From assembly GCA_963662715.1 (NCBI GenBank), contig OY759724.1, positions 2,522,662-2,586,661 of the forward strand: 64,000 nucleotides of DNA, in the 5' to 3' direction. The position numbers and the translations under genes were made by a program. Positions 1 to 64,000 of this stretch are shown here, one piece after another. The notes beneath the pieces were generated by a model that saw only the letters and a program-made list of their open reading frames with translations, did no database searches and had not been told where the DNA came from. The DNA is from Candidatus Omnitrophota bacterium (GTDB lineage: Bacteria > Omnitrophota > Gorgyraeia > Zapsychrales > JANLHA01). Numbering within the stretch: position 1 is the first letter of the stretch; every line of letters begins with the position of its first letter.

Positions 1-84
1 GTATTGTGCAAATGATTAATAAAACCCAAGGTGCAGAAGCAATTTAGAGCCGGGGTTGAAGTGGGGATCCTGCTTGGCGTAAAG

Positions 85-110
85 TTTCAGAATAAGTGAT
101 TATTCTGAAA
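85..110. promoter_or_regulatory. Perfect 10-bp inverted repeat, tttcagaata-agtgat-tattctgaaa, about 110 bp upstream of the RRM-protein gene. Possible operator or 5'-UTR structure.
   Basis: Read directly; arms are exact reverse complements separated by 6 nt. Confidence 0.25.
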
Positions 111-219
111 TTGAAATGATGAAATTGAATCCTAATACATAGTCCATGGTAGATAGGAGAAGTTTATAAAAGCGGAGAAACATTTTAGGACAAAAGACCA
201 GAATAAAGGAGAATTTAGA

Positions 220-531
220 ATGAATATTTACGTTGGCAATCTTTCATACGATATCACTGGTGACGACTTGCAAGCCGTGTTCACAGCTTTCGGTTATGTT
301 GAATCAGTGAAGATTATTAGAGATAAAATTACTGGTGAATCGAGAGGTTTTGCATTTATCGAAATGCCAAACAAGACCGAAGCTGAGGCGGCTATACAAG
401 GAGTCCCGGAAGTCAAAGGCAGAAAGATCATAATCAACGAGGCCAGACCTCCGGTAAGACATGGCCAAGGAGGAGGGATGAAGAGGGGAACTCACGGCAG
501 GAATTTTAACCGAAGAGAGCGAAGGTATTAA
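220..531 (+). CDS. RNA-binding protein with a single RRM (RNP-1/RNP-2) domain and a Gly/Arg-rich C-terminal tail
   Basis: NIYVGNL (RNP-2) and RGFAFIEM (RNP-1) motifs, then RGG/GR-rich tail. AGGAG-type RBS at 205-212. Confidence 0.85.
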   Translation: MNIYVGNLSYDITGDDLQAVFTAFGYVESVKIIRDKITGESRGFAFIEMPNKTEAEAAIQGVPEVKGRKIIINEARPPVRHGQGGGMKRGTHGRNFNRRERRY

Positions 532-553
532 GTTATAAATTAGAAAAGGAAAG

Positions 554-585
554 AGGACAGTCCCCGTTTGGGGACTGTCTTTTTC
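554..585 (+). terminator. Rho-independent terminator hairpin, aggacagtcccc-gttt-ggggactgtct followed by a T run
   Basis: GC-rich perfect stem plus TTTTT immediately after the stop of the RRM gene. Confidence 0.7.
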
Positions 586-776
586 TGTTTTTCTGATATA
601 ATGTGACGAAGGTATTTTTTGACGCTAAGGAAAGCCTTTAAAAGTGATAAATCCGGCTGAGAAGAAATAAATCAATTCAAACAATAATATCCCTCCTGAA
701 AATAACCTGATAACAATATCCCTCTTGAGGGGAAGGGCATCCGGCCCAAAGGGCAGAAATCCGCCTATAGAAATAG

Positions 777-825
777 TTGACAGCGAAAGATATTTTGTTA
801 ATATAAATAGAAATATTTTCTATTT
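777..825 (+). promoter_or_regulatory. Sigma70-like promoter (TTGACA at 777-782, 17-nt spacer, TAATAT) followed at once by a 21-bp perfect palindrome, AAATAGAAA-TAT-TTTCTATTT, at 805-825. A second, imperfect copy lies at 986-1006. Both are upstream of the TonB-dependent receptor operon.
   Basis: Motifs read directly. The palindrome overlaps the predicted +1 site, a typical repressor-operator position. Confidence 0.35.
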
Positions 826-1088
826 GAAGAAAAAATCCTCGGGGTGCTGTTCAGAAAAGCTTGGACAAGGGGTGGGCTGGATTAACCCCAGGAACGATAT
901 GAGAAAAATAAAGTCGTGAGCCATTATATGCACGTGAACGGTGTTGGTGCCGGTTGTTCAAAAAAGCGAAAAATTTTTAAGTTGTAAATAGAAATTATTT
1001 CCATTTAAATTGTGCCAATATCCCGGGGATACAGGAATGTCCCGGTAAAATGCGGGAATTATAAATAACAGTATAATCGAAGGGAGGG

Positions 1089-3161
1089 ATGCAGATGAGT
1101 AAGGGAAAGTTTTACAGGGCTTTATTAGCGGTTATCTTTTTATCGCAGAGTACGCTGGGCGCCGCGTTTGCCCAGACAACCGTCTTTGACCTTGGCCAGG
1201 TGGTTGTGTCGGAGGACGAAGATGTTCAAGAAAAGCTGATGATTGAAGAAAAAACCAGGATCAGCCAGAAAACGCTTAAATCCCATAAGGTCGTTGACCT
1301 TGCCGAGATACTTTCGGATGAAATGATTGAAGCGTCCATGATACGCAAAAGCGGTTATGGCAATGAAGTGGGCTTGAGAGGTTTTACCAAGAGCAATCTG
1401 CGTTTTACCTTAGATGACACACTCATCGAGGGGTCTTGCGGAAGCCGCAAAGACCCGCCGCTTTCCCATATCAACCTTCTTGCGATCAAACGGATTGAAG
1501 TAAAGGAAGGCCCCTATGATGTCAGCGTTCCGGGAGCCTTGGGTGGCGATATTAATGTCATGACGAAAGACACACAAAAGGGTGTTCACGGAGAAGCGCT
1601 TTCCAAATTCGGCTCTTTCGGATATTTCAGTCAAGGCGGATATGTAACCGCCGGAAGCGCTTCTTGGCAGGGGTTGTTGGGATACAATTATTCCAAATCC
1701 GGACAGTACAAAGACGGTGCGGGCAATGAGCTGAGCAGTTTTAACCCGGCTTATAACGATGACGGCAAGAACATGGACGCCTTCAGGAAAAATGATTTCT
1801 GGGGGAAGGTTTTTGTTGAACTTTCAGAGAAACAAAATCTGTTATTTTCATCTTCCTATGGTGAGGCCAGCGACATCATGACGCCGCGCGTTGCCATGGA
1901 TACCGAAAAGGAGAAGACGTATCTTAATAAGGTCGAATACACGTTCGGTGATTTGAACTCTATTTCCGATCAGTTAAGATTATCCGCATACTACAACCGC
2001 GTTGAGCATTATCCGTATGGTGAATACAGAACAGGCGGGGTTAATAACCGAAGGATCGAGGCGATTTCGTCGATCACCGGCGCGCAGCTGGAAAATAAGA
2101 CGTTAAGTGATCTGGCGGTTTTTACCTACGGAACGGATCTCTATCATCGTAACTGGTACGGCGATGTATTCGACAGAACGACCGGCGCAGTCGTGAATGA
2201 TAATTTGTTCCCGGACGTGAATGAGCTCAATTTCGGTTTGTATGTTAAGGCGGAACGTGACATTGGGAAACTGTCCGCGACAGCCGGATTACGGTTGGAC
2301 GTTTTTCATTCGGAGGCAAATGAGGATTTGAAGTTCAGCAAGGCGATGACGGACACGAACGCTCAGACGGATGTTTTGCCGGGTGCGAATGTGTTCCTGA
2401 AATATTTCTTCACTGAGGACACCAAAGTTTTCGGCGGTGTCGGACTGACGAACAGGACGCCAACGGCTGTTGAACGTTATATACAGGAAGGCGCTACGTA
2501 TTACGGTAATCCTGACCTTAAACCGTCGCGTAATTTTGAGACTGATCTTGGGGTTGAAAGCAAATTGACGCCGCGTTTGAAATTTAAAACAAAAGTTTTT
2601 TACAGCTATCTGCCGGACTACATATACCAGCAGGCCAGCGGGGGCGTTAAAACTTACACAAACATTGACGCGTATATGTTTGGAGGCGATGCGACAGCTG
2701 TTTATGATTTGTTGCAAGGGTTCGCGCTTGAGGGCGGTGTCGCTTATCAGCGGGGAAGGAAACTCGATCAGCCGGCGGGCAATAACGACAAACATCTGTC
2801 CGAAATATGTCCGCTTAAAACCAAGCTCGCTTTGACTTTCGAGAAGAACGGCTTCTTTGCTGTCTACGAGTGGATGCATTCGCTGGACAGCAAGGACATT
2901 GACCGTGACGCCGGCGAAACCCTTCTGAAAGGCTGGGATGTGTTTAACTTCCGGGCGGGATATCAGTTTTTCGAAGAAGAGGGGCGGCAGGCTTTCCTGA
3001 ACGGCTTAAGTCTGAATTTCGGCATTGACAATATGTTTGATAAAAAGTATACAATGGCAAATTCTTACGAATATGATCCGACGGATCCGGGCGGAACGAA
3101 TGTTAAAATCGTCAATGAGCCGGGACGTTTTATTTATGGCAGTCTGTCGTATAAGTTTTAA
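1089..3161 (+). CDS. TonB-dependent outer membrane receptor
   Basis: N-terminal signal peptide (ends AFAQ), plug-like N-terminal region, long beta-barrel body, C-terminal aromatic residue (…SYKF). Confidence 0.8.
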   Translation: MQMSKGKFYRALLAVIFLSQSTLGAAFAQTTVFDLGQVVVSEDEDVQEKLMIEEKTRISQKTLKSHKVVDLAEILSDEMIEASMIRKSGYGNEVGLRGFTKSNLRFTLDDTLIEGSCGSRKDPPLSHINLLAIKRIEVKEGPYDVSVPGALGGDINVMTKDTQKGVHGEALSKFGSFGYFSQGGYVTAGSASWQGLLGYNYSKSGQYKDGAGNELSSFNPAYNDDGKNMDAFRKNDFWGKVFVELSEKQNLLFSSSYGEASDIMTPRVAMDTEKEKTYLNKVEYTFGDLNSISDQLRLSAYYNRVEHYPYGEYRTGGVNNRRIEAISSITGAQLENKTLSDLAVFTYGTDLYHRNWYGDVFDRTTGAVVNDNLFPDVNELNFGLYVKAERDIGKLSATAGLRLDVFHSEANEDLKFSKAMTDTNAQTDVLPGANVFLKYFFTEDTKVFGGVGLTNRTPTAVERYIQEGATYYGNPDLKPSRNFETDLGVESKLTPRLKFKTKVFYSYLPDYIYQQASGGVKTYTNIDAYMFGGDATAVYDLLQGFALEGGVAYQRGRKLDQPAGNNDKHLSEICPLKTKLALTFEKNGFFAVYEWMHSLDSKDIDRDAGETLLKGWDVFNFRAGYQFFEEEGRQAFLNGLSLNFGIDNMFDKKYTMANSYEYDPTDPGGTNVKIVNEPGRFIYGSLSYKF

Positions 3162-3173
3162 GAGAGGATAATA

Positions 3174-3770
3174 ATGACGAACTTTATTATTAGAGGCGGT
3201 TTTTTTATCTGGCCGATTCTTTTGTGCTCGGTCGTTTCCTTGGCGGTTATCCTGGAAAGGTTGAAGTATTTTCACCGGACGGGCGCTCGTAATAAAAATT
3301 TACCGGAGCGGGTGCAGGTATTGATCAACAGCAAGAGGCCTGATGAATCATATAAACTTTGCAAGCAGGATGAAAGCTTTGTCGGACGTTTTCTGGCGGT
3401 CGGGATCAAGGTCATGGATCAGCCGGTAGAGGAAAGGGGGAAGATACTCCGCAGGGCCGGATCCCGGGAGCTCGAAGAAGGCGAAAAACATTTGCGGATA
3501 CTTTCGGTGATAGGCAACATCGCGACCTTATTGGGGCTTTTGGGAACTGTGACCGGTATGATTCAGACTTTTATTAAGATCGAGGCCGCAGGCGGGACAA
3601 CGGAAGTGGCTTTGCTCGCGGGGGGGATATGGGAGGCGCTTCTTACGACAGCGGCAGGTTTAAGCGTAGCTATCCCGACCCTGGTCATGTACCATTACTT
3701 TGAAGGGATCGTTGACAGTCGGGCGGTTCAGTATAAGAACCTGGCCGCGGATATCTTTAATCTGCATTAA
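3174..3770 (+). CDS. exbB: ExbB/TolQ/MotA-family proton channel
   Basis: About 200 aa with 3 TM segments. Conserved GLLGTVTGMIQTF and ALLTTAAGL motifs. Located between the receptor and exbD/tonB. Confidence 0.85.
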   Translation: MTNFIIRGGFFIWPILLCSVVSLAVILERLKYFHRTGARNKNLPERVQVLINSKRPDESYKLCKQDESFVGRFLAVGIKVMDQPVEERGKILRRAGSRELEEGEKHLRILSVIGNIATLLGLLGTVTGMIQTFIKIEAAGGTTEVALLAGGIWEALLTTAAGLSVAIPTLVMYHYFEGIVDSRAVQYKNLAADIFNLH

Positions 3771-3784
3771 TAGCGGAGGTTAAT

Positions 3785-4210
3785 TTGAGTTCATTCGAGC
3801 TTGAAAGACGAAGAAAGGCGGACACGGTTTTAAATATCGCTCCTCTGATCGATATTGTCTTTTTGCTTTTGATATTTTTTGTGCTTTCGGCTCATTTTGT
3901 TTCACAGAAAGGCTTTAAGGTGAAATTGCCCAAGGCGGTCAGCGCCCAGACGCAAAAGAACGAACAGGTGACGGTTTTTATCAATAAAGAGGGCGGTATT
4001 TTCGTGAATGGCTTGGGAATCGAGCCCGTTCAACTTAAAAATTTCCTCCGTTCGGAATTGAACAAAGCAAACGCTAAAACGGTGGTCATTAAGGCTGATG
4101 AGGATGTCTCCCTGGGTTTAATCGTCCAGGTGATGGATATCGCTAAGGAGGCAAACGCGGACGGCCTTGTGATATCTACTAAAACAGCAAACGATGAAAA
4201 AAATAAATGA
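3785..4210 (+). CDS. exbD: ExbD/TolR biopolymer transport protein (TTG start)
   Basis: 141 aa with a single N-terminal TM (PLIDIVFLLLIFF) and a periplasmic domain; operon context. Confidence 0.85.
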   Translation: MSSFELERRRKADTVLNIAPLIDIVFLLLIFFVLSAHFVSQKGFKVKLPKAVSAQTQKNEQVTVFINKEGGIFVNGLGIEPVQLKNFLRSELNKANAKTVVIKADEDVSLGLIVQVMDIAKEANADGLVISTKTANDEKNK

Positions 4211-4772
4211 GCTGCATTCGAGCCTTTTGATTTCTTTTATTGTTCATGCGGGAATAGTCGGTTCCGGTTTATTGCCCTTTCATCCCGTCCTGAAAGACAA
4301 GCCTTTTGACGTTGCCTTTGAAGTCGAAGAAGAGGTGTTGCCGGAAGTTTTTGAGGTCAGGGAAGAAAAGAGAGTGGAGCCGCCGGTCATTGAGCGGGAA
4401 GAGCTGCTTGAACCGGTGCCGGATGAAATAAAAGCCGAGGGCCTAAAACCCGCGCAAGAGGATGAAGAGCACAAGAAATCACTTCTGCGGTATCAAGACA
4501 GCATAAAGCAGAGAATTCAAAAGGAAAAACAGTATCCGCGCTGGGCCCTCAGGGCCAGACATCAGGGGGTCGTCAGAATAGTTTTTGATGTGTTGCCTGC
4601 AGGGCTGGTCAAAAATTTAAGTCTTTTGCAGTCATCCGGATTTAAGGAATTGGATGAAGAGGCTCTGGATGCGGTTAAAAGAGCAAGCCCCTTTGATCCT
4701 TTCCCTGAGGTTTTTAGTGAGGATGAAATTCAGGTTGAAGTAGCTATTATTTTTACATTTAGAGAAAAATAG
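4194..4772 (+). CDS. tonB: Energy transducer TonB
   Basis: N-terminal TM, Pro/Glu-rich spacer, C-terminal TonB_C-like domain (QYPRWALRARHQGVVRIVFDV…). Confidence 0.75.
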   Translation: MKKINELHSSLLISFIVHAGIVGSGLLPFHPVLKDKPFDVAFEVEEEVLPEVFEVREEKRVEPPVIEREELLEPVPDEIKAEGLKPAQEDEEHKKSLLRYQDSIKQRIQKEKQYPRWALRARHQGVVRIVFDVLPAGLVKNLSLLQSSGFKELDEEALDAVKRASPFDPFPEVFSEDEIQVEVAIIFTFREK

Positions 4773-4806
4773 AAAGGGGCAGTCCCCATTTGGGGACTGC
4801 CCCCTT
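4773..4806. terminator. Bidirectional rho-independent terminator between the convergent tonB and C25-peptidase genes. It shares the palindromic core CAGTCCCCnTTTGGGGACTG with the terminator at 554-585.
   Basis: aaaggggcagtcccc-attt-ggggactgcccctt; perfect GC-rich stem. Confidence 0.7.
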
Positions 4807-4836
4807 GGCTTCCTTGGCCTTTTCTACCGCTATCCC

Positions 4837-7800
4837 TTAGCAGGGGCCACAATCATAAGCACAGCTCATACAGTCTTCACCATACTCTGTCTCACAAACG
4901 GAATTGCCGCAGTAAGGACTCGGACAATCATGCTGACAGGTTTGGTGTATTTCCGCTACTTCGCATATGGGAACGCCATATGTCGGATCCGGAACATTAC
5001 ACGTCTCCGTACAATCCGGGCGGCAGGTGTATCCGTCTTCGTAGATCGGGTTCATAGGGTCGTCATTCCACTCGCAGGTGCCGTTGCCGCAGTACGGGCT
5101 CGGGCAATCGTGCTGGCAGGATTCAAACCCTTCGGTTTCCTCGCAGATCGGGACACCTAGCTCCGGATCGGGAACGTTGCAGGTCACGGCGCAGTCCGGG
5201 CGGCAGGTGTATCCGTCTTCGTAGATCGGGTTCATAGGGTCGTCATTCCACTCGCAGGTGCCGTTGCCGCAGTACGGGCTCGGGCAGTCATGCTGGCAGG
5301 ATTCAAACCCTTCGGTTACCTCGCAGATCGGAACGCCCAATTCTGGATCAGGAACGTTGCAGGTCACGGCGCAGTCCGGGCGGCAGGTGTATCCGTCTTC
5401 ATAGATGGGGTTCATAGGGTCGTCATTCCACTCGCAGGTGCCGTTGCCGCAGTACGGGCTCGGGCAATCGTGCTGGCAGGATTCAAACCCTTCGGTTTCC
5501 TCGCAGATCGGGACACCTAGCTCCGGATCGGGAACGTTGCAGGTCACGGCGCAGTCCGGGCGGCAGGTGTATCCGTCTTCGTAGATCGGGTTCATAGGAT
5601 CGTCATTCCACTCGCAGATGCCGTTGCCGCAGTACGGGCTCGGGCAATCATGCTGGCAGGATTCAAACCCTTCGGTTTCCTCACAGATCGGGACACCTAA
5701 CTCCGGATCAGGAACGTTGCAGGTCACGGCGCAGTCCGGGCGGCAGGTGTATCCGTCTTCATAGATCGGGTTCATAGGGTCGTCATTCCACTCGCAGGTG
5801 CCGTTGCCGCAGTACGGGCTCGGGCAATCGTGCTGGCAGGATTCAAACCCTTCGGTCACCTCGCAGATCGGAACGCCCAATTCCGGATCAGGAACGTTGC
5901 AGGTCACGGCGCAGTCCGGGCGGCAGGTGTATCCGTCTTCATAGATCGGGTTCATAGGGTCGTCATTCCACTCGCAGGTGCCGTTGCCGCAGTACGGGCT
6001 CGGGCAATCGTGCTGGCAGGATTCAAACCCTTCGGTCACCTCGCAGATCGGAACGCCTAACTCCGGATCAGGAACGTTGCAGGTCACGGCGCAGTCCGGG
6101 CGGCAGGTGTAACCGTCCTCGTAGATCGGGTTCATAGGATCGTCATTCCACTCGCAGGTGCCGTTGCCGCAGTACGGGCTCGGGCAATCGTGCTGGCAGG
6201 ATTCAAACCCTTCGGTCACCTCGCAGATCGGAACGCCTAACTCCGGATCAGGAACGTTGCAGGTCTCGGCACAGTCCGGCAGACATGTATAAGCGTCCTC
6301 ATAGATCGGATCCATGGGATCGTCGTTCCACTCGCAAACACCGTTACCGCAAGTCGGAATGGGACAATCCTGGGGGCAAATATCATAACCCTCGTCTGCT
6401 TGGCAAATACCGTCCCCGCAATTTGCTGAAGTGCCGGAATCAGCCAGAAAACCAATATCAACCTGCCCGTACATCCTGGAGATGCTGTTGGCTGTCGGAT
6501 ATCCGTTCCCATACCGGTAACACGTTGATTGAATCGAGATGTTGTCATACGTCTGCGGGAAATAATCGATACCGTATCTATAAGAAGCCCCGCTGCCGGC
6601 CATGTAAGCCGCAACAGTGTACGTCTCTCCCTGGGTTACGGGCACAGGGGTGGGGAGGTCGACAAAACTCCATTCATTACTGGCGGTAACCGCCGCGCTG
6701 GCCAGTAAATTCTGTGATGAATCCCAAAGATACACGGTTTTTGTGCCGTTGAAGAAGCCGCCCAACTGGGTTATTTCCCCGTCGACTTCCGGGACGAAAC
6801 GATACCCCATGGTATAATTCCACCTGATATTTGTCCTTAAGGTTCCGTTTTCGTTGGTTTGCCAGGGCGTCTCCGGAATAACCTGCAGGCCGGAAATCGT
6901 CATTTCAGGATCGCCCAAAAGATTCAGTTCAAGAATCGCGTACTTCATGTATTCATTGCTGACGGTCTGTCCGATGAACGGAACTTTTGACATGGCCAGG
7001 GTCTGACCGATGCGGTTTATTTCGTCAACAACGATAGTTTCAAAAAAGGAAGGATCCAGGTAGGTGTCGGATTCCGGGTGCCAGCCATAGCGGCTGTTTC
7101 CGGCTAAAGCAACAGCGCCGCCATCAGGGTTGTTTAACCAGTGTTCGGCAATTGTGTCCGTGTCAATGGCCGCAAAATAGCAGCCCACTGACCATAAGAC
7201 GGAGTAGTCCGGGGCATTGCTGAAACTGTCCACATCTTGAGTTGTGATGTAATCACTGCCGGTATACATGCGGTCAATATCGGCATGATCAATGTGATTG
7301 ATAATGTGATGTCCGGAATTGATTTCCGTTATGGCCTGAGCACTGTAAGCATAAAGGTCTCTTTCGTAAAGTTTCGTGATCGGATCAAATTGCTGCGGCA
7401 TATACTGCGCGTCAATGTAGTCTTTGGTTTGGCCGCCGGCATCCTGAAAGTCTTCGCATCCCAGGAACAGGGCCGTGTTATAAAAGTCGGGATTTTGTCC
7501 CTGAATATAGGTCAGGATTTTACTGACAAAAACCTGGGCTTCCTGCTGATCCTCTACCGGAGCCCGTCCGACAAAAACATCCGGATACAGGTCCAGATTG
7601 TCTTCGTATTCTCCGAAAATGCTGTCCTGATCAGCGTCCCAATCACCGTCTAAATCAGAATAGTACATGTCCGTGGGGATGTAAGAAGATGCGACATAAG
7701 CCGGCCGGACAGGGACAATGTTGACATCTCCGCCCAGCAACACCCAGACAAGACCGTTGTTCGTATAGAGGTCGATGATGAAGTTCCGAATCTTCTCGGC

Positions 7801-8724
7801 TGTGTCACGGCCGGATACGTTTTGCTCTATCCATTCCACAGACTCAATTTCAGCCGTGAGTCCCTGATTTGTTTTTTCATCCAGTAACGGCTGAAAAACC
7901 TGGCTGGTAATAAGGGCTTGACTGGTGATAATGATGTAGTCAACAGTCCCTGAATAGCTACCGGCCAGCAGGATTTCGCCGCTGAGCTCTGCTTCTACGG
8001 CTGAGCGGGAATCCTGCAGAGTCGTATCGACCGCCTCGCTGTTGGTGAACACTTTTTTAAAGGCGTCTTTTAACGCTTTGTCTGATTTGTCGGATATTGT
8101 TTTTCTTTTCCGGTGTTTTATGTCTTTGCTTGATGAGGCGGCGGTGTTTTTGCCGGTTCGCTCTTCTGAACTTAACTTGAATTTAATTTTCTTATGCAGA
8201 ATCAGTTCTTTTTGAGCGGGCAAATATTGTATGGGGTAGACATGGACCGTAACAATATTCACGTCGCTTAAGTTCCCGGATTTTACCTTCTTGATCATTT
8301 CAGCCGGGTAAAGTTCTTGTGATGCATAGGCGTCCTTGTCCGGATTGGTAAAAGAATATTGGCTCCCGTAATGCTGGGATTCCTGCGCCGGATAAAGCAA
8401 AAACTCTCCTTCCAATTTTTCAGTAACATCTTCTAGGATCTCGATGCCTGTCACTTCGATATCATTGGCAACAGCGAACTGGTAAACTTTATACGGGACC
8501 TGCGGTTTCCCCGCCTCTCTCGTTGAAGCATGCCAGTTCGTTTTAATGATATCGTAGCCTTCTTCTGCCGTGATGTTCAGATCACTCTGGGAGAATTCTA
8601 TCTCGTGAATGATATCTTCACTTTGGGCCGCTAATACTGAAATTCGCGCTGAAGAAAACAGTATAGAAAATAACAGCATTTGCATCAGCAGTCCCAGGTG
8701 TTTCTTGCGTCTATACTTATTCAT
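4837..8724 (-). CDS. Secreted gingipain-like cysteine peptidase (MEROPS C25 fold). Its C-terminus is an array of 8 full plus 1 truncated 60-aa Cys-rich modules with 8 Cys each.
   Basis: Signal peptide (…ISVLAAQ). The catalytic region matches gingipain/C25 in two places: INHIDHADIDRMYTGSDY (His) and SVLWSVGCYFAAID…GGAVALAGNSRYGW (Cys). The C-terminal 527 aa are repeats of CPSPYCGNGTCEWNDDPMNPIYEDGYTCRPDCAVTCNVPDPELGVPICEVTEGFESCQHD. Confidence 0.8.
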   Translation of the reverse strand: MNKYRRKKHLGLLMQMLLFSILFSSARISVLAAQSEDIIHEIEFSQSDLNITAEEGYDIIKTNWHASTREAGKPQVPYKVYQFAVANDIEVTGIEILEDVTEKLEGEFLLYPAQESQHYGSQYSFTNPDKDAYASQELYPAEMIKKVKSGNLSDVNIVTVHVYPIQYLPAQKELILHKKIKFKLSSEERTGKNTAASSSKDIKHRKRKTISDKSDKALKDAFKKVFTNSEAVDTTLQDSRSAVEAELSGEILLAGSYSGTVDYIIITSQALITSQVFQPLLDEKTNQGLTAEIESVEWIEQNVSGRDTAEKIRNFIIDLYTNNGLVWVLLGGDVNIVPVRPAYVASSYIPTDMYYSDLDGDWDADQDSIFGEYEDNLDLYPDVFVGRAPVEDQQEAQVFVSKILTYIQGQNPDFYNTALFLGCEDFQDAGGQTKDYIDAQYMPQQFDPITKLYERDLYAYSAQAITEINSGHHIINHIDHADIDRMYTGSDYITTQDVDSFSNAPDYSVLWSVGCYFAAIDTDTIAEHWLNNPDGGAVALAGNSRYGWHPESDTYLDPSFFETIVVDEINRIGQTLAMSKVPFIGQTVSNEYMKYAILELNLLGDPEMTISGLQVIPETPWQTNENGTLRTNIRWNYTMGYRFVPEVDGEITQLGGFFNGTKTVYLWDSSQNLLASAAVTASNEWSFVDLPTPVPVTQGETYTVAAYMAGSGASYRYGIDYFPQTYDNISIQSTCYRYGNGYPTANSISRMYGQVDIGFLADSGTSANCGDGICQADEGYDICPQDCPIPTCGNGVCEWNDDPMDPIYEDAYTCLPDCAETCNVPDPELGVPICEVTEGFESCQHDCPSPYCGNGTCEWNDDPMNPIYEDGYTCRPDCAVTCNVPDPELGVPICEVTEGFESCQHDCPSPYCGNGTCEWNDDPMNPIYEDGYTCRPDCAVTCNVPDPELGVPICEVTEGFESCQHDCPSPYCGNGTCEWNDDPMNPIYEDGYTCRPDCAVTCNVPDPELGVPICEETEGFESCQHDCPSPYCGNGICEWNDDPMNPIYEDGYTCRPDCAVTCNVPDPELGVPICEETEGFESCQHDCPSPYCGNGTCEWNDDPMNPIYEDGYTCRPDCAVTCNVPDPELGVPICEVTEGFESCQHDCPSPYCGNGTCEWNDDPMNPIYEDGYTCRPDCAVTCNVPDPELGVPICEETEGFESCQHDCPSPYCGNGTCEWNDDPMNPIYEDGYTCRPDCTETCNVPDPTYGVPICEVAEIHQTCQHDCPSPYCGNSVCETEYGEDCMSCAYDCGPC
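4930..6290. repeat. Near-identical 180-bp coding tandem repeat, about 7.5 copies, inside the C25 peptidase gene
   Basis: Visible directly. For example the blocks starting near 5041, 5221, 5401, 5581, 5761, 5941 and 6121 differ by only a few nucleotides. Confidence 0.9.
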
Positions 8725-9046
8725 TTGTTCTCCTTTGGTTTGCCGTAGTGGATAAACAGTATGACATTTATCGGAAAGAGGGGGGGATGAATAATAGGTA
8801 TTGACATAGCACAGTTTAAAGATTTTTTTTGTAATAATTAAGATGTCAATAATATTATCTGCACGCCTTCTATAGGGCTGTTGCTTACTTTTATAATATT
8901 AATGGTAGACTATTATTTTAGCATTTTAGATGTGGAAATCAACCGCTTTCGCCGTGGAATAAGCATTTCTTTGTGATTTCACAATTTTGTCAAGAGGTTA
9001 GGAGTTAAAACAAGTGGTCAGTGTTCCGGCACAACCGTGGATAATA

Positions 9047-9865
9047 TTACCGGATCTCAGTTTTCCAGAATCGTACCACCGAAGCTTGGCAGAAGAAATC
9101 GAGCTGTTCAATAAAAAGAAATTTAGAATTGAGGAACCAGAGCGGCATTAAGACAGGTAAGGTCATGATGCGGATTTTTGCGGAATGTCTCTTTACAAAG
9201 GTCCGCAGTTTTTTCCGTTTCGGATAAGCATGGCCATTTTTGTCATATAGTTTCGGCGTGAAAAGTGAAATGTTAAAATGAGGGAAGCAAATATCTGCTT
9301 TAAAACCATGTTTCTTGCCAAATAAAGCAAGCCCGGTCGGAGTGGGGTTGTTGATGTGTCCGGGAGCTATGCTTTCAACAAAATCATATTTACAAGTCGA
9401 AGATACCCAGAAAAGCCCGTTCGGTTTAAGGATACGAAAAGACTCATTAAAGATATTTTCATTGATACTTTGCGGGACGTGCTCATAGACATTATGACAC
9501 ATAATGAAATCAATGGATGTGTCTTCTATGGGGAGGGGGTCCTTGAGGTTATGCACACGGCTGTCAATCCCGAGGTTCTCTTTGGCCCATCCGACGGCAC
9601 TCTTTGCTCCTTCCAAAGCGATGACATGCAGCCCGTTTTCCTGGCAGCATTTCGTGAAGAACCCTTCTCCGGCGCCCAGGTCAAGTCCGGATGCGGAAGG
9701 TCCGACGTATTTGATGACTTTTTCGACAAGGACTTGATATGTTTTCCAGCGGTCAGCAGACCAGCCTTTTATCCGCTGTTCATAATGGTCGTCATTGACA
9801 ATGCCGTCTGCCTGGGCATGGTTGGTTTGCATGTTTAATCCTGATGTGATTATGTGTTGATTCAT
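9047..9865 (-). CDS. Class I SAM-dependent methyltransferase
   Basis: Motif I LDLGAGEGFF; post-I acidic residue; motif DFIMCHNVYEHV; Methyltransf_11/23-like layout. Confidence 0.75.
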   Translation of the reverse strand: MNQHIITSGLNMQTNHAQADGIVNDDHYEQRIKGWSADRWKTYQVLVEKVIKYVGPSASGLDLGAGEGFFTKCCQENGLHVIALEGAKSAVGWAKENLGIDSRVHNLKDPLPIEDTSIDFIMCHNVYEHVPQSINENIFNESFRILKPNGLFWVSSTCKYDFVESIAPGHINNPTPTGLALFGKKHGFKADICFPHFNISLFTPKLYDKNGHAYPKRKKLRTFVKRHSAKIRIMTLPVLMPLWFLNSKFLFIEQLDFFCQASVVRFWKTEIR

Positions 9866-10212
9866 CTAGGACATTTTAACATAAACCAGACCGGGTCCCT
9901 CTAACTTTCTGCTATATATATGTTTTTGAGAGAAGTGCTTCCCCTTTGAAATCTGGGAGAATACGTTGGGGCGCAGCATAGGTTTAGCTGGTTATGAAAT
10001 TATTTCAGCAGGGGGAGCTTTTTTCCTGCATCTGCAGCTATTTGAAATTTAATGGGTTGCCGATGGCTGGTTTTCACCGGTCGTAACAGCCGAACAAATT
10101 AAATTTGCCGGAAAAATTTGTGTTTCGGATCTTATATGATAAAATGGTTCGTATTAAACAACAGGGGAAAGAGCCATTTTTTAAATTAAAATAATTGGAA
10201 TTTTAAAATAAT

Positions 10213-11082
10213 ATGAATGAGATGCAATCTATACAAAAATATGCTGATTTAATATATGATGTCGGCATGCATAAAGGGGAAGATACTGATTATTATCTCA
10301 AGAAAGGATTCCGGGTGGTCGCATTCGAAGCCAATCCTGCTTTAGTCGCTTCCTGCCGAAATCGATTTTCAGATGATATTAAAAACGGAAAATTATCAAT
10401 AGTTGAAGGAGCGATTGTAGAACAGCTGCCTGATAAGAGTCAGCCGGCATCCATTAAGTTTTATCAAAATAAGCAAAAAAGCATATGGGGTACTGTTGAT
10501 AGTGCCTGGGCCCAACGAAATGAAGTCGTTGATGGCACTACAAATGAGATCATTGAGGTGCCAGTCGTTAACTTTTCAGATTGCCTTAAGGAACATGGGA
10601 TCCCGTACTATATGAAGATCGATATTGAGGGGATGGATTCCGTCTGCCTGAAAGCTTTAATGAACAGTCAACAAAAACCGGATTATATTTCGATCGAGTC
10701 TGAAAAAGTGTCATTTGATAAATTGCTGGAAGAATTTAATTTGTTAGTAAAGCTTGATTATTCAAAATTCAAAGCTGTGCAGCAGAAATACATTTCACGT
10801 CAGCGGGAACCTAACCCTTCCCGGGAAGGTTGTCATGTGGGATACCGGTTTCAGAATGGCTCAAGTGGTTTGTTCGGATCGGATCTTCCTTTCGAATGGA
10901 AAGAGTATGATCAGATCATTGAAGAATATAAATCTATCTTTGTCCAATATGAATTGTTCGGGGACTACGGAAAATTCTCCAAGTATTCCCCCGTTAAATT
11001 TCTTTTAAAAGTGATAGGCAAAATCACCCAGAAGCCGATCCCGGGATGGTATGATACACATGCCAAACATTCTTCTGTTTAG
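10213..11082 (+). CDS. FkbM-family methyltransferase (probable)
   Basis: N-terminal IYDVGMHKGEDT…VVAFEANP resembles the FkbM-domain consensus (DVGAN.G..T…v.afEP.p). Confidence 0.6.
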   Translation: MNEMQSIQKYADLIYDVGMHKGEDTDYYLKKGFRVVAFEANPALVASCRNRFSDDIKNGKLSIVEGAIVEQLPDKSQPASIKFYQNKQKSIWGTVDSAWAQRNEVVDGTTNEIIEVPVVNFSDCLKEHGIPYYMKIDIEGMDSVCLKALMNSQQKPDYISIESEKVSFDKLLEEFNLLVKLDYSKFKAVQQKYISRQREPNPSREGCHVGYRFQNGSSGLFGSDLPFEWKEYDQIIEEYKSIFVQYELFGDYGKFSKYSPVKFLLKVIGKITQKPIPGWYDTHAKHSSV

Positions 11083-11663
11083 CCTGTTGCTGGTCTTCGC
11101 TTCATGCTTTTTTCTAAAAGGACGGTAACCTATTCCACTCAAAAGAGATCTGTACTCCTATAGCCTTTCCAGAAATTGCCCTGCATGAACAATTGCTGAA
11201 GAATGTGGATTTTTTGGGGTGGCAGTATTATGCTGTTACACCCTCGTCATAAGACAATATATCTTATCAGATTAGTCAGGTATTAAGCAGTGGCAAAAGT
11301 TCTCCATTAAAAACGGACGGCCTTGGGTGTCTGTGTTTGCATATATGGCTCAATGGCTTATTTCCTGAAAAGGAAAAGGTCGTTTAGCTATTCAATATTG
11401 GGTAGTGTGCTAATTAAGTTTTAATTTTTATAAATGTTGTATTTTATAAACTTTTTCTTGGGGTGGACTGTCTTGGTAGTTCCAGGATAGTTGCGGTTAA
11501 TAGAGAGGAATTTTAGCATATTTTGCATAAAATCGTTGTTATCTTTTTTGGCACAATATTTGCTGTACTTAGTTGATAGAATATTTTTTTATAGATAATA
11601 TGAATTTTAAAAAAATTTAAATAATGTATTAAGTAAATCATTAGCTGAAGGAGGAGGGGTTAA

Positions 11664-12323
11664 ATGAAAAGAGTTGTTTTCTTAAGTGTTTTATTTGTTA
11701 TTTTTACCTGTAGCAACGCCATGGCTTCCGTGATTACTTTTGATGATGTCATCATGGGAGAAACCACGTATAGCTTCGACTCTGATGGAGACAGTATTTA
11801 TGATGTGATTTTTTCAACTTCAGATCCATATGGGTTTAATACGGTCGGGCCGGGAACAAATATGTCGTATATCCTTGAACCTGGATTAGAAGGTTCGACA
11901 GAATACGATCTTAGAGTCGATTTTCTTAACCAAGCGCAAGGTTATCTTAATTTCGGTTTTGCCCTCGATGATTTTTCCGAAACCTCCAACACTTGGACTG
12001 AATTTTGGGTATACGATAACGTTGGCAACCTCTTAGCGCATGATTTTGAATACGGACTATATACGACACCAGATGGTTCTAATCCGAGTGATTTCCCCGA
12101 GGGATTAATCGAGACCAGCTTTTCAGGTATCGCAAGCTATGCGCTTTTTGATTTTAATAATGACGTTTCTGGTGGACAAAGGTATATTATCGATAATTTT
12201 GAAGGTGTTTTCGGGTCAACAGAAGTTCCTCCCGCTAACCCAGTCCCTGAACCTGCAACAATGTTTTTATTGGGATCAGGTTTATTAGGACTTGCAAGAA
12301 AGAGGAAAAAGTCATTACTTTAA
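11664..12323 (+). CDS. PEP-CTERM sorting-domain secreted protein (exosortase substrate)
   Basis: Signal peptide, then at the C-terminus VPEP + hydrophobic helix (ATMFLLGSGLLGLA) + RKRKK, the canonical PEP-CTERM tripartite signal. Confidence 0.8.
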   Translation: MKRVVFLSVLFVIFTCSNAMASVITFDDVIMGETTYSFDSDGDSIYDVIFSTSDPYGFNTVGPGTNMSYILEPGLEGSTEYDLRVDFLNQAQGYLNFGFALDDFSETSNTWTEFWVYDNVGNLLAHDFEYGLYTTPDGSNPSDFPEGLIETSFSGIASYALFDFNNDVSGGQRYIIDNFEGVFGSTEVPPANPVPEPATMFLLGSGLLGLARKRKKSLL

Positions 12324-12350
12324 GGTAAGTTTTTTACAAGATACTAGAAA

Positions 12351-12390
12351 AACCCTCTGTAATAAATATTACAGAGGGTTTTTCTTTTTG
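12351..12390. terminator. Perfect hairpin, aaccctctgtaata-aat-attacagagggtt followed by a T run. Probable bidirectional terminator for the PEP-CTERM gene and the convergent MCP gene.
   Basis: Read directly. Confidence 0.7.
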
Positions 12391-12596
12391 GCCCGATGGC
12401 CGATATTTTTTAAAAGCAATTTTTAGTGTTTCTTAAAATGATTCCCCAATCAGACCGGGTCTGTCAAAAGCCTTGGAATGTATTGAGTCTTGGCAAAAAA
12501 GAATATCTTGTTTGGACTTACAGCGGGGATACCCCTTTTTCTTCTTCGCTGAGAAGTAACCTATTTGTAGGTGAGGGGGAGGACATTGCCCTCTCT

Positions 12597-14489
12597 TTAG
12601 AGAAGGCCTCGGGGGGGAGAAGATTCTAGCACAAATTCGCCAACGGATTTTTTTAATTCTTCAGATAAGTTAGCTAGTTTACTAGCTGAGTCCATAAATT
12701 GTTGTGTGGAAGACAAAAACTGCTGAGTAACACCAGAAATATTCAATATACAATCCACTGTTTCATTTGAAGCAACCCGCTGTTCTTGAATAATACGCGA
12801 AATTTCTTGCGCAGCATTGCTTGTTTCCTGTACTAACTTTAAAACTTGTGCCACTTGTTTAACAGAATCGCTCATATCCCTGACAGCCAACCGTGTTTCT
12901 TCCTGAATCTCATCAATTATTGCCCTTATTTCATTTATAGAAGAGGAAGACTTAGAGGCAAGCTTTTTTACTTCTCTGGCAACAATGCTGAATCCTCTCC
13001 CGAACTCCCCGGCTCGAGCTGCTTCAATGCTGGCATTTAGAGCTAAAAGGTTTGTTTGTTCAACAACATTATCAATCAATTCAGTTATTCCTCCAATATG
13101 TGTTAACTTTTTTTCTAAATTAGCAATATGCGTGTCAGTTTGAACAACCTTTTGATTCACCTCCTGCATGCTGAAAAATGTACGTTCAGCAATTTTGGCA
13201 ACGCCTTCTGAATTCTCGGCAATATGTGAAGAAGTATTTGCCAATTCTTCAACAATTGAAGAAGCTTGGTGTACCGTGGCGGCCTGGGCTTCGGCGTCTG
13301 CAGCTTGTTTGCTCGCCCCGCTGTTAATTTTGGAAGCGAATTGATTGATTTCGAACCCGGCATTCTGAATATGTAATATTACTTCTCTCAAGGTTTCAAT
13401 AACCTTATTATAAGCAATCGCAAGTTCGCCAATTTCATCGCGGCTATTTACACGAACTGCCTTTGTTAAATCTTTTGCCCCGATATTTTTCATCCCCTCT
13501 TTCAATTTTTCTACAGGATTTGTAATTGAAACCGATATAAAAAAACTGAAAACAATCGCGACAATAACGCTGATAATCCCAACGGCCACAATAACATCTC
13601 TTAATTTAAAAGTCTCCCTCAATAATTCATGATCAGGAATAGTTATTGCCGCGGACCAGTTTAAACGCTGATAAGGAGAATAAAATATATGTTTTAACAC
13701 GCCTTCAAATTCATAGTCGCCCTGCCCGTGCTCCATGTTTATCATATGATTGACTACTTCGGTTAACTTTTTGTCCGGCGTCCTAAGTATATTGCGATGT
13801 AAGATATTCTCTTTGTTGGGGTGAGCAATGATTATCCCGTCCTTGTTCACCAAATATCCATATCCTGTCTCCCCAGCTTTCATTTCATCAATGAACGAAG
13901 TTATTGCTTCCCCTTTTATATCTAATGCAATAACGCCAATCTTTTCCCCTTCTTTAGAATTTACCAATTTTGACATCGTTAATACAGCTGAGTTTGTGTT
14001 TTGATCAAGATATATGTCCGAGACATATACTTTTTTTCTGCCTGTATTTAATGCACCACGAAACCATTCGGCTTTGGATTCATCTTTGTTGATATTTTTT
14101 GAATCATTTGAAGTCGTTAAGAGTTGGTTGCCTTCAAGGGATAGCAATCGGATTCGTGATAAGTATGGCCGTTTGTTTATATAGTCTTGATACTCATCAA
14201 CGACATCGGAAAGACGATTACGCATGTAGTCATTTAAGTAAAATGCCATCTGTGTAATAGGTTTCTCCGATAATTCTTCAGTATCGCGCACACAAACTTC
14301 TAAAAAAGCGTCCATTTGCTTTACAGATTTTCCAACAATACTACTTAATGACTGGGAAAGCTGAGAAACGAGTGCTTCTGAAGCGCTGGAGTAAGAAAAA
14401 TATCCCAAAGCACACAGCGGAAGAGCAATAAGAATTAAATAGGAAAGGAATAGTTTCAATTGCATCCGTGTCTTTTTTAGGAAAAACAT
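12597..14489 (-). CDS. Methyl-accepting chemotaxis protein with periplasmic Cache-type sensor, HAMP and MA signalling domain
   Basis: Two TM helices flank a roughly 270-aa periplasmic region. The C-terminal MCP signature [31 protein letters not shown] is present. Confidence 0.9.
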
Positions 14490-15184
14490 TCCACTCCCCT
14501 TTTTATTTTTAAAATTAAAAAATAAACAGCCATATAATTATTGTCCAGTTTTTATGCCTGATTTTATCCAAGAAAATAATTTTTTCTCATTTTTTGCTGT
14601 TTTTAAAAGATGTGTCTGGACACGTTTTCTTTTGCCTTTGAATAATATATGTAACAGCCCCCACATGTTTTGAAAATATATACTAAATATATCGCTCCTT
14701 TCTAAAACTTGCATTCAAAATTTTAATTTTTTTAGCCACATAAAAATTAATTAATTATGAAAAAATAACCATGCCAAATACTGTGAGGGTAAAATTAACA
14801 TGGATATCTTGAAAAATTGGTTTACGTCGGAGAGAAAACGTCAGAATTTATTTCGCGTTTGTTGTATTTATAGACGATGCCTCGCCCATATCCCGTAATG
14901 CGTGTAACCTTGTTGCCCCAGGTCTTTGCATCCCGTTAGGTTGGAAATTTTATTTAAGGCAGGATTTATCCGGTATAATGCCGCGGATATTCAGCGCAAT
15001 AATTCTTTAGTAGCCTATTCTGTCCTTATCTTGAGCAAGTCGAGCATAATGTGATAAATAAAAAGACATCGGAAGATTTTTTTCTGATTTTTTTTGACGA
15101 TAAAAAAAACTAGAATCTTGTTGAGCCAGAAGTCAAATTTTAGTTATAATACTAAAAAATTTAATTTAAGGAAGGAGGAGGGGG

Positions 15185-16540
15185 ATGGAGAAGTGTTTGA
15201 GGAAATGTTTTATCGTTTTAACATTAGTGGGATTTCTTGCCTCCATGGTAGGAAGCGCAAACGCAGAGTTTTTACAAGAGTTGCAAGAAAGATTCAAAGT
15301 CAGTGGAGACATAATGACCCTGGCCACTTATCTGGCTAACTACCGTGGACAGGGGGGGGAAGACGGGGCAATTATTACAAGGGCATTGGTTGCATTAGAT
15401 TCACATATAACAGATAAGCTCCTCCTGAGGACCGAGCTTGGCTACTGGCAGAATTGGCAGAATTACCGGAAAACTTATCATGCAAGTGAATTAGAAGACG
15501 CCCCTGAGTCTGCTGAACCGGTTTTGGCAAATCTCTATTTGGAATTTAGAGATTTTTGGCAGGGTTTCACGGTTACTCTCGGAAGACAATATATGGGGGA
15601 AGGTGAAGATGCCTTTTTCTATTACGGACCTCATTCCGGACGCTTTCTGGAATTGACGGCCATCGATGCTATAAAGGTGGACAAAAAATGGGCAAGGATT
15701 AATTGGAGTACTTTCTTTGGACAGCCAGCTAAAATGGGAACAGGAATAGCCATGGAGGATAATTATGATACTCTCATCTATGGTATCGAGGCCCAGACCG
15801 ACGAAATATTTGAAGGCCATGACTTAAGAATGGGAACCTATTATCGCAAACGGCCGGATGATGCAACGAGCGAAAAATCCGATCTTATCCTTTGGACATT
15901 AAAAGGTAACGGAAAAACGTTTGTTGATAATTTGGCTTATGGTTTTCTTCTGGGAATTGATGCTGGGAAAGACGATATCACTGATAAAACCTACGCTGGT
16001 TGGCTAGCTAGATTAAAGGGGGACTACACAATTCATCTTGAGGATGACAACGCACTTAATTTTAATGCTGGCTATGTTTATGTCTCGGGTGATAAACTTT
16101 CTAGCCCAGGCAAGGACGAGAATTTTCGGCGTATCAGCCGTGACTGTTTCTATTCCATGGCTTTGATTACCTATGAAATATTAAATGATTCGTATGCCGA
16201 AAATGTCGTCAATGTAAAGATCCCCTTCGTTGGTGTAGAATATACTTTTGGGGGAAAAGGGGAACAGATAGAGAACAAGATTTATAAGGAATATGGTATT
16301 GAGACTAAAGATAAAGTAACGGTAGGGACGCGATATGCACTTCTGGATTGTGCCAGGGCGATATCTGGCGAAAAGGGAAAAGCAACGGAAGTCAATGCGT
16401 ATGTTAAGTATGAATTAAATAAGAATGTTTCCTTGCAATTGGTAGGGGCTCGATTTTGGCCCACAAGTTATTTGGAAAGGGCCTTTGGATCGGGTAAACC
16501 TATAAATCAGGTTTCCCTTTATACGGAAGTGCGTTTCTAA
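15185..16540 (+). CDS. Putative outer membrane beta-barrel/porin-like protein
   Basis: Signal peptide (…SANAEF), alternating amphipathic beta pattern, C-terminal …EVRF. Confidence 0.45.
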   Translation: MEKCLRKCFIVLTLVGFLASMVGSANAEFLQELQERFKVSGDIMTLATYLANYRGQGGEDGAIITRALVALDSHITDKLLLRTELGYWQNWQNYRKTYHASELEDAPESAEPVLANLYLEFRDFWQGFTVTLGRQYMGEGEDAFFYYGPHSGRFLELTAIDAIKVDKKWARINWSTFFGQPAKMGTGIAMEDNYDTLIYGIEAQTDEIFEGHDLRMGTYYRKRPDDATSEKSDLILWTLKGNGKTFVDNLAYGFLLGIDAGKDDITDKTYAGWLARLKGDYTIHLEDDNALNFNAGYVYVSGDKLSSPGKDENFRRISRDCFYSMALITYEILNDSYAENVVNVKIPFVGVEYTFGGKGEQIENKIYKEYGIETKDKVTVGTRYALLDCARAISGEKGKATEVNAYVKYELNKNVSLQLVGARFWPTSYLERAFGSGKPINQVSLYTEVRF

Positions 16541-16639
16541 TTGCCGTTTTATGTTTCTAAGGGAGCCAAACAGAAATAGATTACGCTAGAGAAAATGGTG
16601 TCTAAGAGAAGTTGCTTCTAACATTTTAGTGAATATAAA

Positions 16640-16685
16640 CACAGTAAGTTATTTATTTTATTTATAAAATAAATAACTTACTGTG
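16640..16685. terminator. 46-nt perfect hairpin with a 20-bp stem and 6-nt loop, AT-rich, about 100 bp downstream of the OMP gene. No T tract follows.
   Basis: cacagtaagttatttatttt-atttat-aaaataaataacttactgtg; arms are exact reverse complements. Confidence 0.45.
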
Positions 16686-17061
16686 GCCCTGTGATCTGAG
16701 AGTCCTGTCGCAACCACTTCCCTTTGATTTTGTATTTGTCGCCAAAACTAACCCTGCAAACAATTCAACTCACCTGCCCCGATCGATGACCAGTATATAT
16801 CGGTTGGGATGAATATATACAATACAGACATCTGACTTGAAGTTTTTTGCGCTATTATTTTTAGAAAATTAAGCATTGATAGTAATTTGTATAATTATTT
16901 TGATTGCCATTTGGAATTAACGTATAATTTTTAATTGAAAAGAGTATTTAGGAAATTAGGAAAGAAAAGACAGTATACCGTAGGCTCAATGGCGGAGTCG
17001 CGGTATAAATTATATCGAAATTTTATAATTATTTACCTTAATGTTAAAAAGGAGTAAAAAT

Positions 17062-18084
17062 ATGAGATGGAATGTTTCAGGCATCATTAGTGTTTGTGCG
17101 ATTTTTTGTTTTGTGAATACCACAATTTGTAAAGCATCTAATGAAAAACAACCCGTCATCGGAGTGTTGAGGCCAGTCCCTCCGTATGCCATTGAGATAG
17201 AGCAAGGGTTTAAGGATACGATGAAATCTTTGGGGTATGAGGAAGGGAAGAATGTCCATTTTCTGCCAACGAAAATAGTGTATGCTGAATCAGAAAAATT
17301 TAGTGAAAACGCGGCAATGGCTAAGGAATTAATTGACCAAGGAGCCAATATCCTTGTTACTATAGGTACCCAGGCGAGTGTGCCGGTATGGCCAGAAATA
17401 GAGAAGACAGGAATTCCGATGATTTTTTCTGGAGTAACTTTTCCCATAGAGGGAGGACTGATAGAAGCGTATGATAAACCTACGGGTAAAAATATAACGG
17501 GAATAAGCTATGGAGTTCCCCCCCTGGCCAGATTAGAGCTTTTTCGTAAGATGTTTCCTAATAAAGAGAATTTTAGTAAACTAGCATTTGTATATGACAG
17601 TCATGTGCTTCAAGAAACGATTTATATGAGACATCTCAAAACACTCGTTGATACGAAAGGATGGGAGATAGTATATATAGATTTTTATGACCCTGATCAA
17701 GGGAAAACCAGTTGTGACCTTTTATTGGAAAATTTGAAGCAGTCTAAGCCAGACCTTATTTTTGGCTGGTTCAGTCTTGACCAGCTGAGTTCTGATAAGC
17801 AATTATTCAAGAAATTGCAAGATTCATATAAAAAACCAATACTTGGGATTACTAGTAAATTTACTGATGAAGGTGCGATCGGTGGGGTTTTAACTAATCA
17901 TTTCTCTTTAGGTGGTCTGCAGGCAAAATTTGTAAATAATATCATCAAAGGTGAAAAAGCGGGAAATATTCCTCCCATTGAACCTGTTGATTTTTTGATA
18001 GAACTTAATCTTAAGAAAGCCACAGAGATGAACTTAGAATTTGATCTGGGTATACTTGCTGCTGCGGACAGATTGGTTCAATAA
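17062..18084 (+). CDS. ABC transporter substrate-binding protein (ABC_sub_bind-like periplasmic protein, ligand unknown)
   Basis: Signal peptide; alternating beta-alpha periplasmic-binding-fold pattern; RBS aaaaggag before the ATG at 17062. The ORF-track start at 17041 would include the RBS. Confidence 0.55.
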   Translation: MRWNVSGIISVCAIFCFVNTTICKASNEKQPVIGVLRPVPPYAIEIEQGFKDTMKSLGYEEGKNVHFLPTKIVYAESEKFSENAAMAKELIDQGANILVTIGTQASVPVWPEIEKTGIPMIFSGVTFPIEGGLIEAYDKPTGKNITGISYGVPPLARLELFRKMFPNKENFSKLAFVYDSHVLQETIYMRHLKTLVDTKGWEIVYIDFYDPDQGKTSCDLLLENLKQSKPDLIFGWFSLDQLSSDKQLFKKLQDSYKKPILGITSKFTDEGAIGGVLTNHFSLGGLQAKFVNNIIKGEKAGNIPPIEPVDFLIELNLKKATEMNLEFDLGILAAADRLVQ

Positions 18085-18507
18085 GATAAGATGAGATTCA
18101 GGTTGGAAACTGTTAATATTTTTAGTCGGCACTATCTCCGGGTGAAAGCTGGAGCTTGTATTTGATCCAGAACCTGATTTGCGTACACCTGTGTTTGTCA
18201 TCAAGGGATTTAGAATTTGTTATGAAATTTTATGATGAGAACAGAGTTTAGTCTCTGATGTGCCTTTGAATGAGGACGATGGCGTAACCGCTGCGCCATG
18301 TCAAGAACGAGTGCCGCAGTTGACCTTCCCTGTATAACTAAACACAAACGATTGAAGTACATCCATGTCCAAACTCCCGTCTGAGATGCGAAGCGATAAG
18401 GCGAGGGAAAAGGTGCCGGACTGGAGCCCCGTCATAGTTCCCCCTGGGGATTCTTTAGCTTTTGATAAATTTTGTTAATTGTAAAATTTGTTTATGATAA
18501 AGAACCC

Positions 18508-18536
18508 TTGACATTTTGGGTTTTATTGTCTATATT
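18508..18536 (+). promoter_or_regulatory. Sigma70 promoter for the Rrf2 regulator gene: TTGACA, 17-nt spacer, TATATT
   Basis: Near-consensus hexamers with canonical spacing, 30 bp upstream of the RBS (aaaggagg) of the ORF at 18569. Confidence 0.55.
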
Positions 18537-18568
18537 ATAGGTATACAAGATAGATAAAGGAGGGCCCC

Positions 18569-18970
18569 ATGAAACTGACCACAAAAAGTGAGTACTCGAT
18601 TCTGGCACTTATTTATATCGCGCGTAAGGAGAAATCAGGCTTTGTAAAAATTGAAAATATCTGTAAAGAATATGACATTTCCAAGAAGTATTTGGAACAG
18701 CTATTCGTTTCGTTGAAACAAGCCAGATACCTTAAAACTAAAACAGGCGCCAGCGGCGGTTATCGGCTGGCAAAGCCGGCAGAAGAAATAAGCCTAGCCG
18801 AGGTGATAAGGCTGATGGACGGGGCTTTAGCTCCTACATTAGCCGTAAGCAAGTACTTTTTCGAACACACTCCATTAGAAAAGGAGAAAAAAGTTATGAA
18901 AGTTTTTAAAGAAATTCGGGATTATATATCAGACAAGGTGGAGCAATTAAAAATATCAGATTTAGTGTGA
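18569..18970 (+). CDS. Rrf2-family (IscR/NsrR-like) transcriptional regulator without the Cys cluster
   Basis: N-terminal MKLTTKSEYSILALIYIA… winged-helix signature of Rrf2 proteins. No CxxxxxCxxxxC motif, so probably not Fe-S binding. Confidence 0.75.
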   Translation: MKLTTKSEYSILALIYIARKEKSGFVKIENICKEYDISKKYLEQLFVSLKQARYLKTKTGASGGYRLAKPAEEISLAEVIRLMDGALAPTLAVSKYFFEHTPLEKEKKVMKVFKEIRDYISDKVEQLKISDLV

Positions 18971-19007
18971 TTCCTGCATATCCATCACGTTTGCAACCGA
19001 GGAGGCC

Positions 19008-19661
19008 ATGGAAGTGAAAGATATTGTTTTATATCTTTTTTTGTTGGGAGGACTGTTGTGTATAGATAGACCAGCTTGGGCAGGCCATAACTGGGAATAC
19101 TGGAGTCACTATGAAGCAGGTAAATCTCTTAATGAGGTTCTGGATTTTAAACTAAAACCGGAATTGCGTTTTAAAGAAGACTTTAGTACCTACTATTACA
19201 GCCATGTTGATATCGGATTGGATTGGAAAGTTAACGATTGGTTTATTTTGAGCCCATATTACCGGTATATCAATGAAGAGAAAAAGGGGGGATGGACGGT
19301 TGAGCATCGCCCCCATTTGAATGCTACTTTTAAATGGAAGACCATTGGACTAAATTTTAGCGACAGAAACAGGTTGGAATATCGTATTAAGGAAGATAAA
19401 GAATTTTTTAGATATACTAACAAACTGACTGTCAAGACGGCAAAATTTACCACATTTGAAATTCAGCCCTATATTGCTGAAGAGCCTTTTTACGATTTCG
19501 ATATAAATGAGTTCAATAAAAACCGTGTATACGGAGGCGTAGACATTAAAATTATTAAGGATCTCAAGGTGGGTATCTGTTATATGTTTGAGAGTAATAA
19601 GAAGCAGGATAAGTGGGGGAATGTCAATATCCTGAAGACCGAATTAAAATGCAGTTTTTAA
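19008..19661 (+). CDS. Hypothetical secreted/outer-membrane protein (beta-rich, aromatic-rich)
   Basis: N-terminal hydrophobic signal; composition typical of a small OM beta-barrel. No recognisable motifs. Confidence 0.45.
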   Translation: MEVKDIVLYLFLLGGLLCIDRPAWAGHNWEYWSHYEAGKSLNEVLDFKLKPELRFKEDFSTYYYSHVDIGLDWKVNDWFILSPYYRYINEEKKGGWTVEHRPHLNATFKWKTIGLNFSDRNRLEYRIKEDKEFFRYTNKLTVKTAKFTTFEIQPYIAEEPFYDFDINEFNKNRVYGGVDIKIIKDLKVGICYMFESNKKQDKWGNVNILKTELKCSF

Positions 19662-19685
19662 CCAAGGTAAATGGAGATCTGAAAA

Positions 19686-20657
19686 ATGAGAAAAATAGTG
19701 AGCAGTTTATTGGCCGTTGGTCTGTTTCTTTCTGTGGCGACTCAGCCCGGTCCAGCAAACGCGCAGGAAGAACTGGAAGGCACAATAACGTTTTCCGGCG
19801 CCTGGGCCTTATATCCTATGGTCGTCAAATGGGCGGAAGAGTTTCAGAAGGTTTACCCTGATGTCAGGATAGATGTTGCCGCCGGAGGCGCGGGCAAAGG
19901 GATGGCGGATGCTTTGGCTTCTGTCGTAGATATAGGTAATGTTTCCCGGGATATTTATCCTGAGGAAATTAAGAAAGGAGCCTGGTTTGTCGCGGTGACG
20001 AAGGACGCCGTTGTTCCCACGTTCAATGAGAACAACCCTTTTAAAGATGTGATCCTTTCAAAAGGCATGAAAAGAGAGGACTTTATCGGAATATGGATGA
20101 ACGGAGATATGACGGATTGGAAAGATGCCGTTTCCGGGGAGTCGAAAGTTCCCGGGAAGACCGGGCTCCACGTGTATACCCGTTCTGACGCCTGCGGTGC
20201 GGCAAAGACATGGGCTAAGTATTTAGGGAAAGACCAGGAAGATTTGCTGGGCATAGGCGTTTACGGCGATCCGGGATTGGCAGAAGCGGTTAGAAAAGAT
20301 GTCCTGGGGATCGGTTTCAACAATATCAATTATGTTTACGACCCGCAGACTAAAATACAGGTTAAAGGGATAAAGGTGTTGCCTGTCGATCTTAACGCTA
20401 ACGGGACAATTGATGAGGATGAGGATTTTTATGAGAGCCGTGATGGGATAACCGAGGCTATCGCCGCGGGGAAATATCCTTCTCCGCCGGCCAGAGATCT
20501 ATACTTTGTTTCTCACGGCAGGCCGCAGAGAGAGGTCGTCATAAAGTTTATGAGATGGGTTTTAACAGAAGGACAGAAATATGTCGCTGAGGCGGGATAT
20601 ATCCCTTTGAACAGCGGTAAGCTTCGGGAAGGCTTGGAAAAACTTGAAAGTCCATAA
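19686..20657 (+). CDS. pstS: Phosphate ABC transporter substrate-binding protein PstS
   Basis: Signal peptide; PstS-family motifs (GTITFSGAWALYP…AAGGAGKG…); immediately upstream of pstCAB. Confidence 0.85.
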   Translation: MRKIVSSLLAVGLFLSVATQPGPANAQEELEGTITFSGAWALYPMVVKWAEEFQKVYPDVRIDVAAGGAGKGMADALASVVDIGNVSRDIYPEEIKKGAWFVAVTKDAVVPTFNENNPFKDVILSKGMKREDFIGIWMNGDMTDWKDAVSGESKVPGKTGLHVYTRSDACGAAKTWAKYLGKDQEDLLGIGVYGDPGLAEAVRKDVLGIGFNNINYVYDPQTKIQVKGIKVLPVDLNANGTIDEDEDFYESRDGITEAIAAGKYPSPPARDLYFVSHGRPQREVVIKFMRWVLTEGQKYVAEAGYIPLNSGKLREGLEKLESP

Positions 20658-21567
20658 AGCGGGAAGGATAAACATGAATAGGAAGAGATTATTAAAGGAC
20701 AAGCTTGCCCGTAAGATTATGTCGGTTTTGACGGTCTTGACAGGGGGGGGCATCTTTTTTATCGCTCTGGGATTATATTATCGTTCAAAGCCTATCCTTG
20801 AAACTAAGCCGCTGACGCAACTCTTGTTTTCAACGGCCTGGCACCCTTTGAAGGGGGAGTTTGGTTTTTTGCCTTTTATCACGGGCACTTTTTGGGTAAC
20901 AGCCGTAGCCGTTGCCATCGCTATCCCATTTTCTCTTTTAACGGCCATCTATCTTTCCGAATACGCGCACAAAAGGCTCCGTGAGTGGACAGCGCCCCTC
21001 ATCGACCTTCTTGCCGGGATCCCGTCGATTATTTACGGAATATGGGGCGTATTGGTCATCGTGCCCCTTATAAAAGATTATGTCGCGCCTTCTTTCGGGG
21101 TTTTCTCGAGCGGCTATAGTGTGCTTGCTGCCGGCATTGTTTTAGCGATCATGGTTCTGCCGGTCATTATTCACGTTGTCATGGAAGTTTTTGGAGCAAT
21201 ACCCTATGAGCTTAGAGATGTTTCTTTAGCGTTAGGCGCAACAAAGTGGCAAACGATAAAACATGTGATTCTCCGCAAGGCGCTGCCGGGCATAATAGCG
21301 GCCATCGTTCTGGGGGTGTCCCGCGCCTTTGGCGAAACAATGGCTGTGCTAATGGTGGCGGGGAATGTCGCGAGAATCCCTTCTTCGGTTTTTGATCCGG
21401 CCTACCCTTTGCCCGCTTTGATCGCCAATAATTACGGTGAAATGTTATCCGTCCCCTTGTATGATTCCGCGTTACTGCTTGCTTCCTTGTTCCTGTTGAC
21501 CGTCGTCCTGTTTTTTAATGTTTTATCCAGGGTTATTCTTGTCGGCGTTGAAAGGAGAATCCAGTGA
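20644..21567 (+). CDS. pstC: Phosphate ABC transporter permease PstC
   Basis: 6-TM permease with EAA-like loop (…LALGATKWQTIKHVILRKALPGI…). Confidence 0.85.
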   Translation: MKVHKAGRINMNRKRLLKDKLARKIMSVLTVLTGGGIFFIALGLYYRSKPILETKPLTQLLFSTAWHPLKGEFGFLPFITGTFWVTAVAVAIAIPFSLLTAIYLSEYAHKRLREWTAPLIDLLAGIPSIIYGIWGVLVIVPLIKDYVAPSFGVFSSGYSVLAAGIVLAIMVLPVIIHVVMEVFGAIPYELRDVSLALGATKWQTIKHVILRKALPGIIAAIVLGVSRAFGETMAVLMVAGNVARIPSSVFDPAYPLPALIANNYGEMLSVPLYDSALLLASLFLLTVVLFFNVLSRVILVGVERRIQ

Positions 21568-22415
21568 ATAAAAGACGGATAGAAGAGAATATGTTTAAAG
21601 GACTGATGATGCTTTCCACGTTTATCATTTTTGCCTGTCTTTTGCTTATCATCGGCACGATCGTCATAAAAGGGTTCCCGGCGGTGAATTTGGACATGAT
21701 CACGCAGACACCTAAAGGCGGCTATTATTTAGGTAAGGAAGGCGGGATATTAAACGCGATCACCGGCAGTCTTTATTTGGCCGGAGGATCGACATTCCTG
21801 GCCGTTTTGATAAGCGTGCCGGTGGTCCTGTACCTTAATGTCTACACAAAGAAAGGGTCCCGCCTGGCCTTCCTGGCCCGTTTTTCTTTTGATGTCTTAT
21901 GGGGCATCCCTTCGATAGTTTACGGCGCGTTCGGTTTTGCGATTATGATTTTTTGTGGTCTGCGGGCTTCGCTCTTAGGAGGGATCATCGCCGTATCTTT
22001 TTTGATCTTTCCGATCATGAGCAGGGCCATGGATGAAGTGATGAGGATGATACCCCAGGAACTTTTAGATGCCTCGTATGCTTTAGGCGCGACGAAACTG
22101 GAGACGGCTTTTAAGGTGGTCACAAGGCAGGCTTTGCCGGGGATGCTGACAGCCGTTCTCATCGCTTTTGGAAGAGGCATCGGGGATGCGGCTTCCGTAA
22201 TATTTACGGCGGGGTTCAGCGATTACATGCCCTATTCTCTATTCCGCCCGGTGGCCACATTGCCTTTAGCGATTTTTTTCCAGTTAGGCACCCCTTTCCC
22301 GGAAGTTCAGGAGCGAGCTTACGCTTCAGCTTTTATCCTTACGGTTATCATTTTGATTATCAGTATAGTTTCCAGATGTTTAAGCAAACGGGTCACCCGG
22401 CATATCGTGAAATAG
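21564..22415 (+). CDS. pstA: Phosphate ABC transporter permease PstA (GTG start, 4-bp overlap with pstC)
   Basis: 6-TM permease with EAA loop (ASYALGATKLETAFKVVTRQALPG). Confidence 0.85.
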   Translation: MNKRRIEENMFKGLMMLSTFIIFACLLLIIGTIVIKGFPAVNLDMITQTPKGGYYLGKEGGILNAITGSLYLAGGSTFLAVLISVPVVLYLNVYTKKGSRLAFLARFSFDVLWGIPSIVYGAFGFAIMIFCGLRASLLGGIIAVSFLIFPIMSRAMDEVMRMIPQELLDASYALGATKLETAFKVVTRQALPGMLTAVLIAFGRGIGDAASVIFTAGFSDYMPYSLFRPVATLPLAIFFQLGTPFPEVQERAYASAFILTVIILIISIVSRCLSKRVTRHIVK

Positions 22416-22443
22416 TCTTTTTTAAGGCGGAGGAGGCTTTGTT

Positions 22444-23205
22444 ATGTCATTTAACACACACATAAGCGTAAAGAATCTGAGCGTGGTTTATGGAAAAGAA
22501 CCGGCATTGAAAAATGTGACGGTTGATATCCCCGATAAAAAAATAACCGCTATTATCGGACCTTCCGGCTGTGGAAAAACGACGCTTTTAAAATCCTTTA
22601 ACCGCCTGGTCGACTCCATAGAGGGTATTAAAGTTTCAGGCGAGGTTTGCGTTGACGGCGAAAATATTTTTGACCCCGGGATAGACGTCACTCATATCAG
22701 GAAAAAAATGGGCCTGCTTTCTCAGCGGCCCTATCCCTTGCCGATGTCCATTTATGATAATGTCGCCTACGGCCCCAGGATACATGGAATAAAAGCCAAG
22801 AAACGTCTGGATGCCATTGTCGAGCATTATCTTAAAGAATCGAGCCTTTGGGATGAAGTCAAAGACAGGCTTCACGGGCCTGCTTCAAAATTGTCCATAG
22901 GACAACAGCAGAGGCTTTGCCTGGCAAGAGGCCTTGCGGTTGAGCCGGAAATTATCTTAGGGGACGAGCCTACTTCCGCGCTTGACCCCAGATCGAGCCA
23001 GCGTATTGAAGCGAGGTTCCTGGAACTGCGGGACGAATATACCATCGTTGTTGTCACCCACATATTACGTCAGGCACGAAGGTTGGCTGATTACGTTATT
23101 TTCCTTTATCTCGGCGAATTAATAGAACATGGTCCGGCGGAGAAGATCTTCGAAGCCCCCCAAGAAGAGCTGACCAAAGAATACATCCAGGGGATTATAA
23201 GCTGA
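22444..23205 (+). CDS. pstB: Phosphate ABC transporter ATP-binding protein PstB
   Basis: Walker A GPSGCGKTT, ABC signature LSIGQQQRL, Walker B ILGDEPTSALD, H-loop. Confidence 0.9.
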   Translation: MSFNTHISVKNLSVVYGKEPALKNVTVDIPDKKITAIIGPSGCGKTTLLKSFNRLVDSIEGIKVSGEVCVDGENIFDPGIDVTHIRKKMGLLSQRPYPLPMSIYDNVAYGPRIHGIKAKKRLDAIVEHYLKESSLWDEVKDRLHGPASKLSIGQQQRLCLARGLAVEPEIILGDEPTSALDPRSSQRIEARFLELRDEYTIVVVTHILRQARRLADYVIFLYLGELIEHGPAEKIFEAPQEELTKEYIQGIIS

Positions 23206-23416
23206 CGGTCAAAAACTTTTCAAAGTCCTCCCCGTATCCTTCTGAAACTTCCCGGATGCCCGTTGTGCTCTTACATTGAATTTATCATGCCGGGGCAGGG
23301 GCGGTATGTTTTTTAACCGCCCGCCAGAAACCCCTTGACCTGTCTATTCCTTTATAGTTTATAGTTTACAAACATGGCCATGACATCGTAAACTCATTAA
23401 AGGAAAGGAGTCGCAC

Positions 23417-23593
23417 ATGGGAGCTGTTACAGTGGAAGAATGGATCAATCTCTTCAAAGCGGTCGGACTGAGTGATGAAGACATGAAAAAGTGGCACAGG
23501 CTTTTCGAGGATCGGAACCCGGAAGGCCATTTAAGTTTCCTGAAATGGCTGGGACTTCCGGCAGAGAAGATTGAAGAAGCCAGAAGTTTATAG
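23417..23593 (+). CDS. Unannotated 58-aa ORF, MGAVTVEEWINLFKAVGLSDEDMKKWHRLFEDRNPEGHLSFLKWLGLPAEKIEEARSL, upstream of the MerR gene
   Basis: Strong RBS (aaaggaaaggag) 7 nt before the ATG. Below the 60-aa ORF-track cutoff. Helical, amphipathic composition. Confidence 0.4.
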   Translation: MGAVTVEEWINLFKAVGLSDEDMKKWHRLFEDRNPEGHLSFLKWLGLPAEKIEEARSL

Positions 23594-23679
23594 GCGTGTC
23601 GAAAAAACCGGCGCGGGGCAGGGCGCAACAGACGGCCCTGGCCTGCCCCGGTGTTTGATAAACAACAGGAAAGGGATTT

Positions 23680-24222
23680 ATGTATACGATTTCGCAGTTA
23701 GCCAGAATGTTTCATTTATCACGAAGCACGATCCTTTACTATGATTCTATCGGCCTGTTAAAACCGGATGAGCGCACAAATAAAAATTACCGTTTATATC
23801 AGCCGAGATCCGTAAAGAAATTGGAAATGATTTGTGAATTGCGTAATACCGGTCTTTCTTTGAAGTCTATAAAACAGATCATCTCAAACCGGAAAGCCGA
23901 GAAAGATTCCGCTTTGCAGGAACGTCTTCATGCTATAAATCAGGAGATCAATACCTTGCGCAAACAGCAGCAGGTGATCGTGAGCATGCTGCAGCGAAAG
24001 GATCCTGCCAGAAATATGCGGTATGTGAGCCGGGAGCAGTGGGTCAAATTTTTAAGGACGGCCGGGCTGGATGACAAAGGCTTGTATAAATTACACGTTA
24101 CCTTTGAAACATCTTCCCCCGAAGGACATCAGGACTTTCTCGAATCCATTGGGTTGTCTGAAAAAGAAATAAAGCAGATAAGAGATGCGTCGAAAGAGGG
24201 CCTTCCCCCGGAGAAAACGTGA
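23680..24222 (+). CDS. MerR-family transcriptional regulator
   Basis: N-terminal HTH MYTISQLARMFHLSRSTILYYDSIGLL…NYRLY (MerR signature), then a coiled-coil. Confidence 0.8.
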   Translation: MYTISQLARMFHLSRSTILYYDSIGLLKPDERTNKNYRLYQPRSVKKLEMICELRNTGLSLKSIKQIISNRKAEKDSALQERLHAINQEINTLRKQQQVIVSMLQRKDPARNMRYVSREQWVKFLRTAGLDDKGLYKLHVTFETSSPEGHQDFLESIGLSEKEIKQIRDASKEGLPPEKT

Positions 24223-24508
24223 GAAAGCGCTAATTCCCGGTCCTTTTTGGGGAATATCCCTTCCCCGAGGCTTATAGCGATTTGACATATTAAATTTAAG
24301 TGATAAGATGTTGTTTGATTATGGGGAATAAGAAAATAAATTATAAATTCCAGGAAAGACTATGCTTGCAGAAAGCTGATTCCACGCGTATCTATCGATT
24401 TAAATACCCTCATTTGTTTCACCCTCCACAATATTCTTTCTGACAATTCGATTGTTCTGTTTCTTCTCCGAATTCATTAAGTAGGTTAATCTGATCTTAT
24501 AAAATATT

Positions 24509-25009
24509 ATGTTTAAAATTAAAGACAAAATATACCATCCTAAACATGGGTTATGCGAAGTAAAAGCTATTCTTATGAGGGAAGAGAAGCCCACCTATAT
24601 CCTAAAACCTGCCGTGGCAGCCAAAAAGCTGCAGCGAATTGAATTGAAACAAGAAAAAATTATGGAGACAGGGGTTTATCAGCCTGTCGGAAGAGATGGG
24701 GCAGAAAAGATAAATGATATTCTGAATAATAAACCTGGGAATATCTCGGAAGACAGAAGTGAAGGGTATAGAAACACAAAAGAAAAAATTTATTCTGGCG
24801 ATCTTTTTAAGATCGCGGAAGCTGTTCGTGATTTAGAAGCGCTTAAGGATTTGTTGTTTCTCGGGGAAAAACGAAGGTTGCTGAAGTTGGCGAAAAACAT
24901 TCTTATAAATGGCTTGTCCCATGCCAGCGGACAAGACAGCAAAGAGACTGAAAAATTCCTGGAGAAACAATTGTGTGTTTTCAGGAACACCATAAGCGAT
25001 GATAGCTGA
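24509..25009 (+). CDS. CarD/CdnL-family RNA-polymerase-binding transcription factor
   Basis: MFKIKDKIYHPKHGLCEV… (Tudor-like RNAP-interacting domain) and IYSGDLFKIAEAVRDL…KRRLLKLAKNIL match the CarD_CdnL_TRCF pattern. Confidence 0.7.
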   Translation: MFKIKDKIYHPKHGLCEVKAILMREEKPTYILKPAVAAKKLQRIELKQEKIMETGVYQPVGRDGAEKINDILNNKPGNISEDRSEGYRNTKEKIYSGDLFKIAEAVRDLEALKDLLFLGEKRRLLKLAKNILINGLSHASGQDSKETEKFLEKQLCVFRNTISDDS

Positions 25010-25034
25010 TGCCTTTCTAAAAAAGGAGGGATAA

Positions 25035-25400
25035 ATGAAAAAGTGGAGATCGCTTGCCGGAAAGCATAGCATGTCTGGAATTGTTCTGAGTGCCGTTTCC
25101 GTTTTTGTGTTTTTTCTGTCCGGCTGTGCAACAGAAAGTCGTTATGTGAATAAGAATTACAATAACGCCAAAAAGCTTTATGCCCGGGGACAATATGCGG
25201 AAGCTTTGGATTATTACCAGAAATATATGTCGAATCATCCGGACAATAATCTTAATGAGGTTGTTTATTATTACATGGGGAGATGTTACGAAGAGACAGG
25301 AGAGCCGGGAAAGGCAAAAATCATGTTTGAGACGTTGATAGAGAAATATAAAGAGGGATACTGGGTGGAACGGGCTGAGGAGAAACTTGAAACTTATTAA
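25035..25400 (+). CDS. Small TPR-like lipoprotein
   Basis: Lipobox LSGC; YYQKY…YYYMGRCYEETGEPGKA TPR-like helices. Confidence 0.5.
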   Translation: MKKWRSLAGKHSMSGIVLSAVSVFVFFLSGCATESRYVNKNYNNAKKLYARGQYAEALDYYQKYMSNHPDNNLNEVVYYYMGRCYEETGEPGKAKIMFETLIEKYKEGYWVERAEEKLETY

Positions 25401-25439
25401 AATGGATCCCGCCGGGAGCCAACATCAGGAAGAAATATT

Positions 25440-25865
25440 ATGATTTATAACGGGAATAAAATCCAACTTTACTATACGTTAACTGTGGAAGGGCAAGTTA
25501 TAAAAAGCAATAAAAATAGCGCTCCTTTAGAATATATATTCGGCTCCGGGACACTCCCTTCTTTCTTGGAGGCCCGGATAGCGTCTTTAGAGCCTGGACA
25601 AAGAAAGACGATTGTTTTTAACCCGGAAGAGGCCTACGGGGCACGCGATCCCAAAGCCATTCTGGAAGTCCCGAGACCGGAAGAGACTGATGCCACGGAC
25701 TTCATAGAGGGAAAGACTTTGCGATTAGAAAATAAAGAAAATGGCCAGGTCATGGCCGCGAAGATATTAAAAGTGAAAAAGGACAGCCTGGTTCTGGATA
25801 TGAATCATCCTTTTGCCGGAAAAACTTTGCAGTATGATGTGGAAATTATTGCCGTAGAAAAATAA
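25440..25865 (+). CDS. FKBP-type peptidyl-prolyl cis-trans isomerase (cytoplasmic, SlyD/FkpB-like)
   Basis: Y…G…LPSFLEARIASLEPGQRKTIVFNPEEAYG…LQYDVEIIAVE pattern of short FKBP domains. Confidence 0.75.
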   Translation: MIYNGNKIQLYYTLTVEGQVIKSNKNSAPLEYIFGSGTLPSFLEARIASLEPGQRKTIVFNPEEAYGARDPKAILEVPRPEETDATDFIEGKTLRLENKENGQVMAAKILKVKKDSLVLDMNHPFAGKTLQYDVEIIAVEK

Positions 25866-25881
25866 AGGCGGGTGTCACGAA

Positions 25882-26388
25882 ATGAATAATCTTGCTCGTA
25901 AAGTTATAATGGTTGGAGCATTGTTGAGTGTCGTGTTATGCGCGGCATGGGTCGAAGGGGGTAAGCTCATGATAAAAGAAGGAAGAAAGGTGAAATTTGA
26001 TTACACCCTTGTTGTCGAAGGGCAAGAAATAGACAGCAGTTTAGGGCAATATCCCGTGGAATATCGTCATGGGGACGGGAAAATCCTGCCGGGCCTCGCA
26101 GCGGAGCTTGAAGGATTAAAAGAGGGAGATGAGAAAACAGTTATTCTTAACCCTGAAGAAGCATACGGCCAGCCTGACCCGCAGGCCATCAAGGAATTGC
26201 CCAAAGCTATTTTATCGAAAGATGATAAAGGGAAAGTCGGCGCGGTTGTTTCTTTAAAGACCCAGAGTGGAAGAACAATCCGGGGAATTATTCTGCAGAT
26301 TAAAGAGAATACCTTTATCGTGAATTTTAATCATCCGCTGGCAGGTGAAACGATACAATTTAATGTTAAGATTCTTCAAGTACAGTGA
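25882..26388 (+). CDS. FKBP-type peptidyl-prolyl cis-trans isomerase, secreted paralog
   Basis: Signal peptide plus the same FKBP core (LPGLAAELEGLKEGDEKTVILNPEEAYG…IQFNVKILQVQ). Confidence 0.75.
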   Translation: MNNLARKVIMVGALLSVVLCAAWVEGGKLMIKEGRKVKFDYTLVVEGQEIDSSLGQYPVEYRHGDGKILPGLAAELEGLKEGDEKTVILNPEEAYGQPDPQAIKELPKAILSKDDKGKVGAVVSLKTQSGRTIRGIILQIKENTFIVNFNHPLAGETIQFNVKILQVQ

Positions 26389-26440
26389 GATCGAGAAAGT
26401 CCGGGTATATTTATTCATAATGAAATGTTAAAGGGGGATT

Positions 26441-26659
26441 ATGATAATTGAGTTAGGTATTATTTCCGGTGAAATTCTGATGTTTATGGATAAACAGAAC
26501 GTTCCGGTCCCTATGCGGGAGATATACTCAAATTTTAACTACTCAAAGGAGGACTTTTATATGGCTGTCGGGTGGCTTACGCGAGAAGGTATGATACATA
26601 TAGAACAAGATATGAATAGTCAAGAATATATGGTTTCATTGATAACTAAACAGTCTTGA
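26441..26659 (+). CDS. Hypothetical small protein (72 aa)
   Basis: ORF with RBS (aaagggggatt); no recognisable motif. Confidence 0.4.
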   Translation: MIIELGIISGEILMFMDKQNVPVPMREIYSNFNYSKEDFYMAVGWLTREGMIHIEQDMNSQEYMVSLITKQS

Positions 26660-26693
26660 TGTTTTATGTAAATAGAGGGGTGTTGACATAGAC

Positions 26694-26909
26694 ATGAAAA
26701 GCACTATTTGGTTTTATGACCGGGATTTTTACAAGTTATTTATTCAAGAAAGAGACATTAAGGATGAAATATTGACCTGGGAAGGCTGTTCGCTGCAATG
26801 TCGTTACTATAATATTGACGGAGGAAATGCTTGGGATATCCTTTTCCCGGTAAAATATTATAAGCGAATAGAAAAGCTGTTGGATCAAAATAAAAATAGA
26901 CAAAAGTAA
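26694..26909 (+). CDS. Hypothetical small protein (71 aa)
   Basis: ORF directly after the previous one; possible two-gene cassette. Confidence 0.4.
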   Translation: MKSTIWFYDRDFYKLFIQERDIKDEILTWEGCSLQCRYYNIDGGNAWDILFPVKYYKRIEKLLDQNKNRQK

Positions 26910-27016
26910 GACTTACAGCCAGGGTATGGCGCAATTCAACCTGGTTAAATTTTGCCGTTGGATAAGATCGACAGGGTGTCGTTCTGTAAGTTGATGGATA
27001 ACACAAGGATTTGTTT

Positions 27017-27235
27017 ATGGCTAAAGAAGAAGGGATTGAGGTCAAAGGGATCGTGCAGGATGCCTTGTCGAATTCAAAATTCAAGGTAAAACTCGAAAAT
27101 GGTCATAGTATTATTGCTTACCCATGCGGTAAGATGCGGAAGTTTTTTATTAGAATTTTGCCTGGGGACAAAGTTTCGGTCGAATTATCTCCGTATGATT
27201 TAAATAGAGGCCGAATCACCTACAGGTATAAATAA
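27017..27235 (+). CDS. infA: Translation initiation factor IF-1
   Basis: [42 protein letters not shown]…[12 protein letters not shown]; S1-like OB fold with very high conservation. Confidence 0.9.
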
Positions 27236-27403
27236 AAGGGCCTTCCCCCGGCCCCTCAGTGACAAGATTTTCGTATGGGTTCCTTTTTTAGAATGTCTGT
27301 TAGGGAGAGGAGTTTTGCCGGTTTGATGGGGGCCGTAATTTTTTCCCGGGGGATTCTTGTCTTTAGCGAGACAGGCCGGGCGGAGAGGTGCGTTTTGATT
27401 GAA

Positions 27404-27441
27404 GCCACCGCTTCTTAACGAGGCAGGTGGCATTTTTTTTT
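27404..27441 (+). terminator. Rho-independent terminator, gccacc…ggtggc stem plus T9
   Basis: Stem-loop followed by ttttttttt downstream of infA. Confidence 0.55.
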
Positions 27442-27526
27442 GAAAGGATAACCGCCGCATGTTTAAGACGGCGTTGCTGAAAAGAAAGAGGGTGTTTGAT
27501 GATAAATGTTAAAATGGTACTTTATC

Positions 27527-27576
27527 ATCGTTTGTCAATAATAAATTATTGACAAACGATATCACTCTGCTATAAT
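27527..27576 (+). promoter_or_regulatory. Sigma70 promoter (TTGACA 27549-27554, TATAAT 27571-27576) overlapped by a perfect 14-bp inverted repeat, ATCGTTTGTCAATA-N6-TATTGACAAACGAT, at 27527-27560. Probable operator of the downstream XRE repressor.
   Basis: Read directly; arms are exact reverse complements. The -35 hexamer lies inside the right arm. Confidence 0.55.
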
Positions 27577-27613
27577 GCTATTCAGTCTAGATCATAAAAG
27601 AGGAGGATGCATT

Positions 27614-28156
27614 ATGGATAACAGGTCAAAGATTCAAAAATTAAGTAAAATGTTTCACCGCTTTTTTTCTGTGCTTCTCGTTCTGATACCAATCTGCTAT
27701 TTTTTCTATTGGACATTTATTAACTTCTTACCCGAGAGGTTGATTACGGTCAACATGGATGCCAGTCCTTTAATTCCTCACAAAATTTCTTTTCATCTGC
27801 AGATGATAGGAGCCGCAGCATGTTTATTGCCTCTTTCTGCCTTGGTTTTTGGAATTTTGAATTTAAGAAAACTTTTTTCCTATTATCAGGACGGGGTGAT
27901 TTTTTCTGTTGAACAGGTGAAAATTTTTAAGAATATTTCAAAAGCGCTCCTGTTATGGGCTGTTTTATCCATTGTCTATGAATCCATTAAAAGTGTGTTG
28001 TTCTCCTGGGGAAACCCTCCCGGCAGCAGAGTCTTAGAAGTCGGCCTGAATTCAGGGCAAATAACGTCACTTATAATCGGGTTCCTTATGGTCGTTATTG
28101 CCTGGGTTATGGAAGAAGGGAGCGTTTTAGTTGAAGAAAGGGAACTTGTTATTTAA
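27614..28156 (+). CDS. DUF2975-like 4-TM membrane protein, co-operonic with the XRE regulator
   Basis: Four hydrophobic helices. Sits directly upstream of a 70-aa XRE HTH protein (YozG-like pairing). True start is likely the ATG at 27614 after RBS aaagaggagga; the track start at 27575 overlaps the -10 box. Confidence 0.65.
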   Translation: MDNRSKIQKLSKMFHRFFSVLLVLIPICYFFYWTFINFLPERLITVNMDASPLIPHKISFHLQMIGAAACLLPLSALVFGILNLRKLFSYYQDGVIFSVEQVKIFKNISKALLLWAVLSIVYESIKSVLFSWGNPPGSRVLEVGLNSGQITSLIIGFLMVVIAWVMEEGSVLVEERELVI

Positions 28157-28167
28157 CAGGAGATGCT

Positions 28168-28380
28168 ATGGCCATCATAGTTAATTTGGATGTGGTTTTG
28201 GCTCAACGCAAAATGAAATCTGTGGATCTCGCAAGGCTCATCGGAATTACCGAGCAGAATTTGTCTATCCTGAAAACAGGAAAAGCCAAGGCGGTCCGCC
28301 TGACGACGTTAGACGCCATCTGCCGGCATCTTGATTGTCAGCCGGGAGATATCCTTGAATATAGACAGAATGGATCTTAA
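28168..28380 (+). CDS. XRE-family (Cro/C1-type) helix-turn-helix transcriptional regulator, 70 aa
   Basis: …MKSVDLARLIGITEQNLSILKTGKAKAVRLTTLDAICRHLDCQPGDIL… matches the YozG-like short HTH_XRE proteins. Confidence 0.8.
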   Translation: MAIIVNLDVVLAQRKMKSVDLARLIGITEQNLSILKTGKAKAVRLTTLDAICRHLDCQPGDILEYRQNGS

Positions 28381-28470
28381 GCGGCGCAGCCATCCCGGAG
28401 CATTCATCTTATCGCAAAGAATAATGACTTTAAGAGTGTTGAAATTCTCGTTCAAGAGTGACCATGCCAT

Positions 28471-28647
28471 ATGAATGAAAACATGTTGGATCAGCTGAAA
28501 CGGCTCGAAGCGGAACATGACGTGAGGATTTTATATGCGGTAGAATCCGGCAGCCGGGCATGGGGCTTTGCATCACAAGACAGCGATGGAGAAGGTGCCG
28601 GGGAGGGCTTTGTAAATAGAGTTTTTTGTCCACAAGTTAAATTTTGA
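28471..28647 (+). pseudogene. 58-codon remnant of a nucleotidyltransferase gene (MNENMLDQLKRLEAEHDVRILYAVESGSRAWGFASQDSDGEG…)
   Basis: The ILYAVESGSRAWGF.S.DSD motif resembles the N-terminal signature of predicted-nucleotidyltransferase (Nuc-transf-like) proteins, which are normally about 250 aa. Here the frame ends after 58 aa and no RBS is evident. Confidence 0.3.
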
Positions 28648-28760
28648 CTTTTCTATTAGTAAATATATACTAATGATATATCAATTTTTTAAGTTATGGC
28701 GGTAGGCCCTGGCAAGGGCAGAGTTTTGTTTCAATGACCAGCAGATAGAAAGGAGAATGT

Positions 28761-29249
28761 ATGAAGGTATCCAGATTGACGGCAGCAATCATGGTATTGC
28801 TGCTTACCTGCGGTGCGGGGGTTGCCCAGAGTAAAGCCCCGGAAAGTGAAAAAAAGGATCAGGTTTATGCCGAAGTTGTGGTTCAAGGCGTCAACCTGGG
28901 AGACTTTCTGCTTGTCCAGATGCCTTCCGCGGAAACGGAAATCATCGAATATCAGGACGGAGACGATTCACTCTTAAGAAAAAGGCCGGGACGGACCCGT
29001 TACAGTAATCTTATCATCAAAAGATCTATTTCCGATGATAACAGAATCATAGAGTGGTATGATGGTGTCAAGGCCGGTATGGTAGAGAGAAGAACAATCA
29101 CTCTTATTGTAAAAGATGCTCGCGGTCAGGTTGTCGATACACATACCCTGCTGAATGCTTGGCCGGCAGCATGGCAGGGCGGGGTTTTTGAAACAGCTGA
29201 ATTCGTTCTTGAAGATATGGAGAGAGTTGTAGAAGAAGAGGAAGAATAG
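28761..29249 (+). CDS. Afp1/T4 gp19-like contractile-tail tube-family protein with an N-terminal Sec-type signal peptide (orphan)
   Basis: Core YAEVVVQGVNLGDFLLVQMPSAETEIIEYQDG…RPGRTRYSNLIIKRSI…IIEWYDGV…RRTITLIVKDARGQVVDTHTLLNAWPAAWQG…AEFVLEDM aligns motif-by-motif with Afp1/PVC1-type tube proteins. N-terminus MKVSRLTAAIMVLLLTCGAGVAQS is a typical signal peptide. Confidence 0.7.
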   Translation: MKVSRLTAAIMVLLLTCGAGVAQSKAPESEKKDQVYAEVVVQGVNLGDFLLVQMPSAETEIIEYQDGDDSLLRKRPGRTRYSNLIIKRSISDDNRIIEWYDGVKAGMVERRTITLIVKDARGQVVDTHTLLNAWPAAWQGGVFETAEFVLEDMERVVEEEEE

Positions 29250-29612
29250 ATCCGCGTTTGCGAAGGCCGGTGTTTTAACCAGCCGGCCGCAAGGCGGCAG
29301 GAATATTTTTTCCTCCCTGTCCTACTTTGCCCTACTTCGTCATATTGACAGTCATCTGGTCTTCCGATAATATAAAAGGCTATTTTAACATTGCCTTGAT
29401 ATGAAATTTTTTAATGCGCATTTTATCTGTTTCGGGATAAGCAGATAAAAATTTGTTAAGATATTTTTAACTTCTATATTTGTCAGCCATCTTCCCGCCG
29501 TAGCCTGTCATAACTTTGACACTTTTTAATTTTCAACGGTGATAAAATTCACTTGAGAGGGAGATTGTTTGTTAAAAAATTATTGAGCTTAAAAATCAAA
29601 AAAGGAGGAGAC

Positions 29613-30095
29613 ATGAAAAAATCAGTTTTAACAGTACTAATGGCGGGATTTATGGCGATGAGCCTTTCCGGCTGCGCAACCAGGCTTATAGATTTCACCA
29701 TGATTTCTACCAAGAATGTCGATTTCACCAAAGGGGCCAGTTTTAAGCGGGGGAGAGAGCGAGTAGAAGGGATTGATGAAGTTTCTATTATCATTTTTAT
29801 CCCGACCGGTACCCCGAATATTAAAGAAGCGATAGACCGGGCTATTGAAAGCGTCCCCGGAGCTGTTGCTTTAGTCGATGGCGTTGTGACCCAGAAATCC
29901 TGGTATATTCCTTATATTTTCGGCAAGAGCAGTTTTGTTGTTGAAGGAACCCCGCTGATTGATCCGAGTATGGCATCGGTTGAGAGAGAATCGGATTATA
30001 TTGTAAGCAAGATGGATGAATCCGGAGAAGTTGAGGAACTGCGGTATGTCAGTGCGAATGAGTATGCAGCTTTGAAGAAGGACTTGAATTTATAG
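29613..30095 (+). CDS. Hypothetical lipoprotein (lipobox LSGC)
   Basis: RBS aaaaaggagga before the ATG at 29613; signal peptide plus Cys lipobox. The track start at 29553 is less likely. Confidence 0.5.
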   Translation: MKKSVLTVLMAGFMAMSLSGCATRLIDFTMISTKNVDFTKGASFKRGRERVEGIDEVSIIIFIPTGTPNIKEAIDRAIESVPGAVALVDGVVTQKSWYIPYIFGKSSFVVEGTPLIDPSMASVERESDYIVSKMDESGEVEELRYVSANEYAALKKDLNL

Positions 30096-30133
30096 TTCCG
30101 GATTTTTGGATATTGAAATAATGTTACAGTAAA

Positions 30134-30160
30134 CGGGCGCCTTAAGGCGTCCGCTTTTTT
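30134..30160 (+). terminator. Rho-independent terminator, cgggcgcc-ttaa-ggcgtccg plus T6
   Basis: Hairpin plus T tract just after the stop of the lipoprotein gene. Confidence 0.5.
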
Positions 30161-30598
30161 GCACAGCCGGGGCAGGGCCTGCTTTTATATATCCCTTCTT
30201 ATCCTGCATTTTTGTTGAAAAAGTGGAAATTATCCTGAGGAATCTTACCTTAATGTAGATTATTTCTCAGCCCTCATTATTAGAAAGATTTACCCGGTTC
30301 TGAGGGATATGTTGTAAGATATTCACTAATAAAACGTTATATATCTTCGGGAAAAAGACGCTCTTTATTGGCACAATTGATGCTTTAGAATAATAATGTC
30401 TGAAAATAAAATTTTGGAGTAAGGGCTTATGAAAAAAAATTGTTATGGCTGACCGCTTTTTCGGCCAGAGTATTTTTTCAGCTTTTATTTTTGGCTGGAA
30501 AATACCGGAGATTATTGGTATAAATCTTCAGGTGAAAAAGTCCGCGCTCCCTTGCCTGCGGATGATTGTGATGCCTCGGTGAGTCAGGAAAGGAGTCT

Positions 30599-31381
30599 TT
30601 GATGAAGAAGAGAAGGTTTTTTTTATTGTTTTTATGGTTTTTATGGCCGATAATCGCGGGGGCGGGTCCCGCAGGAGCGGAACCCTCTTTCCGGGTCTAT
30701 GCGGCAGCAAGTTTGACGGGGCCGTTAAAAGAGATCATCACGGCTTTTGAACAGGAATCCGGAGTCCAGGTCAAAGTCAATTTTGCTTCGTCCGGAAATT
30801 TAGCCCGGCAGATCGAACTGGGAGCGTCGGCAGATGTTTTTATATCAGCTTCACAGAAATGGATGGATTATGCCCAAGAGAAAGAGACGATTGACCCGGA
30901 AACACGGATCAACCCTATAGGGAACGCCATCGTGCTGATTTCCCCGCAAGGGATTGAGGCTGTGCCCGTGCGTTTTGATAAAGATTTCTCCTTAGCGGAC
31001 GCTTTTAACGGAAAGTTCTCTATTGGAGACCCGGATCATGTCCCGGCCGGCAAATACGCTCAAGAGGCCATGCAGGCTTTGGGATGGTGGGATCGCCTCA
31101 GTCCCCGTTTAATCCGTGCCAAAGACGTAAGGCAGGCTCTTCTTATTGTCGAGTCGGGGGAGGTTGAAATGGGAACTGTTTTTGCCTCTGACGCAGCAAA
31201 GTCCGCCAAGGTGAAGGTGGTGGGGGTTTTCCCGGAAGTTCTGCATGCTCCTGTCGTATATTCGGCAGCGCTTTGCACGCAGCGTACAGAAACAGCATTC
31301 AGTGAAAAATTTTTAAATTTTTTGCTGAGCGAAAAAGCCCAGAAAATATTTTTAGATTACGGTTTTGTGCAGGTGCCCTAG
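30599..31381 (+). CDS. modA: Molybdate ABC transporter substrate-binding protein ModA
   Basis: Signal peptide; ModA-type motifs (VYAAASLTGPL…FASSGNLARQIELGASADVFISAS…GDPDHVPAGKYAQEAM). Confidence 0.8.
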   Translation: MMKKRRFFLLFLWFLWPIIAGAGPAGAEPSFRVYAAASLTGPLKEIITAFEQESGVQVKVNFASSGNLARQIELGASADVFISASQKWMDYAQEKETIDPETRINPIGNAIVLISPQGIEAVPVRFDKDFSLADAFNGKFSIGDPDHVPAGKYAQEAMQALGWWDRLSPRLIRAKDVRQALLIVESGEVEMGTVFASDAAKSAKVKVVGVFPEVLHAPVVYSAALCTQRTETAFSEKFLNFLLSEKAQKIFLDYGFVQVP

Positions 31382-32099
31382 GAGAAAGGTCTTGTCCTTC
31401 ATGTTCCGTTTATTCACCCCGGAAGAGATCAGCGCTTTAATTCTATCTTTTAAGGTGGCGTTACTGTGCGCGGTTATTTCTGCTCCGCCGGCTATTTTCC
31501 TGGGATGGCTGTTCGCCCGTAAGGATTTTAAAGGGAAAACGCTGCTGGATGCCCTTGTCCATATTCCCATGGTTCTTCCTCCTGTTACGGTCGGGTACCT
31601 GTTGTTGCTGACATTCGGAATCAAAGGATGGTTGGGCCGTTATCTGTTCGAGTGGCTCGAAGTCCGCCTGGCTTTCAACTTTTTTGCGGCCGTTTTGGCA
31701 TCCATTGTTGTTTCTATGCCGCTTTTTGTCCGTGCTGTCCGTATCGCCATTGAAATGTCGGACCCAAAATACGAACAGGCCGCCAGGACTCTGGGGTGCG
31801 GCAGATGGAAGACTTTTTTTGCCGTGACCTTGCCGCTATCCTTCCCGGGGGTGCTCAGCGGGTTTATCCTGTCTTTTTCCCGCAGCCTGGGAGAATTCGG
31901 GGCAACGATGATTCTGGCCGGTAATATTTACGGGGAGACACAGACAATCCCGCTTGCGATTTACAGCCTGATGCAATCTCCGGGAGGGGAAGCGGCGGCT
32001 ATGCGGCTGGCCATTTTTTCTGTCATGATATCTATCGCGGCCTTCAGCATTTCGGAAGTTCTCGAGAGGCGTTCGATAAGGATGAGGCATGAACCTTAA
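31365..32099 (+). CDS. modB: Molybdate ABC transporter permease ModB
   Basis: 5/6-TM permease with EAA loop (YEQAARTLGCGRWKTFFAVTLPLSFPG). Confidence 0.85.
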   Translation: MCRCPRRKVLSFMFRLFTPEEISALILSFKVALLCAVISAPPAIFLGWLFARKDFKGKTLLDALVHIPMVLPPVTVGYLLLLTFGIKGWLGRYLFEWLEVRLAFNFFAAVLASIVVSMPLFVRAVRIAIEMSDPKYEQAARTLGCGRWKTFFAVTLPLSFPGVLSGFILSFSRSLGEFGATMILAGNIYGETQTIPLAIYSLMQSPGGEAAAMRLAIFSVMISIAAFSISEVLERRSIRMRHEP

Positions 32100-33165
32100 A
32101 CTGAACATATTCCTCCGGCAGGGGGCATTTGTCCTGGATGCGGAACTCCGTATCCAGGACCAGGTCGTCGGCTTTTTCGGCCCTTCGGGAGCGGGGAAAA
32201 GCACCATGCTGCATCTGCTGTCCGGACTTAAAAGACCGCAGAAAGGTCATATTGTTTTGGGGGGCAAGACGCTGTGCGATATCGAGAACAGAATATACGT
32301 GCCCCCGGAGAAACGCGATATCGGAGTGGTATTCCAGGAGGCGCGGCTGTTCCCTCACCTGAATGTCGAAGAAAATATTCTGTTTGGCGTCAGAAACAGG
32401 ATGGAAGGAAGTTTCCTGGAGGCGGTTATTGATACTCTTGAGATAGGGCACCTGCTTAAGAGGGTCATTTGCCATTTGTCCGGCGGAGAAAAACAGCGTG
32501 TCGCTCTGGCCCGTGCGTTAATCCGCAAACCCAGACTCTTGCTGCTTGACGAGCCGTTTTCCGCTATTGATGTTAACCTCCGGGCCATGCTTCTGCCGTT
32601 CATCAGCCGTGTCCGGCAGGAATTCAAATGCCCTATGATTATCATTTCTCATGACCTGCCGGACCTTTTGTGCCTGACAAATGCCCTGGTGATTTTTAAT
32701 GAGGGGAAAATTCTAGGCTACGGAAACTGTTCGGACCTGGTTTTTGACCCGCAGTGCTCAAGGCTTATTAAGCATGCCGGTATTTATGCCACATTTGACG
32801 CAAAGGTTACTTCTGTTGACCCCCAATCCGGGAGCGTTGCTTTTTGTCCTGAAGATAACGGGCAGGCGATAAGGGCTCCGTATAAGGAGGGTGTCCGGCC
32901 CGGTATGAATGTCAAAGCCCGTTTAAGGCCCGAAGACGTGGTCCTGGCCAGCGAGCAGGCTGATTTTATCACGTCACAGAACCAACTGAAAGCGACGATT
33001 GTGCGTGTGCGGTATTTTGAAGACGAAGTTCTACTTGAACTTGACGCGGGATTTAAAATTTTGTCCGGAATTACTCATAAGGCCGCCAAGCAGTTTGAGG
33101 TTGCCGCTGGCAAGGTGATATGGATCATGTTTAAAAGTCTGGCCGTCGAATACTACATCCCCTGA
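32089..33165 (+). CDS. modC: Molybdate ABC transporter ATP-binding protein ModC with C-terminal TOBE domain
   Basis: Walker A GPSGAGKST, signature LSGGEKQRVALARAL, Walker B LLLLDEPFSAID, plus a roughly 120-aa C-terminal OB (TOBE-like) extension. Confidence 0.85.
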   Translation: MNLKLNIFLRQGAFVLDAELRIQDQVVGFFGPSGAGKSTMLHLLSGLKRPQKGHIVLGGKTLCDIENRIYVPPEKRDIGVVFQEARLFPHLNVEENILFGVRNRMEGSFLEAVIDTLEIGHLLKRVICHLSGGEKQRVALARALIRKPRLLLLDEPFSAIDVNLRAMLLPFISRVRQEFKCPMIIISHDLPDLLCLTNALVIFNEGKILGYGNCSDLVFDPQCSRLIKHAGIYATFDAKVTSVDPQSGSVAFCPEDNGQAIRAPYKEGVRPGMNVKARLRPEDVVLASEQADFITSQNQLKATIVRVRYFEDEVLLELDAGFKILSGITHKAAKQFEVAAGKVIWIMFKSLAVEYYIP

Positions 33166-33284
33166 AAGCCCGGCGGCCTATGCCTCTCACATGGGATATT
33201 CCGATGTGCAGTTCGGCGCCGTGATAATTTTTGCGCTTCGGAAAGTTATTTTGGATGGTTGTGATATAATAGAAAACTAATATT

Positions 33285-34679
33285 ATGAACGCTAAAAACC
33301 ATCTTACTCAAGGCCGGGTCGCAGAAAAACTCCTTTCCCTGACCATCCCGATGGTATTCGGGATGCTTGCCATGGTGGTTTTTAACCTTGTGGACACCTT
33401 TTTTATTTCACGGCTGGGCACGAGACAACTGGCCGCCATGGGGTTTACCTTCCCGGTTGTGATGTTTGTTGTCAGTATTGCCCTGGGCTTTGGCGTTGCG
33501 ACTTCGTCCGTCGTTGCCCGGGCCATCGGCCGGGGAGATTCTCATCAAGTGCAGCGGCTTACCACGGACAGCCTGATTATCTCGGTGTTTCTGGTGATTA
33601 TTTTTGCTGTTCTGGGGTTGCTTTCCATGGACTGGATATTCCCGCTTCTCGGAGCCGGCGACGAAACCATTCCCCTGATCAAGGAGTATATGCATATATG
33701 GTATCTGGGGGTTGCTTTTGTTGTTATCCCCATGGTCGGGAACAATGCGATCCGGGCCTGCGGGGACACTTTTTTCCCCAGTCTGATCATGACTGTTTCC
33801 ATGGTCGTTAATGTCATTTTAGATCCTCTGCTGATTTTCGGCCTTTGGGGGTTTCCCCGTATGGAATTAAAAGGCGCGGCCATTGCCACCGTTGTCTCTC
33901 GTGCTGTCTCCATGATATTTTCTTTGCTGATTTTGCGCTTTAAAGAAAAGCTGATTGATTTTTCTTTGCCGTCTTTTAAAGAATTTATGGATTCGGTCAA
34001 ACAGATTTTTTATGTCGGTATCCCTTCCGCCGTTTCCCGGTTGCTTGTCCCTGTTACCATGGCTGTCATTATGCGTCTGGTGGCCGGTTTCGGGGCGGCG
34101 GCTGTTGCCGCCTTCGGCGTGGCCGTAAAGATCGAGATGTTCGTGTTCATACTGATCATGGCTTTGGCTACGGCGTTAATCCCTTTTGTGGGGCAGAACT
34201 GGGGGGCAAAGAATTTCAGCCGCGTTAAAGAAGCCATAGAAAAAGCCAATACATTTTCTTTGTGGTGGGGGATAGTCAGTTTTTTCGGATTTTGGGCCAT
34301 GGCTGTCCCTCTGGGCCACTTGTTCGGGAAGGATATAGAAGTGGCCAAACACATTACGCGATATTTATATATTATCCCTGTAAGTTACGGCCTGCTCGGC
34401 TGTTCATTTTTAGCGGGCGCGGTGTTTAATGCCGTGAATAAGCCGCTCATCGCCATTGGCCTGGACTCCGTGAGGCTGTTTATTCTGTCTGTTCCGTTAG
34501 CGGTGATCGGGAGCCGGCTTTCAGGATTAACCGGCTTGTTTGCGGGATTGTGTTTGGCGAACCTGGGGGCAGGGACATTATCCGTTATGGCAGGGCGGAT
34601 GTCGTTTCAGGAAAGGAAGAGAATAACAAAATTCGCTGTTAAACTGGAGGAGTCGAGTGAGCTTAGAGGAACGTGTTAA
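33285..34679 (+). CDS. MATE-family multidrug/oligosaccharidyl-lipid efflux transporter
   Basis: 12 TM helices in two 6-TM halves; conserved MATE N-terminal motifs (…PMVFGMLAMVVFNLVDTFFISRLGT…). Confidence 0.85.
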   Translation: MNAKNHLTQGRVAEKLLSLTIPMVFGMLAMVVFNLVDTFFISRLGTRQLAAMGFTFPVVMFVVSIALGFGVATSSVVARAIGRGDSHQVQRLTTDSLIISVFLVIIFAVLGLLSMDWIFPLLGAGDETIPLIKEYMHIWYLGVAFVVIPMVGNNAIRACGDTFFPSLIMTVSMVVNVILDPLLIFGLWGFPRMELKGAAIATVVSRAVSMIFSLLILRFKEKLIDFSLPSFKEFMDSVKQIFYVGIPSAVSRLLVPVTMAVIMRLVAGFGAAAVAAFGVAVKIEMFVFILIMALATALIPFVGQNWGAKNFSRVKEAIEKANTFSLWWGIVSFFGFWAMAVPLGHLFGKDIEVAKHITRYLYIIPVSYGLLGCSFLAGAVFNAVNKPLIAIGLDSVRLFILSVPLAVIGSRLSGLTGLFAGLCLANLGAGTLSVMAGRMSFQERKRITKFAVKLEESSELRGTC

Positions 34680-34923
34680 AAAGATTATTGAAGAGAACCT
34701 GGAAGAAAAAGCGGAAATTACGCTGGAAACGGATTTGCGCGACGGTCTTAATCTGGATTCTTTCGCCATGGTTTTGATCGTTAACGCCCTGGAGGAGGAG
34801 TTCGGCATTACCATTGACGATCAGAGCTTCCGGGAGATTCATACGGTGTCGGATATTGTTCAGGCTTTAAAGCAGCGCTGTCCTGAACTGCAGGAATCTC
34901 AGCCGGAGAGGAAAATGTCTTAA
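34657..34923 (+). CDS. Acyl carrier protein (GTG start, overlaps the end of the MATE gene)
   Basis: Four-helix ACP pattern with phosphopantetheine attachment motif …DGLNLDSFAMVLIV…. Confidence 0.8.
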   Translation: MSLEERVKKIIEENLEEKAEITLETDLRDGLNLDSFAMVLIVNALEEEFGITIDDQSFREIHTVSDIVQALKQRCPELQESQPERKMS

Positions 34924-34945
34924 CACATACTTAAGGGGGAGATTC

Positions 34946-36223
34946 TTGCGGAGAGTCGTTATAACAGGCCTTGGGCCGGTGACGTCATCCGGGACGGGTA
35001 AAGAGGATTTCTGGAAAAGTGTCCTGGGGAACAGAATCTGTCTTAAAAATATTCCGGAGAATTTTGAAATAGGGTATAAGTACAGGTCCCGTTATTACAG
35101 CCCGCATCCGGATGCCGATCTTTCAGGATACGGATTCCCGCCGTATTACGGCAAAGTTACCCAGGGGGAAGACAAGCTGGCTTTAATAGCTTCGAGCCTG
35201 GCCTTGAAAGATGCCGGTTTTCAAATAGACAAGGAGGGGAACCGGTTTGTCTTGCCGGAGCTGCGTTCGTGCGGAGTCATCGTGGGGATCGGCATCAGCA
35301 GTCTTGAAAACGGGTTCCATTCTTATCTGGCCCATGTGGCCCGTGACAGGGACGAAATCCCGCAAAGCCTGAACTCTGTCAAGATTCACTATAACCGCAT
35401 GGTTGTGCCCATGCTCATGCCTAATTCGGTTTCAAGCTGGATTTCCATCGCCTATGGATTGAAGGGACCGAGTTACACGGTGAATGCCGCCTGCGCTTCC
35501 GGGATTTTTGCGATAGGGAATGCTTATCAAAGCATCAGAAACGGCACCGAGGACGTTATTTTGACCGGCGGTGTGGAGTGTTTGTCTGACAGTTTCGGCG
35601 GAGTGATGCGCGGTTTTGATGTGTTGGGTGTGCTGACCCAGTCCCCGGACGGAATCCCGTATCCGTTTTCGAAAACAAGTACGGGATTTCTGTTCTCCCA
35701 GGGGGCAGCCTGTATTCTTGTCCTGGAAGAATATCAGCATGCCGTTAAACGCGGGGCCTCTGTTTATGCGGAGATAATAGATTTCCAAAGCAACAGTGAT
35801 GCTTATAACATTGTTCAAATGGACCGTTCGGGCGTTCAGATAAAACGGCTGCTCCACAACCTCAAGCAAGACCGCCGCATTGATTATTTAAATGCTCACG
35901 GCAGCGGCACGCATGTGAACGACAGCATCGAAGCCGAAGCGATCGCTGAAGTTTTTGGCCCTAAAGAGAGGCAGCCGTACATTAATTCTACAAAAGGAAT
36001 CCTCGGCCATACACTTGGCGCAAGCGGAGCCCTGGAGACAGCCGTGACGGCTCTTTCGATCAAAGAATCCCGGGTGCACGGACATCGTGTTCATGACCCC
36101 CGGGAAAATTTGAATTTGGTCGAAGAATCTATAGAGGCCAGCGTGAATGTGGCCATGTCCACATCTTATGGTTTCGGGGGGCATAATGCGGGGGTTCTCT
36201 TGAGCAGACATGACAGGCCTTAG
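34946..36223 (+). CDS. Beta-ketoacyl-ACP synthase (KAS I/II-type condensing enzyme, TTG start)
   Basis: Active-site Cys in VNAACASGIFAIG; catalytic His motifs NAHGSGTHVND and GILGHTLGASGA; thiolase-fold length. Confidence 0.85.
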   Translation: MRRVVITGLGPVTSSGTGKEDFWKSVLGNRICLKNIPENFEIGYKYRSRYYSPHPDADLSGYGFPPYYGKVTQGEDKLALIASSLALKDAGFQIDKEGNRFVLPELRSCGVIVGIGISSLENGFHSYLAHVARDRDEIPQSLNSVKIHYNRMVVPMLMPNSVSSWISIAYGLKGPSYTVNAACASGIFAIGNAYQSIRNGTEDVILTGGVECLSDSFGGVMRGFDVLGVLTQSPDGIPYPFSKTSTGFLFSQGAACILVLEEYQHAVKRGASVYAEIIDFQSNSDAYNIVQMDRSGVQIKRLLHNLKQDRRIDYLNAHGSGTHVNDSIEAEAIAEVFGPKERQPYINSTKGILGHTLGASGALETAVTALSIKESRVHGHRVHDPRENLNLVEESIEASVNVAMSTSYGFGGHNAGVLLSRHDRP

Positions 36224-36306
36224 GAGCTGTTGGCATTCCCGGCGTCTGCCCGGCAAAAACCAGCCCGCGATCTTCCTTAAAAAAACGTAATACGTTTTTT
36301 GTTTTT

Positions 36307-39300
36307 ATGAAAATGTTAAGAAGAAAATATGTGTTATGGCTCTGGACCTTTTTCGTCTTAGCCGGGGTTTGTTCCTCCGTTCATGGCGGGAACAAAAGAC
36401 AGCAGACCTTGGCGGTCCTGGGGATCACTGCGGAACCTGATATCCATCAGTCTGATAATCTGGTGTCTCTCCTTGAGGCCGGGTTGAGCGGGACGGATGA
36501 TTTGACCCTTGTGGAAAGGCGCGAGATTGATCTTGTGATTAAGGAACTGCAGCTTTCCATGGGGGATTTCTTAAGATCGGACCAGAAAATGCAGGCCGGC
36601 AGAATGCTTGGGGCTGATCTGATCGGGTATGGATTCCTGACCCGGCAGAAAACCAGAATCCGTGTCAGGTTTCGTATCGTAGAGGTGGAGACCGGGCGTG
36701 TTGTCGGAAGTTTTCTGCTGGCGGAAAAAGATCCCGAAACAATGTCTCATAAACTTTTAAGCGGTATGATAAAGTCCATAAAGACCGGCCCGGTTAAAAA
36801 TCTCCCCACTTTTACGATAGCCTCTTTTATGAATGACAGTAATTACGACAGGTTTGATGATTTTGAAAAAATCCTGTTTGACAAAGCCTTTGACTTTGTC
36901 GCCGGAACAGGAAATTTTGTATTGCTGGAGAGAGAATCAACGGGGTATTTGCTGGATGAAATTGATATGTTTAAGTCCGGTATCGTCGCTGAAGACCACG
37001 GGGCCAGGCCGGGCCGGGCTTTAAAAGCCGATTATGTGCTTAAAGGTTCTTTTGCCGAAGACCAAAGCACTCGGCAAAACGGACAATGGCTTATGAATGT
37101 TACGGTTGAATTGTGGGACTGCCGACACAGAAGAAGAGTCTGGTCTGAAATTTTTCAGTCGCCCTCTGATAGGCTCGAGCAGGAATTCACGGCCTTTTTA
37201 GAAAAAAACATGTCCCGTGTCCCGCGCGCAATATCCTTCCCTTTTAACCTGCAGCAAAAAGCTGAAAGCAGGGAATATTTAAGGAAAGGCCTGACCAATC
37301 TGTATGTCGGATCGCGGTTGCAGCAGGGGGGCATGTATGATGCTTTGAATATAGAGGATTATTTGATGAAAAGTCATTTTTCCGGAGTGAAAATGGATGT
37401 CCTGGACCGGGATGATCCCCGGGCCTACAGACGCGCCCGGGCCGGGATTAACGACCTTGAGAATGCGCTCTTTTTGGATCCGGACAATACCGTTGCAAAA
37501 CTCTACCTTGGAATGGCTTTGTGTGACTTGTACCGCGGAGATTTAAATCATAAAAGTATAGGGGTTCATGGACGACGGAGGCGTATTCTGACGATGTTGC
37601 GGGGTGCGGAGATGATCGGAAATGTCTTTCCCGCGGATAAGAAGACTTTTTCTACGGCTCTTTTTGAAGCTGTTTCCATTCTTGATTTCAGCCGGCCTCA
37701 TTCCAATCCCGAGATCACCGCAGAGTATGAGGATGCGCTCTATCGACTGGTCAGGCTGGCCTTTGATAATCTCGAGGCGTTTTCCGGGGAAGCGCAAAGA
37801 TTATTGAAAGACCGTTATGAAATCATTCTGACAAGGGGATCACAGCAAGAGCTCATACATTTTACCCGTAAACGCCTCGCAGATATCCATAAAGACAAAG
37901 CGTTCGCCCGCCGTCATCCGGAAACGGCTTTTTATGTTTTTCAGAAGATCGCCGCCATGTGGAGAGAGGAATACCGCATGGACCCGGCCTGCGAAGTCGC
38001 CGGATTCTTTGAGGAGCAGTATGAGTCCGAGAATCCGGTCTATGCCCAGCTTGCGTATTTCTGGACCGCAAAATCATATCAGCGCATGAAAGATTATACG
38101 AAGGCGCGTGATTTTTACCGGAAAGCCCAGGACATATTTTATGCCCGTTTTGCCCAAGAGCCGTTAGAGACTTTTGAGAGTTCTTCGTGGGGAGTTTTGG
38201 AGGAGAGTTTTTTTCAGGAAGCCTACATGCACCTTGAAAACAAAGAATATCAGAAGGCTATCGATGTCCTGGCCCCGTTTATCGAGGGGTGTTTTGAAAG
38301 GAATAGATATCAGGTTTTTGCTTATGATAATGCTTTAAAGCTGCTGGGCAGGGCTTATGAAGAGGAGGGGCTGATCGCCCAAGCCATTGAGTATTATCAG
38401 AAGGTCCTCGATGCCGAATATCCGAAAAATGTCTATGTTGATAAAGCGGCCATATCCTCAAGAATCAATAAACTGAAATTTGCCAGGGGGGACAAGACGG
38501 AAAATGCCGGCTTTGCCCTGTACAAGCTGGCTGATGTCAAAAACGCCAGGGAGATTGTCCGGCAAGGCTCCCAAATCTGGATTTTGAAAATGTCGGCGCT
38601 CTTCCCGGCAGCGGCCTATTCCAGCAGCAGTACGCATAGGGGAACTTACGAAGTATGGCAAGACGGGCCGGGGGGCTGGGTTAAAGCCGATGCCCCGTTA
38701 CTGACAGATTCCCAAAAGATCAGCGTCCTGTTTTTGCATGGGAATAATCTTTGGGTCGGGACTTACGGGGACGGTTTGTTCCGGCAGGACCTGGTGACGA
38801 AAAGAGTCGATTCCTTTACGACCGCATCGGGGTTGCTTTCAGATTATATCGTTTGTCTGGCAAGTTCGGCTCAAGAGCTTTTCATCGGCCTTTCGTCAAA
38901 CAAAATGAACAGTGATCGGGGAGGCGTGTTGCGGTATCATTATGGGAAAAGAATATTCAGTCCTTTCCCGGGGTTGAATTCCCGGGGGGTAAGGACATCC
39001 ATGCCCATGGCCCTGCATTATGATGAGAAGCGGGATGCTCTTTGGGTCGGCTATCCCCGCTGGGAAAAGGCGATCCTGCACAGATATTCCCTGGCGAAAA
39101 AGCAATGGGACGCCTTTATGAGTAAGGCTTACGGGAAGTTTATCTTTCAGATATTGCCTTATCATGACGATTTATTATTCGGCATGGGCGATGAACTGGC
39201 AAGATATAATCTGCCGGAGGATGGCTGGGCCGATATCCGGGGGGGGAGAATCGACGGGTTTAAGAAATATAATATTTTTGAGACCCAGACCTCGCTTTTT

Positions 39301-39507
39301 TATGAAGTTTATGAGAATGTCCTTTTGACCGTAGCCGGGGGAAAAGGATCTCAGTTGCAAATATACAACCTTGAAACAGGAGAAATGAGGACAATGGATA
39401 TTCTCTTCGGGAGGCAGGACACGCACATTACGGCCATTCAGACTGTGGGACAGGAACTGCTGATCGGTACGGATATGGCGGTCTACAAATTAACGATAAG
39501 TGAGTGA
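36307..39507 (+). CDS. Large secreted multidomain protein: N-terminal CsgG/LpoB-like domain, central TPR-like helical repeats, C-terminal beta-propeller-like region
   Basis: Signal peptide. The N-terminal region LAVLGI…LVERREIDLVIKELQLSMGDFL…AGRMLGADLIGYGFL follows the CsgG/LpoB-family pattern. YY…KA…G helical-repeat stretch between roughly 37300 and 38400. WVGT/GDG-type blades at the C-terminus. Confidence 0.5.
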   Translation: MKMLRRKYVLWLWTFFVLAGVCSSVHGGNKRQQTLAVLGITAEPDIHQSDNLVSLLEAGLSGTDDLTLVERREIDLVIKELQLSMGDFLRSDQKMQAGRMLGADLIGYGFLTRQKTRIRVRFRIVEVETGRVVGSFLLAEKDPETMSHKLLSGMIKSIKTGPVKNLPTFTIASFMNDSNYDRFDDFEKILFDKAFDFVAGTGNFVLLERESTGYLLDEIDMFKSGIVAEDHGARPGRALKADYVLKGSFAEDQSTRQNGQWLMNVTVELWDCRHRRRVWSEIFQSPSDRLEQEFTAFLEKNMSRVPRAISFPFNLQQKAESREYLRKGLTNLYVGSRLQQGGMYDALNIEDYLMKSHFSGVKMDVLDRDDPRAYRRARAGINDLENALFLDPDNTVAKLYLGMALCDLYRGDLNHKSIGVHGRRRRILTMLRGAEMIGNVFPADKKTFSTALFEAVSILDFSRPHSNPEITAEYEDALYRLVRLAFDNLEAFSGEAQRLLKDRYEIILTRGSQQELIHFTRKRLADIHKDKAFARRHPETAFYVFQKIAAMWREEYRMDPACEVAGFFEEQYESENPVYAQLAYFWTAKSYQRMKDYTKARDFYRKAQDIFYARFAQEPLETFESSSWGVLEESFFQEAYMHLENKEYQKAIDVLAPFIEGCFERNRYQVFAYDNALKLLGRAYEEEGLIAQAIEYYQKVLDAEYPKNVYVDKAAISSRINKLKFARGDKTENAGFALYKLADVKNAREIVRQGSQIWILKMSALFPAAAYSSSSTHRGTYEVWQDGPGGWVKADAPLLTDSQKISVLFLHGNNLWVGTYGDGLFRQDLVTKRVDSFTTASGLLSDYIVCLASSAQELFIGLSSNKMNSDRGGVLRYHYGKRIFSPFPGLNSRGVRTSMPMALHYDEKRDALWVGYPRWEKAILHRYSLAKKQWDAFMSKAYGKFIFQILPYHDDLLFGMGDELARYNLPEDGWADIRGGRIDGFKKYNIFETQTSLFYEVYENVLLTVAGGKGSQLQIYNLETGEMRTMDILFGRQDTHITAIQTVGQELLIGTDMAVYKLTISE

Positions 39508-39600
39508 AATCTATCCCCGGATACATTTCGCAACCCGTATGAATAAGACTTCCCGGGCCGGGTTTTTAAAAAACAATCATAATCTTTAGCCCAAAAAGGA

Positions 39601-40182
39601 GTGCTTATGATTAGAAAAACATTTTTATCCGCAGCGGTTTTCATCTTGCTTCTGACTGGCTACGGGACTCAAACCTATGCCGCCTCAGAGGAGCTGTCTG
39701 CGATGCTGCAGGACAATTGGGAGAATTATATGACCATTGAACCCAATTACGATGTTGACAGCGTTGAATACGTGAGCTATTTTCTCGATGATGAACCGAT
39801 GAAGCTGGGTTTTTTTTATTACCGGGCTTTTAAATTCAAAACCCCGCCGTGGGAAGGGAAATTGATCTGGTCGTTCATCAACATAAAGAAGGATTTGGAA
39901 AATGTGGTGGGCTGGCAGATCCTGCCTGCACAGGGAAGCATGACCGGATTCATCGGGATGGATTTCAAAAAACTTAAAAAGGATATCCCTCAGATCGCCC
40001 CGCAAGGCTCTGAAGTGCTTTTGCAGGAGATCCCTCCCGAGCGGCTGCAGCCGGATCAGTATTATATTATATGGTTCAATTGCAGCGATGCCCGTCCTGT
40101 GAAAATGGCTGTATCTTTGAATATTGTTGAGGATGTTCATATGACCTACCATGAACTTTTTTCCGGCCTTGTTGATTTCTAG
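39601..40182 (+). CDS. Hypothetical secreted protein
   Basis: RBS aaaaaggag; signal peptide (…TQTYAAS). The overlapping minus-strand ORF 39685-40311 looks spurious. Confidence 0.5.
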   Translation: MLMIRKTFLSAAVFILLLTGYGTQTYAASEELSAMLQDNWENYMTIEPNYDVDSVEYVSYFLDDEPMKLGFFYYRAFKFKTPPWEGKLIWSFINIKKDLENVVGWQILPAQGSMTGFIGMDFKKLKKDIPQIAPQGSEVLLQEIPPERLQPDQYYIIWFNCSDARPVKMAVSLNIVEDVHMTYHELFSGLVDF

Positions 40183-40234
40183 GAAGTCCGGATGTCGTTT
40201 GCGGGAGGAGTTGTTGAAGGCTTCCGCCATTGGT

Positions 40235-41860
40235 TCATGAAGAAAGGTCTTGGGGAGCGGCCATGTGCAGGACACGCTGGGGGAAGGGGATTTCAATGCC
40301 TGCCTGCTCAAAGGCTTCTTTTAAAATTTTCCTGAACGCATAGGAAACGGAGAGGTGTTTCCCGGGGTTGACCTTAGTCACCATTCTAATGACTATCGCA
40401 GAATCCCCGAATTCTTTTATTCCTCTTATGATGGTTGGTTCAAGGGCATCTTCCTGCTCTTTAAGCAGTCTCCGGCCTGCTTCCGTAATGGTTTTATATA
40501 CATGATTGATGTCTGATGTGTATGAAACGCCCACTTCGACTACGGCGTAAGTGTATCCTTTGGAAAAATTGACAATATCTCCCAGCTGGCCGTTGCGCAG
40601 GATATGCAGTTGTCCGTTGGGGTCGCGCAGGCGTGTTGTGCGGATATCAATGGCCTCGACGAACCCTCTCGCGGTCGCCGTCTCGATATAATCCCCTACC
40701 AGGAAAAGATTCTCAAAAAGAATAAAAAAGCCGGAAACAAGATCGTTCAACACCGGCTGTGCGCCCAGCCCCACCACGATCCCCAGGATCCCGGCCCCGG
40801 CGAGAATGGGAGTGGGATTAAGCTGGAAGATTTTCATCACGAAAACAAGGCCGAGGAAGATAATGATGTACTTAAGAAAACTTTTTAAGAGCGGCACAAA
40901 GGTCATACGTCTTTTCCGTTCAATGTCTGACAGGTCCCTGGGTTGGAACAACTTTTTTTCAATAAAAAAGTAGCAGATTTCAATCAGAAGCCGGCAGAGA
41001 AAGAAGACCCCTATGCTTTGAATGATCTGTGTGCCGAACTTGGCGAACCGGGAAATCACTCCGATCTGCGCGATGACCAGGGTTGCGATAAAAACATAAA
41101 TACTGTAAGCCAGGCAGCGCTGGAACAGGGGCATCAAGGAAGAGAATTCTTTGTAGAAACCGAGGACATTGTCATGTTTGGCGTACTTCCGGCTTAAGGC
41201 ATCCAGGCTGTCGATGATGGCTGTGATCGATTTTACGACAAGCGTTCCGACGGCTACGATAAGGTATATTTTCGTCAGTGTCCATAAGGTCGAGGCGATA
41301 ATCGAGGGAAGGCCCAGCCAAAGGCTGGACAGCCAGAAAACCCCCATCCAAAGGCCCGTGGTCTGTATGCGGTTTAATGATTCAAAGACCCGTTCAATGC
41401 TTTCATCGTTAGCTTTGATTCCCTCAAAAGCTTTGGCCTGGGTCTTGGCCTTCTTGAGCATTTTGCTGAATATCCGTACGCAGAAACGGACGGCAGTCAT
41501 CAGAAGAACAACTTTTATAACCGCTAAAATCAGGTTTTGCCAGAAATTATACGGAATGTGCCTCAAAGCCCGGGACGTCAATTCAAAAAGATTTTCCCCC
41601 TGGTAAATAAGAAATCCGTTGATGGCCACGATGAACCCCGCCAGGACGGTAAAAAAGAAAAACAGGCGCCAGACGATCTGGTGGCGCAGGCGTTTAGCTT
41701 TTTGTTTACCGGCCGCAGATAATGCGGATGTCCCGATTTTTTGAAAGATGAGCCTAAGGCCGGCATTGAGGATGATGAAAATAGTGCCGACAAGCAATAA
41801 TTCTACACCAATGACGGCAAGGTCCCGGTATATGCCATTGGCGGACTGTAAGAAATCCAT
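40235..41860 (-). CDS. Mechanosensitive ion channel, MscS family (multi-TM N-terminal extension)
   Basis: MscS pore helix and beta domain: GAGILGIVVGLGAQPVLNDLVSGFFILFENLFLVGDYIE…GFVEAIDIRTTRLRDPNGQLHILRNGQL. Confidence 0.85.
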   Translation of the reverse strand: MDFLQSANGIYRDLAVIGVELLLVGTIFIILNAGLRLIFQKIGTSALSAAGKQKAKRLRHQIVWRLFFFFTVLAGFIVAINGFLIYQGENLFELTSRALRHIPYNFWQNLILAVIKVVLLMTAVRFCVRIFSKMLKKAKTQAKAFEGIKANDESIERVFESLNRIQTTGLWMGVFWLSSLWLGLPSIIASTLWTLTKIYLIVAVGTLVVKSITAIIDSLDALSRKYAKHDNVLGFYKEFSSLMPLFQRCLAYSIYVFIATLVIAQIGVISRFAKFGTQIIQSIGVFFLCRLLIEICYFFIEKKLFQPRDLSDIERKRRMTFVPLLKSFLKYIIIFLGLVFVMKIFQLNPTPILAGAGILGIVVGLGAQPVLNDLVSGFFILFENLFLVGDYIETATARGFVEAIDIRTTRLRDPNGQLHILRNGQLGDIVNFSKGYTYAVVEVGVSYTSDINHVYKTITEAGRRLLKEQEDALEPTIIRGIKEFGDSAIVIRMVTKVNPGKHLSVSYAFRKILKEAFEQAGIEIPFPQRVLHMAAPQDLSS

Positions 41861-42068
41861 AATTCACTCCTGTTTGGTGGAGAAATTATAACGCAGGGAT
41901 GAGAGGGGGTCAAATGAATAATACTAGAGGGAGTATATAGATCATTTTTTTTGTTCTTTTCAGAAAAACAAAGGCAGAATAACTATTCAAAATTTTCCTT
42001 AAAAATCTTGTCCCCGGTCAAGCTATATGTTTTAATAACTTGTTAACCCCCCAATTAAAGGAAAAATT

Positions 42069-43109
42069 ATGCGAATAAAAATTATCTTAATCACAAGTAT
42101 TTTGCTGTTGAATTCAGCCGTTCATCCCGCCTTTTCCGCGGAACCCCGGGACTCCAATCTGCTGTGGCGGATTTTTGCCGATGCCGGAGAAAAAATCAAA
42201 GCCGCTTTCCAGTCGCTCCCTGAATTAAAAGATTCTTTCATCAGGTCGCTGGGAAGAGACAATCCCAAGACAAAGTTTGAAATCGCCCAGGAAACTTATT
42301 ATATGAAATATGAAGAACCGGACATTATGGAAAATGTCGGTATGATGTACGGTCTAAATATGGCTTTTTCTTACCGGGTAGAAAATCCGGTTTTTTTTAA
42401 ATCCGTTTGGGAAAACATCGGGCAGGGAAAGACGAATACCAAATTTTTGCTGGAAGCGCGCTGGGCCAGAGGAAAAGTGGATTATGATTCCAATTCAACC
42501 GGGTCTGATGACGGAATTACCGATATGGCTACGGAACTTCGTGGCATAGTTTGTTACGAAATCATGTTTTCGGAGAGGACCAGCCTTACGCCTTATGGCG
42601 GTATCGGTTTCCGCTATTTAAGCGATGACAGCCGGGGGCGCTACACGACGACCGGGAATTGGGGCTATCTGCGCGAATCAAAATATTTTTATATTCCCTT
42701 TGGCATGGAATTGAATCACGGCTTCAGCGAACGATGGACTCTCAAGCTTAAAGGGGAATATGACCTGCTGCTGGAAGGAAAGCAGAAAAGCCATTTGGAA
42801 GACGGCGGCCCGTGGCTGCAAGACTCAACCAGCGGGCAATATTATACGGTTGATACTGTGGAAAATGCCCAGGAAGTCGGGGTGGGGATCCGCGGATCCC
42901 TGCGTTTGCAGAGACAGTCAGAACGCTTTGATTTCTTCCTTGAGCCTTATGCACGCTACTGGCACATCAAAGAATCCGATCACGTGCAATTAACGTCTGA
43001 AGGCGGAAGCATTTTATGGTATGTCGGCAGTACCGATACCCCGCTGACGGGATATGAGCCTGATAATAATACTCTTGAATACGGATTGGTTCTGGGGTTG
43101 AATTTTTAA
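42069..43109 (+). CDS. Hypothetical outer-membrane beta-barrel protein
   Basis: Signal peptide (…PAFSAEP), alternating beta pattern, C-terminal …LGLNF. Confidence 0.45.
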   Translation: MRIKIILITSILLLNSAVHPAFSAEPRDSNLLWRIFADAGEKIKAAFQSLPELKDSFIRSLGRDNPKTKFEIAQETYYMKYEEPDIMENVGMMYGLNMAFSYRVENPVFFKSVWENIGQGKTNTKFLLEARWARGKVDYDSNSTGSDDGITDMATELRGIVCYEIMFSERTSLTPYGGIGFRYLSDDSRGRYTTTGNWGYLRESKYFYIPFGMELNHGFSERWTLKLKGEYDLLLEGKQKSHLEDGGPWLQDSTSGQYYTVDTVENAQEVGVGIRGSLRLQRQSERFDFFLEPYARYWHIKESDHVQLTSEGGSILWYVGSTDTPLTGYEPDNNTLEYGLVLGLNF

Positions 43110-43198
43110 AAATATTTTAAAATAGTTGTTTGTTTTTTTGCCCGCTTTCTTAAGGTGCATGATTTAAATATCGGGAGCGGTTCTGATCTGTCCGTTTT

Positions 43199-44134
43199 AT
43201 GAAAAAAATCAAAAGAATCCTGACTTTTTTTCTTGTCGCCGGAATCCTCTGGTCCATTATCCCCATTCTTATTTTATATTTTAAAAAAGACCCTGTGCCT
43301 TTCAGCAACCGGGACATGATAGAGAAAATCAAAGAGAACAGAGGACAACATTTCGGCTTTATTGTGTACGGGGACACGCATTCCGGCGTATTTATATCCG
43401 ACAGCACATATTTGAAGCTGATACGTCATGCCAATTTAGAAGGCCGGTGGGGAAAGTTGCCGATTGATTTTGTGGCGGTTGTGGGAGACGTGACGAACCG
43501 GGGCACGCCGCGGCATTATAAAATATATAACAAGTTGCGCGCTGAAAGCAAATGGCCGGTATTGAGTTTGATGGGGAACCATGATGTTGATCACGAAGAA
43601 GGGGCGGCCCTGTTTGAGCGTTATATCGGGGAAAAAGATTTTTCATTTGTTAACCGGAACTCTTATTTTATCGCCCTTGATAACGGCGCTCATGTTATTT
43701 CCGACGAACAGTTTCAATGGCTGGAAGAAGAGCTGAAAAAGTCGCAGCATTACAAAAATAGATTTGTTATGCTGCACAGATCTCCTATCTCGGCCTCTTT
43801 CCGGCATGATAACCAGCCGGAAGTCAGTCCCTGGGCCTACCGGTTCATGAAATTGTGTGAACATTATCAGGTTGATATTGTGTTTGCCGGGCATGAACAT
43901 TTTTTCAAAGAACACTCTTTCGGCGGGGTCAAGTATGTCGTAACCGGGGGCGCGGGTATGCCGTTGGACGTGCCCCGTTGGGAGGGGGGGTATTTGAATT
44001 ATGTTGTGGTCAGGGTGAATGTTGACTATATCGATTATGAAATCAGAGAAGTTTTCCCGCCTCTTTGGAGGTTTTTTACTATCACAATAAGCCAGGATAT
44101 TTTTTATTTCCTGAGAGACGCGTTTTTTAGATAG
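43199..44134 (+). CDS. Membrane-anchored calcineurin-like metallophosphoesterase
   Basis: N-terminal TM. MPE motifs GDTH, GD…R (VVGDVTNRG), GNHD, and GHEH near the C-terminus. Confidence 0.75.
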   Translation: MKKIKRILTFFLVAGILWSIIPILILYFKKDPVPFSNRDMIEKIKENRGQHFGFIVYGDTHSGVFISDSTYLKLIRHANLEGRWGKLPIDFVAVVGDVTNRGTPRHYKIYNKLRAESKWPVLSLMGNHDVDHEEGAALFERYIGEKDFSFVNRNSYFIALDNGAHVISDEQFQWLEEELKKSQHYKNRFVMLHRSPISASFRHDNQPEVSPWAYRFMKLCEHYQVDIVFAGHEHFFKEHSFGGVKYVVTGGAGMPLDVPRWEGGYLNYVVVRVNVDYIDYEIREVFPPLWRFFTITISQDIFYFLRDAFFR

Positions 44135-44496
44135 AAGAAACATCTCCGCCATCTAATATCTGTGCAGGCTATTCCAGGCGCCCCACTTAATTCTGCCGGA
44201 ATTATCCCGGGACTGTCGTGATCAGGGTGTTGTTCTTAAACATGAACGAGCGCTATGAGCGGATGTATCTTTTTGTCGTTAAAAGGGAGCGGGCCTTTTA
44301 CACCTTTTGCCTTGAGAATATGCCTCTGGAGTATTACAATGTATGCCATATTATTCGCTGATATTTGTCGTGAGTCCGGGGGATGTATTCCCGGGGGGAG
44401 CCGAACTATTGTATTTTTTGAGTCCGCCCCGGCTGCCGAACGCCGGAAATCAGGGGATCAAAGAATTAAAACAAGCCATATTCAACAAAAGAAAGG

Positions 44497-45324
44497 GTGT
44501 TTATGAAAAAGATGTTCCTGGGAATTCTTGTCCTGGTGTTGCTGTGTCCGGTGAGGCTGATGGCACAGGAACCCCGGGTTGCGGTCATTGAGGATGTTTC
44601 TGACGTTACGTCTGAGGTTTCGGAGATTGTTGTGTCCGTGTATTTTTACAAAGACGCGAAAAAGTTTACTTTCCCGGAAGTTCAGTACAGCGATAACCTG
44701 AAATACGTTGTTTTATCATCCGATCTTTTTGACGTGGCTGTCCCTGTGGACAGTATTGTCTCCCTGGAGGCCCGGGAAGGGCTTTTTGAAATGCGGTATT
44801 TGTGGAACGGCCAGGAGATTCTTAGTCAGGGAAAACCGGTGAATCAGGAAACCTTGCAAGCCAAGAGCGATTTCGGGGATTATAAAATCAAGCTGGAAAA
44901 AGTCAAACGATTAAGTTTTAAACAGCCGCCGCTTAGCGCGGAGATGCCCCGGTCTGCCCAAAAGAATTTTGCCCGGCTGACTTTTCTTGACGGCACAGAG
45001 CTTAATATTCAAGGGCTGCATGTCTATGATGAACATTATTCGACCGATGGATACCTTGTCGGCGGCACCACGGTTTATGGCTTTAGAGACACATTCGGAT
45101 TTAAGAGGGGGGAATCTGCCGCCGCTGTGAAATTTGACACGATACAATCCATTGAATTTAAAGGCAGTGATCCGATTCAGGTCGAAGTTACGCTTAAAAA
45201 CGGGAAAAAAGTTTCCGGGACTATCATGGGGGCTGCGGATCTCTCTGGAGTTAGTGATAAAGGTTTTGTGTGTATCAACACGAAGAAGATTAAAAGTATT
45301 CAGTTCTTAAATGAAGAGCAGTAA
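44497..45324 (+). CDS. Hypothetical secreted protein
   Basis: Signal peptide (…RLMAQEP); no recognisable motif. Confidence 0.45.
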   Translation: MFMKKMFLGILVLVLLCPVRLMAQEPRVAVIEDVSDVTSEVSEIVVSVYFYKDAKKFTFPEVQYSDNLKYVVLSSDLFDVAVPVDSIVSLEAREGLFEMRYLWNGQEILSQGKPVNQETLQAKSDFGDYKIKLEKVKRLSFKQPPLSAEMPRSAQKNFARLTFLDGTELNIQGLHVYDEHYSTDGYLVGGTTVYGFRDTFGFKRGESAAAVKFDTIQSIEFKGSDPIQVEVTLKNGKKVSGTIMGAADLSGVSDKGFVCINTKKIKSIQFLNEEQ

Positions 45325-45350
45325 AAGCAACAACGGAAAAAGGAGCCCCT

Positions 45351-47378
45351 ATGACCGGCATCTGTCAAAGATCAAATTTTTCTAAGATAGCAGATCTTTT
45401 CCTTATCAGTTTTATAACATTATTTTTTGAAATATTATTCATTCGCTGGGTTCCGTCCAGTATTCAAATCATTGCTTACTTCACGAATATCGTCCTTATT
45501 TCCGCCTTCCTGGGCCTGGGGATCGGCTGTCTCCTGGCCGAACATAAGTCCAAACTGATGAACCTTTTTCCGTTTTTTATGCTTGGGTATGTGACACTGG
45601 CCTTCTTATTCCATAACGTGGAGCTTAATGCCGCGTTCCTGCAGACCGAGTATTTGTTGGGGTTTTATAAGGGAAGAATCAACTTTTTGCTGGTTGTCAT
45701 TATTGTTTTTATTTTCAATACGCTCCTTTTTGTCCCTCTGGGACAGAAATTAGGCCGGTGCCTGAAAGATTTTAAGCCGCTGGTTGCCTATTCCATCAAT
45801 ATTCTGGGCAGTATTTTGGGTATCGTTGCTTTTTCTTACCTGTCCTACCGGATGCTGGAGCCGGTTTACTGGTTTTTGTTGGGAGGGGGCTTAACGCTGT
45901 GGTTCTACCGGTCTTCGGCAAAAATCCTGGCGGTTCAGTTTGTGTTTTTTACGGTTATTTTACTTGTTGTCCGTCCGCTGGGAGAGGGGGCGTACTGGTC
46001 GCCTTATTATAAAATTGACCTGAACCCTATTGTTTCACAAAAGTACAACAGGGTTATCGGATACCAGGTGGCCGCTAATAATATGTTTCATCAAAACGCC
46101 TTTGATTTATCGGAAGAGTCTGTGCTTAAGTCCCCGGGGCTCAGGCGTTATAAAGACGTTTATGAATTCCCCTACAAGCTTATCCACCCGCAGGATGTCT
46201 TAATCCTCGGGGCCGGTTCCGGGAACGACGCCTCTGCCGCCCTGAGAATGGGCAGTCAAGATATCTATGCGGTTGAGATCGACCCTTTTATCGGCAGTTT
46301 AGGCAAATCCCTGCATGAGGAGAAACCTTATTTGTCCAAGCGTGTTCACCTGGTGGTGGATGACGCACGGTCATTTATAAAAAGAACCGACAAACAGTTT
46401 GATCTGATCACTTTCGGCTACCTGGATTCCCACAAGGTTTTATCGCAATTTTCCAGCGTACGGCTGGACAATTTCATCTACACGAAAGAGAGCTTCCGTG
46501 ATATCAAGTCCCGGCTTAAACCGGACGGGGTCTTATCGCTTACGTATTATGTGTTTAAAGAATGGGTCGCCTCCAAGCTGTATGTGGCTTTGAAAGAGGT
46601 TTTTAACGACGACCTTAAAGTTGTCCGGACGACGACCTATGTCAAAGATGACACAGCCATATTCCTGGCCGGCCCGGGGGTGAGGAAGATCGGAAAAATT
46701 GACGCCCCTCATTTCAGAACTTATACGGGATTCGATGAAAAGGCCCGGCCTATCAGGGATGATTGGCCTTATTTATACTTGATGAAACGGGGTGTCCCGC
46801 AGCATTATCTTATCATCATTTTTGCCGTACTTGTTCTGTCTGTCCTGGGTGTGTTCTGCTTTAAAAAGCTGTCTATCAGGGATTTCAACCCGCATTTCTT
46901 TTTCCTCGGTTCAGGATTTATGCTGCTTGAGACGACCAGTATTACCAGGTTCGCGCTTTTGTTCGGCTCAACCTGGATCGTTAACTCCGCGGTTATTATA
47001 TCCATATTAACGATGATTTTACTGGCGACGTTATATGTTGAGAAATCAAAAAGCATAAATATAAGATTTATCTATATATTGCTTGGAGCGGCACTCTTCC
47101 TTAACTGGCTGCTGAACCCGGAGTTTTTCTTGTCCTTTGACCGGACCCTGGGAATCGCGGTATCGTCCTTTTTGTTGTCTCTGCCGATCCTGTTTGCCGG
47201 GATTATATTTGCCATCTCTTTCCGGGAGTCTAAAAACGTTTCCAGTGATTTCGCCTACAACTTATTGGGATCCATTGTCGGAGGCTGCTGCGAATATTTT
47301 TCGATGTTGACGGGCTTTAGATTTTTGTTCATCTTGGCGATGGTGATGTATTATCTATCTTCCAGGGACCGTATTTGA
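45351..47378 (+). CDS. Spermidine-synthase-like (aminopropyltransferase fold) polytopic membrane protein
   Basis: About 7 N-terminal TM helices. Central class-I MTase/SpeE-like domain (VLILGAGSGNDASAALRM…VEIDP…VHLVVDDARSF…FDLITFGYLDSH). About 4 further C-terminal TM helices. Confidence 0.7.
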   Translation: MTGICQRSNFSKIADLFLISFITLFFEILFIRWVPSSIQIIAYFTNIVLISAFLGLGIGCLLAEHKSKLMNLFPFFMLGYVTLAFLFHNVELNAAFLQTEYLLGFYKGRINFLLVVIIVFIFNTLLFVPLGQKLGRCLKDFKPLVAYSINILGSILGIVAFSYLSYRMLEPVYWFLLGGGLTLWFYRSSAKILAVQFVFFTVILLVVRPLGEGAYWSPYYKIDLNPIVSQKYNRVIGYQVAANNMFHQNAFDLSEESVLKSPGLRRYKDVYEFPYKLIHPQDVLILGAGSGNDASAALRMGSQDIYAVEIDPFIGSLGKSLHEEKPYLSKRVHLVVDDARSFIKRTDKQFDLITFGYLDSHKVLSQFSSVRLDNFIYTKESFRDIKSRLKPDGVLSLTYYVFKEWVASKLYVALKEVFNDDLKVVRTTTYVKDDTAIFLAGPGVRKIGKIDAPHFRTYTGFDEKARPIRDDWPYLYLMKRGVPQHYLIIIFAVLVLSVLGVFCFKKLSIRDFNPHFFFLGSGFMLLETTSITRFALLFGSTWIVNSAVIISILTMILLATLYVEKSKSINIRFIYILLGAALFLNWLLNPEFFLSFDRTLGIAVSSFLLSLPILFAGIIFAISFRESKNVSSDFAYNLLGSIVGGCCEYFSMLTGFRFLFILAMVMYYLSSRDRI

Positions 47379-47548
47379 CCCGGGGGGAGAAAAGCCTGTC
47401 TGCTCTTTGACTTTCGGCTGCTGTTTGAGCCGCAATCTGTCTTTTAATGAATTTACATCGGTATCTGTATTCGTTATAATAAAATAAAGTGATAGATGAA
47501 ATCATGATGAATAACGGGAAAAAGCGCACTGTTGTTGCGTCTTAGAGC

Positions 47549-48091
47549 GTGTCTTGTGAGTCTTATGCGGAGATAGCGGTTATGACGTCCTTCTTGAAAA
47601 TCTTTCTGGTTTCCCTTCTATGTGTCTTCGGTACCGGGTGTTCCAAGCTCAAAGATCATTCTGTCTGCGAGTATCTGGAAAAACAGGCTGTTGTTGAAGC
47701 ACAGTTGATTTATCTTGTTAAGGAAATGACGGGAAAAAGAGGGGGGTGGACGACTCCAGAAGGCATACAGGAAAATATGCATTGGTTTTTTAACAGATAT
47801 TATGCCCTGATAGAGATACGTAAGAATTACATGAACGAAACGGAAGAATTGATGAATGAACGCGTGCAGGATGTGCATGATTATCTGCTGAAATTGCTGG
47901 ATCTTACGATTGAAACGGTAGAATACTTTAATGATCAGTCAACAGTCTGGGTTGTGACCCCGCCTTCCCGCGAAGAGCTCAATGAAAACAAGAAAAAGAT
48001 GGACGGTTTTGAACTGACCTTTATGAATTATCATAAGGAAATGAAACAGGCCATCGAGAATTTACACTTCTATTCTGTCCTGTGCGATTAA
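47549..48091 (+). CDS. Hypothetical lipoprotein
   Basis: Probable start at the internal Met (MTSFLKIFLVSLLCVFGTGCS) with a lipobox. Confidence 0.4.
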   Translation: MSCESYAEIAVMTSFLKIFLVSLLCVFGTGCSKLKDHSVCEYLEKQAVVEAQLIYLVKEMTGKRGGWTTPEGIQENMHWFFNRYYALIEIRKNYMNETEELMNERVQDVHDYLLKLLDLTIETVEYFNDQSTVWVVTPPSREELNENKKKMDGFELTFMNYHKEMKQAIENLHFYSVLCD

Positions 48092-48276
48092 GCTCGCCGG
48101 CTATTTTAAAAATCCAATAGAAAATAGGAACAGATAAAGTCAATAAGGAGTTTGTGTTCGCCCCGGGAAAAAACACGGCGCCGGTCCGGCGGCCATGCTC
48201 CTGATGCGTTTAAGGCAAATATGGCACGGTTAAACCTAGAACGATATAATGCCGTAATCATAGTGATAATAAAATC

Positions 48277-49248
48277 ATGGCCGATAAAAGAAAAGAGTCC
48301 GGCACTTCTATGAGAGAAGTAAATTATTTGCGTATTTCAGTGACGGATAGATGTAATCTGAAATGTTTTTATTGCATGCCGCAAAACGGCATTGAGCCTG
48401 TCCGGCCCTCCGATATGTTAAGCCTGGAAGATATCGAAAGACTGGCCAGAATCTTTGCGGGGCTTGGATTCAAGAAGATCCGGCTGACCGGGGGAGAGCC
48501 TCTTTTAAGAGTCGGGATCGTTGACCTGGTCAGGAGGATCGCCCGTCTTAACGGTATCCGGGAGGTTTGCCTGACGACAAACGGGGTTCTGCTGGCGGAT
48601 TATGCGGTCCCGTTAAGGCAGGCCGGTTTGACAAGCGTCAATGTCAGCCTTGATACCTTACAGGAAAAAAAGTTCAGGGCCATTACGCAGGCCGACGCTT
48701 TTAAACAGGTCATGCAGGGGCTTGCGAAAATAAAGGCGGCGGGTTTTTCTCCGGTAAAAATAAATGTCGTGGTGATGAACGGTGTTAATGATGATGAAAT
48801 CCTGGACTTTCTTCACTATTCCCTGGAGAACGGTTTTATCGTTAAGTTCATCGAACTGATGCGGATTGCCCCTTCCTGGAAAGCGGAGCGTTTTTTCCCC
48901 GTGGCCGATATTAAAGACAGGTGCCGGAGCATAGCTCCCCTGGATTTGATCGAAGGTTACAGCTCGGGGCCGGCGGAATATTATAAATTTAAAAACGGCA
49001 TTATAGGATTCATCAGAACAGACGAAAATTTGTGCCGGGTCTGTTCCAGACTGAGGATGACCTCCACGGGGGAGCTGAAAGTTTGTCTTTATGAGAACGA
49101 AGGCATGTCTTTGCGGGACCTGATAAGACAGAAAACCCCCAACGGCTTTATCCGTCAGGTCATTCAGGAGAAGATCGCCCTTAAGGCATCGGTGAGTCAT
49201 AAGAATTGGGAGTCTTCCCGGGTTTATATGTGTCGTGTCGGAGGGTAA
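48277..49248 (+). CDS. moaA: GTP 3',8-cyclase MoaA (radical SAM, Moco biosynthesis)
   Basis: LRISVTDRCNLKCFYCMP radical-SAM cluster motif; MoaA-length with C-terminal auxiliary-cluster cysteines (CRVCSRLRMTSTGELKVC). Confidence 0.9.
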   Translation: MADKRKESGTSMREVNYLRISVTDRCNLKCFYCMPQNGIEPVRPSDMLSLEDIERLARIFAGLGFKKIRLTGGEPLLRVGIVDLVRRIARLNGIREVCLTTNGVLLADYAVPLRQAGLTSVNVSLDTLQEKKFRAITQADAFKQVMQGLAKIKAAGFSPVKINVVVMNGVNDDEILDFLHYSLENGFIVKFIELMRIAPSWKAERFFPVADIKDRCRSIAPLDLIEGYSSGPAEYYKFKNGIIGFIRTDENLCRVCSRLRMTSTGELKVCLYENEGMSLRDLIRQKTPNGFIRQVIQEKIALKASVSHKNWESSRVYMCRVGG

Positions 49249-49264
49249 ACATGGAGCCGGATAA

Positions 49265-49702
49265 ATGAAAATGATTGATATTTCCGAAAAACCCGTGACA
49301 AAGAGAACGGCTTGGGTTGAGGCGACAGTGGTTCTTAAGCCTTCGGTCATACGGGCTGTTAAACAGAAGAAAATACCCAAGGGCGATGTCCTGGAAGCGG
49401 CGAGATTGGCCGGTATCCTTGCGGCCAAGAAAACATCCATACTTTTGCCTTTATGCCATCCGGTCCCCCTGGAATACGTCGAGCTTGAATTTGTCCTTAA
49501 ACGGAAAGAAATCGTTGTTAAGGCGATTGTTGAAGGCGAAGCCAAAACAGGGGTGGAAATGGAGGCCTTTACGGCGGCCTCCGTGGCTTGTCTGACCATT
49601 TATGACATGTGCAAATCCCTGGACCGGGCCGGGTGCATTTCCGGGATAAAATTATTAAAGAAAACAGGAGGCAGAAGCGGGTCTTATGAAAGAGCAGAGT
49701 AA
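49265..49702 (+). CDS. moaC: Cyclic pyranopterin monophosphate synthase MoaC
   Basis: KGDVLEAARLAGILAAKKTSILLPLCHP…TGVEMEAFTAASVACLTIYDMCK; MoaC signature. Confidence 0.9.
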   Translation: MKMIDISEKPVTKRTAWVEATVVLKPSVIRAVKQKKIPKGDVLEAARLAGILAAKKTSILLPLCHPVPLEYVELEFVLKRKEIVVKAIVEGEAKTGVEMEAFTAASVACLTIYDMCKSLDRAGCISGIKLLKKTGGRSGSYERAE

Positions 49703-50198
49703 GGGGGTTGTTGCGGCCGTGTCCGTTGCTGCCGAAAGGGGCATGAAAAAAAGAAATGTCCCTTTCGCGGTCTTGAAGAAAGATCATGGAATCATCGGAG
49801 ACGCCCATGCCGGCGACTGGCACAGGCAGGTCAGTTTATTGGCCATGGAGTCGGTTGAAAAGATGCGGCAGAAAGGGTTTGACGTTCATCCGGGTGATTT
49901 TGCGGAAAATATCAATGTTAAGGGCCTTGATCTTTTGCGGATCAAGGTGGGACAGAAAGTCCGGATAGGAGAGGACATCCTTCTGGAAATCAGCCAAATA
50001 GGAAAAGAATGCCACGAGCGATGCCGTATTTATTATCAGGCCGGGGATTGTATTATGCCGAGAGAAGGCTTGTTCGCAAAAGTCATAAGCGGAGGCAGGA
50101 TCCGCGTCGGGGATGAAATAGAAATCCTGGAGAATCTTCCCGGAGGTATTCATGCCGGATGCCCGGAGAATGATCAGAATAAACATATCTGTTTATGA
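49686..50198 (+). CDS. MOSC-domain protein (molybdenum cofactor sulfurase C-terminal-like beta-barrel)
   Basis: About 170 aa with the MOSC-like pattern …GIIGDAHAG…HRQVSLLAMESVE…GDFAENINVKGLDL…GQKVRIGEDILLEISQIGKEC. Co-located with moaA/moaC. Confidence 0.65.
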   Translation: MKEQSKGVVAAVSVAAERGMKKRNVPFAVLKKDHGIIGDAHAGDWHRQVSLLAMESVEKMRQKGFDVHPGDFAENINVKGLDLLRIKVGQKVRIGEDILLEISQIGKECHERCRIYYQAGDCIMPREGLFAKVISGGRIRVGDEIEILENLPGGIHAGCPENDQNKHICL

Positions 50199-50345
50199 TA
50201 AAAGAGCATGAAAAATGTTGGGGAAAAAGTTGTTGAGTGTGTTATAATTTTTCATTAAATTTCTGCTTTTTATGAAACAGGTGTTATGTCCAAGGCCCTG
50301 GACCTGAAAATCCAATAAAAGATCAAATCTTTTTACTATATTTTA

Positions 50346-51095
50346 TTGTCCTTTCGGATGAAGCTTATTATCAAAATATTTGTTTTTATCGAGAGCACAG
50401 TCATCCCGCTGCTGTTTTTCGGGGCGATTATGCGTCATATCATCTTTCTCGTGTTTCATTTTCATATGTTTGTTTCCTGCCTGGCAAAGCTCGTCCAGGA
50501 TTTTCACGATATTCATGTTCATATAGCCATAGCTGCATACCTCACGACCGCGGCTTTAATGCTTTTCCATATAACCGTTTTTGCGGGGCTCATTATCCGC
50601 CGTAAAACACAAAAGGATCCGGAAAATTTTTTGGAGATTATTGTCCCGCTGCTTTCGACATTCTTTTATCTTTTATTCGGTTTTACCCAATATTCCCCGC
50701 AGGCATTAAAGATTCTGCTTCTCCCCAAAGGATTTTTTTACGTATCCATTCTTCTGGGCGCTTTTATCAATATGGTCGGTTTATGTATTGCCACAGCGGC
50801 GGCATACAATTTGAGATATTCCTTCAGTGTTTATGCGGAGGTAAGAGACATCGTTTCTCAAGGGCTTTACCGTTATGTGCGTCATCCGATTTATTTCGGC
50901 TACTGTCTAACGATGATCGGCCTGCTGATCATGAATGCCCGCCTGGATCACCTCATCTTGACGGTATGCGCCCTTTTGCTGAGCCTGTACCGCGCCCGTA
51001 TTGAGGAAAAGAAATTATTGCTTAATTCTGAAGTTTACCGCGAATATGCCCAGAGAACGCCTTTCATCATTCCATCTTTAAAAAGAGTCTATTAA
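50346..51095 (+). CDS. Isoprenylcysteine carboxyl methyltransferase (ICMT/PEMT)-family membrane methyltransferase
   Basis: Multi-TM protein; C-terminal conserved GLYRYVRHPIYFGYCLTMIGLLIMNA…RIEEKKLL motif of the ICMT family. Confidence 0.65.
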   Translation: MSFRMKLIIKIFVFIESTVIPLLFFGAIMRHIIFLVFHFHMFVSCLAKLVQDFHDIHVHIAIAAYLTTAALMLFHITVFAGLIIRRKTQKDPENFLEIIVPLLSTFFYLLFGFTQYSPQALKILLLPKGFFYVSILLGAFINMVGLCIATAAAYNLRYSFSVYAEVRDIVSQGLYRYVRHPIYFGYCLTMIGLLIMNARLDHLILTVCALLLSLYRARIEEKKLLLNSEVYREYAQRTPFIIPSLKRVY

Positions 51096-51208
51096 CCGGG
51101 ATGACAAGCGGTGCGCCGGCCAGGAAACGAAGGAACTCCTGTCTTTTCTGCCTGACTCCTTTCGTCTCACGGGATCAGGATCAATCATCACATTGAGATA
51201 TCGTCATT

Positions 51209-52609
51209 ATGAAAAATAATACATCCGGCAGTATGCGAGAAATGATCGTTATCGCTTTCCCGATGGTCGTATCGCATGCCTGCGACACGGTCATGATCTT
51301 TACCGACAGAGTGTTCTTGGCAAGACTCGGTTCGCTACATATGACGGCGGCCATGGCCGGGGGCATGTCGTCTTTTATGCTGATGTCCTTTTTCCTGGGG
51401 CTCACCGGGTACTCAACGGCATTGGTGGCCCAGTTCTTCGGCGCCCGACAGAAGAACAAATGTGCTGTTGTAACAATTCAAAGTCTTTTAATTTCGGTAT
51501 TGGCGTATCCGCTGGTTTTGCTGTGCCGCCCGCTTGTCTTATGGATTTTTCAGAATTCCGGGATAGACCCGCAGCAGGTCGCCTACCAGACCGTGTATTT
51601 TAATATCATTATTTTTTCTGTGCTTATCAGCCTGGCCCGCAGTTCTTTAAGCGGATTCTTTTGCGGTATTGGACGGACGAGAATCGTTATGATCGCGTCT
51701 ATCATATCCATGGCCGCCAATATTATCCTGAACTACATTCTGATTTTCGGGAAATACGGGCTTCCGGCTCTGGGGATCCAGGGGGCGGCGATCGGGACGA
51801 TCATCGGCAGCCTTATCGGCGTCCTTGTCCTGTTTGTTTCCTATCTCAGTAAAAAGTATGCGTTTGAATTTCAGACGGACAGTTCGTTTGCGTTTGATAA
51901 AGACATTATGCGTAAACTGCTGCACTTCGGCTATCCGTCAGGCATAGAATTATTCCTGAATTTTACAGCGTTCACCTGTATGATGTTTTTATTTCATGCC
52001 GAAGGCGCTGTTGCCGCAACCGCGACGACCATTATGATCAACTGGGATATGGTCTCTTTCGTGCCTCTGCTGGGCATCGAGATCGGGGTGACAAGTCTGG
52101 TCGGCCGGTATATGGGCGCCGGGCAGCCCCATATTGCCCACCGTTCAACTTTGTCAGGTCTGAAGCTGGGAAGCATGTACTCCGCTGTTATTTTTATTTT
52201 CTTTATGTTTTTCCCCCAGCAGCTGGTCTCCTTTTTTAAACCTGAGGATGTCAGCGTCATTTACCGGCAGGCGGTGCCTATTGCCGTATCGATGCTGCGC
52301 ATAGCCTGCCTGTACGTTTTTGTGGAGACCGTTATCGTGGCGCTTGTCGGGGCCTTGAGAGGGGCAGGCGATACGTTTTGGGCCATGAGTTTGACGGTGG
52401 GCCTGCATGTATTTATTGTGATTGTTCAATTCCTTTGTTTAAGAATATACGGCATGTCTATTGAAAAAACCTGGCTGCTGCTTGTGATGTCATTCCTGGC
52501 AGGAACGTTTTTGATCGCCTGGAGATATTCTTCCGGACAATGGAAGCGTTTAAAGGTTGTCAGTGCGACAGGTGACATTGTGCAGACAGACGGTTTTCAC
52601 GAAGGATGA
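51209..52609 (+). CDS. MATE-family efflux transporter (second copy)
   Basis: 12 TM helices; MATE N-terminal motif (MREMIVIAFPMVVSHACDTVMIFTDRVFLARLG). Confidence 0.8.
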   Translation: MKNNTSGSMREMIVIAFPMVVSHACDTVMIFTDRVFLARLGSLHMTAAMAGGMSSFMLMSFFLGLTGYSTALVAQFFGARQKNKCAVVTIQSLLISVLAYPLVLLCRPLVLWIFQNSGIDPQQVAYQTVYFNIIIFSVLISLARSSLSGFFCGIGRTRIVMIASIISMAANIILNYILIFGKYGLPALGIQGAAIGTIIGSLIGVLVLFVSYLSKKYAFEFQTDSSFAFDKDIMRKLLHFGYPSGIELFLNFTAFTCMMFLFHAEGAVAATATTIMINWDMVSFVPLLGIEIGVTSLVGRYMGAGQPHIAHRSTLSGLKLGSMYSAVIFIFFMFFPQQLVSFFKPEDVSVIYRQAVPIAVSMLRIACLYVFVETVIVALVGALRGAGDTFWAMSLTVGLHVFIVIVQFLCLRIYGMSIEKTWLLLVMSFLAGTFLIAWRYSSGQWKRLKVVSATGDIVQTDGFHEG

Positions 52610-52801
52610 ACCGTTGGTCCCCGGGGATATTTTTCCCTGAAAAAAGATAAAGGAAGGGAAGCCCCGTATTTTGTTTAAATTGCGGCTTTTTTTCCTTTTT
52701 TTTATGATTTTCCGTATTAGTATTGATAGATATCATATCTATGCTATACTTAGAAAGTAGTAATCCTGTCTCCACCCTAAAAATTAATACCTATTTTCAG
52801 C

Positions 52802-55800
52802 TTGTTATATAGAGCAAAGGAGTGTGTTTTGTCTTTGGGAAGAATACTCTGTTCCAGAATTTTTAGTTATGTATTAACGATAATAATCACTTTCACCTTT
52901 GTTTTTTACCCTCTGACACCTTCCCGTTATGTTTTTGCCCGGGAAGCGGCCATCCTCGGTTTGCCTGTTCCAGGAACACAGCTCCGGACGTCTGAAAGCT
53001 ATGAGCCGGCTCTTGTCAAAGGCATAACGATATATCCCGACAAGCCTCTGCAATTTAATTTTATTGTTCATCCGGGGGATGACCGGTTGAAGGGTGAGGC
53101 CCTGCAGCAGGAATCTTTAAAGATGATTAAATATTTCCTGGCTACCCTGACTATCCCGAAAGACGAGATGTGGGTCAATTTGTCCCCTTATGAGAAGGAC
53201 CGCATTATTCCTGAAAATCTCGGTATAACGGAAATAGGCCGGGACATGCTGGCGCAGGATTATCTTCTTAAGCAGTTAACCGCTTCCTTAATATATCCGG
53301 AAGAGTCCCTGGGCCGCCGTTTCTGGGACCGCGTCTATAACAAAGTGTATAAGGAATTCGGATTAAAAGAGGTCCCGATCAACACCTTTAATAAAGTCTG
53401 GATCGTCCCGGATAAAGCCGTTGTTTACGAACATGACAATACCGCGTTTGTCATTGACCAGCATTTGAAAGTCATGCTGGAGGAAGATTATCTTGCCTTG
53501 CAGGAAAGCCGGGGTTCGGATGTTTTCCGCAAAAAGAAGATGGATGAAAAAGAGATTTCGGGCATCAACCACGTCTCCTCGGAAATTCTGCGCACCATTA
53601 TTATCCCTGAGATAGAAAAGGAAGTTAACTCAGGCAGAACGTTTGCCGACTTAAGGCAGATCTATAACGCCATGATTCTGGGTATATGGTACAAACAGAC
53701 ACTCAAGAATAGTTTGTTGGCGTCTGTTTATGCCGACCAAAATAAAATTGTCGGCGTGGATGTTGATGATAAGGAGATCAAAGAAAAGATTTACAGACTT
53801 TACATTGAAGCGTACGGGAAAGGGGTCTTCAATTATATCCGTGAAGATACTGATCCCCAGACGCAGGATGTCATCCCGAGAAAATATTTCTCCGGGGGAC
53901 TGGTGGCCCCGGCCCAGGTTACGGTCAAGAACGATTTCGCTCAATTGAATACTGCCGAAAGGCGGAATGTCCGCACGATCGTCAGTTCCCCGATCCAGCA
54001 TCAGGGGATTATTGTCAAAACTTTGGAGCTGAGCCGTCCGGATGCTGAGGCCCGGATTTTAGACATGCTGCGGCAGGCTCTGTTAAAAGATGAGGGGAGA
54101 ACGTTCAGCGTTCTTCAGGACGTGGCCGATTTATTATCCCGGGACGACATGAGGACGATCCCTGATATTCGTGCGGCCCTGGAGCCCTTCAGGGGACGGT
54201 ATTTTTATGACCTGGCCTACGGATATCAGAAAGACAGCCTTGTGCTGGAGCGGGGGGCGGAACTCTGGCTGGTCGTTGATGCGGCCAAGAGAGAAGGGGA
54301 CCGGCTTTACCGGTACATCAAGGCCCGGGACAGTGTTAAGGAAGAAGGCGACAAAGATATCCGTGAGATCATGGATTTCCCGGAGAGTCACTGGCAGATC
54401 GTGCGGGTCCGCAAGGGCGACCTGGAACAGGACAAGCTTATTGATCTGCAGTTGATCGAAGACCATGATTTCCGTGTTATTGACCTGGTGGAAGAAGGGC
54501 GGGATTTAAGAGAAGATGATATCGGGCAGGGTATCGAAGGAGCCAGAGACAGGATTATCGGGGAACTGGATTATCAGGATTATTTGCAGTCGTTTGTGTC
54601 GAGATTGCAGGGAAAAACGATAATGGACGAGAGCGGCCGGACCATCCCGTTATTTGTGAATGAAAAAATCCGGACCGGGGAAGATTTATTAACGGCTTTT
54701 GAACAGGCCCGTCCTTTTCTCGATCAGTTCGATGAGAGCGACCCTATGGAGGATGTGTATGCGCGTTTGCGGGATGTAGGCCTGGAACGCGGCTGGGGAG
54801 ACACGCTGTCCGAAATGAAGACGAGGCTGGATTTGCTGCTGGAATCCGCCGGGGCTGCAGATTCCGTGAGCAGAAAAAGCCTTTTAATGGAACTGGATGA
54901 CCTGACCCCCACAGCGTTATCAGCCGTCTTTGTGAGTACCCATGGATGGTTTGTCCAGGAAAATGCTTTCGGGAAACCCGATACGGGCGGTCAGGTGAGT
55001 TTTGTGCGGGACGAAGCCAAAGCCATGGCTAAAGAGATCGCCGGTAAGATGGAAAGAGCCGGGATTCCCGGTAAAGCTGTCGCCCTGATATTCACGCGCC
55101 TGATTCCCAAAGCCGAGGACACGACCGCCGATCTTCCGGAGGAGTCGGTCTACGAGGATGACCGTCAGGTCGTTAAACTGGTCCGGGTGCCTTTTGAGGA
55201 TCAGGAGCGGTCCGGGGAGGTCAGGGGCCGTCCGCAACCTAAAAATATTCTGGAAGTCATTCAGGCTTTTATCCGGCGGTTTGAAATATGGTCGTATATT
55301 ACTCAGGAAGAATTTATTAATACGGCCGGAGCCAGGATAACAGAGGTGATGAACAGGTACGGGCAGGAGGGGCCGGATATTATTATGGGGAATTATTCCG
55401 ACGGGAACCTGCTGGCGGGCAAATTGTCGGACTATTATGGCGGGAACGTCCCGGTTGTCATGACAGCCCATGCCCTGGAATTGAGCAAATATTTTAAAAG
55501 CATGCTGGAAAACGGCCGCCTGATCGATAACTGGTTTGAGACGGAAGACGGCCGTTATTTGGCGGCCCAGGCTTTGATCGATGCCTGGGTGATGCGTAAG
55601 GCCGATATTATCGAGACGAGCACGTTGCTGGAAATACTCGGCCAGTATTCCTATTATGAATCATTTGAATTTGAAAATCTTTTCCGGGTGGATAACGGGA
55701 TTAAACTTACGGACGGAAAGTTTGTCCTGAATGAACCCAGCGTTGACCAGCGGACAGTAACAAACCCGGACGGGCTGTTCTTCGCCTATGAAGGGCCTGA

Positions 55801-57025
55801 TGATGTCCGCCGGCAGGAGTTTGCCGATGCCAATGCTCTCTGGCAGGCCAAGATTTTTGCTGCTCCTGATGGCAAAAATAAAGTCTACGACCGGTTCGCT
55901 GACTGGAAAGATTCATCCAAACCGGTTGTTTTCACGATGGCGCGTTTTGATTCCCGGAAAAATATTGCGGGCCTGGTTGAGGAGTTCGCTAAAGCGGGCC
56001 TTAAAGACAGGGCCAATCTGGTGATCGTCGGCGGCAACACGGATTATATTATCGACGGAGACGGCAAGGTCGTCTTTAAAAGCCAGGACGGGTCTGACGA
56101 CATGAACGCCGAGGAACTCGCTATCGCGGAAAAGATTCTTGCCTTAGTGGAGCAATACGGTTTAGACGGACACATCCGCTGGATTTCGGCCAGTACTATT
56201 GCCCGTGAATCGGCTGAATTGTACCGGGTTATGGAAGCCCATCCCCAGGGGGCGATTTTCGCCCAGCCGGCTATTTTTGAGGCTTTTGGTTTAACAATTC
56301 TGGAAGCTATGGTCACAAAACTTATGGTTGTGGCTACGGATCAGGGAGGCCCGGCAGAGATCATCCGCCATCACCAGGACGGTTTTCTGGCCAATCCTGA
56401 AATCCCGGGAGAGTTCGGGGAACGGTTGGGGGAAGCTTTGGATGCCCTGGCCAACGCTGAACAGAAACAGGCGATTATCCATTCTGCCCTGGAACGGATC
56501 GCCAGTAAATACAGCTGGCGCAGGCGGGTGCAGAGAACCTTGCAGGCGACGAAATTGTTTTCCACGCTTAATGATGTTGACCGGAATCAGCGTCCGGACC
56601 ACTGGCAGGCCCGGAAACAATCCCAGGAGAAGGTTTACCGGGATATCCTGGATATGATTGACAATCTGGTGTGGGTTCATAAACTGGACCTTATTCCGCC
56701 GGAAGCACAGCCGGAAATGGAAAACCTGATCGGTGAGCAATTCAGAACGGGGGCGGAAGCCGTTTCAAGCCCGCTGGCTCAGGACGCCGAGACAGATGCC
56801 GGGTCTTATTACGGCGGTATCGATTTGAATTCAGATATGCTGGACCTGCAGATCAAACGTGACGGCCGGGGCGTGGCCCTGCCGCTTCCTCAGCAGCCGA
56901 TTCAGAATATGACAATCCAGGGATTCATGCCGATCATCATTGATGTTGTCCCGGTGAATGTTCCCTTGTTGTTAGGGACCTTGGAAAGCTCCTCTGATAA
57001 TATGCCGTCCGATGACGAAACATAG
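52802..57025 (+). CDS. 1407-aa sucrose-synthase-like glycosyltransferase (GT4, GT-B fold) with a roughly 400-aa N-terminal membrane-anchored extension of unknown function and a roughly 100-aa C-terminal tail
   Basis: Central and C-terminal regions match sucrose-synthase hallmarks in order. (a) GLERGWGDT…RLDLLLE (SuS [10 protein letters not shown]…LLDLLEAP). (b) [34 protein letters not shown] (SuS [33 protein letters not shown]). (c) [22 protein letters not shown]…ANLVIVGG (SuS [22 protein letters not shown]…). (d) [36 protein letters not shown] (SuS [36 protein letters not shown]). The N-terminus carries a hydrophobic helix ([19 protein letters not shown]). Confidence 0.75.
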   Translation: [1407 protein letters not shown]

Positions 57026-57112
57026 TCTTTAGGTCTGCCCGAGAAATTGAGCATTCCTGTCGTGCTGGACGGGAATGCGGCATTTTTATGGCGGAGACAG
57101 GACATTTCAAAA

Positions 57113-57144
57113 AGAGATCAACCATAAGGTTGATCTCTTTTTTG
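57113..57144 (+). terminator. Rho-independent terminator, agagatcaacc-ataa-ggttgatctct plus T6
   Basis: Perfect 11-bp stem plus T tract after the sucrose-synthase-like gene. Confidence 0.65.
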
Positions 57145-57301
57145 TGTCCGGGAAGGGGCGTTGCGAATCGTAAGCCTAGGAACCGGAAACTGTGCTGTCG
57201 GGGGCAGCGTTCTTAACGGGGCAGGGCAAAGGGCCGACTTTAATGGTTGAGATTTCTATCTGCCGGTGTTACATTAAGAAGGAAATTTTTAACGACATAA
57301 T

Positions 57302-58075
57302 TTGGAGAATAACTCTATGAATATTAATTTTAGTAAACCCGCTGTTGAGATTAACGATTTGACCGTGGCTTATCAAGAGAGTCCTGTCTTATGGGATATT
57401 GATCTTAATATTCCCAAAGGGGTTTTATCCGCCATCATCGGGCCTAACGGAGCGGGTAAAAGTACGCTCATCAAGGCCATTTTGGGACTGCTGCGGCCCG
57501 TGGCCGGCGAGGTTTTTGTTTTCGGCGAGCCTTACAAAAAACAGCGTCAGGTGGTGGGGTATGTTCCTCAGAGAACCAGTGTTGACTGGGATTTTCCTGC
57601 CAGTGTTTTGGATGTCGTGATGATGGGGCTTTACGGCCGGTTGGGATGGATTAAACGCCCCGGTAAAGCGGAAAAGGATATGGCGCTGGAAGCTTTGCAT
57701 AAAATGGGCATGGCGGAGTTTGCCGGCCGCCAGATCAGTCAATTATCCGGAGGGCAGCAGCAGCGGACCTTCCTGGCCCGGGCTCTGGTTCAGGATGCGC
57801 TGGTTTATTTTATGGATGAACCTCTGCAGGGTGTCGATATCCACACGGAGAAAGCCGTTATCCGTTTGCTGCATGAATTGCGCGACCAGGGAAAGACCCT
57901 GATGGTGGTTCATCATGACCTGCAGACAGTTTCGGAATATTTTGACTGGGTCGTGATGCTGAACAAACGTTTAACTGTGAGCGGGAAAGTGGAGGATGTT
58001 TTTACGGAAGAGAATCTTCGGCAGACATACCGCGGCATGATGTCGTTCATGCATAAGACCGTACCGGCCAGTTGA
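57302..58075 (+). CDS. Metal (Zn/Mn-type) ABC transporter ATP-binding protein
   Basis: Walker A GPNGAGKST, signature LSGGQQQR, Walker B VYFMDEP; ZnuC/MntB-type size and operon context. Confidence 0.85.
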   Translation: MENNSMNINFSKPAVEINDLTVAYQESPVLWDIDLNIPKGVLSAIIGPNGAGKSTLIKAILGLLRPVAGEVFVFGEPYKKQRQVVGYVPQRTSVDWDFPASVLDVVMMGLYGRLGWIKRPGKAEKDMALEALHKMGMAEFAGRQISQLSGGQQQRTFLARALVQDALVYFMDEPLQGVDIHTEKAVIRLLHELRDQGKTLMVVHHDLQTVSEYFDWVVMLNKRLTVSGKVEDVFTEENLRQTYRGMMSFMHKTVPAS

Positions 58076-59217
58076 TCACAATTATGATTGATTTTATCCA
58101 GACAATTTGGGGGGATTACACTTTACGGACCGTTATCATGGGAACAGCTCTGCTGGGCATGGTCAACGGGGTTCTGGGGTGTTTTGCCTTTTTGCGCCGT
58201 CAAAGCCTGCTGGGTGACTCCATCGCGCACGCGGCCCTGCCGGGCATCGCGTTGGCGTTTTTATTAACGGGAAGTAAGGCCACGATTGTTTTGATTATCG
58301 GTGCTGCTGTTTCGGGATGGCTGGGAATGCTGCTGGTGATGTCTATTATCCGGATGACCCGGATCAAAGAGGACAGCGCCCTGGGCATGATGTTATCGGT
58401 CTTTTTCGGCCTGGGGATGGTGCTTTTGACATTTATCAACCGTCTGCCCACAGCGAGCAAGGCCGGGTTACAAAAGTTTTTGTTCGGAATGGCCGCGACA
58501 ATGCTGGAAAGTGATGTCCTGGCCATGGCCGTTCTGGGATTGCTTGTTTTGTTTTTAGTGATTGTGTTCTGGAAAGAATTCAAGCTCTTGTCCTTTAACC
58601 CGGAGTACGGAGAAACATTGGGCTATCCGGTGCATCTTTTGGATGTTTTGTTAACGGCGATGATCGTTATGTCTATCGTGATTGGACTGGAGGCTGTGGG
58701 CGTTATTTTAATGAGTTCCCTGATCGTGGCCCCGGCCGCGGCCGCCCGGCAGTGGACAGACCGGTTGAACGTGATGGTCGTTTTGGCTGCTGTTTTCGGG
58801 GCCAGTTCCGGTATATTCGGCGCGCTGTTAAGCGGCGCGGTCAGCCGTTTGTCGACCGGGCCGACCATTGTTTTATTTGTTACGGCGGTATTTGTTGTTT
58901 CCTTTATTATTTCTCCTAAACGGGGTATCCTTTTTACCTGGATCCGCCGGGTGCAAAGCCGCCATAAAATCCGTTTTGAAAATGTCCTCACCGACCTTTA
59001 TCATTTGTCCCTTCATCATGCAGAGCCGCGGGGGCATCCGGTGCCGGTTCTGCGGACGATGAACTCCAGGGGCGTCGGTATTCAAAGAAGTCTAAACCTC
59101 ATGCAGCGTCTGGGGCTAGTCCGGCAGACGAAAAGGGATCTCTGGATTTTGACGGAAAAGGGAACGGCCGAAGCTGAGAAAATATTGAAACAGCGGGGAG
59201 CACCGAATGGATATTGA
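58072..59217 (+). CDS. Metal ABC transporter permease (ZnuB/MntC type) fused to a C-terminal DtxR/MntR-like winged-helix DNA-binding domain
   Basis: 8-TM ABC-3 permease ending at the usual …ISPKRGILF. It is followed by about 95 extra residues, ENVLTDLYHLSLHH…VPVLRTMNSRGVGIQRSLNLMQRLGLVRQTKRDLWILTEKGTAEAEKIL, that align with the MntR/DtxR N-terminal DNA-binding domain (EDYIEQIYMLIEE…[49 protein letters not shown]). Confidence 0.75.
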   Translation: MITIMIDFIQTIWGDYTLRTVIMGTALLGMVNGVLGCFAFLRRQSLLGDSIAHAALPGIALAFLLTGSKATIVLIIGAAVSGWLGMLLVMSIIRMTRIKEDSALGMMLSVFFGLGMVLLTFINRLPTASKAGLQKFLFGMAATMLESDVLAMAVLGLLVLFLVIVFWKEFKLLSFNPEYGETLGYPVHLLDVLLTAMIVMSIVIGLEAVGVILMSSLIVAPAAAARQWTDRLNVMVVLAAVFGASSGIFGALLSGAVSRLSTGPTIVLFVTAVFVVSFIISPKRGILFTWIRRVQSRHKIRFENVLTDLYHLSLHHAEPRGHPVPVLRTMNSRGVGIQRSLNLMQRLGLVRQTKRDLWILTEKGTAEAEKILKQRGAPNGY

Positions 59218-60316
59218 AACCATTCAGATTATTCTGATTGCCTGTTTAACGGCAGCGACATGCGCGGTGCTGGGCGTTTTTCTTGTCCTGCGCCGTATGG
59301 CTTTAATGAGCGATGCGATCAGTCATTCGATTCTGTTGGGAATCGTTCTCGTGTTTTTTCTTGTTGAAGATCTGTCCTCCCCCTGGCTGATCGTCGGGGC
59401 AGGGGCGACAGGCCTGCTCATGGCTGTTCTGGTTGAAGCCCTTAATAAAACCCATTTAGTCAAGGAGGATGCTTCTATCGGCCTGGTTTTTCCGGCCTTG
59501 TTCAGCATAGGCGTTATTCTGATTAACCTCTATGCCGGCAATATCCATTTGGATATTGATGCTGTTTTGGTCGGGGACTTGGTTTTTGCCCCGTTTAATA
59601 CGTTGACGGTGTCTGGACGGGATGTGGGGCCTAAAGCCCTTTATGTCATGTCGTGCTTACTGCTGCTGAATGTTTTGTTTATCATTGTCTTTTTTAAGGA
59701 ATTCAAGTTGTCGACTTTTGACGCCGGATTGGCTTCGACCTTTGGCTTCGCGCCCGGCCTATTGCACTATGTTTTTATGGGCCTGGTTTCCATAACGGCT
59801 GTAGGCGCTTTTGATACTGTAGGTTCGATTCTCGTTGTCGCACTGATGATTGCGCCTCCGGCCTCCGCTTTTCTGCTTACGAGCCGTTTAGTGACTATGC
59901 TTTGGTTGAGCGCGGGGTTCGGGATTCTGAGCGCTGTAACCGGCTTTTTTATCGCCCATGCCCTTGATTCCTCCATATCTGGATGCATTGCCGTTATGAC
60001 CGGAGTTTATTTCCTTTTAACATTTCTCTTGGCTCCTCATCGGGGTGTTTTGGCTATTATCAAACGCCGTTTGACCCAGCGGCTGGAATTCGCCCAGGGT
60101 GTCTTGGCGGTGCATCTGGCCCATCATCGGGGCAGGGAGGAAGAGCGCCAGGAATGCCGGGCAGACCATTTGACCGACCATATCCGATGGGAGCCGGGAT
60201 TTGCCCAGAAAGTTATCGACCTCTCTCAAAAAGATCAGCTTATTATTAACCAAAAAGGGATTTTAAAGTTAACCCAGAAAGGACTGGAATTAGCGGATAC
60301 GGTCATGGAAAATTAA
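59207..60316 (+). CDS. Second metal ABC transporter permease, also with a roughly 90-aa C-terminal DtxR-like winged-helix extension
   Basis: ABC-3 permease core ending …LAPHRGVLAIIKRR, then LEFAQGVLAVHLAHH…ADHLTDHIRWEPGFAQKVIDLSQKDQLIINQKGILKLTQKGLELADTVM. The pattern is the same as in the previous gene's extension (hydrophobic helix, H-rich turn, …LTxKGxExA…). Confidence 0.7.
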   Translation: MDIETIQIILIACLTAATCAVLGVFLVLRRMALMSDAISHSILLGIVLVFFLVEDLSSPWLIVGAGATGLLMAVLVEALNKTHLVKEDASIGLVFPALFSIGVILINLYAGNIHLDIDAVLVGDLVFAPFNTLTVSGRDVGPKALYVMSCLLLLNVLFIIVFFKEFKLSTFDAGLASTFGFAPGLLHYVFMGLVSITAVGAFDTVGSILVVALMIAPPASAFLLTSRLVTMLWLSAGFGILSAVTGFFIAHALDSSISGCIAVMTGVYFLLTFLLAPHRGVLAIIKRRLTQRLEFAQGVLAVHLAHHRGREEERQECRADHLTDHIRWEPGFAQKVIDLSQKDQLIINQKGILKLTQKGLELADTVMEN

Positions 60317-60343
60317 TGTCCCTAATCCGGGAGGAGTTTATTT

Positions 60344-61246
60344 ATGAATCACCGCAGAATCATTATCAATACGGGCCTGGCCGTTCTGTGTTTTCTCTGG
60401 TGCGGCGCGGGGACGGGTTTCGCACAGCAGGTGCGAGTTCTGGCGACAACCGGAATGATCGCCGATGTGGCGTCGAATGTGGGGCAGGATTTGGTTGAGG
60501 TGACGGCTTTGATGGGGCCGGGTGTCGATCCTCATTTGTATCAGGCCACGGCACGGGATGTTCAACGGATGCGCAAGGCCGATATCATTTTTTATAATGG
60601 GCTTCATCTGGAAGCCGGCCTGCAGAAGATTTTAGAAAAGATGCCCCAAAAGGCTGTTGCTGTTACAAAAGATATTCCGGAAGATATTATTCAGACCCGT
60701 GATCATAAGCATGACCCGCATGTCTGGATGGATGTCTCCTTATGGATCAGAGCCGTGGAGACCGTTAGGAACGGCCTTATTCAAAAGGACCCCGCAAACA
60801 GACAACGCTATGAACAGCAGGCGAAAGATTATCTGCAAAAACTTCAGGCCCTGCACGGCTCCATTATGAAAAAAGTTGCCCTCATCCCGGAGAACGGCCG
60901 GGTGCTTATCACGGCGCATGACGCGTTCGCCTATTTTGGCAAAGCCTATGGGATGGAGGTTAAAGCCTTGATGGGTATTAGTACGCAGACCGAAGCCGGG
61001 ACGAAAGATGTGCAGGACCTGACGGCGTTTATCGTTTCCGGAAAAATCAAAGCCATCTTTGTGGAAAGCAGTGTGCCGGAGAAATATGTTGAAGCGGTTC
61101 AGGAGGCCGTAAAGCAAAAGGGATTTGATGTGCAAATCGGAGGAGAGTTGTTTTCCGATGCCATGGGCGCAGAGGGGACTTTTGAAGGAACGTATATCGG
61201 AATGTTGACCCATAATACGGATACGATCGTCAATGCCCTTAAATAA
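60344..61246 (+). CDS. Metal ABC transporter substrate-binding protein (ZnuA/TroA/MntC cluster-A-1 type)
   Basis: Signal peptide; metal-coordinating His-containing motifs (GVDPHLY…, HDPHVWMD…, ITAHDAFAYF) typical of the TroA/ZnuA family. Confidence 0.85.
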   Translation: MNHRRIIINTGLAVLCFLWCGAGTGFAQQVRVLATTGMIADVASNVGQDLVEVTALMGPGVDPHLYQATARDVQRMRKADIIFYNGLHLEAGLQKILEKMPQKAVAVTKDIPEDIIQTRDHKHDPHVWMDVSLWIRAVETVRNGLIQKDPANRQRYEQQAKDYLQKLQALHGSIMKKVALIPENGRVLITAHDAFAYFGKAYGMEVKALMGISTQTEAGTKDVQDLTAFIVSGKIKAIFVESSVPEKYVEAVQEAVKQKGFDVQIGGELFSDAMGAEGTFEGTYIGMLTHNTDTIVNALK

Positions 61247-61374
61247 ATTCTGCCCAATCCTATTGTTTGATCTGCGGGGACACTTCTCTAGGAACTTCTT
61301 GGGACTAAAAGAGATAGATAGACCCGGTCCCTACTTTACTTTATTAAAGATAGCTGAAACCAAAGGATAGAATT

Positions 61375-61683
61375 ATGAAAAGGATATTATTATTTTTGTC
61401 TTTGATCTGGATGAGCGCGTGTTCCACTTCAGCCGAATATACAAGCAAAAAATTTGACGTTCCTGAAAAACAATTAAGTTGTGAAGAACGATGGTCAGAA
61501 TTAAAAAAGGGACTGCATTATAGTGAAGTGAATGATTTGCTGGGTTCTATTTCGAAACTTTCCCAGGAGGAGGCTTGCACGTTGGCGAAGAATGGAGGCT
61601 ATAAAATCTATAGCAAAAAAGGTTCTTTTCTCTTCGATAAGTCGTGTCTGCTTGAAAAATGGACGAATTATGAGTGTCCTTAG
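61375..61683 (+). CDS. Hypothetical small Cys-containing lipoprotein
   Basis: Signal peptide with lipobox (MSACS); 6 Cys in 100 aa. Confidence 0.4.
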   Translation: MKRILLFLSLIWMSACSTSAEYTSKKFDVPEKQLSCEERWSELKKGLHYSEVNDLLGSISKLSQEEACTLAKNGGYKIYSKKGSFLFDKSCLLEKWTNYECP

Positions 61684-61755
61684 TCAATAGAGAACAAGTT
61701 GTCCTCAGGATTCGTGAATTTAAGATTGAACGGTGAACGCCCCTAATATAATTTT

Positions 61756-62832
61756 ATGTTCTGTAAGGGGATGTCGGGCCGACCATGTAGGAGGATGAAT
61801 AGTAAAATGAGCAGTTCGCATGATGTTGAAAAACAAATTATCATTGGCACAAATGCCGGCCAGAAGAATTATCAGTTCGATGAAGAACATGACCCGAATC
61901 TTCCGGCCCAGATGTGGTTTCAGGAATCCGAAGAAGGAGAGATCCTTTTTATCGTTTTTTATTCGCAGGCCTGCCGATGGTCCCGCTGTCTCGGCTGTAA
62001 TTTGCCTTCCCGGATGGCCCAAAAACATGTCGGTTTTAAGGCCCTGATGGCTCAAGCGGATTATGTTTTTACCCGCCCGGAAGTCGTCAGGCGGAGCCCC
62101 TGCTTAAAGAAAGTCATCGTCAGCAACAATGGTTCTGTTTTGGATGAGGCGACATTTTCTTCGACAGCATTGATATACCTCATGGCCAAAATGAACCTTC
62201 ACTTTCCGCAACTCGCGGTTTTGACTCTGGAAACGAGAGTGGAGTATGTGGATATCGAAGAGCTGGAATTTATAGCCCGTACGTTAGCCGAGGGGGATAC
62301 CCCGACCATGCTGGAGATAGCTGTGGGCTTTGAAGCTTTTGATGACCGTATAAGAAATGAGGTTTTTCATAAAGGACTGACGCTGGAAACATTTGAAAAG
62401 TTGTGCGCTATGCTGGCCGTGCATGGTTTTCGTTTAAAGTGTTATTTTATGCAGAAGCCGGTTCCCGGGTTGTCCGATGAGGAGGCCATCCTCGACATCC
62501 ACCGGGCCATTGATTATTTGAGTGAACAATCACGGAAGTTCGGAATAAAAATCAACATGCACCTGAACCCGACCTTCGTGGCGGCGGGAACGATGTTGGA
62601 ACAGAGTTTTAGACGTCAGCAGTATTCCCCTCCGAAATTGACGGATGTCATTCGTGCGGCCGTAAAAGGAGAAGGGAAAAACATTTCTGTTTATCTTGGC
62701 CTTTCCGATGAAGGGCTGGCCTGCGAAGGCGGATCCTTTATCCGGCCCGGGGACGAACCTCTCATCAATCAATTGGAGGTTTTCAATAAAACACAGAATT
62801 ACAGCCTGCTTCATGAAATATTGTCTTCTTGA
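61756..62832 (+). CDS. Putative radical-SAM-like Fe-S enzyme with a non-canonical CX4CX2C motif. The start codon is uncertain; alternative ATGs lie at 61796 and 61807.
   Basis: ACRWSRCLGC occupies the position where radical-SAM enzymes carry CX3CX2C, after a beta strand (ILFIVFYSQ). Downstream SNNGS and alternating beta/alpha segments are compatible with a partial TIM barrel. No confident family assignment. Confidence 0.3.
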   Translation: MFCKGMSGRPCRRMNSKMSSSHDVEKQIIIGTNAGQKNYQFDEEHDPNLPAQMWFQESEEGEILFIVFYSQACRWSRCLGCNLPSRMAQKHVGFKALMAQADYVFTRPEVVRRSPCLKKVIVSNNGSVLDEATFSSTALIYLMAKMNLHFPQLAVLTLETRVEYVDIEELEFIARTLAEGDTPTMLEIAVGFEAFDDRIRNEVFHKGLTLETFEKLCAMLAVHGFRLKCYFMQKPVPGLSDEEAILDIHRAIDYLSEQSRKFGIKINMHLNPTFVAAGTMLEQSFRRQQYSPPKLTDVIRAAVKGEGKNISVYLGLSDEGLACEGGSFIRPGDEPLINQLEVFNKTQNYSLLHEILSS

Positions 62833-62851
62833 AGATATTGAAAGAGCCGTA

Positions 62852-63835
62852 TTATAAAATTTCCTTGCCAGTGATGAGCGTCAGCAGTTTAGGGTAAACG
62901 AGGTGAATCTTCTGGTCGGGCTGTTCGGGATCGATCAGGTCATGGCCCAATTGAAGATTTTTCGGAAATTCATAATGCCGTATTTTATGCGGGTCGTGCG
63001 AGCGCCAGTTTCTTTTAACCGTTTTAATGCTTTTTCTGTTAACCGCTTTGTCATTCGCATTTGTTATGATGATAATGGCCCCTGCCGAAGGTTGATGTTT
63101 TCCCCCTTCCGCCTGTATATGCCATCCTAAACGCCTGATTTCCCCGAGCGCTCTCGCTGAAAAGCCGTAATAGGCTGACTCAGGACCTTTCATTTGGGCT
63201 TTTTCCAGGGGGTTCCACCAGACAAACCGGTCGGGTAATATGAGCAGGAGGTTGATTGTGGGTTTCAGGAATATCTCCGGGGCCACATATGTTCCGAAAT
63301 TCGGGGCAATTAAAACAGCCTGATCAACATCATTACGGAACTGCGCGGCCCAGCCGGTCATGACCCCGCCCATGGACAGCCCCACCACTGTCACCCGTTC
63401 GCCCAACCCCCGGGCGATATCCACGGATTCATCGCAAAATGCCTTGAGTTCTTCCGCTGTCAGATACCCTAAATCCGGGGCCATCCGGTCTTTATGCCCG
63501 TGGCGGGGGAGCCGTGGAATCAGGACGTTATACCCCAACTTATAAAATTCTTCCCCCAGCGCTTTAAACTGGCGCGGGCTGTTGGTAAATCCATGGAAAA
63601 ACACGATAGCCTCGTTCACCTTTTTCCCGTGATTCATAAAGATCAACTGTCCGGTGGGGGCGAGTTCCCGGGAGTTTAAGTTTTTCAATTTTTCTATTCT
63701 CTGCAGACTTTCCTGATAACTTTTGGCGGGACGGGGCCGGGAGAACAGGGTCTGGGTGTTAACCGAATATAATCGGGAGAGGGCTATCCCGATGACGGAT
63801 ATCCAGATAAGTTTTTTAACTGATATCTTGAACAT
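62852..63835 (-). CDS. Alpha/beta-hydrolase-fold protein (secreted esterase/lipase-like)
   Basis: N-terminal TM/signal; HGF oxyanion motif (VFFHGFTNS); nucleophile elbow GLSMGG; C-terminal His-containing region. Confidence 0.75.
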   Translation of the reverse strand: MFKISVKKLIWISVIGIALSRLYSVNTQTLFSRPRPAKSYQESLQRIEKLKNLNSRELAPTGQLIFMNHGKKVNEAIVFFHGFTNSPRQFKALGEEFYKLGYNVLIPRLPRHGHKDRMAPDLGYLTAEELKAFCDESVDIARGLGERVTVVGLSMGGVMTGWAAQFRNDVDQAVLIAPNFGTYVAPEIFLKPTINLLLILPDRFVWWNPLEKAQMKGPESAYYGFSARALGEIRRLGWHIQAEGGKHQPSAGAIIIITNANDKAVNRKSIKTVKRNWRSHDPHKIRHYEFPKNLQLGHDLIDPEQPDQKIHLVYPKLLTLITGKEIL

Positions 63836-64000
63836 AGAAATTTATTCAAGCGGGTTGGGATCTGTGTTGTTATTGACAGCCTTTTATGTCCCGTTTTCCC
63901 GTACGGGATTTTAGAAAGCTTCTGGAAAATAGATACTTGAAGATTAGTGTATACTAAAATACGTTTCTTGACAATAGTTTGGCATGTCCGGTCCGGGGCA

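Follow-up and report, generated by a model that had tools for sequence, protein, structure and literature searches.

Within a 64,000-nucleotide stretch of DNA (hereafter, the window), the gene on the minus strand at positions 4837–8724 was found to encode a five-part protein consisting of a signal peptide, a C25 pro-domain, a C25 catalytic domain, a DUF4082 domain and a tail of 527 residues. The protein as a whole is probably a Sec-exported zymogen of a C25 cysteine endopeptidase, with an inhibitory pro-domain and a tail that, as an amplified and homogenised array of four-cysteine mini-modules, acts as a stalk or tether.

The coding sequence is complete in the open reading frame list, with an ATG start and 1295 codons followed by a stop, and its product is identical to the database protein P0001, which is encoded on a 3.36-Mb contig. 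All of the features given below are on the minus strand. A consensus scan detected a promoter-like site with 10 of 12 matches (TTGACA-16-AAAAAT, 8822–8849) some 100 bp before the start codon; this is no more than a resemblance to the consensus, and sites of this kind are not more numerous in the region than the shuffle expectation. An intrinsic-terminator-like hairpin (4773–4806), with a 15-bp stem containing 10 GC pairs and a T-run, sits in the 64-bp gap between the peptidase gene and a convergent TonB gene. A PEP-CTERM protein is also encoded within the window. The signal peptide read from the sequence (residues 1 to ~33, MNKYRRKKHLGLLMQMLLFSILFSSARISVLA followed by AQ; 8626–8724) has a basic n-region, a hydrophobic core and a VLA-A cleavage-type motif without a lipobox Cys, and would be cleaved at about residue 33; AF2 models residues 2–28 as one helix.

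A gingipain-like C25 peptidase with a His/Cys core had been proposed in an earlier note on this DNA, and Pfam, the profile alignment of the dyad to RgpB and Foldseek all agreed with this assignment. The catalytic domain (residues 263–609; 6898–7938) matched Peptidase_C25 (PF01364) with an E-value of 8.8e-61 and 206.6 bits over model positions 1–373 of 374. In Foldseek it matched Kgp (6I9A, 4RBM) and RgpB (1CVR, 4IEF) with E-values of 1e-19 to 1e-21 and TM-scores of 0.64–0.69, and the pLDDT of the AF2 model was >90 over most of residues 40–610. The family profile matched RgpB (1CVR/4IEF) at ~1e-22, and also Kgp, the RgpB/Kgp pro-domains and PorU. When this profile was aligned with 1CVR, His480 (in NHIDH; codon at 7285–7287), the column of which is nearly invariant in 34 homologs, was paired with RgpB His211, and Cys515 (in SVGC; codon at 7180–7182) with RgpB Cys244. 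Judged from these alignments and models, the protein is a C25 (gingipain-family) peptidase with a predicted His480/Cys515 catalytic dyad.

The pro-domain (residues ~38–200; 8125–8613) was detected by Pfam Propeptide_C25 at residues 65–200 (39.6 bits vs a cutoff of 22, E=4e-10); the family profile also matched the Kgp and RgpB pro-domains (5MUN and 4IEF_A), and Foldseek gave TM-scores of 0.73–0.74 to the 4IEF pro-domain chains. It is followed by a Lys/Arg-rich, low-confidence linker (residues 201–262; 7939–8124): the K+R fraction is 17.8% over residues 190–262 vs 4.3% in the catalytic domain, and the pLDDT drops below 50 at residues 192–201 and 248–254. By analogy with gingipain zymogens, this linker is likely to be where the pro-domain is cleaved from the catalytic domain on activation. 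The beta-rich DUF4082 domain (residues 635–746; 6487–6822) matched Pfam PF13313 (48.6 bits vs a cutoff of 28.4), and its region was poorly modelled by AF2, with low confidence. According to precomputed Pfam lists, DUF4082 occurs only in P0001 and its ortholog P0002 among the 120 best homologs.

The tail (residues 769–1295) contains 74 cysteines, not the 70 counted previously, compared with 3 in the first 768 residues; its composition is 14% Cys and 13% Pro, with 110 Asp and Glu residues vs no Lys and 7 Arg. A regular-expression search of the translation located a canonical 19-residue mini-module, CGDGICQADEGYDICPQDC (residues 769–787; 6364–6420), which is the unmodified form of the repeat and agrees with a family consensus derived from 608 instances. 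Eight units of 180 bp, or 60 residues, follow (A1–A8, residues 787–1266; 4927–6366), which Tandem Repeats Finder reported as a single array at 4904–6336 with a period of 180, 8.0 copies, 92% matches and a score of 2297. Each unit is made of an enlarged type II module (CGNGTCEWNDDPMNPIYEDGYTCRPDC), an AVT linker, an enlarged type I module (CNVPDPELGVPICEVTEGFESCQHDC) and a PSPY linker. The C-terminal end piece, CPSPYCGNSVCETEYGEDCMSCAYDCGPC (residues 1267–1295; 4840–4926), is a short type II module containing two additional Cys, and it also occurs in P0002; the protein stops there, with no sorting signal or anchor. At the level of sequence, the tail is thus 18 consecutive four-cysteine mini-modules: one canonical, eight enlarged pairs and one end module. 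The eight full repeats and one truncated repeat described in the earlier note were therefore recovered, with the consensus it quoted, but the canonical module ahead of the first unit had not been separated out, and the 60-residue, eight-cysteine module, although a genuine repeat, is a pair of enlarged mini-modules rather than the elementary module. In our alignments (A1/A4), all 20 Cys of five consecutive modules were invariant across 46 sequences, whereas the 6- and 7-residue loop insertions were exclusive to the window protein. The AF2 model of the tail (pLDDT 82.4) has essentially no regular secondary structure except for beta-bridges in the inserted loops, which form small beta-hairpins with exposed Trp/Tyr and acidic residues.

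The mini-module is widespread in uncultured bacteria and archaea, yet it is missing from Pfam, NCBIfam and the PDB. When 1.84 billion proteins were searched exhaustively with HMMER, 264 cluster representatives were obtained at E<=1e-3, and the 60-residue units were seen only in the window protein's own cluster. The canonical pattern, C-G-[ND]-G-x-C-x(3-5)-E-x4-C-P-x-D-C, was found at no fewer than 120 genome loci, with carriers in Myxococcota, DPANN archaea, Patescibacteria, Planctomycetota and Omnitrophota. Among 1260 instances found, the Cys, Gly2, Glu and Asp residues were 98–100% conserved over 608 + 323 canonical ones, and when paired Cys loss was examined for connectivity, all four Cys were intact in 928 of 935 array modules. 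Across the family the conserved residues are the structural Cys, Gly, Glu, Asp and Pro, and the loops are hypervariable. An N-terminal hydrophobic segment was present in 94 of 138 family proteins; the arrays were acidic in every case, with 29 being C-terminal, 11 directly preceding a C-terminal TM segment and others lying between domains. Their fusion partners are S8, zincin, trypsin, GH18, GH2-like, lectin, PKD and beta-helix domains. The tail module had no Pfam match at E<=10, no NCBIfam model recognises it, and Foldseek of the tail against the PDB gave no match (best E 4.9, the EGF array of SCARF1). The earlier statement that the module is unrecognised thus stands, and the dockerin, EGF and knottin-like folds that the note named as ones to look for were unsupported by these Pfam and Foldseek searches.

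The six internal units A2–A7 (5107–6186) are homogenised, as judged from the identity matrix and the variable sites, and have a GC3 of 0.72–0.78. Their DNA identity was 92.2–98.9% (mean 95.3%), whereas the first unit shared 81–86% with the internal units and 70% with the last, and the last shared 81–83% with the internal ones; the >95% identity reported earlier therefore holds only as the mean of A2–A7. Third codon positions account for 15 of the 18 variable sites, which form mosaic haplotypes, and variable codons were synonymous-only in 14 cases vs 2 that change the amino acid. The ortholog P0002 (contig L001; ENA sample ERZ21869602), 81% identical, has 7 units carrying array-wide substitutions of its own, which shows concerted evolution. 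Its count of 7 is unreliable, since four of the units form a 720-bp stretch at 100% identity. DNA identity was 92–100% within arrays vs 79–81% between the orthologous arrays, and 76.9% between orthologs in the non-repeat part of the gene. As the earlier note had suspected, these comparisons indicate a tandem array under concerted evolution. Because the insertions and the distinctive edge units are common to both orthologs, the array is older than their split, and the recent event, as read from the units, is the homogenisation of the internal units, which still differ by up to 8%, and not the origin of the array; in this sense the proposed very recent expansion is only partly correct.

The probable course of events is that, in the window lineage, an insertion arose in a loop of each of two neighbouring mini-modules and that tandem amplification then proceeded with the resulting 60-residue pair as its unit. 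The window organism and the ERZ21869602 organism inherited the array from their common ancestor. Since then, unequal recombination or gene conversion has probably homogenised the internal units again and again and changed the unit number (8 vs 7), with purifying selection preserving the amino-acid sequence; the edge units at either end have partly escaped homogenisation.

The most likely role of the tail is a disulfide-stapled acidic stalk or tether. The tail would be a proline-rich and highly acidic rod of extended shape, each mini-module being held by two disulfides, and its low Lys/Arg content would make it a poor target for proteases; it may space or attach the peptidase outside the cell, replacing the dockerin, PKD, Ig or T9SS C-terminal domains of related C25 peptidases. 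Extracellular disulfides are less obvious in anaerobes, and several of the module-carrying lineages are anaerobic.

It is also possible, though we consider it clearly less probable, that the tail serves for specific, multivalent binding (adhesion, carbohydrate binding or Ca2+-dependent binding), the enlarged loops forming a ligand surface by which the peptidase is directed to a substrate or another cell. The tail is terminal with no anchor after it, so a pure stalk would be attached to nothing unless the tail itself binds, and related C25 peptidases carry dockerin, cohesin, PKD, FN3 or beta-helix domains in the equivalent position. The insertions, EWNDDPMNPIYEDGY and NVPDPELGVPI, are under purifying selection (the 14 vs 2 codons above), and with their conserved, aromatic- and acidic-rich loops they fit a specific binding surface as well as a spacer; the invariant Glu and Asp in every module make cation binding conceivable. 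However, no known binding domain was matched by Pfam (E<=10) or Foldseek, no ligand can be inferred, only structural residues are conserved family-wide, and family arrays hold spacer-like positions between domains or before TM anchors. The distribution of the module across proteins is no less compatible with a generic stalk or spacer outside the cell than with binding roles.

It is doubtful that each mini-module is a Cys4 site for Zn or Fe and the tail a metal-binding or redox array. Four invariant Cys within 19–21 residues, intact in 99% of modules, and the anaerobic life of many host lineages would suit such sites, but the C-x4-C...C-x3-C spacing has no CxxC knuckles of the kind typical for Zn ribbons and rubredoxins, signal peptides and extracellular partner domains occur in the proteins, no Pfam metal-binding family was matched, and the module is also abundant in aerobic Myxococcota. 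An assembly error, in which a tandem duplication was collapsed or inflated to give the array or its copy number, is very improbable: 180-bp units at 92–99% identity are difficult for short-read assemblers and the ortholog contains the identical units mentioned above, but each window unit is distinguishable from its neighbours (longest in-register identical runs, 50–125 bp), the reading frame is intact throughout, unit differences are overwhelmingly synonymous, as for real selected copies, the contig is megabases long, and the same architecture occurs in an independent sample.

The protein can be compared with known systems. RgpB and Kgp of Porphyromonas gingivalis (MEROPS C25; 1CVR, 4IEF, 4RBM, 6I9A, 5MUN) share the pro-domain followed by a caspase-like catalytic domain, and the RgpB dyad aligns, but sequence identity is only 15–18%, and the S1 specificity Asp of RgpB (Asp163) is not alignable, falling in a segment absent from the window protein's family. 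The gingipain IgSF, haemagglutinin/adhesin and T9SS C-terminal domains are replaced by DUF4082 and the Cys-repeat tail, which ends the protein as the earlier note had described. The host is probably Omnitrophota, compared with Bacteroidota for gingipains: Omnitrophica MAGs provide the closest named relatives, for the peptidase part as well as for the tail, and this, together with the PEP-CTERM protein, makes the former Bacteroidota framing probably wrong. The C25 peptidases of uncultured phyla (P0003–P0017, e.g., Omnitrophica P0006) are closer, with 45–50% identity over the pro-domain and catalytic domain and the same zymogen layout, but their tails are dockerin, cohesin, PKD, FN3, BNR, beta-helix or FG-GAP; among the 120 best homologs, the four-cysteine module was found only in the window protein and P0002.

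For the tail itself, the canonical di-module proteins (P0121, P0122 from the Omnitrophica MAG GCA_018062515.1, P0126, P0127, P0129, P0138 and P0141) likewise alternate type I (CGDGICxxDEGxxLCxxDC) and type II (CGDGFCSAxDxEDGxTCxPDC) modules, with PSP-x and T-x-T linkers and arrays usually C-terminal to a secreted enzyme or lectin. Their units are ~47 residues and lack the two insertions of the window protein, and their partners are an S8 subtilase, a zincin, a GH2-like barrel or an H-type lectin instead of C25; P0129 has a different insertion of its own, with two extra Cys, at the same type II loop. The Myxococcus-type cysteine-rich repeat (DUF4215/TIGR02232) is likewise tandem, extracellular and acidic, with a CGDG start and four Cys, and co-occurs with the mini-module in some proteins (L052, L082; in one set, 2 of 53 proteins). 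It differs in length (~32–38 residues) and Cys spacing (C-x11-C-x11-C-x3-C); the DUF4215 Pfam model did not match the tail at E<=10, and hhalign aligned only the first 9 columns, with a probability of 21%. EGF-like repeats and TNFR/RET cysteine-rich domains are small disulfide modules from which eukaryotes build rods that serve as extended stalks outside the cell. Apart from one family member with a sub-threshold RET_CRD match (24.8 bits vs a cutoff of 26), they show no sequence or fold match to the tail module, and they place 6 Cys in ~40 residues vs 4 in ~20 for the mini-module; the likeness is a functional analogy, in that these rods too are tandem, Cys-rich, often acidic or Ca-binding, and have little regular secondary structure.

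The peptidase gene is a single uninterrupted open reading frame of 1295 codons on the minus strand (window 4837-8724), and Tandem Repeats Finder reported one array only, at window 4904-6336 (period 180 bp, 8.0 copies, 92% matches, score 2297). Translation placed eight in-frame units of 60 residues at residues 787-1266 (window 4927-6366, minus strand), directly followed by a truncated unit of 29 residues that forms the C-terminus of the protein. The eight full repeats and one truncated repeat claimed in the earlier note were thus borne out, with the consensus quoted there, but the 527-residue tail (residues 769-1295) contains 74 Cys residues and not 70; just three more are found in residues 1-768. 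The C25 protein with a repeat tail is real. Two further ORFs, of 125 aa (window 6237-6614, minus strand) and 134 aa (window 6285-6689, plus strand), lie in other frames or on the other strand within the GC-rich stretch that codes for the repeat and DUF4082; both are most probably spurious, produced by the base composition there, and do not merit gene annotation.

The N-terminus (MNKYRRKK-LGLLMQMLLFSILFSS-ARISVLA/AQ) is of the Sec signal peptide type without a lipobox. Pfam models assigned Propeptide_C25 to residues 65-200 (39.6 bits, cutoff 22), Peptidase_C25 (PF01364) to residues 263-609 (E=8.8e-61, 206.6 bits, cutoff 23, model positions 1-373 of 374) and DUF4082 to residues 635-746 (48.6 bits). 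With the N-terminal part as a single sequence, phmmer found nothing in the PDB; matches came only with a family profile. The profile of 34 C25 homologs matched RgpB (1CVR and 4IEF, ~1e-22) and Kgp (4RBM, 5e-15), together with the gingipain pro-domains 5MUN and 4IEF_A and PorU (6ZA2). When this profile was aligned to 1CVR and 4IEF, H480 (NHIDH-A) fell on RgpB His211 (NYTGH-G) and C515 (SVGC-Y) on RgpB Cys244 (DVAC-V), and conservation in the two columns is at least 90% across the 34 homologs. The S1-pocket Asp163 of RgpB, which sets Arg or Lys specificity, sits in the segment GESDIQ, which is an insertion relative to the profile of the window family.

The AF2 model of residues 1-765 had pLDDT above 90 across most of residues 40-610. 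With the modelled catalytic domain, Foldseek returned 6I9A (9e-22), 1CVR (5e-21) and 4IEF_D (4e-20), Kgp and RgpB overall being at ~1e-19 to 1e-21 with a TM per target of 0.64-0.69, and the predicted pro-domain matched the RgpB pro-domain (4IEF_A/C/E/G) with TM 0.73-0.74. The catalytic domain is predicted from this model to have the caspase-like alpha/beta fold, and the protein carries a zymogen-type N-terminal pro-domain whose inhibitory action is putative. The linker between the two is poorly ordered and 17.8% Lys/Arg; by analogy with gingipain zymogens, it is likely to be the activation site. The C25 assignment with a His/Cys core was therefore upheld by Pfam, by the alignment to the RgpB dyad and by Foldseek.

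Also correct was the statement that the protein ends without an Ig-like or T9SS sorting domain: Pfam and NCBIfam scans gave no match to a T9SS sorting domain (PF18962 or TIGR04183), to IgSF or to an adhesin, and the C-terminal sequence is ...CAYDCGPC. Many C25 homologs of the window protein carry PF18962. A PorU-type T9SS sortase (NCBIfam NF033707) was rejected, since the score of 64 bits against a cutoff of 420 reflects the shared C25 core only. Because there is no T9SS C-terminal domain and the PorU score is below cutoff, we regard the window protein as a C25-family zymogen and not as a strict T9SS-cargo gingipain. The nearest C25 relatives of the window protein and its ortholog (45-50% identity) have dockerin, cohesin, PKD, FN3, BNR or beta-helix tails, and among the 120 best C25 homologs the mini-module described below or DUF4082 occurs only in these two proteins.

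The tail starts with the short element CGDGICQADEGYDICPQDC and finishes with CGNSVCETEYGEDCMSCAYDCGPC, and residues 769-787 fit the 19-aa consensus of a four-Cys mini-module exactly. Searching with the tail sequence brought up P0121 and P0122, of which P0122 comes from an Omnitrophica MAG; both alternate CGDGICxPDEGxxLCxxDC, a PSP-x linker, CGDGxCSAxDGEDGxxCQPDC and a T-x-T linker. Because the repeat-module alignments match the 60-aa units to pairs of this type, each unit is a pair of four-Cys mini-modules; in the alignment of 46 sequences all 20 Cys of five modules are invariant. The first mini-module of each unit (type II) has a six-residue loop insertion (CGNGTCEWNDD-PMNPIY-EDGYTCRPDC), which gives a C2-C3 loop of 16 residues, and all eight copies keep every conserved residue. 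In the second (type I), an 11-residue loop replaces the G-N-G between Cys1 and Cys2 (C-NVPDPELGVPI-CEVTEGFESCQHDC), and the Cys, Glu and Asp are kept in all eight. Read in this way, the tail comprises 18 mini-modules: one canonical, 8 × 2 enlarged and one terminal. The "60-aa, 8-Cys module" is accordingly not an elementary unit but a lineage-specific, enlarged and paired four-Cys form, although it does have no Pfam or NCBIfam model, in keeping with its having gone unrecognised. An S8 subtilase of 2080 aa with modules of the same di-module subfamily (P0129, residues ~1840-2075) has its type II loop enlarged independently by an insertion that brings in two extra Cys (CGDGICSVCNGPDPAYPCDPGYVENGLTCQPDC) and recurs in four repeats of identical sequence; the type II loop thus seems to tolerate elaboration.

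We defined the family by four Cys in the spacing C-x4-C-x(8 or 10)-C-x3-C, with Gly2 and with an invariant acidic residue ahead of each of the last two Cys (Glu for Cys3, Asp for Cys4). Because the tail sequence is low-complexity, word-indexed homolog searches led to no more than two or three proteins. An exhaustive HMMER search with the unit profile against 1.84 billion cluster representatives found 264 proteins at E<=1e-3, of which 43 reached E<=1e-10; the 60-aa units occurred in the window's own cluster only, and the mini-module family was retrieved at E as low as 1e-70. By this profile evidence the window tail belongs to the four-Cys family. In 185,579 species genomes, a scan with a degenerate DNA pattern encoding C-G-[DN]-G-x-C-x3-E-x4-C-x2-D-C located at least 120 loci, where an information-content estimate gives ~1 match by chance. 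Among the matches listed were Myxococcota, Methanosarcinales, Patescibacteria, Planctomycetota, Omnitrophota and others, as well as DPANN archaea (Woese-, Nano-, Micr- and Aenigmat-archaeota), often with the mini-module in tandem at periods of 66-75 bp. The 1260 mini-module instances collected from 154 proteins gave the consensus C-G-[ND]-G-x-C-[ED]-x-G-E-x3-[TSN]-C-P-x-D-C in a 19-aa form (n=608) and a 21-aa variant (n=323), and in these canonical instances the Cys are conserved at 100%, Gly2 at 96-98%, and the Glu and the Asp at 99% each. The C2-C3 loop has eight or ten residues in 75% of instances and 14 or more in ~2%, the latter being the range of the window type II module.

How the array has evolved could be followed with an ortholog, P0002, encoded at locus L001 (ENA ERZ21869602). 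Outside the repeats it shares 79.3% protein identity and 76.9% DNA identity with the window gene, and it has seven full units. Internal units are 92-99% identical in DNA within the window array and 97-100% within L001, but only 79-81% between the arrays, and array-wide substitutions distinguish the two (window versus L001: PSPY and PSPF, GNGTC and GNGAC, PELGVPICEVT and PQLGFPICEAS). Common to the two arrays are both loop insertions, the end piece and the distinctive first (PIPT...DAYTCLPDC) and last (...EIHxTCQHD) units, and the array therefore predates the split of the two lineages. The interior has been homogenised independently in each lineage since the split, and the edges have partly escaped; concerted evolution via unequal crossing-over or gene conversion is thereby demonstrated. 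The DNA identity of more than 95% that had been put forward holds as an average of the six internal window units (92.2-98.9%, mean 95.3%) but not for the two edge units: the first shares 81-86% identity with the internal units and 70% with the last, and the last shares 81-83% with the internal units.

Within the internal window units, 15 of the 18 variable nucleotide columns are at third codon positions, the variants form mosaic haplotypes, and 14 variable codons are synonymous-only against two that change the amino acid. Given this synonymous mosaic variation, the protein is under purifying selection, and homogenisation in the window lineage is not extremely recent. Of the proposal "very recent expansion or concerted evolution", concerted evolution is retained and "very recent" is not, as the array is older than the split. 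Assembly collapse in the window is disfavoured because all neighbouring units can be told apart. In L001, which is a metagenome contig of 9.6 kb, four consecutive 180-bp units (B2-B5, L001:5950-6670) form 720 bp of tandem repeat with 100% identity, which makes the count of seven unreliable; the proposed comparison of repeat number between samples thus gives eight against seven, where the seven is possibly an approximation of the assembly. No other copy of the window-specific peptide CEWNDDPM, or of the enlarged form, was found in the 185k species genomes or in JGI metagenomes.

The third-position GC content (GC3) is higher in the tail than in the rest of the gene, both in the window (0.70 at 4840-6429 versus 0.55 at 6430-8724) and, by a similar ~0.15, in L001 (0.46 at L001:5902-7306 versus 0.31 at L001:3638-5901). 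The homogenised internal window units reach 0.72-0.78 against 0.62-0.63 for the edge units, which fits GC-biased gene conversion, with the copies being non-independent samples. A recent horizontal transfer as the source of the GC-rich tail was rejected, because both tails are raised similarly and the non-repeat parts match their own contigs in GC content; for the latter reason both genes are taken to be long resident in their genomes.

An N-terminal hydrophobic segment was found in 94 of 138 family proteins. Their arrays have 1-23 modules and are always acidic (median net charge -0.17 per residue), and they lie at the extreme C-terminus in 29 proteins, as in the window protein, just before a C-terminal TM-like segment in 11, and otherwise between domains. 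Enzyme partners include S8 subtilases, a reprolysin/M11-like zincin, trypsin, GH18 and a GH2-like barrel; other partners are H-type lectin, PKD, beta-helix, SH3_3, LamG/FN3 giants and an archaeal class III signal peptide protein. From these varied positions and partners, the mini-module behaves as a promiscuous extracellular spacer, stalk or adhesive module. The tail is depleted of Lys/Arg, but a special adaptation to a protease with Arg/Lys specificity was rejected as the reason, since the whole family typically shows this depletion. In P0122 (L002:2014-2908), canonical di-modules are followed by what were judged by eye to be CarboxypepD_reg-like repeats, and its gene lies ~1 kb upstream of a type II secretion or type IV pilus-like cluster (L002:4085-10908) with T2SSE, T2SSF, pseudopilins and PilM/N.

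For the window protein we favour a disulfide-stapled, acidic, protease-resistant stalk or tether as the function suggested for the tail. The AF2 model of residues 766-909, made with the 46-sequence alignment, had a mean pLDDT of 82.4, a pTM of 0.62 and no segment below 50, and helices and strands were practically absent; the sole exceptions are predicted two-residue beta-bridges in the inserted loops (W34-N35 with I42-Y43 in construct numbering, and the equivalent residues of the next unit). The main rival is that the enlarged loops serve a specific binding role. A fuller proposal is that the mini-module is an undescribed extracellular domain, widespread in uncultured bacteria and archaea and lacking a solved structure, whose loops in the window lineage (probably Omnitrophota) have been remodelled to aromatic/acidic hairpins, making a multivalent array of recombination-tuned length that targets the protease to a specific surface (e.g., a host or prey envelope); we consider it improbable. 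A Cys4 metal site in the mini-module is a minor rival to the disulfide-stapled stalk. Of 935 array modules, 928 retain the full set of four Cys, so that correlated loss of Cys pairs, as a probe of disulfide connectivity, had just seven degenerate modules to draw on.

The peptidase gene appears to be monocistronic, with a promoter-like site upstream (window 8849-8822) and a strong hairpin terminator (window 4806-4773) between it and a convergent TonB gene. The latter belongs to a plus-strand set encoding a Plug-domain TonB-dependent receptor-like protein, ExbB, ExbD and TonB (window 1089-4772). Further neighbours encode two methyltransferases, a methyl-accepting chemotaxis protein and a 219-aa protein with a C-terminal PEP-CTERM sorting motif (window 11664-12323, plus strand, E=3e-8), which implies an exosortase system and speaks against a Bacteroidota/T9SS setting. 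Both halves of the protein, peptidase part and tail, have their nearest named relatives in Omnitrophica MAGs. The suggested look for the same module elsewhere found no further carrier in the 64-kb window besides the peptidase tail. In L001, a Plug and beta-barrel receptor gene (L001:1218-3152, minus strand) is divergent from the C25 gene, so that TonB-dependent uptake genes adjoin the C25 gene in both organisms; tblastn at 1e-5 detected no orthology between the two receptors, and no other flanking genes common to the window and L001 were found. This neighbourhood may mean that extracellular proteolysis and TonB-dependent uptake are functionally coupled, or it may be coincidence. Elsewhere in the window, a 1407-aa ORF (52802-57025, plus strand) is sucrose-synthase-like at residues ~613-1214 (GT-B_Sucrose_synth, E=6e-45; Glycos_transf_1), and Pfam assigned nothing at E<=1e-5 to the ~600 residues at its N-terminus.

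As an enzyme, the peptidase is ordinary: secreted C25 proteins of several domains, with freely swapped tails, are common in uncultured phyla. The locus has no bearing on any long-standing open question. What it exposes is a small repeat family of at least 264 protein clusters in many phyla of both prokaryotic domains, and a clean bacterial case of concerted evolution of a coding array, with two orthologous arrays, escaping edges, purifying selection and raised GC3. It also cautions that repeat counts of such genes in short-read MAGs are untrustworthy.

When tail segments were compared with Pfam and NCBIfam, nothing meaningful came up at E<=10, an NCBIfam scan of pure-array proteins gave no match, and a PDB profile search with the repeat-module alignment gave none at E<=10. 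With the tail model, the best Foldseek E was 4.9 in the PDB and 8.4 among viral structures, so that the check for a dockerin, EGF or knottin turned up neither a Pfam match at E<=10 nor a fold match. Literal mini-module motif strings were not found in the literature searched. The mini-module is thus uncurated in the sense of these two libraries and has no solved structure, which makes the family a candidate for curation and structure determination. "CysRRep" was rejected as its identity because the Cys spacing differs (preprint 10.64898/2026.06.07.730663). The nearest named repeat is DUF4215/TIGR02232, the Myxococcus cysteine-rich repeat, which shares only the CGDG start with the mini-module; identity was rejected here too, with no match at E<=10 and an hhalign probability of 21% over nine columns. 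In an Omnitrophota MAG (JACKFK010000006.1, L082:1-8000) and a Phycisphaerae MAG (L052), giant Cys-rich proteins (1427 aa with 160 Cys and 1422 aa with 120 Cys) have the mini-module interspersed with repeats of the DUF4215 type. The two repeats are used together, yet they are distinct.

Follow-up and report, generated by a model that had tools for sequence, protein, structure and literature searches.

A solo homologue of contractile tube proteins with a predicted Sec signal peptide and no contractile-machine genes in its 64-kb surroundings

The window analyzed here, a stretch of 64 kb of DNA, contains a gene encoding a 162-residue protein in which a domain homologous to the tube proteins of contractile injection systems (CIS) follows a predicted Sec signal peptide. 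On balance, and by a modest lean, we favor the explanation that this is a Cis1-type tube homologue that is exported (as predicted from its N-terminus) and acts as a self-associating envelope or surface module without a contractile machine. The homology, the fold, the layout of the N-terminus, the lack of machine genes in the window, and the recurrence of the same solo architecture among relatives are shown by the analysis. A preliminary description of this DNA had likewise proposed a tube fold carrying an export signal, on its own and outside any injection machine; this proposal is supported here and, moreover, generalizes to many relatives of the protein. The features of the gene are as follows.

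28644..28671, forward strand: sigma-70-like promoter candidate, TTGACT, 16-nt spacer, TATACT (consensus match, 10/12)
28706..28719, forward strand: short GC hairpin GCCCTGGCAAGGGC, then AGAGTTTTGT (terminator-like scan)
28751..28756, forward strand: ribosome-binding site AGGAGA (core GGAG, 28752-28755), 4 nt 5' of the ATG (sequence)
28761..29249, forward strand: coding sequence of the CIS-tube-like protein (predicted export), 162 aa plus stop
28761..28832, forward strand: predicted Sec signal peptide, residues 1-24, MKVSRLTAAIMVLLLTCGAGVAQS (hydropathy, -3/-1 rule)
28809-28811, forward strand: codon of Cys17, alternative lipidation site (position in the signal region)
28833..28865, forward strand: charged linker KAPESEKKDQV, residues 25-35 (alignment, low pLDDT)
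28866..29228, forward strand: tail-tube fold domain, residues 36-156 (Pfam, DSSP, Foldseek, column conservation)
29232..29246, forward strand: acidic C-terminal tail EEEEE, residues 158-162 (translation)
29286..29311, forward strand: putative weak terminator-like element GCCGC-AAG-GCGGC, T-run 7 nt on (read by eye)

The open reading frame has the extent and length first quoted for it, and its GC content (47%) is close to that of the region and the window (45.6%). The promoter candidate lies about 90 nt 5' of the start codon and starts at the end (28647) of a truncated RlaP open reading frame, with the GC hairpin at 28706..28719 sitting between the promoter candidate and the ribosome-binding site. 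The element at 29286..29311, 3' of the stop codon, was missed by the terminator scan because its T-run is too distant from the stem, and Rfam gave no match across 28300-29700.

Homology to CIS tube proteins, and membership of the PF06841/TIGR02241 superfamily, are confirmed by several matches taken together. Residues 39-144 match Pfam PF06841 (Phage_T4_gp19), the family put forward in the preliminary description, with E=1e-19 and 71.1 bits, where the cut-off is 28.2, and TIGR02241 is reached with 65.7 bits against a cut-off of 62.4. Sequence matches in the PDB include the AlgoCIS tube 7adz (8e-12), Anabaena All3324, Pvc1 and Afp1. An AlphaFold2 model built with 56 sequences has a mean pLDDT of 82.4, being low (about 53) only over residues 1-30, and DSSP assigns eight strands and one helix to residues 36-156 of this model, which shows the β-sandwich, long hairpin and single outer helix of the tail-tube fold. 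When the model was compared with the PDB by Foldseek, the top 50 matches were solely CIS and phage tube proteins and Hcp, all with a probability of 1.0 and with TM-scores of 0.61-0.65 as normalized on the full length including the signal; the best of these were Cis1- and Cis5-type chains (Cis1/Cis5, Pvc1/5, Afp1). The protein retains the conserved hairpin ETEIIEYQDGDDSLLRKRPGRTRYSN (residues 58-83, within the tube-fold domain), as well as the family-invariant residues G77, W99 and P135.

Within this superfamily, however, the protein is neither a Cis1 nor a Cis5 equivalog, as it scores 49.7 bits against 220 for the CIS1 inner tube model NF053769 and 44.5 against 260 for the CIS5 tube adaptor model NF053770. 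Nor does the gene resemble that of a phage tail tube, since there was no match to PHROG families at E<=1e-3, nor by tblastn against 50,697 phage records at E<=1e-5. The homology originally claimed to Afp1, PVC1 and T4 gp19 divides: it holds at the sequence level for Afp1 and Pvc1, and only at the level of the fold for T4 gp19 (5w5f, 12% identity).

Comparison with known systems places the protein nearest to Cis1 (Afp1, Pvc1, AlgoCIS Alg1, Anabaena All3324; PF06841), with which it has fold and family in common, together with a domain of about 125-140 aa, the hairpin EYxDG...RKxPG and the W/P core residues, at identities of 28-32% to solved tubes and of 41-45% to myxobacterial Cis1 over the domain. 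It differs from Cis1 in carrying a Sec-type signal and a charged linker, in lacking the PNRRxFDHIGNFNF arm (in the alignment, linker residues 25-35 stand where canonical tubes carry this arm), in a short deletion ahead of the final strand, in the EEEEE tail, and in being encoded away from sheath and baseplate genes. Cis5 (Afp5, Pvc5) matches the fold as well as Cis1 does, with chains of the PVC baseplate at Foldseek ranks 2-3 (9qgl_5A and 6j0n_n, the latter being Pvc5) and of the Afp baseplate at rank 4 (6rao_F), but the identity is only 13-16% and the gene of interest has no baseplate context. The tubes of T4 (gp19) and other myophages share the fold (5w5f, E=5e-5) and gave the Pfam family its name, at an identity of about 12%. 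Finally, T6SS Hcp is a distant tube fold (6bdc, 8gra, 3eaa) with no match at the sequence level, and while Hcp is exported through the T6SS itself, our protein is predicted to be exported via Sec.

The prediction of export comes from a rule-based reading of residues 1-24, which have the n/h/c layout MKVSR / LTAAIMVLLLT / CGAGVAQS↓K. The n-region carries two positive charges, hydropathy over the 11 residues of the h-region reaches 2.55, and Ala at -3 and Ser at -1 precede Lys25, such that the N-terminus has the n-region, the h-region of 7-15 residues and the small -3/-1 residues expected of a Sec signal cleaved by signal peptidase I; there is no twin-arginine motif. By this rule, the Sec signal peptide called in the preliminary description is again predicted. 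A start codon that would spare the fold while dropping the signal was not found in the open reading frame: M11 falls in the hydrophobic core and M54 within the domain, while no ribosome-binding site precedes the GTG at V40. The downstream start that the preliminary description named as a possible objection is therefore not viable.

Lipidation has to be considered alongside this cleavage site, as Cys17 stands where the hydrophobic core ends. The sequence around it (LLLT↓C) departs from the PROSITE lipobox PS51257 ([LIVMFWSTAG]2-[LIVMFYSTAGCQ]-[AGS]-C, with an uncharged stretch before it) in having Thr at -1, and because of this departure we favor predicted cleavage by signal peptidase I over lipidation at Cys17, for which the site would be weak and non-canonical. 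In the closest relative, P0002, a Cys aligned to Cys17 stands in a lipobox that does conform to PROSITE (AMLS↓C); nine other relatives likewise have a canonical lipobox.

The surroundings of the gene offer no sign of a contractile machine. Profiles for the sheath, Cis7 (CIS_tube+LysM), the spike and the Cis6-position protein, made from real eCIS operons, found nothing in a six-frame search of the 64-kb window, even at E<=10; a Pfam scan of 40 window open reading frames showed no sheath, Cis7 or spike, and there is only one gp19-like open reading frame in the 64 kb. The neighbors that mark a CIS1 operon (sheath, Cis5/Cis7, spike and baseplate genes alongside) were thus not found within the window, which agrees with, and for sheath, Cis7 and spike extends to the whole 64 kb, the original statement that machine genes are missing for at least 25 kb on each side. 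The adjacent genes are also those first reported, namely, a lipoprotein downstream and, upstream, a DUF2975/XRE pair and a nucleotidyltransferase remnant. The upstream region as a whole encodes two FKBP isomerases, a DUF2582 winged-helix protein, IF-1, the DUF2975 protein and the HTH_26/XRE regulator, with the 58-aa N-terminal fragment of the RlaP nucleotidyltransferase directly upstream of the tube-like gene. Downstream, after a gap of 364 nt, follows the lipoprotein (MKKSVLTVLMAGFMAMSLSG↓C, lipobox LSG↓C, true start at about 29613), which matches no Pfam family, and then ModA and ModB.

The rest of the window is housekeeping in character, with a TonB-dependent receptor accompanied by ExbB/ExbD/TonB, a phosphate-type ABC transporter, and genes for MerR, CarD, MatE, FabF, a methyl-accepting chemotaxis protein (MCP), an MscS channel and a C25 peptidase. 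The presence of TonB-ExbBD and a TonB-dependent receptor indicates that the host cell is diderm. The FabF sequence shares 70-78% identity with proteins named Candidatus Omnitrophota, which makes that phylum the probable source of the window. In the window, we found no tRNA or tmRNA and no defense genes, and there were no phage genes nearby; with respect to insertion signatures, there were no notable flanking direct or inverted repeats, and the remainder of RlaP is absent downstream. PADLOC gave no match for the tube-like protein, and only weak, non-specific ones for its neighbors.

HMMER, run exhaustively over 1.84 billion cluster representatives, gave 1304 relatives at E<=1e-3, the best being P0002, a protein of 158 aa encoded on a 1-kb contig, with 49% identity. 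This is the only close relative: a word-indexed search returned the window protein itself and nothing further, and a metagenome scan with the protein alone gave a best match of 38% identity and no close relative. We inspected the best 150 of the 1304 relatives together with the window protein, and a signal-like N-terminus is present in 100 of these 151 sequences (90 of them SPase-I-like, nine carrying a canonical lipobox, and the window protein itself, which has Thr at -1); P0222 also bears a canonical lipobox (LA↓C). By these N-termini, the window protein thus belongs to a large set of PF06841 proteins with predicted signals. In some relatives, the signal abuts the canonical tube N-terminus directly, as in MKFKYKLLIALVMLGLVSGIAAFA↓PNRRSFDHIGQYNF (...GIAAFA↓), and charged tails also occur in some of the putatively exported relatives, such as P0008, P0061 and P0043.

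The architectures of these relatives are varied, and comprise tandem two-domain signal-bearing forms (P0005, P0009, P0011, P0057 and P0077), fusions with an N-terminal "FTYQGRL" region (P0003, P0006, P0007 and P0093), a collagen-repeat fusion (L088), DUF5667 plus Kazal fusions (P0020 and P0049), and adjacent paralogue pairs (L087, L088 and L112). Modules of the Kazal and collagen types are usually found in extracytoplasmic proteins, and their fusion to the tube domain therefore supports its location outside the cytoplasm. By analogy, the tandem forms resemble hubs of the gp27/VgrG type, whose chains each contain two tube-like domains and make a pseudo-hexamer as trimers. The window protein itself differs from such hubs in being single-domain, with neither spike nor OB domains.

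Genomic context separates the signal-bearing genes from signal-less homologues. None of the 12 signal-bearing loci, 11 of them distinct, has a sheath or Cis7 homologue, compared to 11 of 12 loci that do in a control set of signal-less homologues, for which we took the canonical myxobacterial eCIS tubes that a contig scan and profile search had mainly returned; in the controls L002 and L102, Pfam identifies sheath, CIS_tube+LysM and spike genes. The 11 distinct signal-bearing loci include a Spirochaetota MAG (L007), a Planctomycetia MAG (L003, for which the signal call is weaker), a contig named Thermoplasmatota by NCBI (L084/85) and an archaeal contig with an archaeal/eukaryotic-type uS15 N-domain (L088), together with seven others. 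We considered and rejected a conserved partner gene, as the neighbors differ in all 11 contexts; the lipoprotein downstream of our gene, for instance, does not resemble the product of the gene that follows P0012. A tmRNA gene is found 222 nt upstream of the P0002 gene, and the window differs in this regard. A faint VgrG-like match was seen about 9.4 kb away, at the locus edge, in one signal-bearing locus.

The preliminary description had raised the idea of a distinct exported clade, and this does not survive comparison of the sequences. In a neighbor-joining tree, which is star-like, signal-bearing and signal-less proteins are mixed. Identities over the domain only (124 columns, signal excluded) are 58% between the window protein and P0002, 41-45% for the next nearest proteins, which are signal-less eCIS Cis1-type tubes, and on average 33% for the other signal-bearing proteins, such that the domain is nearer to eCIS tubes than to the exported forms at large. 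A single exported clade was accordingly rejected. Signal status is nevertheless clustered, with 0.77 same-class nearest neighbors vs 0.51 in permutations. Judging from these sequences, the pattern would fit either repeated acquisition of signals by tube genes or fast divergence after acquisition.

Conservation within the domain bears on whether the exported forms would still assemble. The best-conserved segment is the hairpin ETEIIEYQDGDD..LRKRPGRTRYSN, which connects subunits within real tubes and is at least as conserved in the exported forms as in the canonical ones, while the columns relaxed in the exported forms are F49, G89, L96, W97, R110, L143 and A145; this comparison is biased, in that the sequences were picked by similarity to the window protein. 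The loop and helix at residues 89-97, where many of the relaxed columns lie, presumably face the sheath in tube structures. Because the hairpin is conserved, columns within residues 89-97 are relaxed and tandem forms exist, these patterns suggest that subunit-subunit assembly may have been kept and sheath contact lost. We infer self-association from the conservation of this hairpin together with the tandem pairs and the fusions to trimerizing or extracellular modules, and have modest confidence that rings or short stacks would be the likeliest mode, the protein serving as a structural or binding module. As Hcp forms hexameric rings alone, ring formation by a solo tube protein is plausible. The original proposal that the protein is exported "as a monomer" is not supported, given both the conserved assembly hairpin and the tandem two-domain relatives.

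Taking these observations together, our preferred scenario begins with a solo, intact gene of the Cis1 inner-tube type that would have acquired an N-terminal Sec signal, and that would be transcribed from its own promoter. The Sec translocon would export the unfolded chain, signal peptidase I would cut after AQS24 (or, less likely, Cys17 would be lipidated), and the tube-fold domain of about 138 aa would then fold within the periplasm or at the surface of the diderm cell. Contractile tubes are assembled in the cytoplasm on a baseplate, with tape measure and sheath, as in T4, PVC and Afp, and since the subunit considered here is predicted to be exported, a role in a contractile machine can be set aside: the exported domain would be kept from the cytoplasmic baseplate, sheath and tape measure, and hence would not be a contractile-machine subunit. 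Instead, by self-association into rings or short stacks, the protein would act as a structural or binding module of the envelope or surface. In this scenario, export, cleavage site, oligomeric state and cellular role are all inferred from the features discussed above.

A variant that does not exclude this scenario is that signal peptidase II cuts before Cys17, and that the domain is anchored to the inner or outer membrane through a linker of about 19 residues, instead of being soluble or secreted. The position of Cys17, the PROSITE-conforming lipobox at the aligned Cys of P0002 and the canonical lipoboxes of nine other relatives and P0222 all speak for such an anchor, but the Thr at -1 is at variance with PS51257, a good signal peptidase I site (AQS↓K) follows seven residues later, and 90 of the 100 signal-bearing sequences have no lipobox, so that we regard lipidation of the window protein as a tentative option that we lean against. 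A different role has been considered as well, in which the protein is an exported decoy or shield for defense, a tube mimic that, in the periplasm or at the surface, would cap incoming phage tails, tailocins or CIS tubes or make them mis-engage. It would fit such a role that the tube assembly hairpin is retained and that the predicted location is outside the cytoplasm, where incoming tubes arrive, as would the tmRNA gene upstream of P0002, tmRNA genes being classic sites of island insertion. PADLOC, however, matched neither the protein nor its neighbors to a defense system beyond weak, non-specific hits to the latter, the window has no defense genes, the 11 contexts show no steady link to defense islands, and our literature searches found no precedent, which together make a decoy unlikely.

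The remaining two readings appear considerably less probable than the preferred one. The gene could be the decaying relic of an eCIS or prophage tail that has since been lost, with a hydrophobic N-terminus that arose by chance and no function at present. Its orphan status and single close relative would be compatible with this, and the truncated RlaP directly upstream does point to local gene decay; yet the open reading frame is intact over the whole fold and is preceded by a strong ribosome-binding site and a promoter-like site, G77, W99 and P135 are kept, and the GC content is regional. A chance N-terminus would, in addition, leave unexplained why the signal-plus-domain layout recurs in about 100 divergent cluster representatives, and we thus consider decay improbable. 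We hold it to be similarly improbable, if anything slightly more so, that the protein is a real tube subunit of a CIS encoded elsewhere, its N-terminus being either not an export signal or a means of targeting to a membrane-attached CIS. The analysis covers a 64-kb window of a 3.36-Mb genome, and the nearest relatives of the domain after P0002 are real eCIS Cis1 proteins (41-45%), both of which leave room for this reading. On the other hand, canonical Cis1 is encoded beside a sheath gene in 11 of 12 controls and has no hydrophobic N-terminus, the CIS1 equivalog score is far below that of the model (49.7 vs 220 bits), the conserved N-terminal arm has been lost, and a Sec signal would take the protein out of the cytoplasm, where tubes are assembled.

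Full-text literature searches found no published description of gp19-like proteins bearing a Sec signal. An abundant extracellular gp19-domain protein is reported from the Accumulibacter secretome (PMC12019908); we rejected it as a precedent, because it is annotated without a signal peptide.

More broadly, and as a speculation that we would put forward only tentatively, Sec-exported and sometimes lipidated tube homologues may be widespread and may have arisen repeatedly, forming extracytoplasmic rings, tubes or fiber tips without sheath or baseplate. Such proteins would, on the same tentative footing, span bacteria and archaea, often in Omnitrophota-like lineages and on archaeal contigs, and the 33-aa assembly hairpin would by now also be a free-standing repeat in giant surface proteins. 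If this is true, it would amount to a new envelope or surface structure, or an anti-tail decoy, derived from an exapted phage-tail part.

To our knowledge, tail-tube proteins have been described only in phage tails, tailocins, eCIS and T6SS, as parts that assemble in the cytoplasm. A large set of solo homologues routed through Sec and fused to extracellular modules would mean that the tube fold has been put to other uses beyond contractile machinery, and for genome and metagenome surveys a lone PF06841 match would then be no sign of a CIS or a prophage. The protein described here may belong to a new family of envelope or surface proteins that self-assemble, in lineages about which little is known so far.

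Among the relatives of the tube-like protein that we inspected (the 150 best of 1304 retrieved by the HMMER search of cluster representatives), four signal-bearing giants, P0004 (5355 aa), P0015 (5053 aa), P0138 and P0148, contain no whole tube domains and instead carry repeated copies, each of ~20-35 aa, of the hairpin that joins subunits in real tubes, with the repeat motif EYQDGDDxxLRKRPGRTKYSNITLKRG. We note that P0004 and P0015 both start at the N-terminus with the motif LKxxGIxGES, which we take to resemble Hcp. Judged from these sequences, the assembly hairpin of the tube seems to have been turned into a free-standing repeat in giant signal-bearing proteins.

Other relatives are fusions, with the domain order signal, DUF5667, gp19 and Kazal protease-inhibitor in the case of P0020 and P0049. 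A further fusion is encoded in an adjacent gene pair at L088:1552-2994:

L088, gene 1: signal, collagen triple-helix repeats and gp19 domain (307 aa)
L088, gene 2: signal and canonical tube (169 aa)

The L088 contig is archaeal, bearing an archaeal/eukaryotic-type uS15 N-domain and FtsZ, and a secreted protein of 1544 aa is encoded close to the pair. No CIS genes were found at this locus.

P0002, at 49% identity the nearest relative of the window protein (gene at L141:540-1016), lies in genomic surroundings unlike those of the window gene, being located beside a tmRNA gene (L141:1-317, Rfam RF00023, 137.7 bits) with a 3' end 222 nt upstream of P0002. The tmRNA gene is a classic site for island insertion. 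At two unrelated loci, genes for caspase-like Peptidase_C14 proteins (L081/L082:6383-8641 and L086:11824-13398) are found less than 5 kb from a tube-like gene whose product is predicted to be exported; given the small number of loci, this proximity may be a coincidence.

In the window itself, the following features lie upstream of the tube-like gene:

27575-28380 (+): DUF2975 membrane protein gene and, 12 nt on, the gene for a 70-aa HTH_26/XRE regulator
28471-28647 (+): truncated RlaP nucleotidyltransferase ORF, 58 aa, matching PF10127
28706-28719 (+): GC hairpin trailed by a short T-run, past the promoter-like site of the tube-like gene and ahead of its ribosome-binding site

The DUF2975 and HTH_26/XRE genes apparently form a two-gene module, for which we found no connection to the tube-like gene. 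The 58-aa ORF covers only positions 1-39 of the 249-position RlaP model and ends at 28647, at the start of the tube-like gene's promoter-like site; a search of the window downstream of this fragment recovered no remaining RlaP sequence, and no flanking repeats were found around the region of the fragment and the tube-like gene. The GC hairpin, which has no Rfam match, could serve either as a 5'-leader element or as the terminator of the preceding genes.

Elsewhere, the window encodes:

4837-8724 (-): gingipain-like Peptidase_C25, 1294 aa, with propeptide and DUF4082 domain
11664-12323 (+): PEP-CTERM protein, 219 aa
34946-36223 (+): FabF
36307-39507 (+): 1066-aa protein with TPR repeats and weak CsgG-like similarity
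52802-57025 (+): 1407-aa protein with a sucrose-synthase-like GT-B domain

This GT-B domain is confined to the C-terminal half of the protein. Among named proteins, those closest to FabF (70-78% identity) come from Candidatus Omnitrophota MAGs, so the window probably derives from an Omnitrophota genome, of 3.36 Mb. The presence of the Peptidase_C25 and PEP-CTERM proteins gives signs of an elaborate surface proteome.

What the first reader, a model, noticed from the sequence alone, without database searches (positions are those of the whole stretch)
52802..57025. Oversized, membrane-anchored sucrose-synthase-like glycosyltransferase
The protein contains, in the correct order, the four most diagnostic sucrose-synthase motifs: [34 protein letters not shown].TGLVE and FVQPA.[25 protein letters not shown]. 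Unlike sucrose-phosphate synthase, it also includes the SuS-type N-terminal regulatory region. However it is 1407 aa, against about 800 for bacterial and plant SuS. The first roughly 400 residues are unrelated to SuS, begin with a hydrophobic helix and have no motif I recognise. About 100 residues follow the GT-B domain. The gene is monocistronic, with its own terminator at 57113-57144, and sits between a MATE exporter and the metal-uptake operon. A membrane-tethered SuS could channel UDP/ADP-glucose to an envelope polysaccharide synthase, as plant SuS does for cellulose synthase. That would be unusual in a bacterium.
Basis: partly seen in the sequence, partly recalled or inferred. Interest (0 to 1): 0.62.

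Follow-up and report, generated by a model that had tools for sequence, protein, structure and literature searches.

The report
Cysteine-free exported sucrose-synthase carrier protein
The gene encodes a real but divergent sucrose-synthase-like enzyme, and its unexplained ends are a signal peptide plus two conserved modules that thousands of Omnitrophota proteins use to bracket normally cytoplasmic enzymes, all almost free of cysteine, which points to an undescribed export or delivery system.

Summary
The ORF is real (52802-57025; likely true start TTG 52829, 1398 aa). Residues ~572-1266 are a divergent sucrose-synthase (SuS)-type GT4 enzyme. It has the EPBD and both GT-B halves, about 33% identity to SuS, and every catalytic or UDP-glucose-binding residue I checked. 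It lacks the SuS N-terminal targeting domain and scores below NCBI's SuS cut-off.

The extra ends are not a private membrane anchor. A Sec-type leader with an AxA-like site, a ~320-360 aa N-module (ends RKYFSGG) and a ~55 aa C-module (GGIDLN...PVIINV.PV..LLLG) recur in more than 8,000 protein clusters. Nearly all named sources are Omnitrophota. The modules bracket interchangeable cargo:
- PGI, PGK, GAPDH, aldolase, hexokinase and PGM
- UDP-glucose pyrophosphorylase and glycogen synthase
- GGDEF, REC, HEAT and radical SAM domains

Neither module matches Pfam, NCBIfam or PDB sequences, and the N-module model has no Foldseek match in PDB or BFVD. I found no description in the literature.

Mature parts of 210 members hold 0.045% Cys, against 1.39% in the window's other ORFs. 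The window protein has none in ~1360 residues. Catalytic cysteines survive in a GAPDH cargo and a radical-SAM cargo.

Best reading: a Sec-exported, Cys-purged carrier protein with active SuS-like cargo, sent to an unknown extracytoplasmic destination.

The parts
52723..52750 (+). Promoter-like site (TTGATA-16-TATACT with an extended TG)
   Evidence: Consensus scan, 10 of 12 matches. It is a consensus match only, not evidence of function.
52817..52831 (+). Shine-Dalgarno AAGGAG followed by the probable true start codon TTG (52829)
   Evidence: Sequence read. The 1398-aa database protein P0001 starts here.
52829..52939 (+). Sec-type leader (aa 10-46): basic n-region, 19-residue hydrophobic core, V-F-A|R AxA-like site. 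It holds the protein's only two Cys.
   Evidence: Heuristic analysis of 187 family leaders: 181 have a net-positive n-region, all have an AxA-like site, xAQ is commonest, and few look Tat-like. Cys positions. AF2 models a helix at 4-35. SignalP was not available.
52949..54037 (+). Family-wide N-module: aa ~50-366 (LGLPVPG ... RKYFSGG) plus a conserved helix and strand extension to aa ~412 (IIVKTLELS)
   Evidence: 50-63% identical to the N-termini of 117 non-orthologous proteins. The profile finds 8,260 cluster representatives, always one copy at the N-terminus among the 150 listed. AF2 pLDDT 82, pTM 0.79. No hit in Pfam, NCBIfam, PDB sequences, or Foldseek against PDB and BFVD.
53984..53995 (+). 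Junction motif SSPI (aa 395-398)
   Evidence: SSP[IVLAM] is 17-fold enriched in the family and clusters 10-40 aa after the N-module and 0-30 aa before the C-module.
54038..54514 (+). Orphan region aa 413-571, conserved only among the SuS-cargo orthologues
   Evidence: Ortholog conservation 0.4-0.78. No match to the SuS N-terminal domain by hhalign. No homologues found. No Pfam hit.
54515..56599 (+). Sucrose-synthase-like cargo (aa 572-1266): EPBD ~572-700, GT-B N half 702-984, GT-B C half 1036-1214
   Evidence: Domain and structure-sequence matches. H, GG, H, R, K, E and E equivalent to AtSUS1 H287, G302/G303, H438, R580, K585, E675 and E683 are conserved in the alignment. Zero Cys.
56765..56776 (+). 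Junction motif SSPL (aa 1322-1325)
56813..56977 (+). Family-wide C-module (aa 1338-1392): [55 protein letters not shown]
   Evidence: Shared by all 117 non-orthologous hits. Nearly invariant GGI, Q, R, D, G, P and G columns. The second half is hydrophobic. No Pfam or NCBIfam hit.
56978..57025 (+). Short acidic/polar tail and stop codon
   Evidence: Tails are variable across the family.
57051..57144 (+). Two tandem terminator-like hairpins (57051-57078 plus T-run; 57113-57144 plus T-run)
Evidence: Scan for the first.

Best explanation
**Shown.**
- The gene encodes a modular protein: Sec-type leader, conserved N-module, ~160-aa orphan region, divergent SuS-type GT4 enzyme (EPBD plus GT-B, catalytic residues intact), conserved C-module, short tail.
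- The leader, N-module and C-module form a bracket shared by more than 8,000 protein clusters, with very diverse cargo. Nearly all named sources are Omnitrophota.
- The mature parts are almost devoid of cysteine, except for catalytic Cys.

**Inferred.**
- The protein is exported through Sec, and the leader is probably cleaved after VFA (aa 46).
- It is kept free of disulfide-forming residues because it must stay translocation-competent, or must live in an oxidising extracytoplasmic place.
- The N- and C-modules are recognised by a family-wide sorting, anchoring or translocation machinery that has not been identified.
- At its destination the SuS-like cargo catalyses sucrose + NDP <-> NDP-glucose + fructose, or a close variant. 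It would work alongside co-targeted family members carrying hexokinase, PGM, UDP-glucose pyrophosphorylase and GT5 glucan synthase.
- The destination is unresolved. Candidates are the periplasm or envelope, the cell surface, or a partner or prey cell.
- The recurrent SSP[IVL] and D.AM motifs, and the invariant GG at both junctions, may be linkers or processing sites that release the cargo.
For: **Architecture and family size.**. The N-module profile gives 8,260 hits at E<=1e-3 and 6,602 at E<=1e-30. All 150 listed hits have one copy starting at aa 2-104, mostly 30-45. More than 584 loci were found in GTDB genomes, several per genome. Most are titled Omnitrophota, many carry an automatic 'uncultured Planctomycetales' label, and one is titled Candidatus Elulimicrobium.

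**SuS-type cargo.**

**Leader features.** 181 of 187 leaders have a net-positive n-region (mean 3.75 K+R). All have a hydrophobic core and an AxA-like site, with xAQ commonest. Only 8 of 211 have an RR pattern that could be Tat-like.

**Cysteine purge.**
- 138 Cys in 309,516 mature residues (0.045%), and 137 of 210 proteins have none.
- The window protein has 0 Cys in ~1360 residues. About 13-19 would be expected, P ~1e-6 to 1e-8.
- Other ORFs in the window have 1.39% Cys, and canonical SuS has 0.93%.
- Exported proteins of the same window do contain Cys. A C25 peptidase has 5.95%.

**Cargo is under selection for activity.**
- The GAPDH cargo of P0036 keeps only its active-site SCASCTTN cysteines.
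- The radical-SAM cargo of P0075 keeps CxxxCxxC, and the GGDEF cargos keep GG[DE]EF.
- The SuS catalytic residues are kept.

**Established knowledge (my own).** Substrates that cross the outer membrane unfolded, such as autotransporter and TPS passengers and T1SS substrates, are characteristically Cys-poor.
Against: - Many cargos need cytoplasmic cofactors: UDP or ADP for SuS, ATP, NAD, GTP, and SAM plus Fe-S clusters. Some are DNA-binding HTH or REC domains. A Sec-exported radical-SAM enzyme should not acquire its cluster.
- The leader call rests on heuristics, not SignalP or DeepTMHMM.
- No dedicated machinery gene lies next to family genes in 79 loci.
- About 13% of members have one TM-like segment after the N-module, which would put the cargo on the opposite side from the N-module.
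- The AF2 model of a full-length member is poor outside the N-module, and no coordinates or PAE were available to see whether the N- and C-modules dock.
Confidence: 0.6

Rival explanations
1. Effector-delivery reading, a sharper version of the best explanation. The N- and C-modules form a translocation or secretion device that delivers the cargo into the cytoplasm of a host or prey cell. There, nucleotides, SAM and DNA are available. The junction motifs are cleavage sites that release the cargo. The SuS cargo would divert host UDP-glucose and fructose into sucrose, or the reverse, for the benefit of the Omnitrophota cell.
For: - It resolves the paradox of a Sec leader and Cys purge combined with cofactor-dependent, catalytically intact cargo, including HTH, REC, GGDEF and radical SAM.
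- Junction motifs occur on both sides of the cargo.
- Omnitrophota include ultrasmall host-dependent or predatory cells (PMC10066038).
- Giant Omnitrophota proteins with a similar domain repertoire are predicted to be extracellular and have been linked to predation (bioRxiv 10.1101/2023.11.21.568195 and 10.64898/2026.06.07.730766).
- The design resembles MARTX and CdiA (my own knowledge).
Against: - There is no homology to any known translocation domain.
- Central-metabolism enzymes are unusual effectors.
- This window's organism has a contig of at least 3.36 Mb with chemotaxis, TonB and ABC uptake genes, which looks free-living.
- There is no evidence of cleavage or of a target cell.
Confidence: 0.2
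2. First reader's model. [quoted passage not shown]
For: - There is a hydrophobic N-terminal helix.
- SuS needs NDP, which is cytoplasmic.
- Other family members carry UDP-glucose pyrophosphorylase, PGM and GT5 glucan synthase. That would fit a membrane-associated glucan metabolon.
- The C-module's second half is hydrophobic.
Against: - The positive-inside rule puts the bulk of the protein outside.
- AxA-like cleavage sites are found in all 187 leaders.
- A 20-30-fold Cys depletion has no rationale for a cytoplasmic enzyme.
- The 'tether' domain is generic to thousands of unrelated cargos, including HEAT, REC and HTH.
- No synthase gene is nearby.
Confidence: 0.12
3. Cytoplasmic scaffold or compartment reading. 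The N- and C-modules are self-assembling or docking modules that gather enzymes into an intracellular metabolon, filament, shell or condensate. The hydrophobic leader is an assembly or membrane-association helix, not an export signal.
For: - The cargo is overwhelmingly of cytoplasmic type and forms coherent pathways: glycolysis, and G6P to G1P to UDP-Glc to glucan or sucrose.
- The modules are very strongly conserved, 50-63% across paralogues and species, as expected for a shared binding partner.
Against: The leader looks like a classical signal peptide. The Cys purge is unexplained. There is no similarity to BMC, encapsulin or cytoskeletal folds.
Confidence: 0.06
4. Artefact or ordinary reading. 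The long ORF is a mis-assembly or frameshift fusion of an upstream gene with an ordinary SuS, or the SuS part is a decayed pseudo-enzyme.
For: None found. The only points in its favour are that the protein scores below NCBI's SuS equivalog cut-off (387 against 810 bits) and is only ~33% identical to SuS.
Against: - The same 1396-1412-aa architecture appears in at least four independent assemblies.
- The reading frame is continuous, with its own SD, promoter-like site and terminators.
- Catalytic residues are intact, and the GT-B blocks are 80-97% conserved among the orthologues.
Confidence: 0.02

Closest known systems
Sucrose synthase (EC 2.4.1.13, GT4; Arabidopsis SUS1 PDB 3S27, Nitrosomonas europaea SuS PDB 4RBN; TIGR02470)
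   Same: The EPBD, GT-B N half (PF00862) and GT-B C half are collinear with AtSUS1 residues ~150-776. The signature motifs and the H/GG/H/R/K/E/E catalytic set are conserved.
   Different: - Only 31-35% identical to any SuS, and below the equivalog cut-off.
- Lacks the N-terminal targeting domain PF24861.
- Has no Cys at all.
- Is embedded between a Sec leader plus N-module and a C-module.
- This subfamily was found only with the bracket, in three protein clusters.
Omnitrophota giant proteins ('Archaeovorins' and 'multi-enzyme metabolic clusters'; West-Roberts et al. 2023 bioRxiv 10.1101/2023.11.21.568195; Nielsen & Lui 2026 bioRxiv 10.64898/2026.06.07.730766)
   Same: Same phylum. Signal peptide or TM predictions are combined with cytoplasm-type domains: GT5 starch synthase, GT1, PGM, REC, radical SAM, HEAT, PPDK, GGDEF. 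There is the same puzzle of metabolic domains predicted to be extracellular.
   Different: Those proteins are 10,000-147,000 aa, and many of them have numerous TM helices. Neither paper describes the N-module, the C-module or the Cys depletion. Here the proteins are 0.6-5 kaa with one N-module and one C-module. Whether the giants carry the same modules was not tested.
MARTX toxins (my own knowledge)
   Same: Conserved N- and C-terminal regions bracket an interchangeable array of cargo domains. The cargo is released by cleavage at inter-domain linkers after delivery.
   Different: MARTX toxins use T1SS with no Sec leader, have glycine-rich repeat regions and a CPD protease, and carry toxins as cargo. 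There is no sequence or fold similarity here.
Two-partner-secretion substrates (TpsA/CdiA) and autotransporters (my own knowledge)
   Same: A Sec leader is followed directly by a conserved secretion domain and then a variable passenger. Passengers are Cys-poor because they cross the outer membrane unfolded.
   Different: No TPS beta-helix domain, no beta-barrel and no FHA repeats were detected. The N-module is an alpha/beta fold with no match. The variable part is internal, and a conserved C-module follows it.
C-terminal sorting signals (T9SS CTD, PEP-CTERM, LPXTG; my own knowledge)
   Same: A short conserved C-terminal element is shared by many otherwise unrelated exported proteins.
   Different: No hit to the corresponding Pfam or NCBIfam models. 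There is no TM helix plus basic tail. The element is always paired with the N-module. A genuine PEP-CTERM protein sits elsewhere in the window (11664-12323), so that system is separate.

Membership tests
Sucrose synthase (TIGR02470 / GT4 SuS) | SuS-type first GT-B domain (PF00862) followed by a Glycos_transf_1 domain | tested here: met
   PF00862 at aa 702-984, E 6.1e-45. PF00534 at aa 1036-1214, E 2.7e-20.
Sucrose synthase (TIGR02470 / GT4 SuS) | EPBD (ENOD40-peptide-binding) domain before the GT-B core | tested here: met
   PF24862 at aa 613-667, E 1.4e-9. hhalign extends the homology to aa ~572, equal to SuS position ~148, probability 98%.
Sucrose synthase (TIGR02470 / GT4 SuS) | N-terminal cellular-targeting/regulatory domain (PF24861) | tested here: not met
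   No Pfam hit. hhalign of aa 400-700 against SuS residues 1-300 aligns only from SuS position 148 onward. Most canonical SuS hits carry PF24861.
Sucrose synthase (TIGR02470 / GT4 SuS) | Score above the curated equivalog cut-off | tested here: not met
   387.3 bits against a cut-off of 810.4, matching profile positions 164-761 of 784.
Sucrose synthase (TIGR02470 / GT4 SuS) | Catalytic and NDP-glucose-binding residues (AtSUS1 H287, G302/G303, H438, R580, K585, E675, E683; the residue list is from my own knowledge of the 3S27 structure) | tested here: met
   All are identical in the phmmer alignment to 3s27_A. The motifs lie at aa 714-732, 889-893, 1045-1061 and 1153-1188.
Sucrose synthase (TIGR02470 / GT4 SuS) | Reversible sucrose + NDP <-> NDP-glucose + fructose activity | not testable with these tools
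   Needs an enzyme assay of the aa 572-1266 fragment.
Sucrose-phosphate synthase | Best match to SPS models | tested here: not met
   TIGR02472 scores 138 bits and TIGR02468 scores 118 bits, far below the SuS model and below their own cut-offs.
Omnitrophota N/C-bracketed carrier family (unnamed; defined here) | Sec-type leader, then an N-module ending in RKYFSGG, in one copy at the N-terminus | tested here: met
   aa 10-46 and 50-366. 50-63% identity to 117 non-orthologous proteins. The profile search scores P0001 at 569 bits.
Omnitrophota N/C-bracketed carrier family (unnamed; defined here) | C-module GGIDLN ... [20 protein letters not shown] near the C-terminus | tested here: met
   aa 1338-1392.
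Omnitrophota N/C-bracketed carrier family (unnamed; defined here) | Near absence of Cys in the mature protein | tested here: met
   0 Cys after aa 17. The family mean is 0.045%.
Two-partner secretion substrates / autotransporters | TPS beta-helix domain or C-terminal beta-barrel translocator | tested here: not met
   No such Pfam or NCBIfam hit at E<=1. The N-module is predicted alpha/beta with a long hairpin. No Foldseek match.
T9SS / PEP-CTERM / other curated C-terminal sorting domains | Match to curated sorting-signal models | tested here: not met
   No hit in Pfam or NCBIfam for aa 1267-1407.
MARTX toxins | Glycine-rich A/B/C repeats, CPD protease, T1SS signal | tested here: not met
   No hits. 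A Sec-type leader is present instead.
Archaeovorin-type giant proteins | Length above 30,000 aa with many TM helices and SecA-like or C39 domains | tested here: not met
   The protein is 1398-1407 aa with one hydrophobic leader and no such domains. Only the domain repertoire of the wider family overlaps.

The most novel reading that the evidence does not exclude
The N- and C-modules mark an unrecognised protein export or delivery pathway found across the Omnitrophota genomes sampled. Through it, these bacteria place hundreds to thousands of Cys-purged but catalytically intact 'cytoplasmic' enzymes outside their own cytoplasm. The cargo includes glycolysis, sugar-nucleotide and glucan or sucrose metabolism, c-di-GMP signalling and radical SAM enzymes. 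The most radical version has them delivered into the cytoplasm of a host or prey cell, or into a nucleotide-containing extracytoplasmic compartment. That would amount to outsourced or host-redirecting metabolism. The SuS cargo of this gene would make or cleave sucrose there.
Probability: 0.3. Interest if true: 0.95.

Novelty: categorically new. Interest (0 to 1): 0.78.

Why it matters
Taken alone, the SuS-like enzyme is a modest novelty: a divergent bacterial SuS lacking its targeting domain. The bracket around it matters more.

- It is a very large protein family, more than 8,000 clusters at 50% identity with several copies per genome, in a poorly understood and largely uncultured phylum.
- It combines a classical export leader, two conserved modules with no match in Pfam, NCBIfam or PDB sequences (and no PDB/BFVD fold match for the N-module model), and an extreme purge of cysteine.
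- Its cargo is exactly the kind of enzyme that is supposed to work in the cytoplasm.
- Two recent preprints struggled with the same paradox for Omnitrophota giant proteins. This family offers small, tractable members on which it can be tested with reporter fusions, proteomics and enzyme assays.
- If the export reading holds, it could define a new sorting or delivery system and change how metabolic reconstructions of Omnitrophota should be read. A 'glycolysis gene present' call may refer to an exported copy.
- If it fails, the Cys-free, doubly capped design still needs an explanation.

Tried and rejected
- **Frameshift or assembly fusion:** rejected. Independent full-length orthologues exist.
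- **Private SuS membrane anchor:** rejected. The module is shared with unrelated cargo.
- **Residues 412-571 as a diverged SuS targeting domain:** hhalign shows nothing before SuS position 148. A homologue search with aa 405-575 returned nothing. That tool also failed to re-list P0001-P0003 in later searches, so this negative is weak.
- **Paralogues in the window:** tblastn with the N and C parts finds only the gene itself.
- **Conserved neighbouring machinery gene:** ORFs from 79 loci (3 kb flanks, so mostly the upstream side) were clustered. Nothing recurs except the family itself and antisense ORFs.
- **Fold identification of the N-module:**
  - Foldseek against PDB gave a best E of 0.08 (NheA) with TM ~0.1.
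  - BFVD gave a best E of 0.023 with TM 0.28.
  - The full-length P0100 model gave nothing.
  - The PDB sequence profile gave nothing.
  - The weak ClyA/NheA-type toxin hits are not significant and I do not rely on them.
- **Source genome:** The look-up of encoding contigs failed for P0001 and P0010, and the GTDB scan returned no 100% match. The organism is placed in Omnitrophota only through its relatives.
- **Docking of the N- and C-modules:** AF2 of the 821-aa member P0100 gave pLDDT 58 overall, with ~80 for part of the C-module. No coordinates or PAE were accessible.
- **Literature:** motif strings and several keyword sets found no description of the modules. Several searches were poorly targeted.
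- **Sucrose-pathway partners (SPS, SPP, fructokinase) in the window:** none found.

Full report
**1.

An uninterrupted ORF runs from 52802 to 57025 on the + strand and encodes 1407 aa. The better start is TTG at 52829. It lies six bases after an AAGGAG Shine-Dalgarno and gives the 1398-aa protein held in public databases as P0001, which is 100% identical.

A promoter-like site lies at 52723-52750, and two terminator-like hairpins follow the stop codon. The neighbours are a MATE exporter upstream and a ZnuABC-type metal ABC operon downstream.

The four SuS motifs are present in order at aa 660-668, 714-732, 1045-1061 and 1153-1188.

**2. The core is a divergent sucrose-synthase-type enzyme.**

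- Pfam finds the SuS-specific first GT-B domain (aa 702-984, E 6e-45), Glycos_transf_1 (aa 1036-1214) and the end of the SuS EPBD (aa 613-667).
- NCBIfam's SuS model gives 387 bits over aa 608-1266. That is well above the SPS models (138 and 118 bits) but below the 810-bit equivalog cut-off.
- Arabidopsis SUS1 (3S27) and Nitrosomonas SuS (4RBN) align over aa ~601-1260.
- In that alignment the residues I know from the 3S27 structure are all identical: H287, G302/G303, H438, R580, K585, E675 and E683.
- A profile-profile comparison pushes the homology back to aa ~572, which is SuS position ~148 and so covers the whole EPBD. Nothing matches the SuS N-terminal targeting domain.
- Aa 413-571 are conserved only among the orthologues.
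- The nearest stand-alone relatives are ordinary ~800-aa SuS of cyanobacteria, proteobacteria and plants, at only 31-35% identity.
- The long form exists in at least four independent assemblies. JGI labels some of them 'sucrose synthase'. It is therefore not a fusion artefact.

**3. The unexplained ends are a family-wide bracket.**

The first homology search was dominated by 117 other proteins, not by SuS. Each shares aa ~20-375 at 44-63% identity and aa ~1325-1395 with the query, and nothing in between.

The N-module runs from LNLPxPG to an almost invariant [9 protein letters not shown]. A conserved helix and strand extension reaches about aa 412. The C-module reads [56 protein letters not shown] and is followed by a variable acidic tail.

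A profile of the N-module finds 8,260 cluster representatives among 1.84 billion, 6,602 of them at E<=1e-30. In all 150 listed, the module occurs once, right after the leader, in proteins of 420-5312 aa.

In GTDB genomes more than 584 loci were confirmed, several per genome. Most record titles say Omnitrophota, many carry an automatic 'uncultured Planctomycetales' label, and one says Candidatus Elulimicrobium.

The cargo between the modules includes (precomputed Pfam):
- Glycolysis and related enzymes: PGI, PGK, FBA plus GAPDH, hexokinase, PfkB, PPDK, and isocitrate lyase plus malate synthase.
- Sugar-nucleotide and glucan enzymes: PGM, UDP-glucose pyrophosphorylase and GT5 glucan synthase.
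- Signalling and binding domains: REC, GGDEF, PP2C, HTH and HEAT repeats.
- Others: radical SAM, metallophosphoesterases and a GH26.

About half of the cargos have no Pfam domain. The SuS-like enzyme is one cargo among many.

**4. The modules are unknown to curated resources.**

- No Pfam (2025) or NCBIfam (2026) model hits either module at E<=1.
- A profile search of all PDB sequences finds nothing for the N-module.
- The AF2 model of the N-module is confident (pLDDT 82, pTM 0.79). It is alpha/beta with a long beta-hairpin.
- That model has no significant Foldseek match in PDB or BFVD.
- Literature searches, including the motif strings, found no description.

Two preprints describe Omnitrophota giant proteins that combine signal peptides or TM helices with a similar domain repertoire. 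Both note the implausible extracellular placement of metabolic domains. Neither describes these modules.

**5. Clues to how it works.**

(a) Leader. In 181 of 187 members the n-region is net positive (mean 3.75 K+R). A hydrophobic core follows, then usually a Pro, then an AxA-like site, most often YAQ. In the window protein the site is VFA|RE. Tat-like motifs are rare. This is heuristic evidence but consistent with a cleavable Sec signal, which would make 'membrane-anchored' doubtful.

(b) Cysteine. The mature parts of 210 members contain 138 Cys in 309,516 residues (0.045%), and 137 proteins have none. The window protein has Cys only at aa 8 and 17, both in the leader, and none in the remaining ~1360 residues. 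About 13-19 would be expected, P ~1e-6 to 1e-8. The window's other ORFs average 1.39%, canonical SuS averages 0.93%, and an exported C25 peptidase in the same window has 5.95%.

(c) The few remaining Cys are catalytic. Outside its leader, the GAPDH cargo of P0036 has only the two Cys of its active-site SCASCTTN motif. The radical-SAM cargo of P0075 keeps CxxxCxxC. The GGDEF cargos keep GG[DE]EF. The cargo therefore appears to be kept active while non-essential Cys have been removed.

(d) Junctions. SSP[IVLAM] is 17-fold enriched. Together with a D.AM[LMT] motif, it sits just after the N-module and just before the C-module. In the window protein these are SSPI at 395 and SSPL at 1322. Both junctions also carry invariant GG.

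(e) Topology variants. About 13% of members have one TM-like segment soon after the N-module. The second half of the C-module is hydrophobic.

(f) Gene context. No conserved partner gene lies next to family genes.

**6. Interpretation.**

The leader and the Cys purge argue that these proteins really leave the cytoplasm. From my own knowledge, such a purge is typical of substrates that cross an outer membrane unfolded, such as autotransporter and TPS passengers and T1SS substrates. They may also avoid Cys because they stay unfolded or live in an oxidising place.

The strong conservation of the two modules across paralogues argues for a common partner, meaning a sorting, anchoring or translocation machinery. 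The cofactor needs of the cargo argue for a destination that contains nucleotides. Here that need is NDP for SuS. This contradiction is unresolved.

I rank the readings as follows:
- Exported carrier with the destination unresolved (best, 0.6).
- Delivery into a partner cell (about 0.2).
- A cytoplasmic scaffold (0.06).
- An artefact or pseudo-enzyme (0.02).

For the SuS cargo itself, the most likely chemistry is sucrose + NDP <-> NDP-glucose + fructose. It may work with co-targeted hexokinase, PGM, UGPase and GT5 members. Both the activity and the acceptor specificity are untested.

**7. Comparison and verdict.**

As an enzyme, this works like SuS and passes the fold, motif and EPBD tests. 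It fails two membership criteria: the N-terminal targeting domain and the curated score. I call it SuS-like rather than SuS.

As an architecture, it resembles MARTX, CdiA or TpsA, autotransporters and CTD-sorted cargo in logic only. Every membership test against those families failed.

The bracket, with its Cys-free cargo of cytoplasmic type, has no described counterpart that I could find. I rate it categorically new, with three caveats:
- Its function is inferred.
- Two fold libraries and SignalP were unavailable.
- Related observations on giant Omnitrophota proteins exist in preprints.

Interest: 0.78.

Noticed in passing
window 53984-53995 and 56765-56776; family-wide: The short motifs SSP[IVLAM] (17-fold enriched) and D.AM[LMT] recur just after the N-module and just before the C-module. 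They may be linkers, processing sites or modification sites.
   Followed up: partly
window 53894-53899 (..SGG) and 56813-56818 (GG..); family-wide: Invariant GG at the end of the N-module (YFSGG) and at the start of the C-module (GGIDLN). C39 double-glycine peptidase domains are reported in Omnitrophota giant proteins, so cleavage after GG is conceivable. This is pure speculation.
   Followed up: no
family members such as P0010, P0017, P0031, P0098, P0100 (extreme C-termini): Many family members end in a hydrophobic-S-x-L-N motif (..ISWLN..VSYLN..ISALN..VSSLN). The window protein does not; it ends ..PSDDET.
   Followed up: no
family members such as P0331, P0313, P0008, P0051 (aa ~385-600): About 13% of full-length members have one TM-like segment 30-250 aa after the N-module. 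That would put the N-module and the cargo on opposite sides of a membrane.
   Followed up: partly
window 4837-8724 (-): A 1295-aa gingipain-like C25 peptidase (propeptide, C25, DUF4082) with 77 Cys (5.95%). This contrasts sharply with the Cys-free carrier protein.
   Followed up: no
window 11664-12323 (+): A small protein with a PEP-CTERM sorting signal. The organism probably also has an exosortase system, separate from the C-module described here.
   Followed up: no
window 28761-29249 (+): An isolated T4 gp19-like tail-tube protein gene. None of the nearby ORFs of 150 aa or more that were scanned is a sheath or baseplate gene, and the smaller ORFs were not scanned.
   Followed up: partly
window 36307-39507 (+): A 1066-aa protein with weak CsgG-like and TPR matches, possibly an envelope or secretion component.
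   Followed up: no
window 1089-4772 (+): A cluster of TonB-dependent receptor plug, ExbB and TonB genes. Together with an MCP chemoreceptor (12597-14489) and several ABC uptake systems, it suggests a diderm organism that looks free-living, with a contig of at least 3.36 Mb.
   Followed up: no
window 52802 vs 52829: The longest-ORF start (TTG 52802) is probably not the real one. TTG 52829 has a well-spaced AAGGAG and matches the database protein.
   Followed up: yes
loci L017 and L050: Two of the 79 fetched loci carry two family genes close together. Elsewhere the family genes are scattered, with no conserved neighbour.
   Followed up: partly
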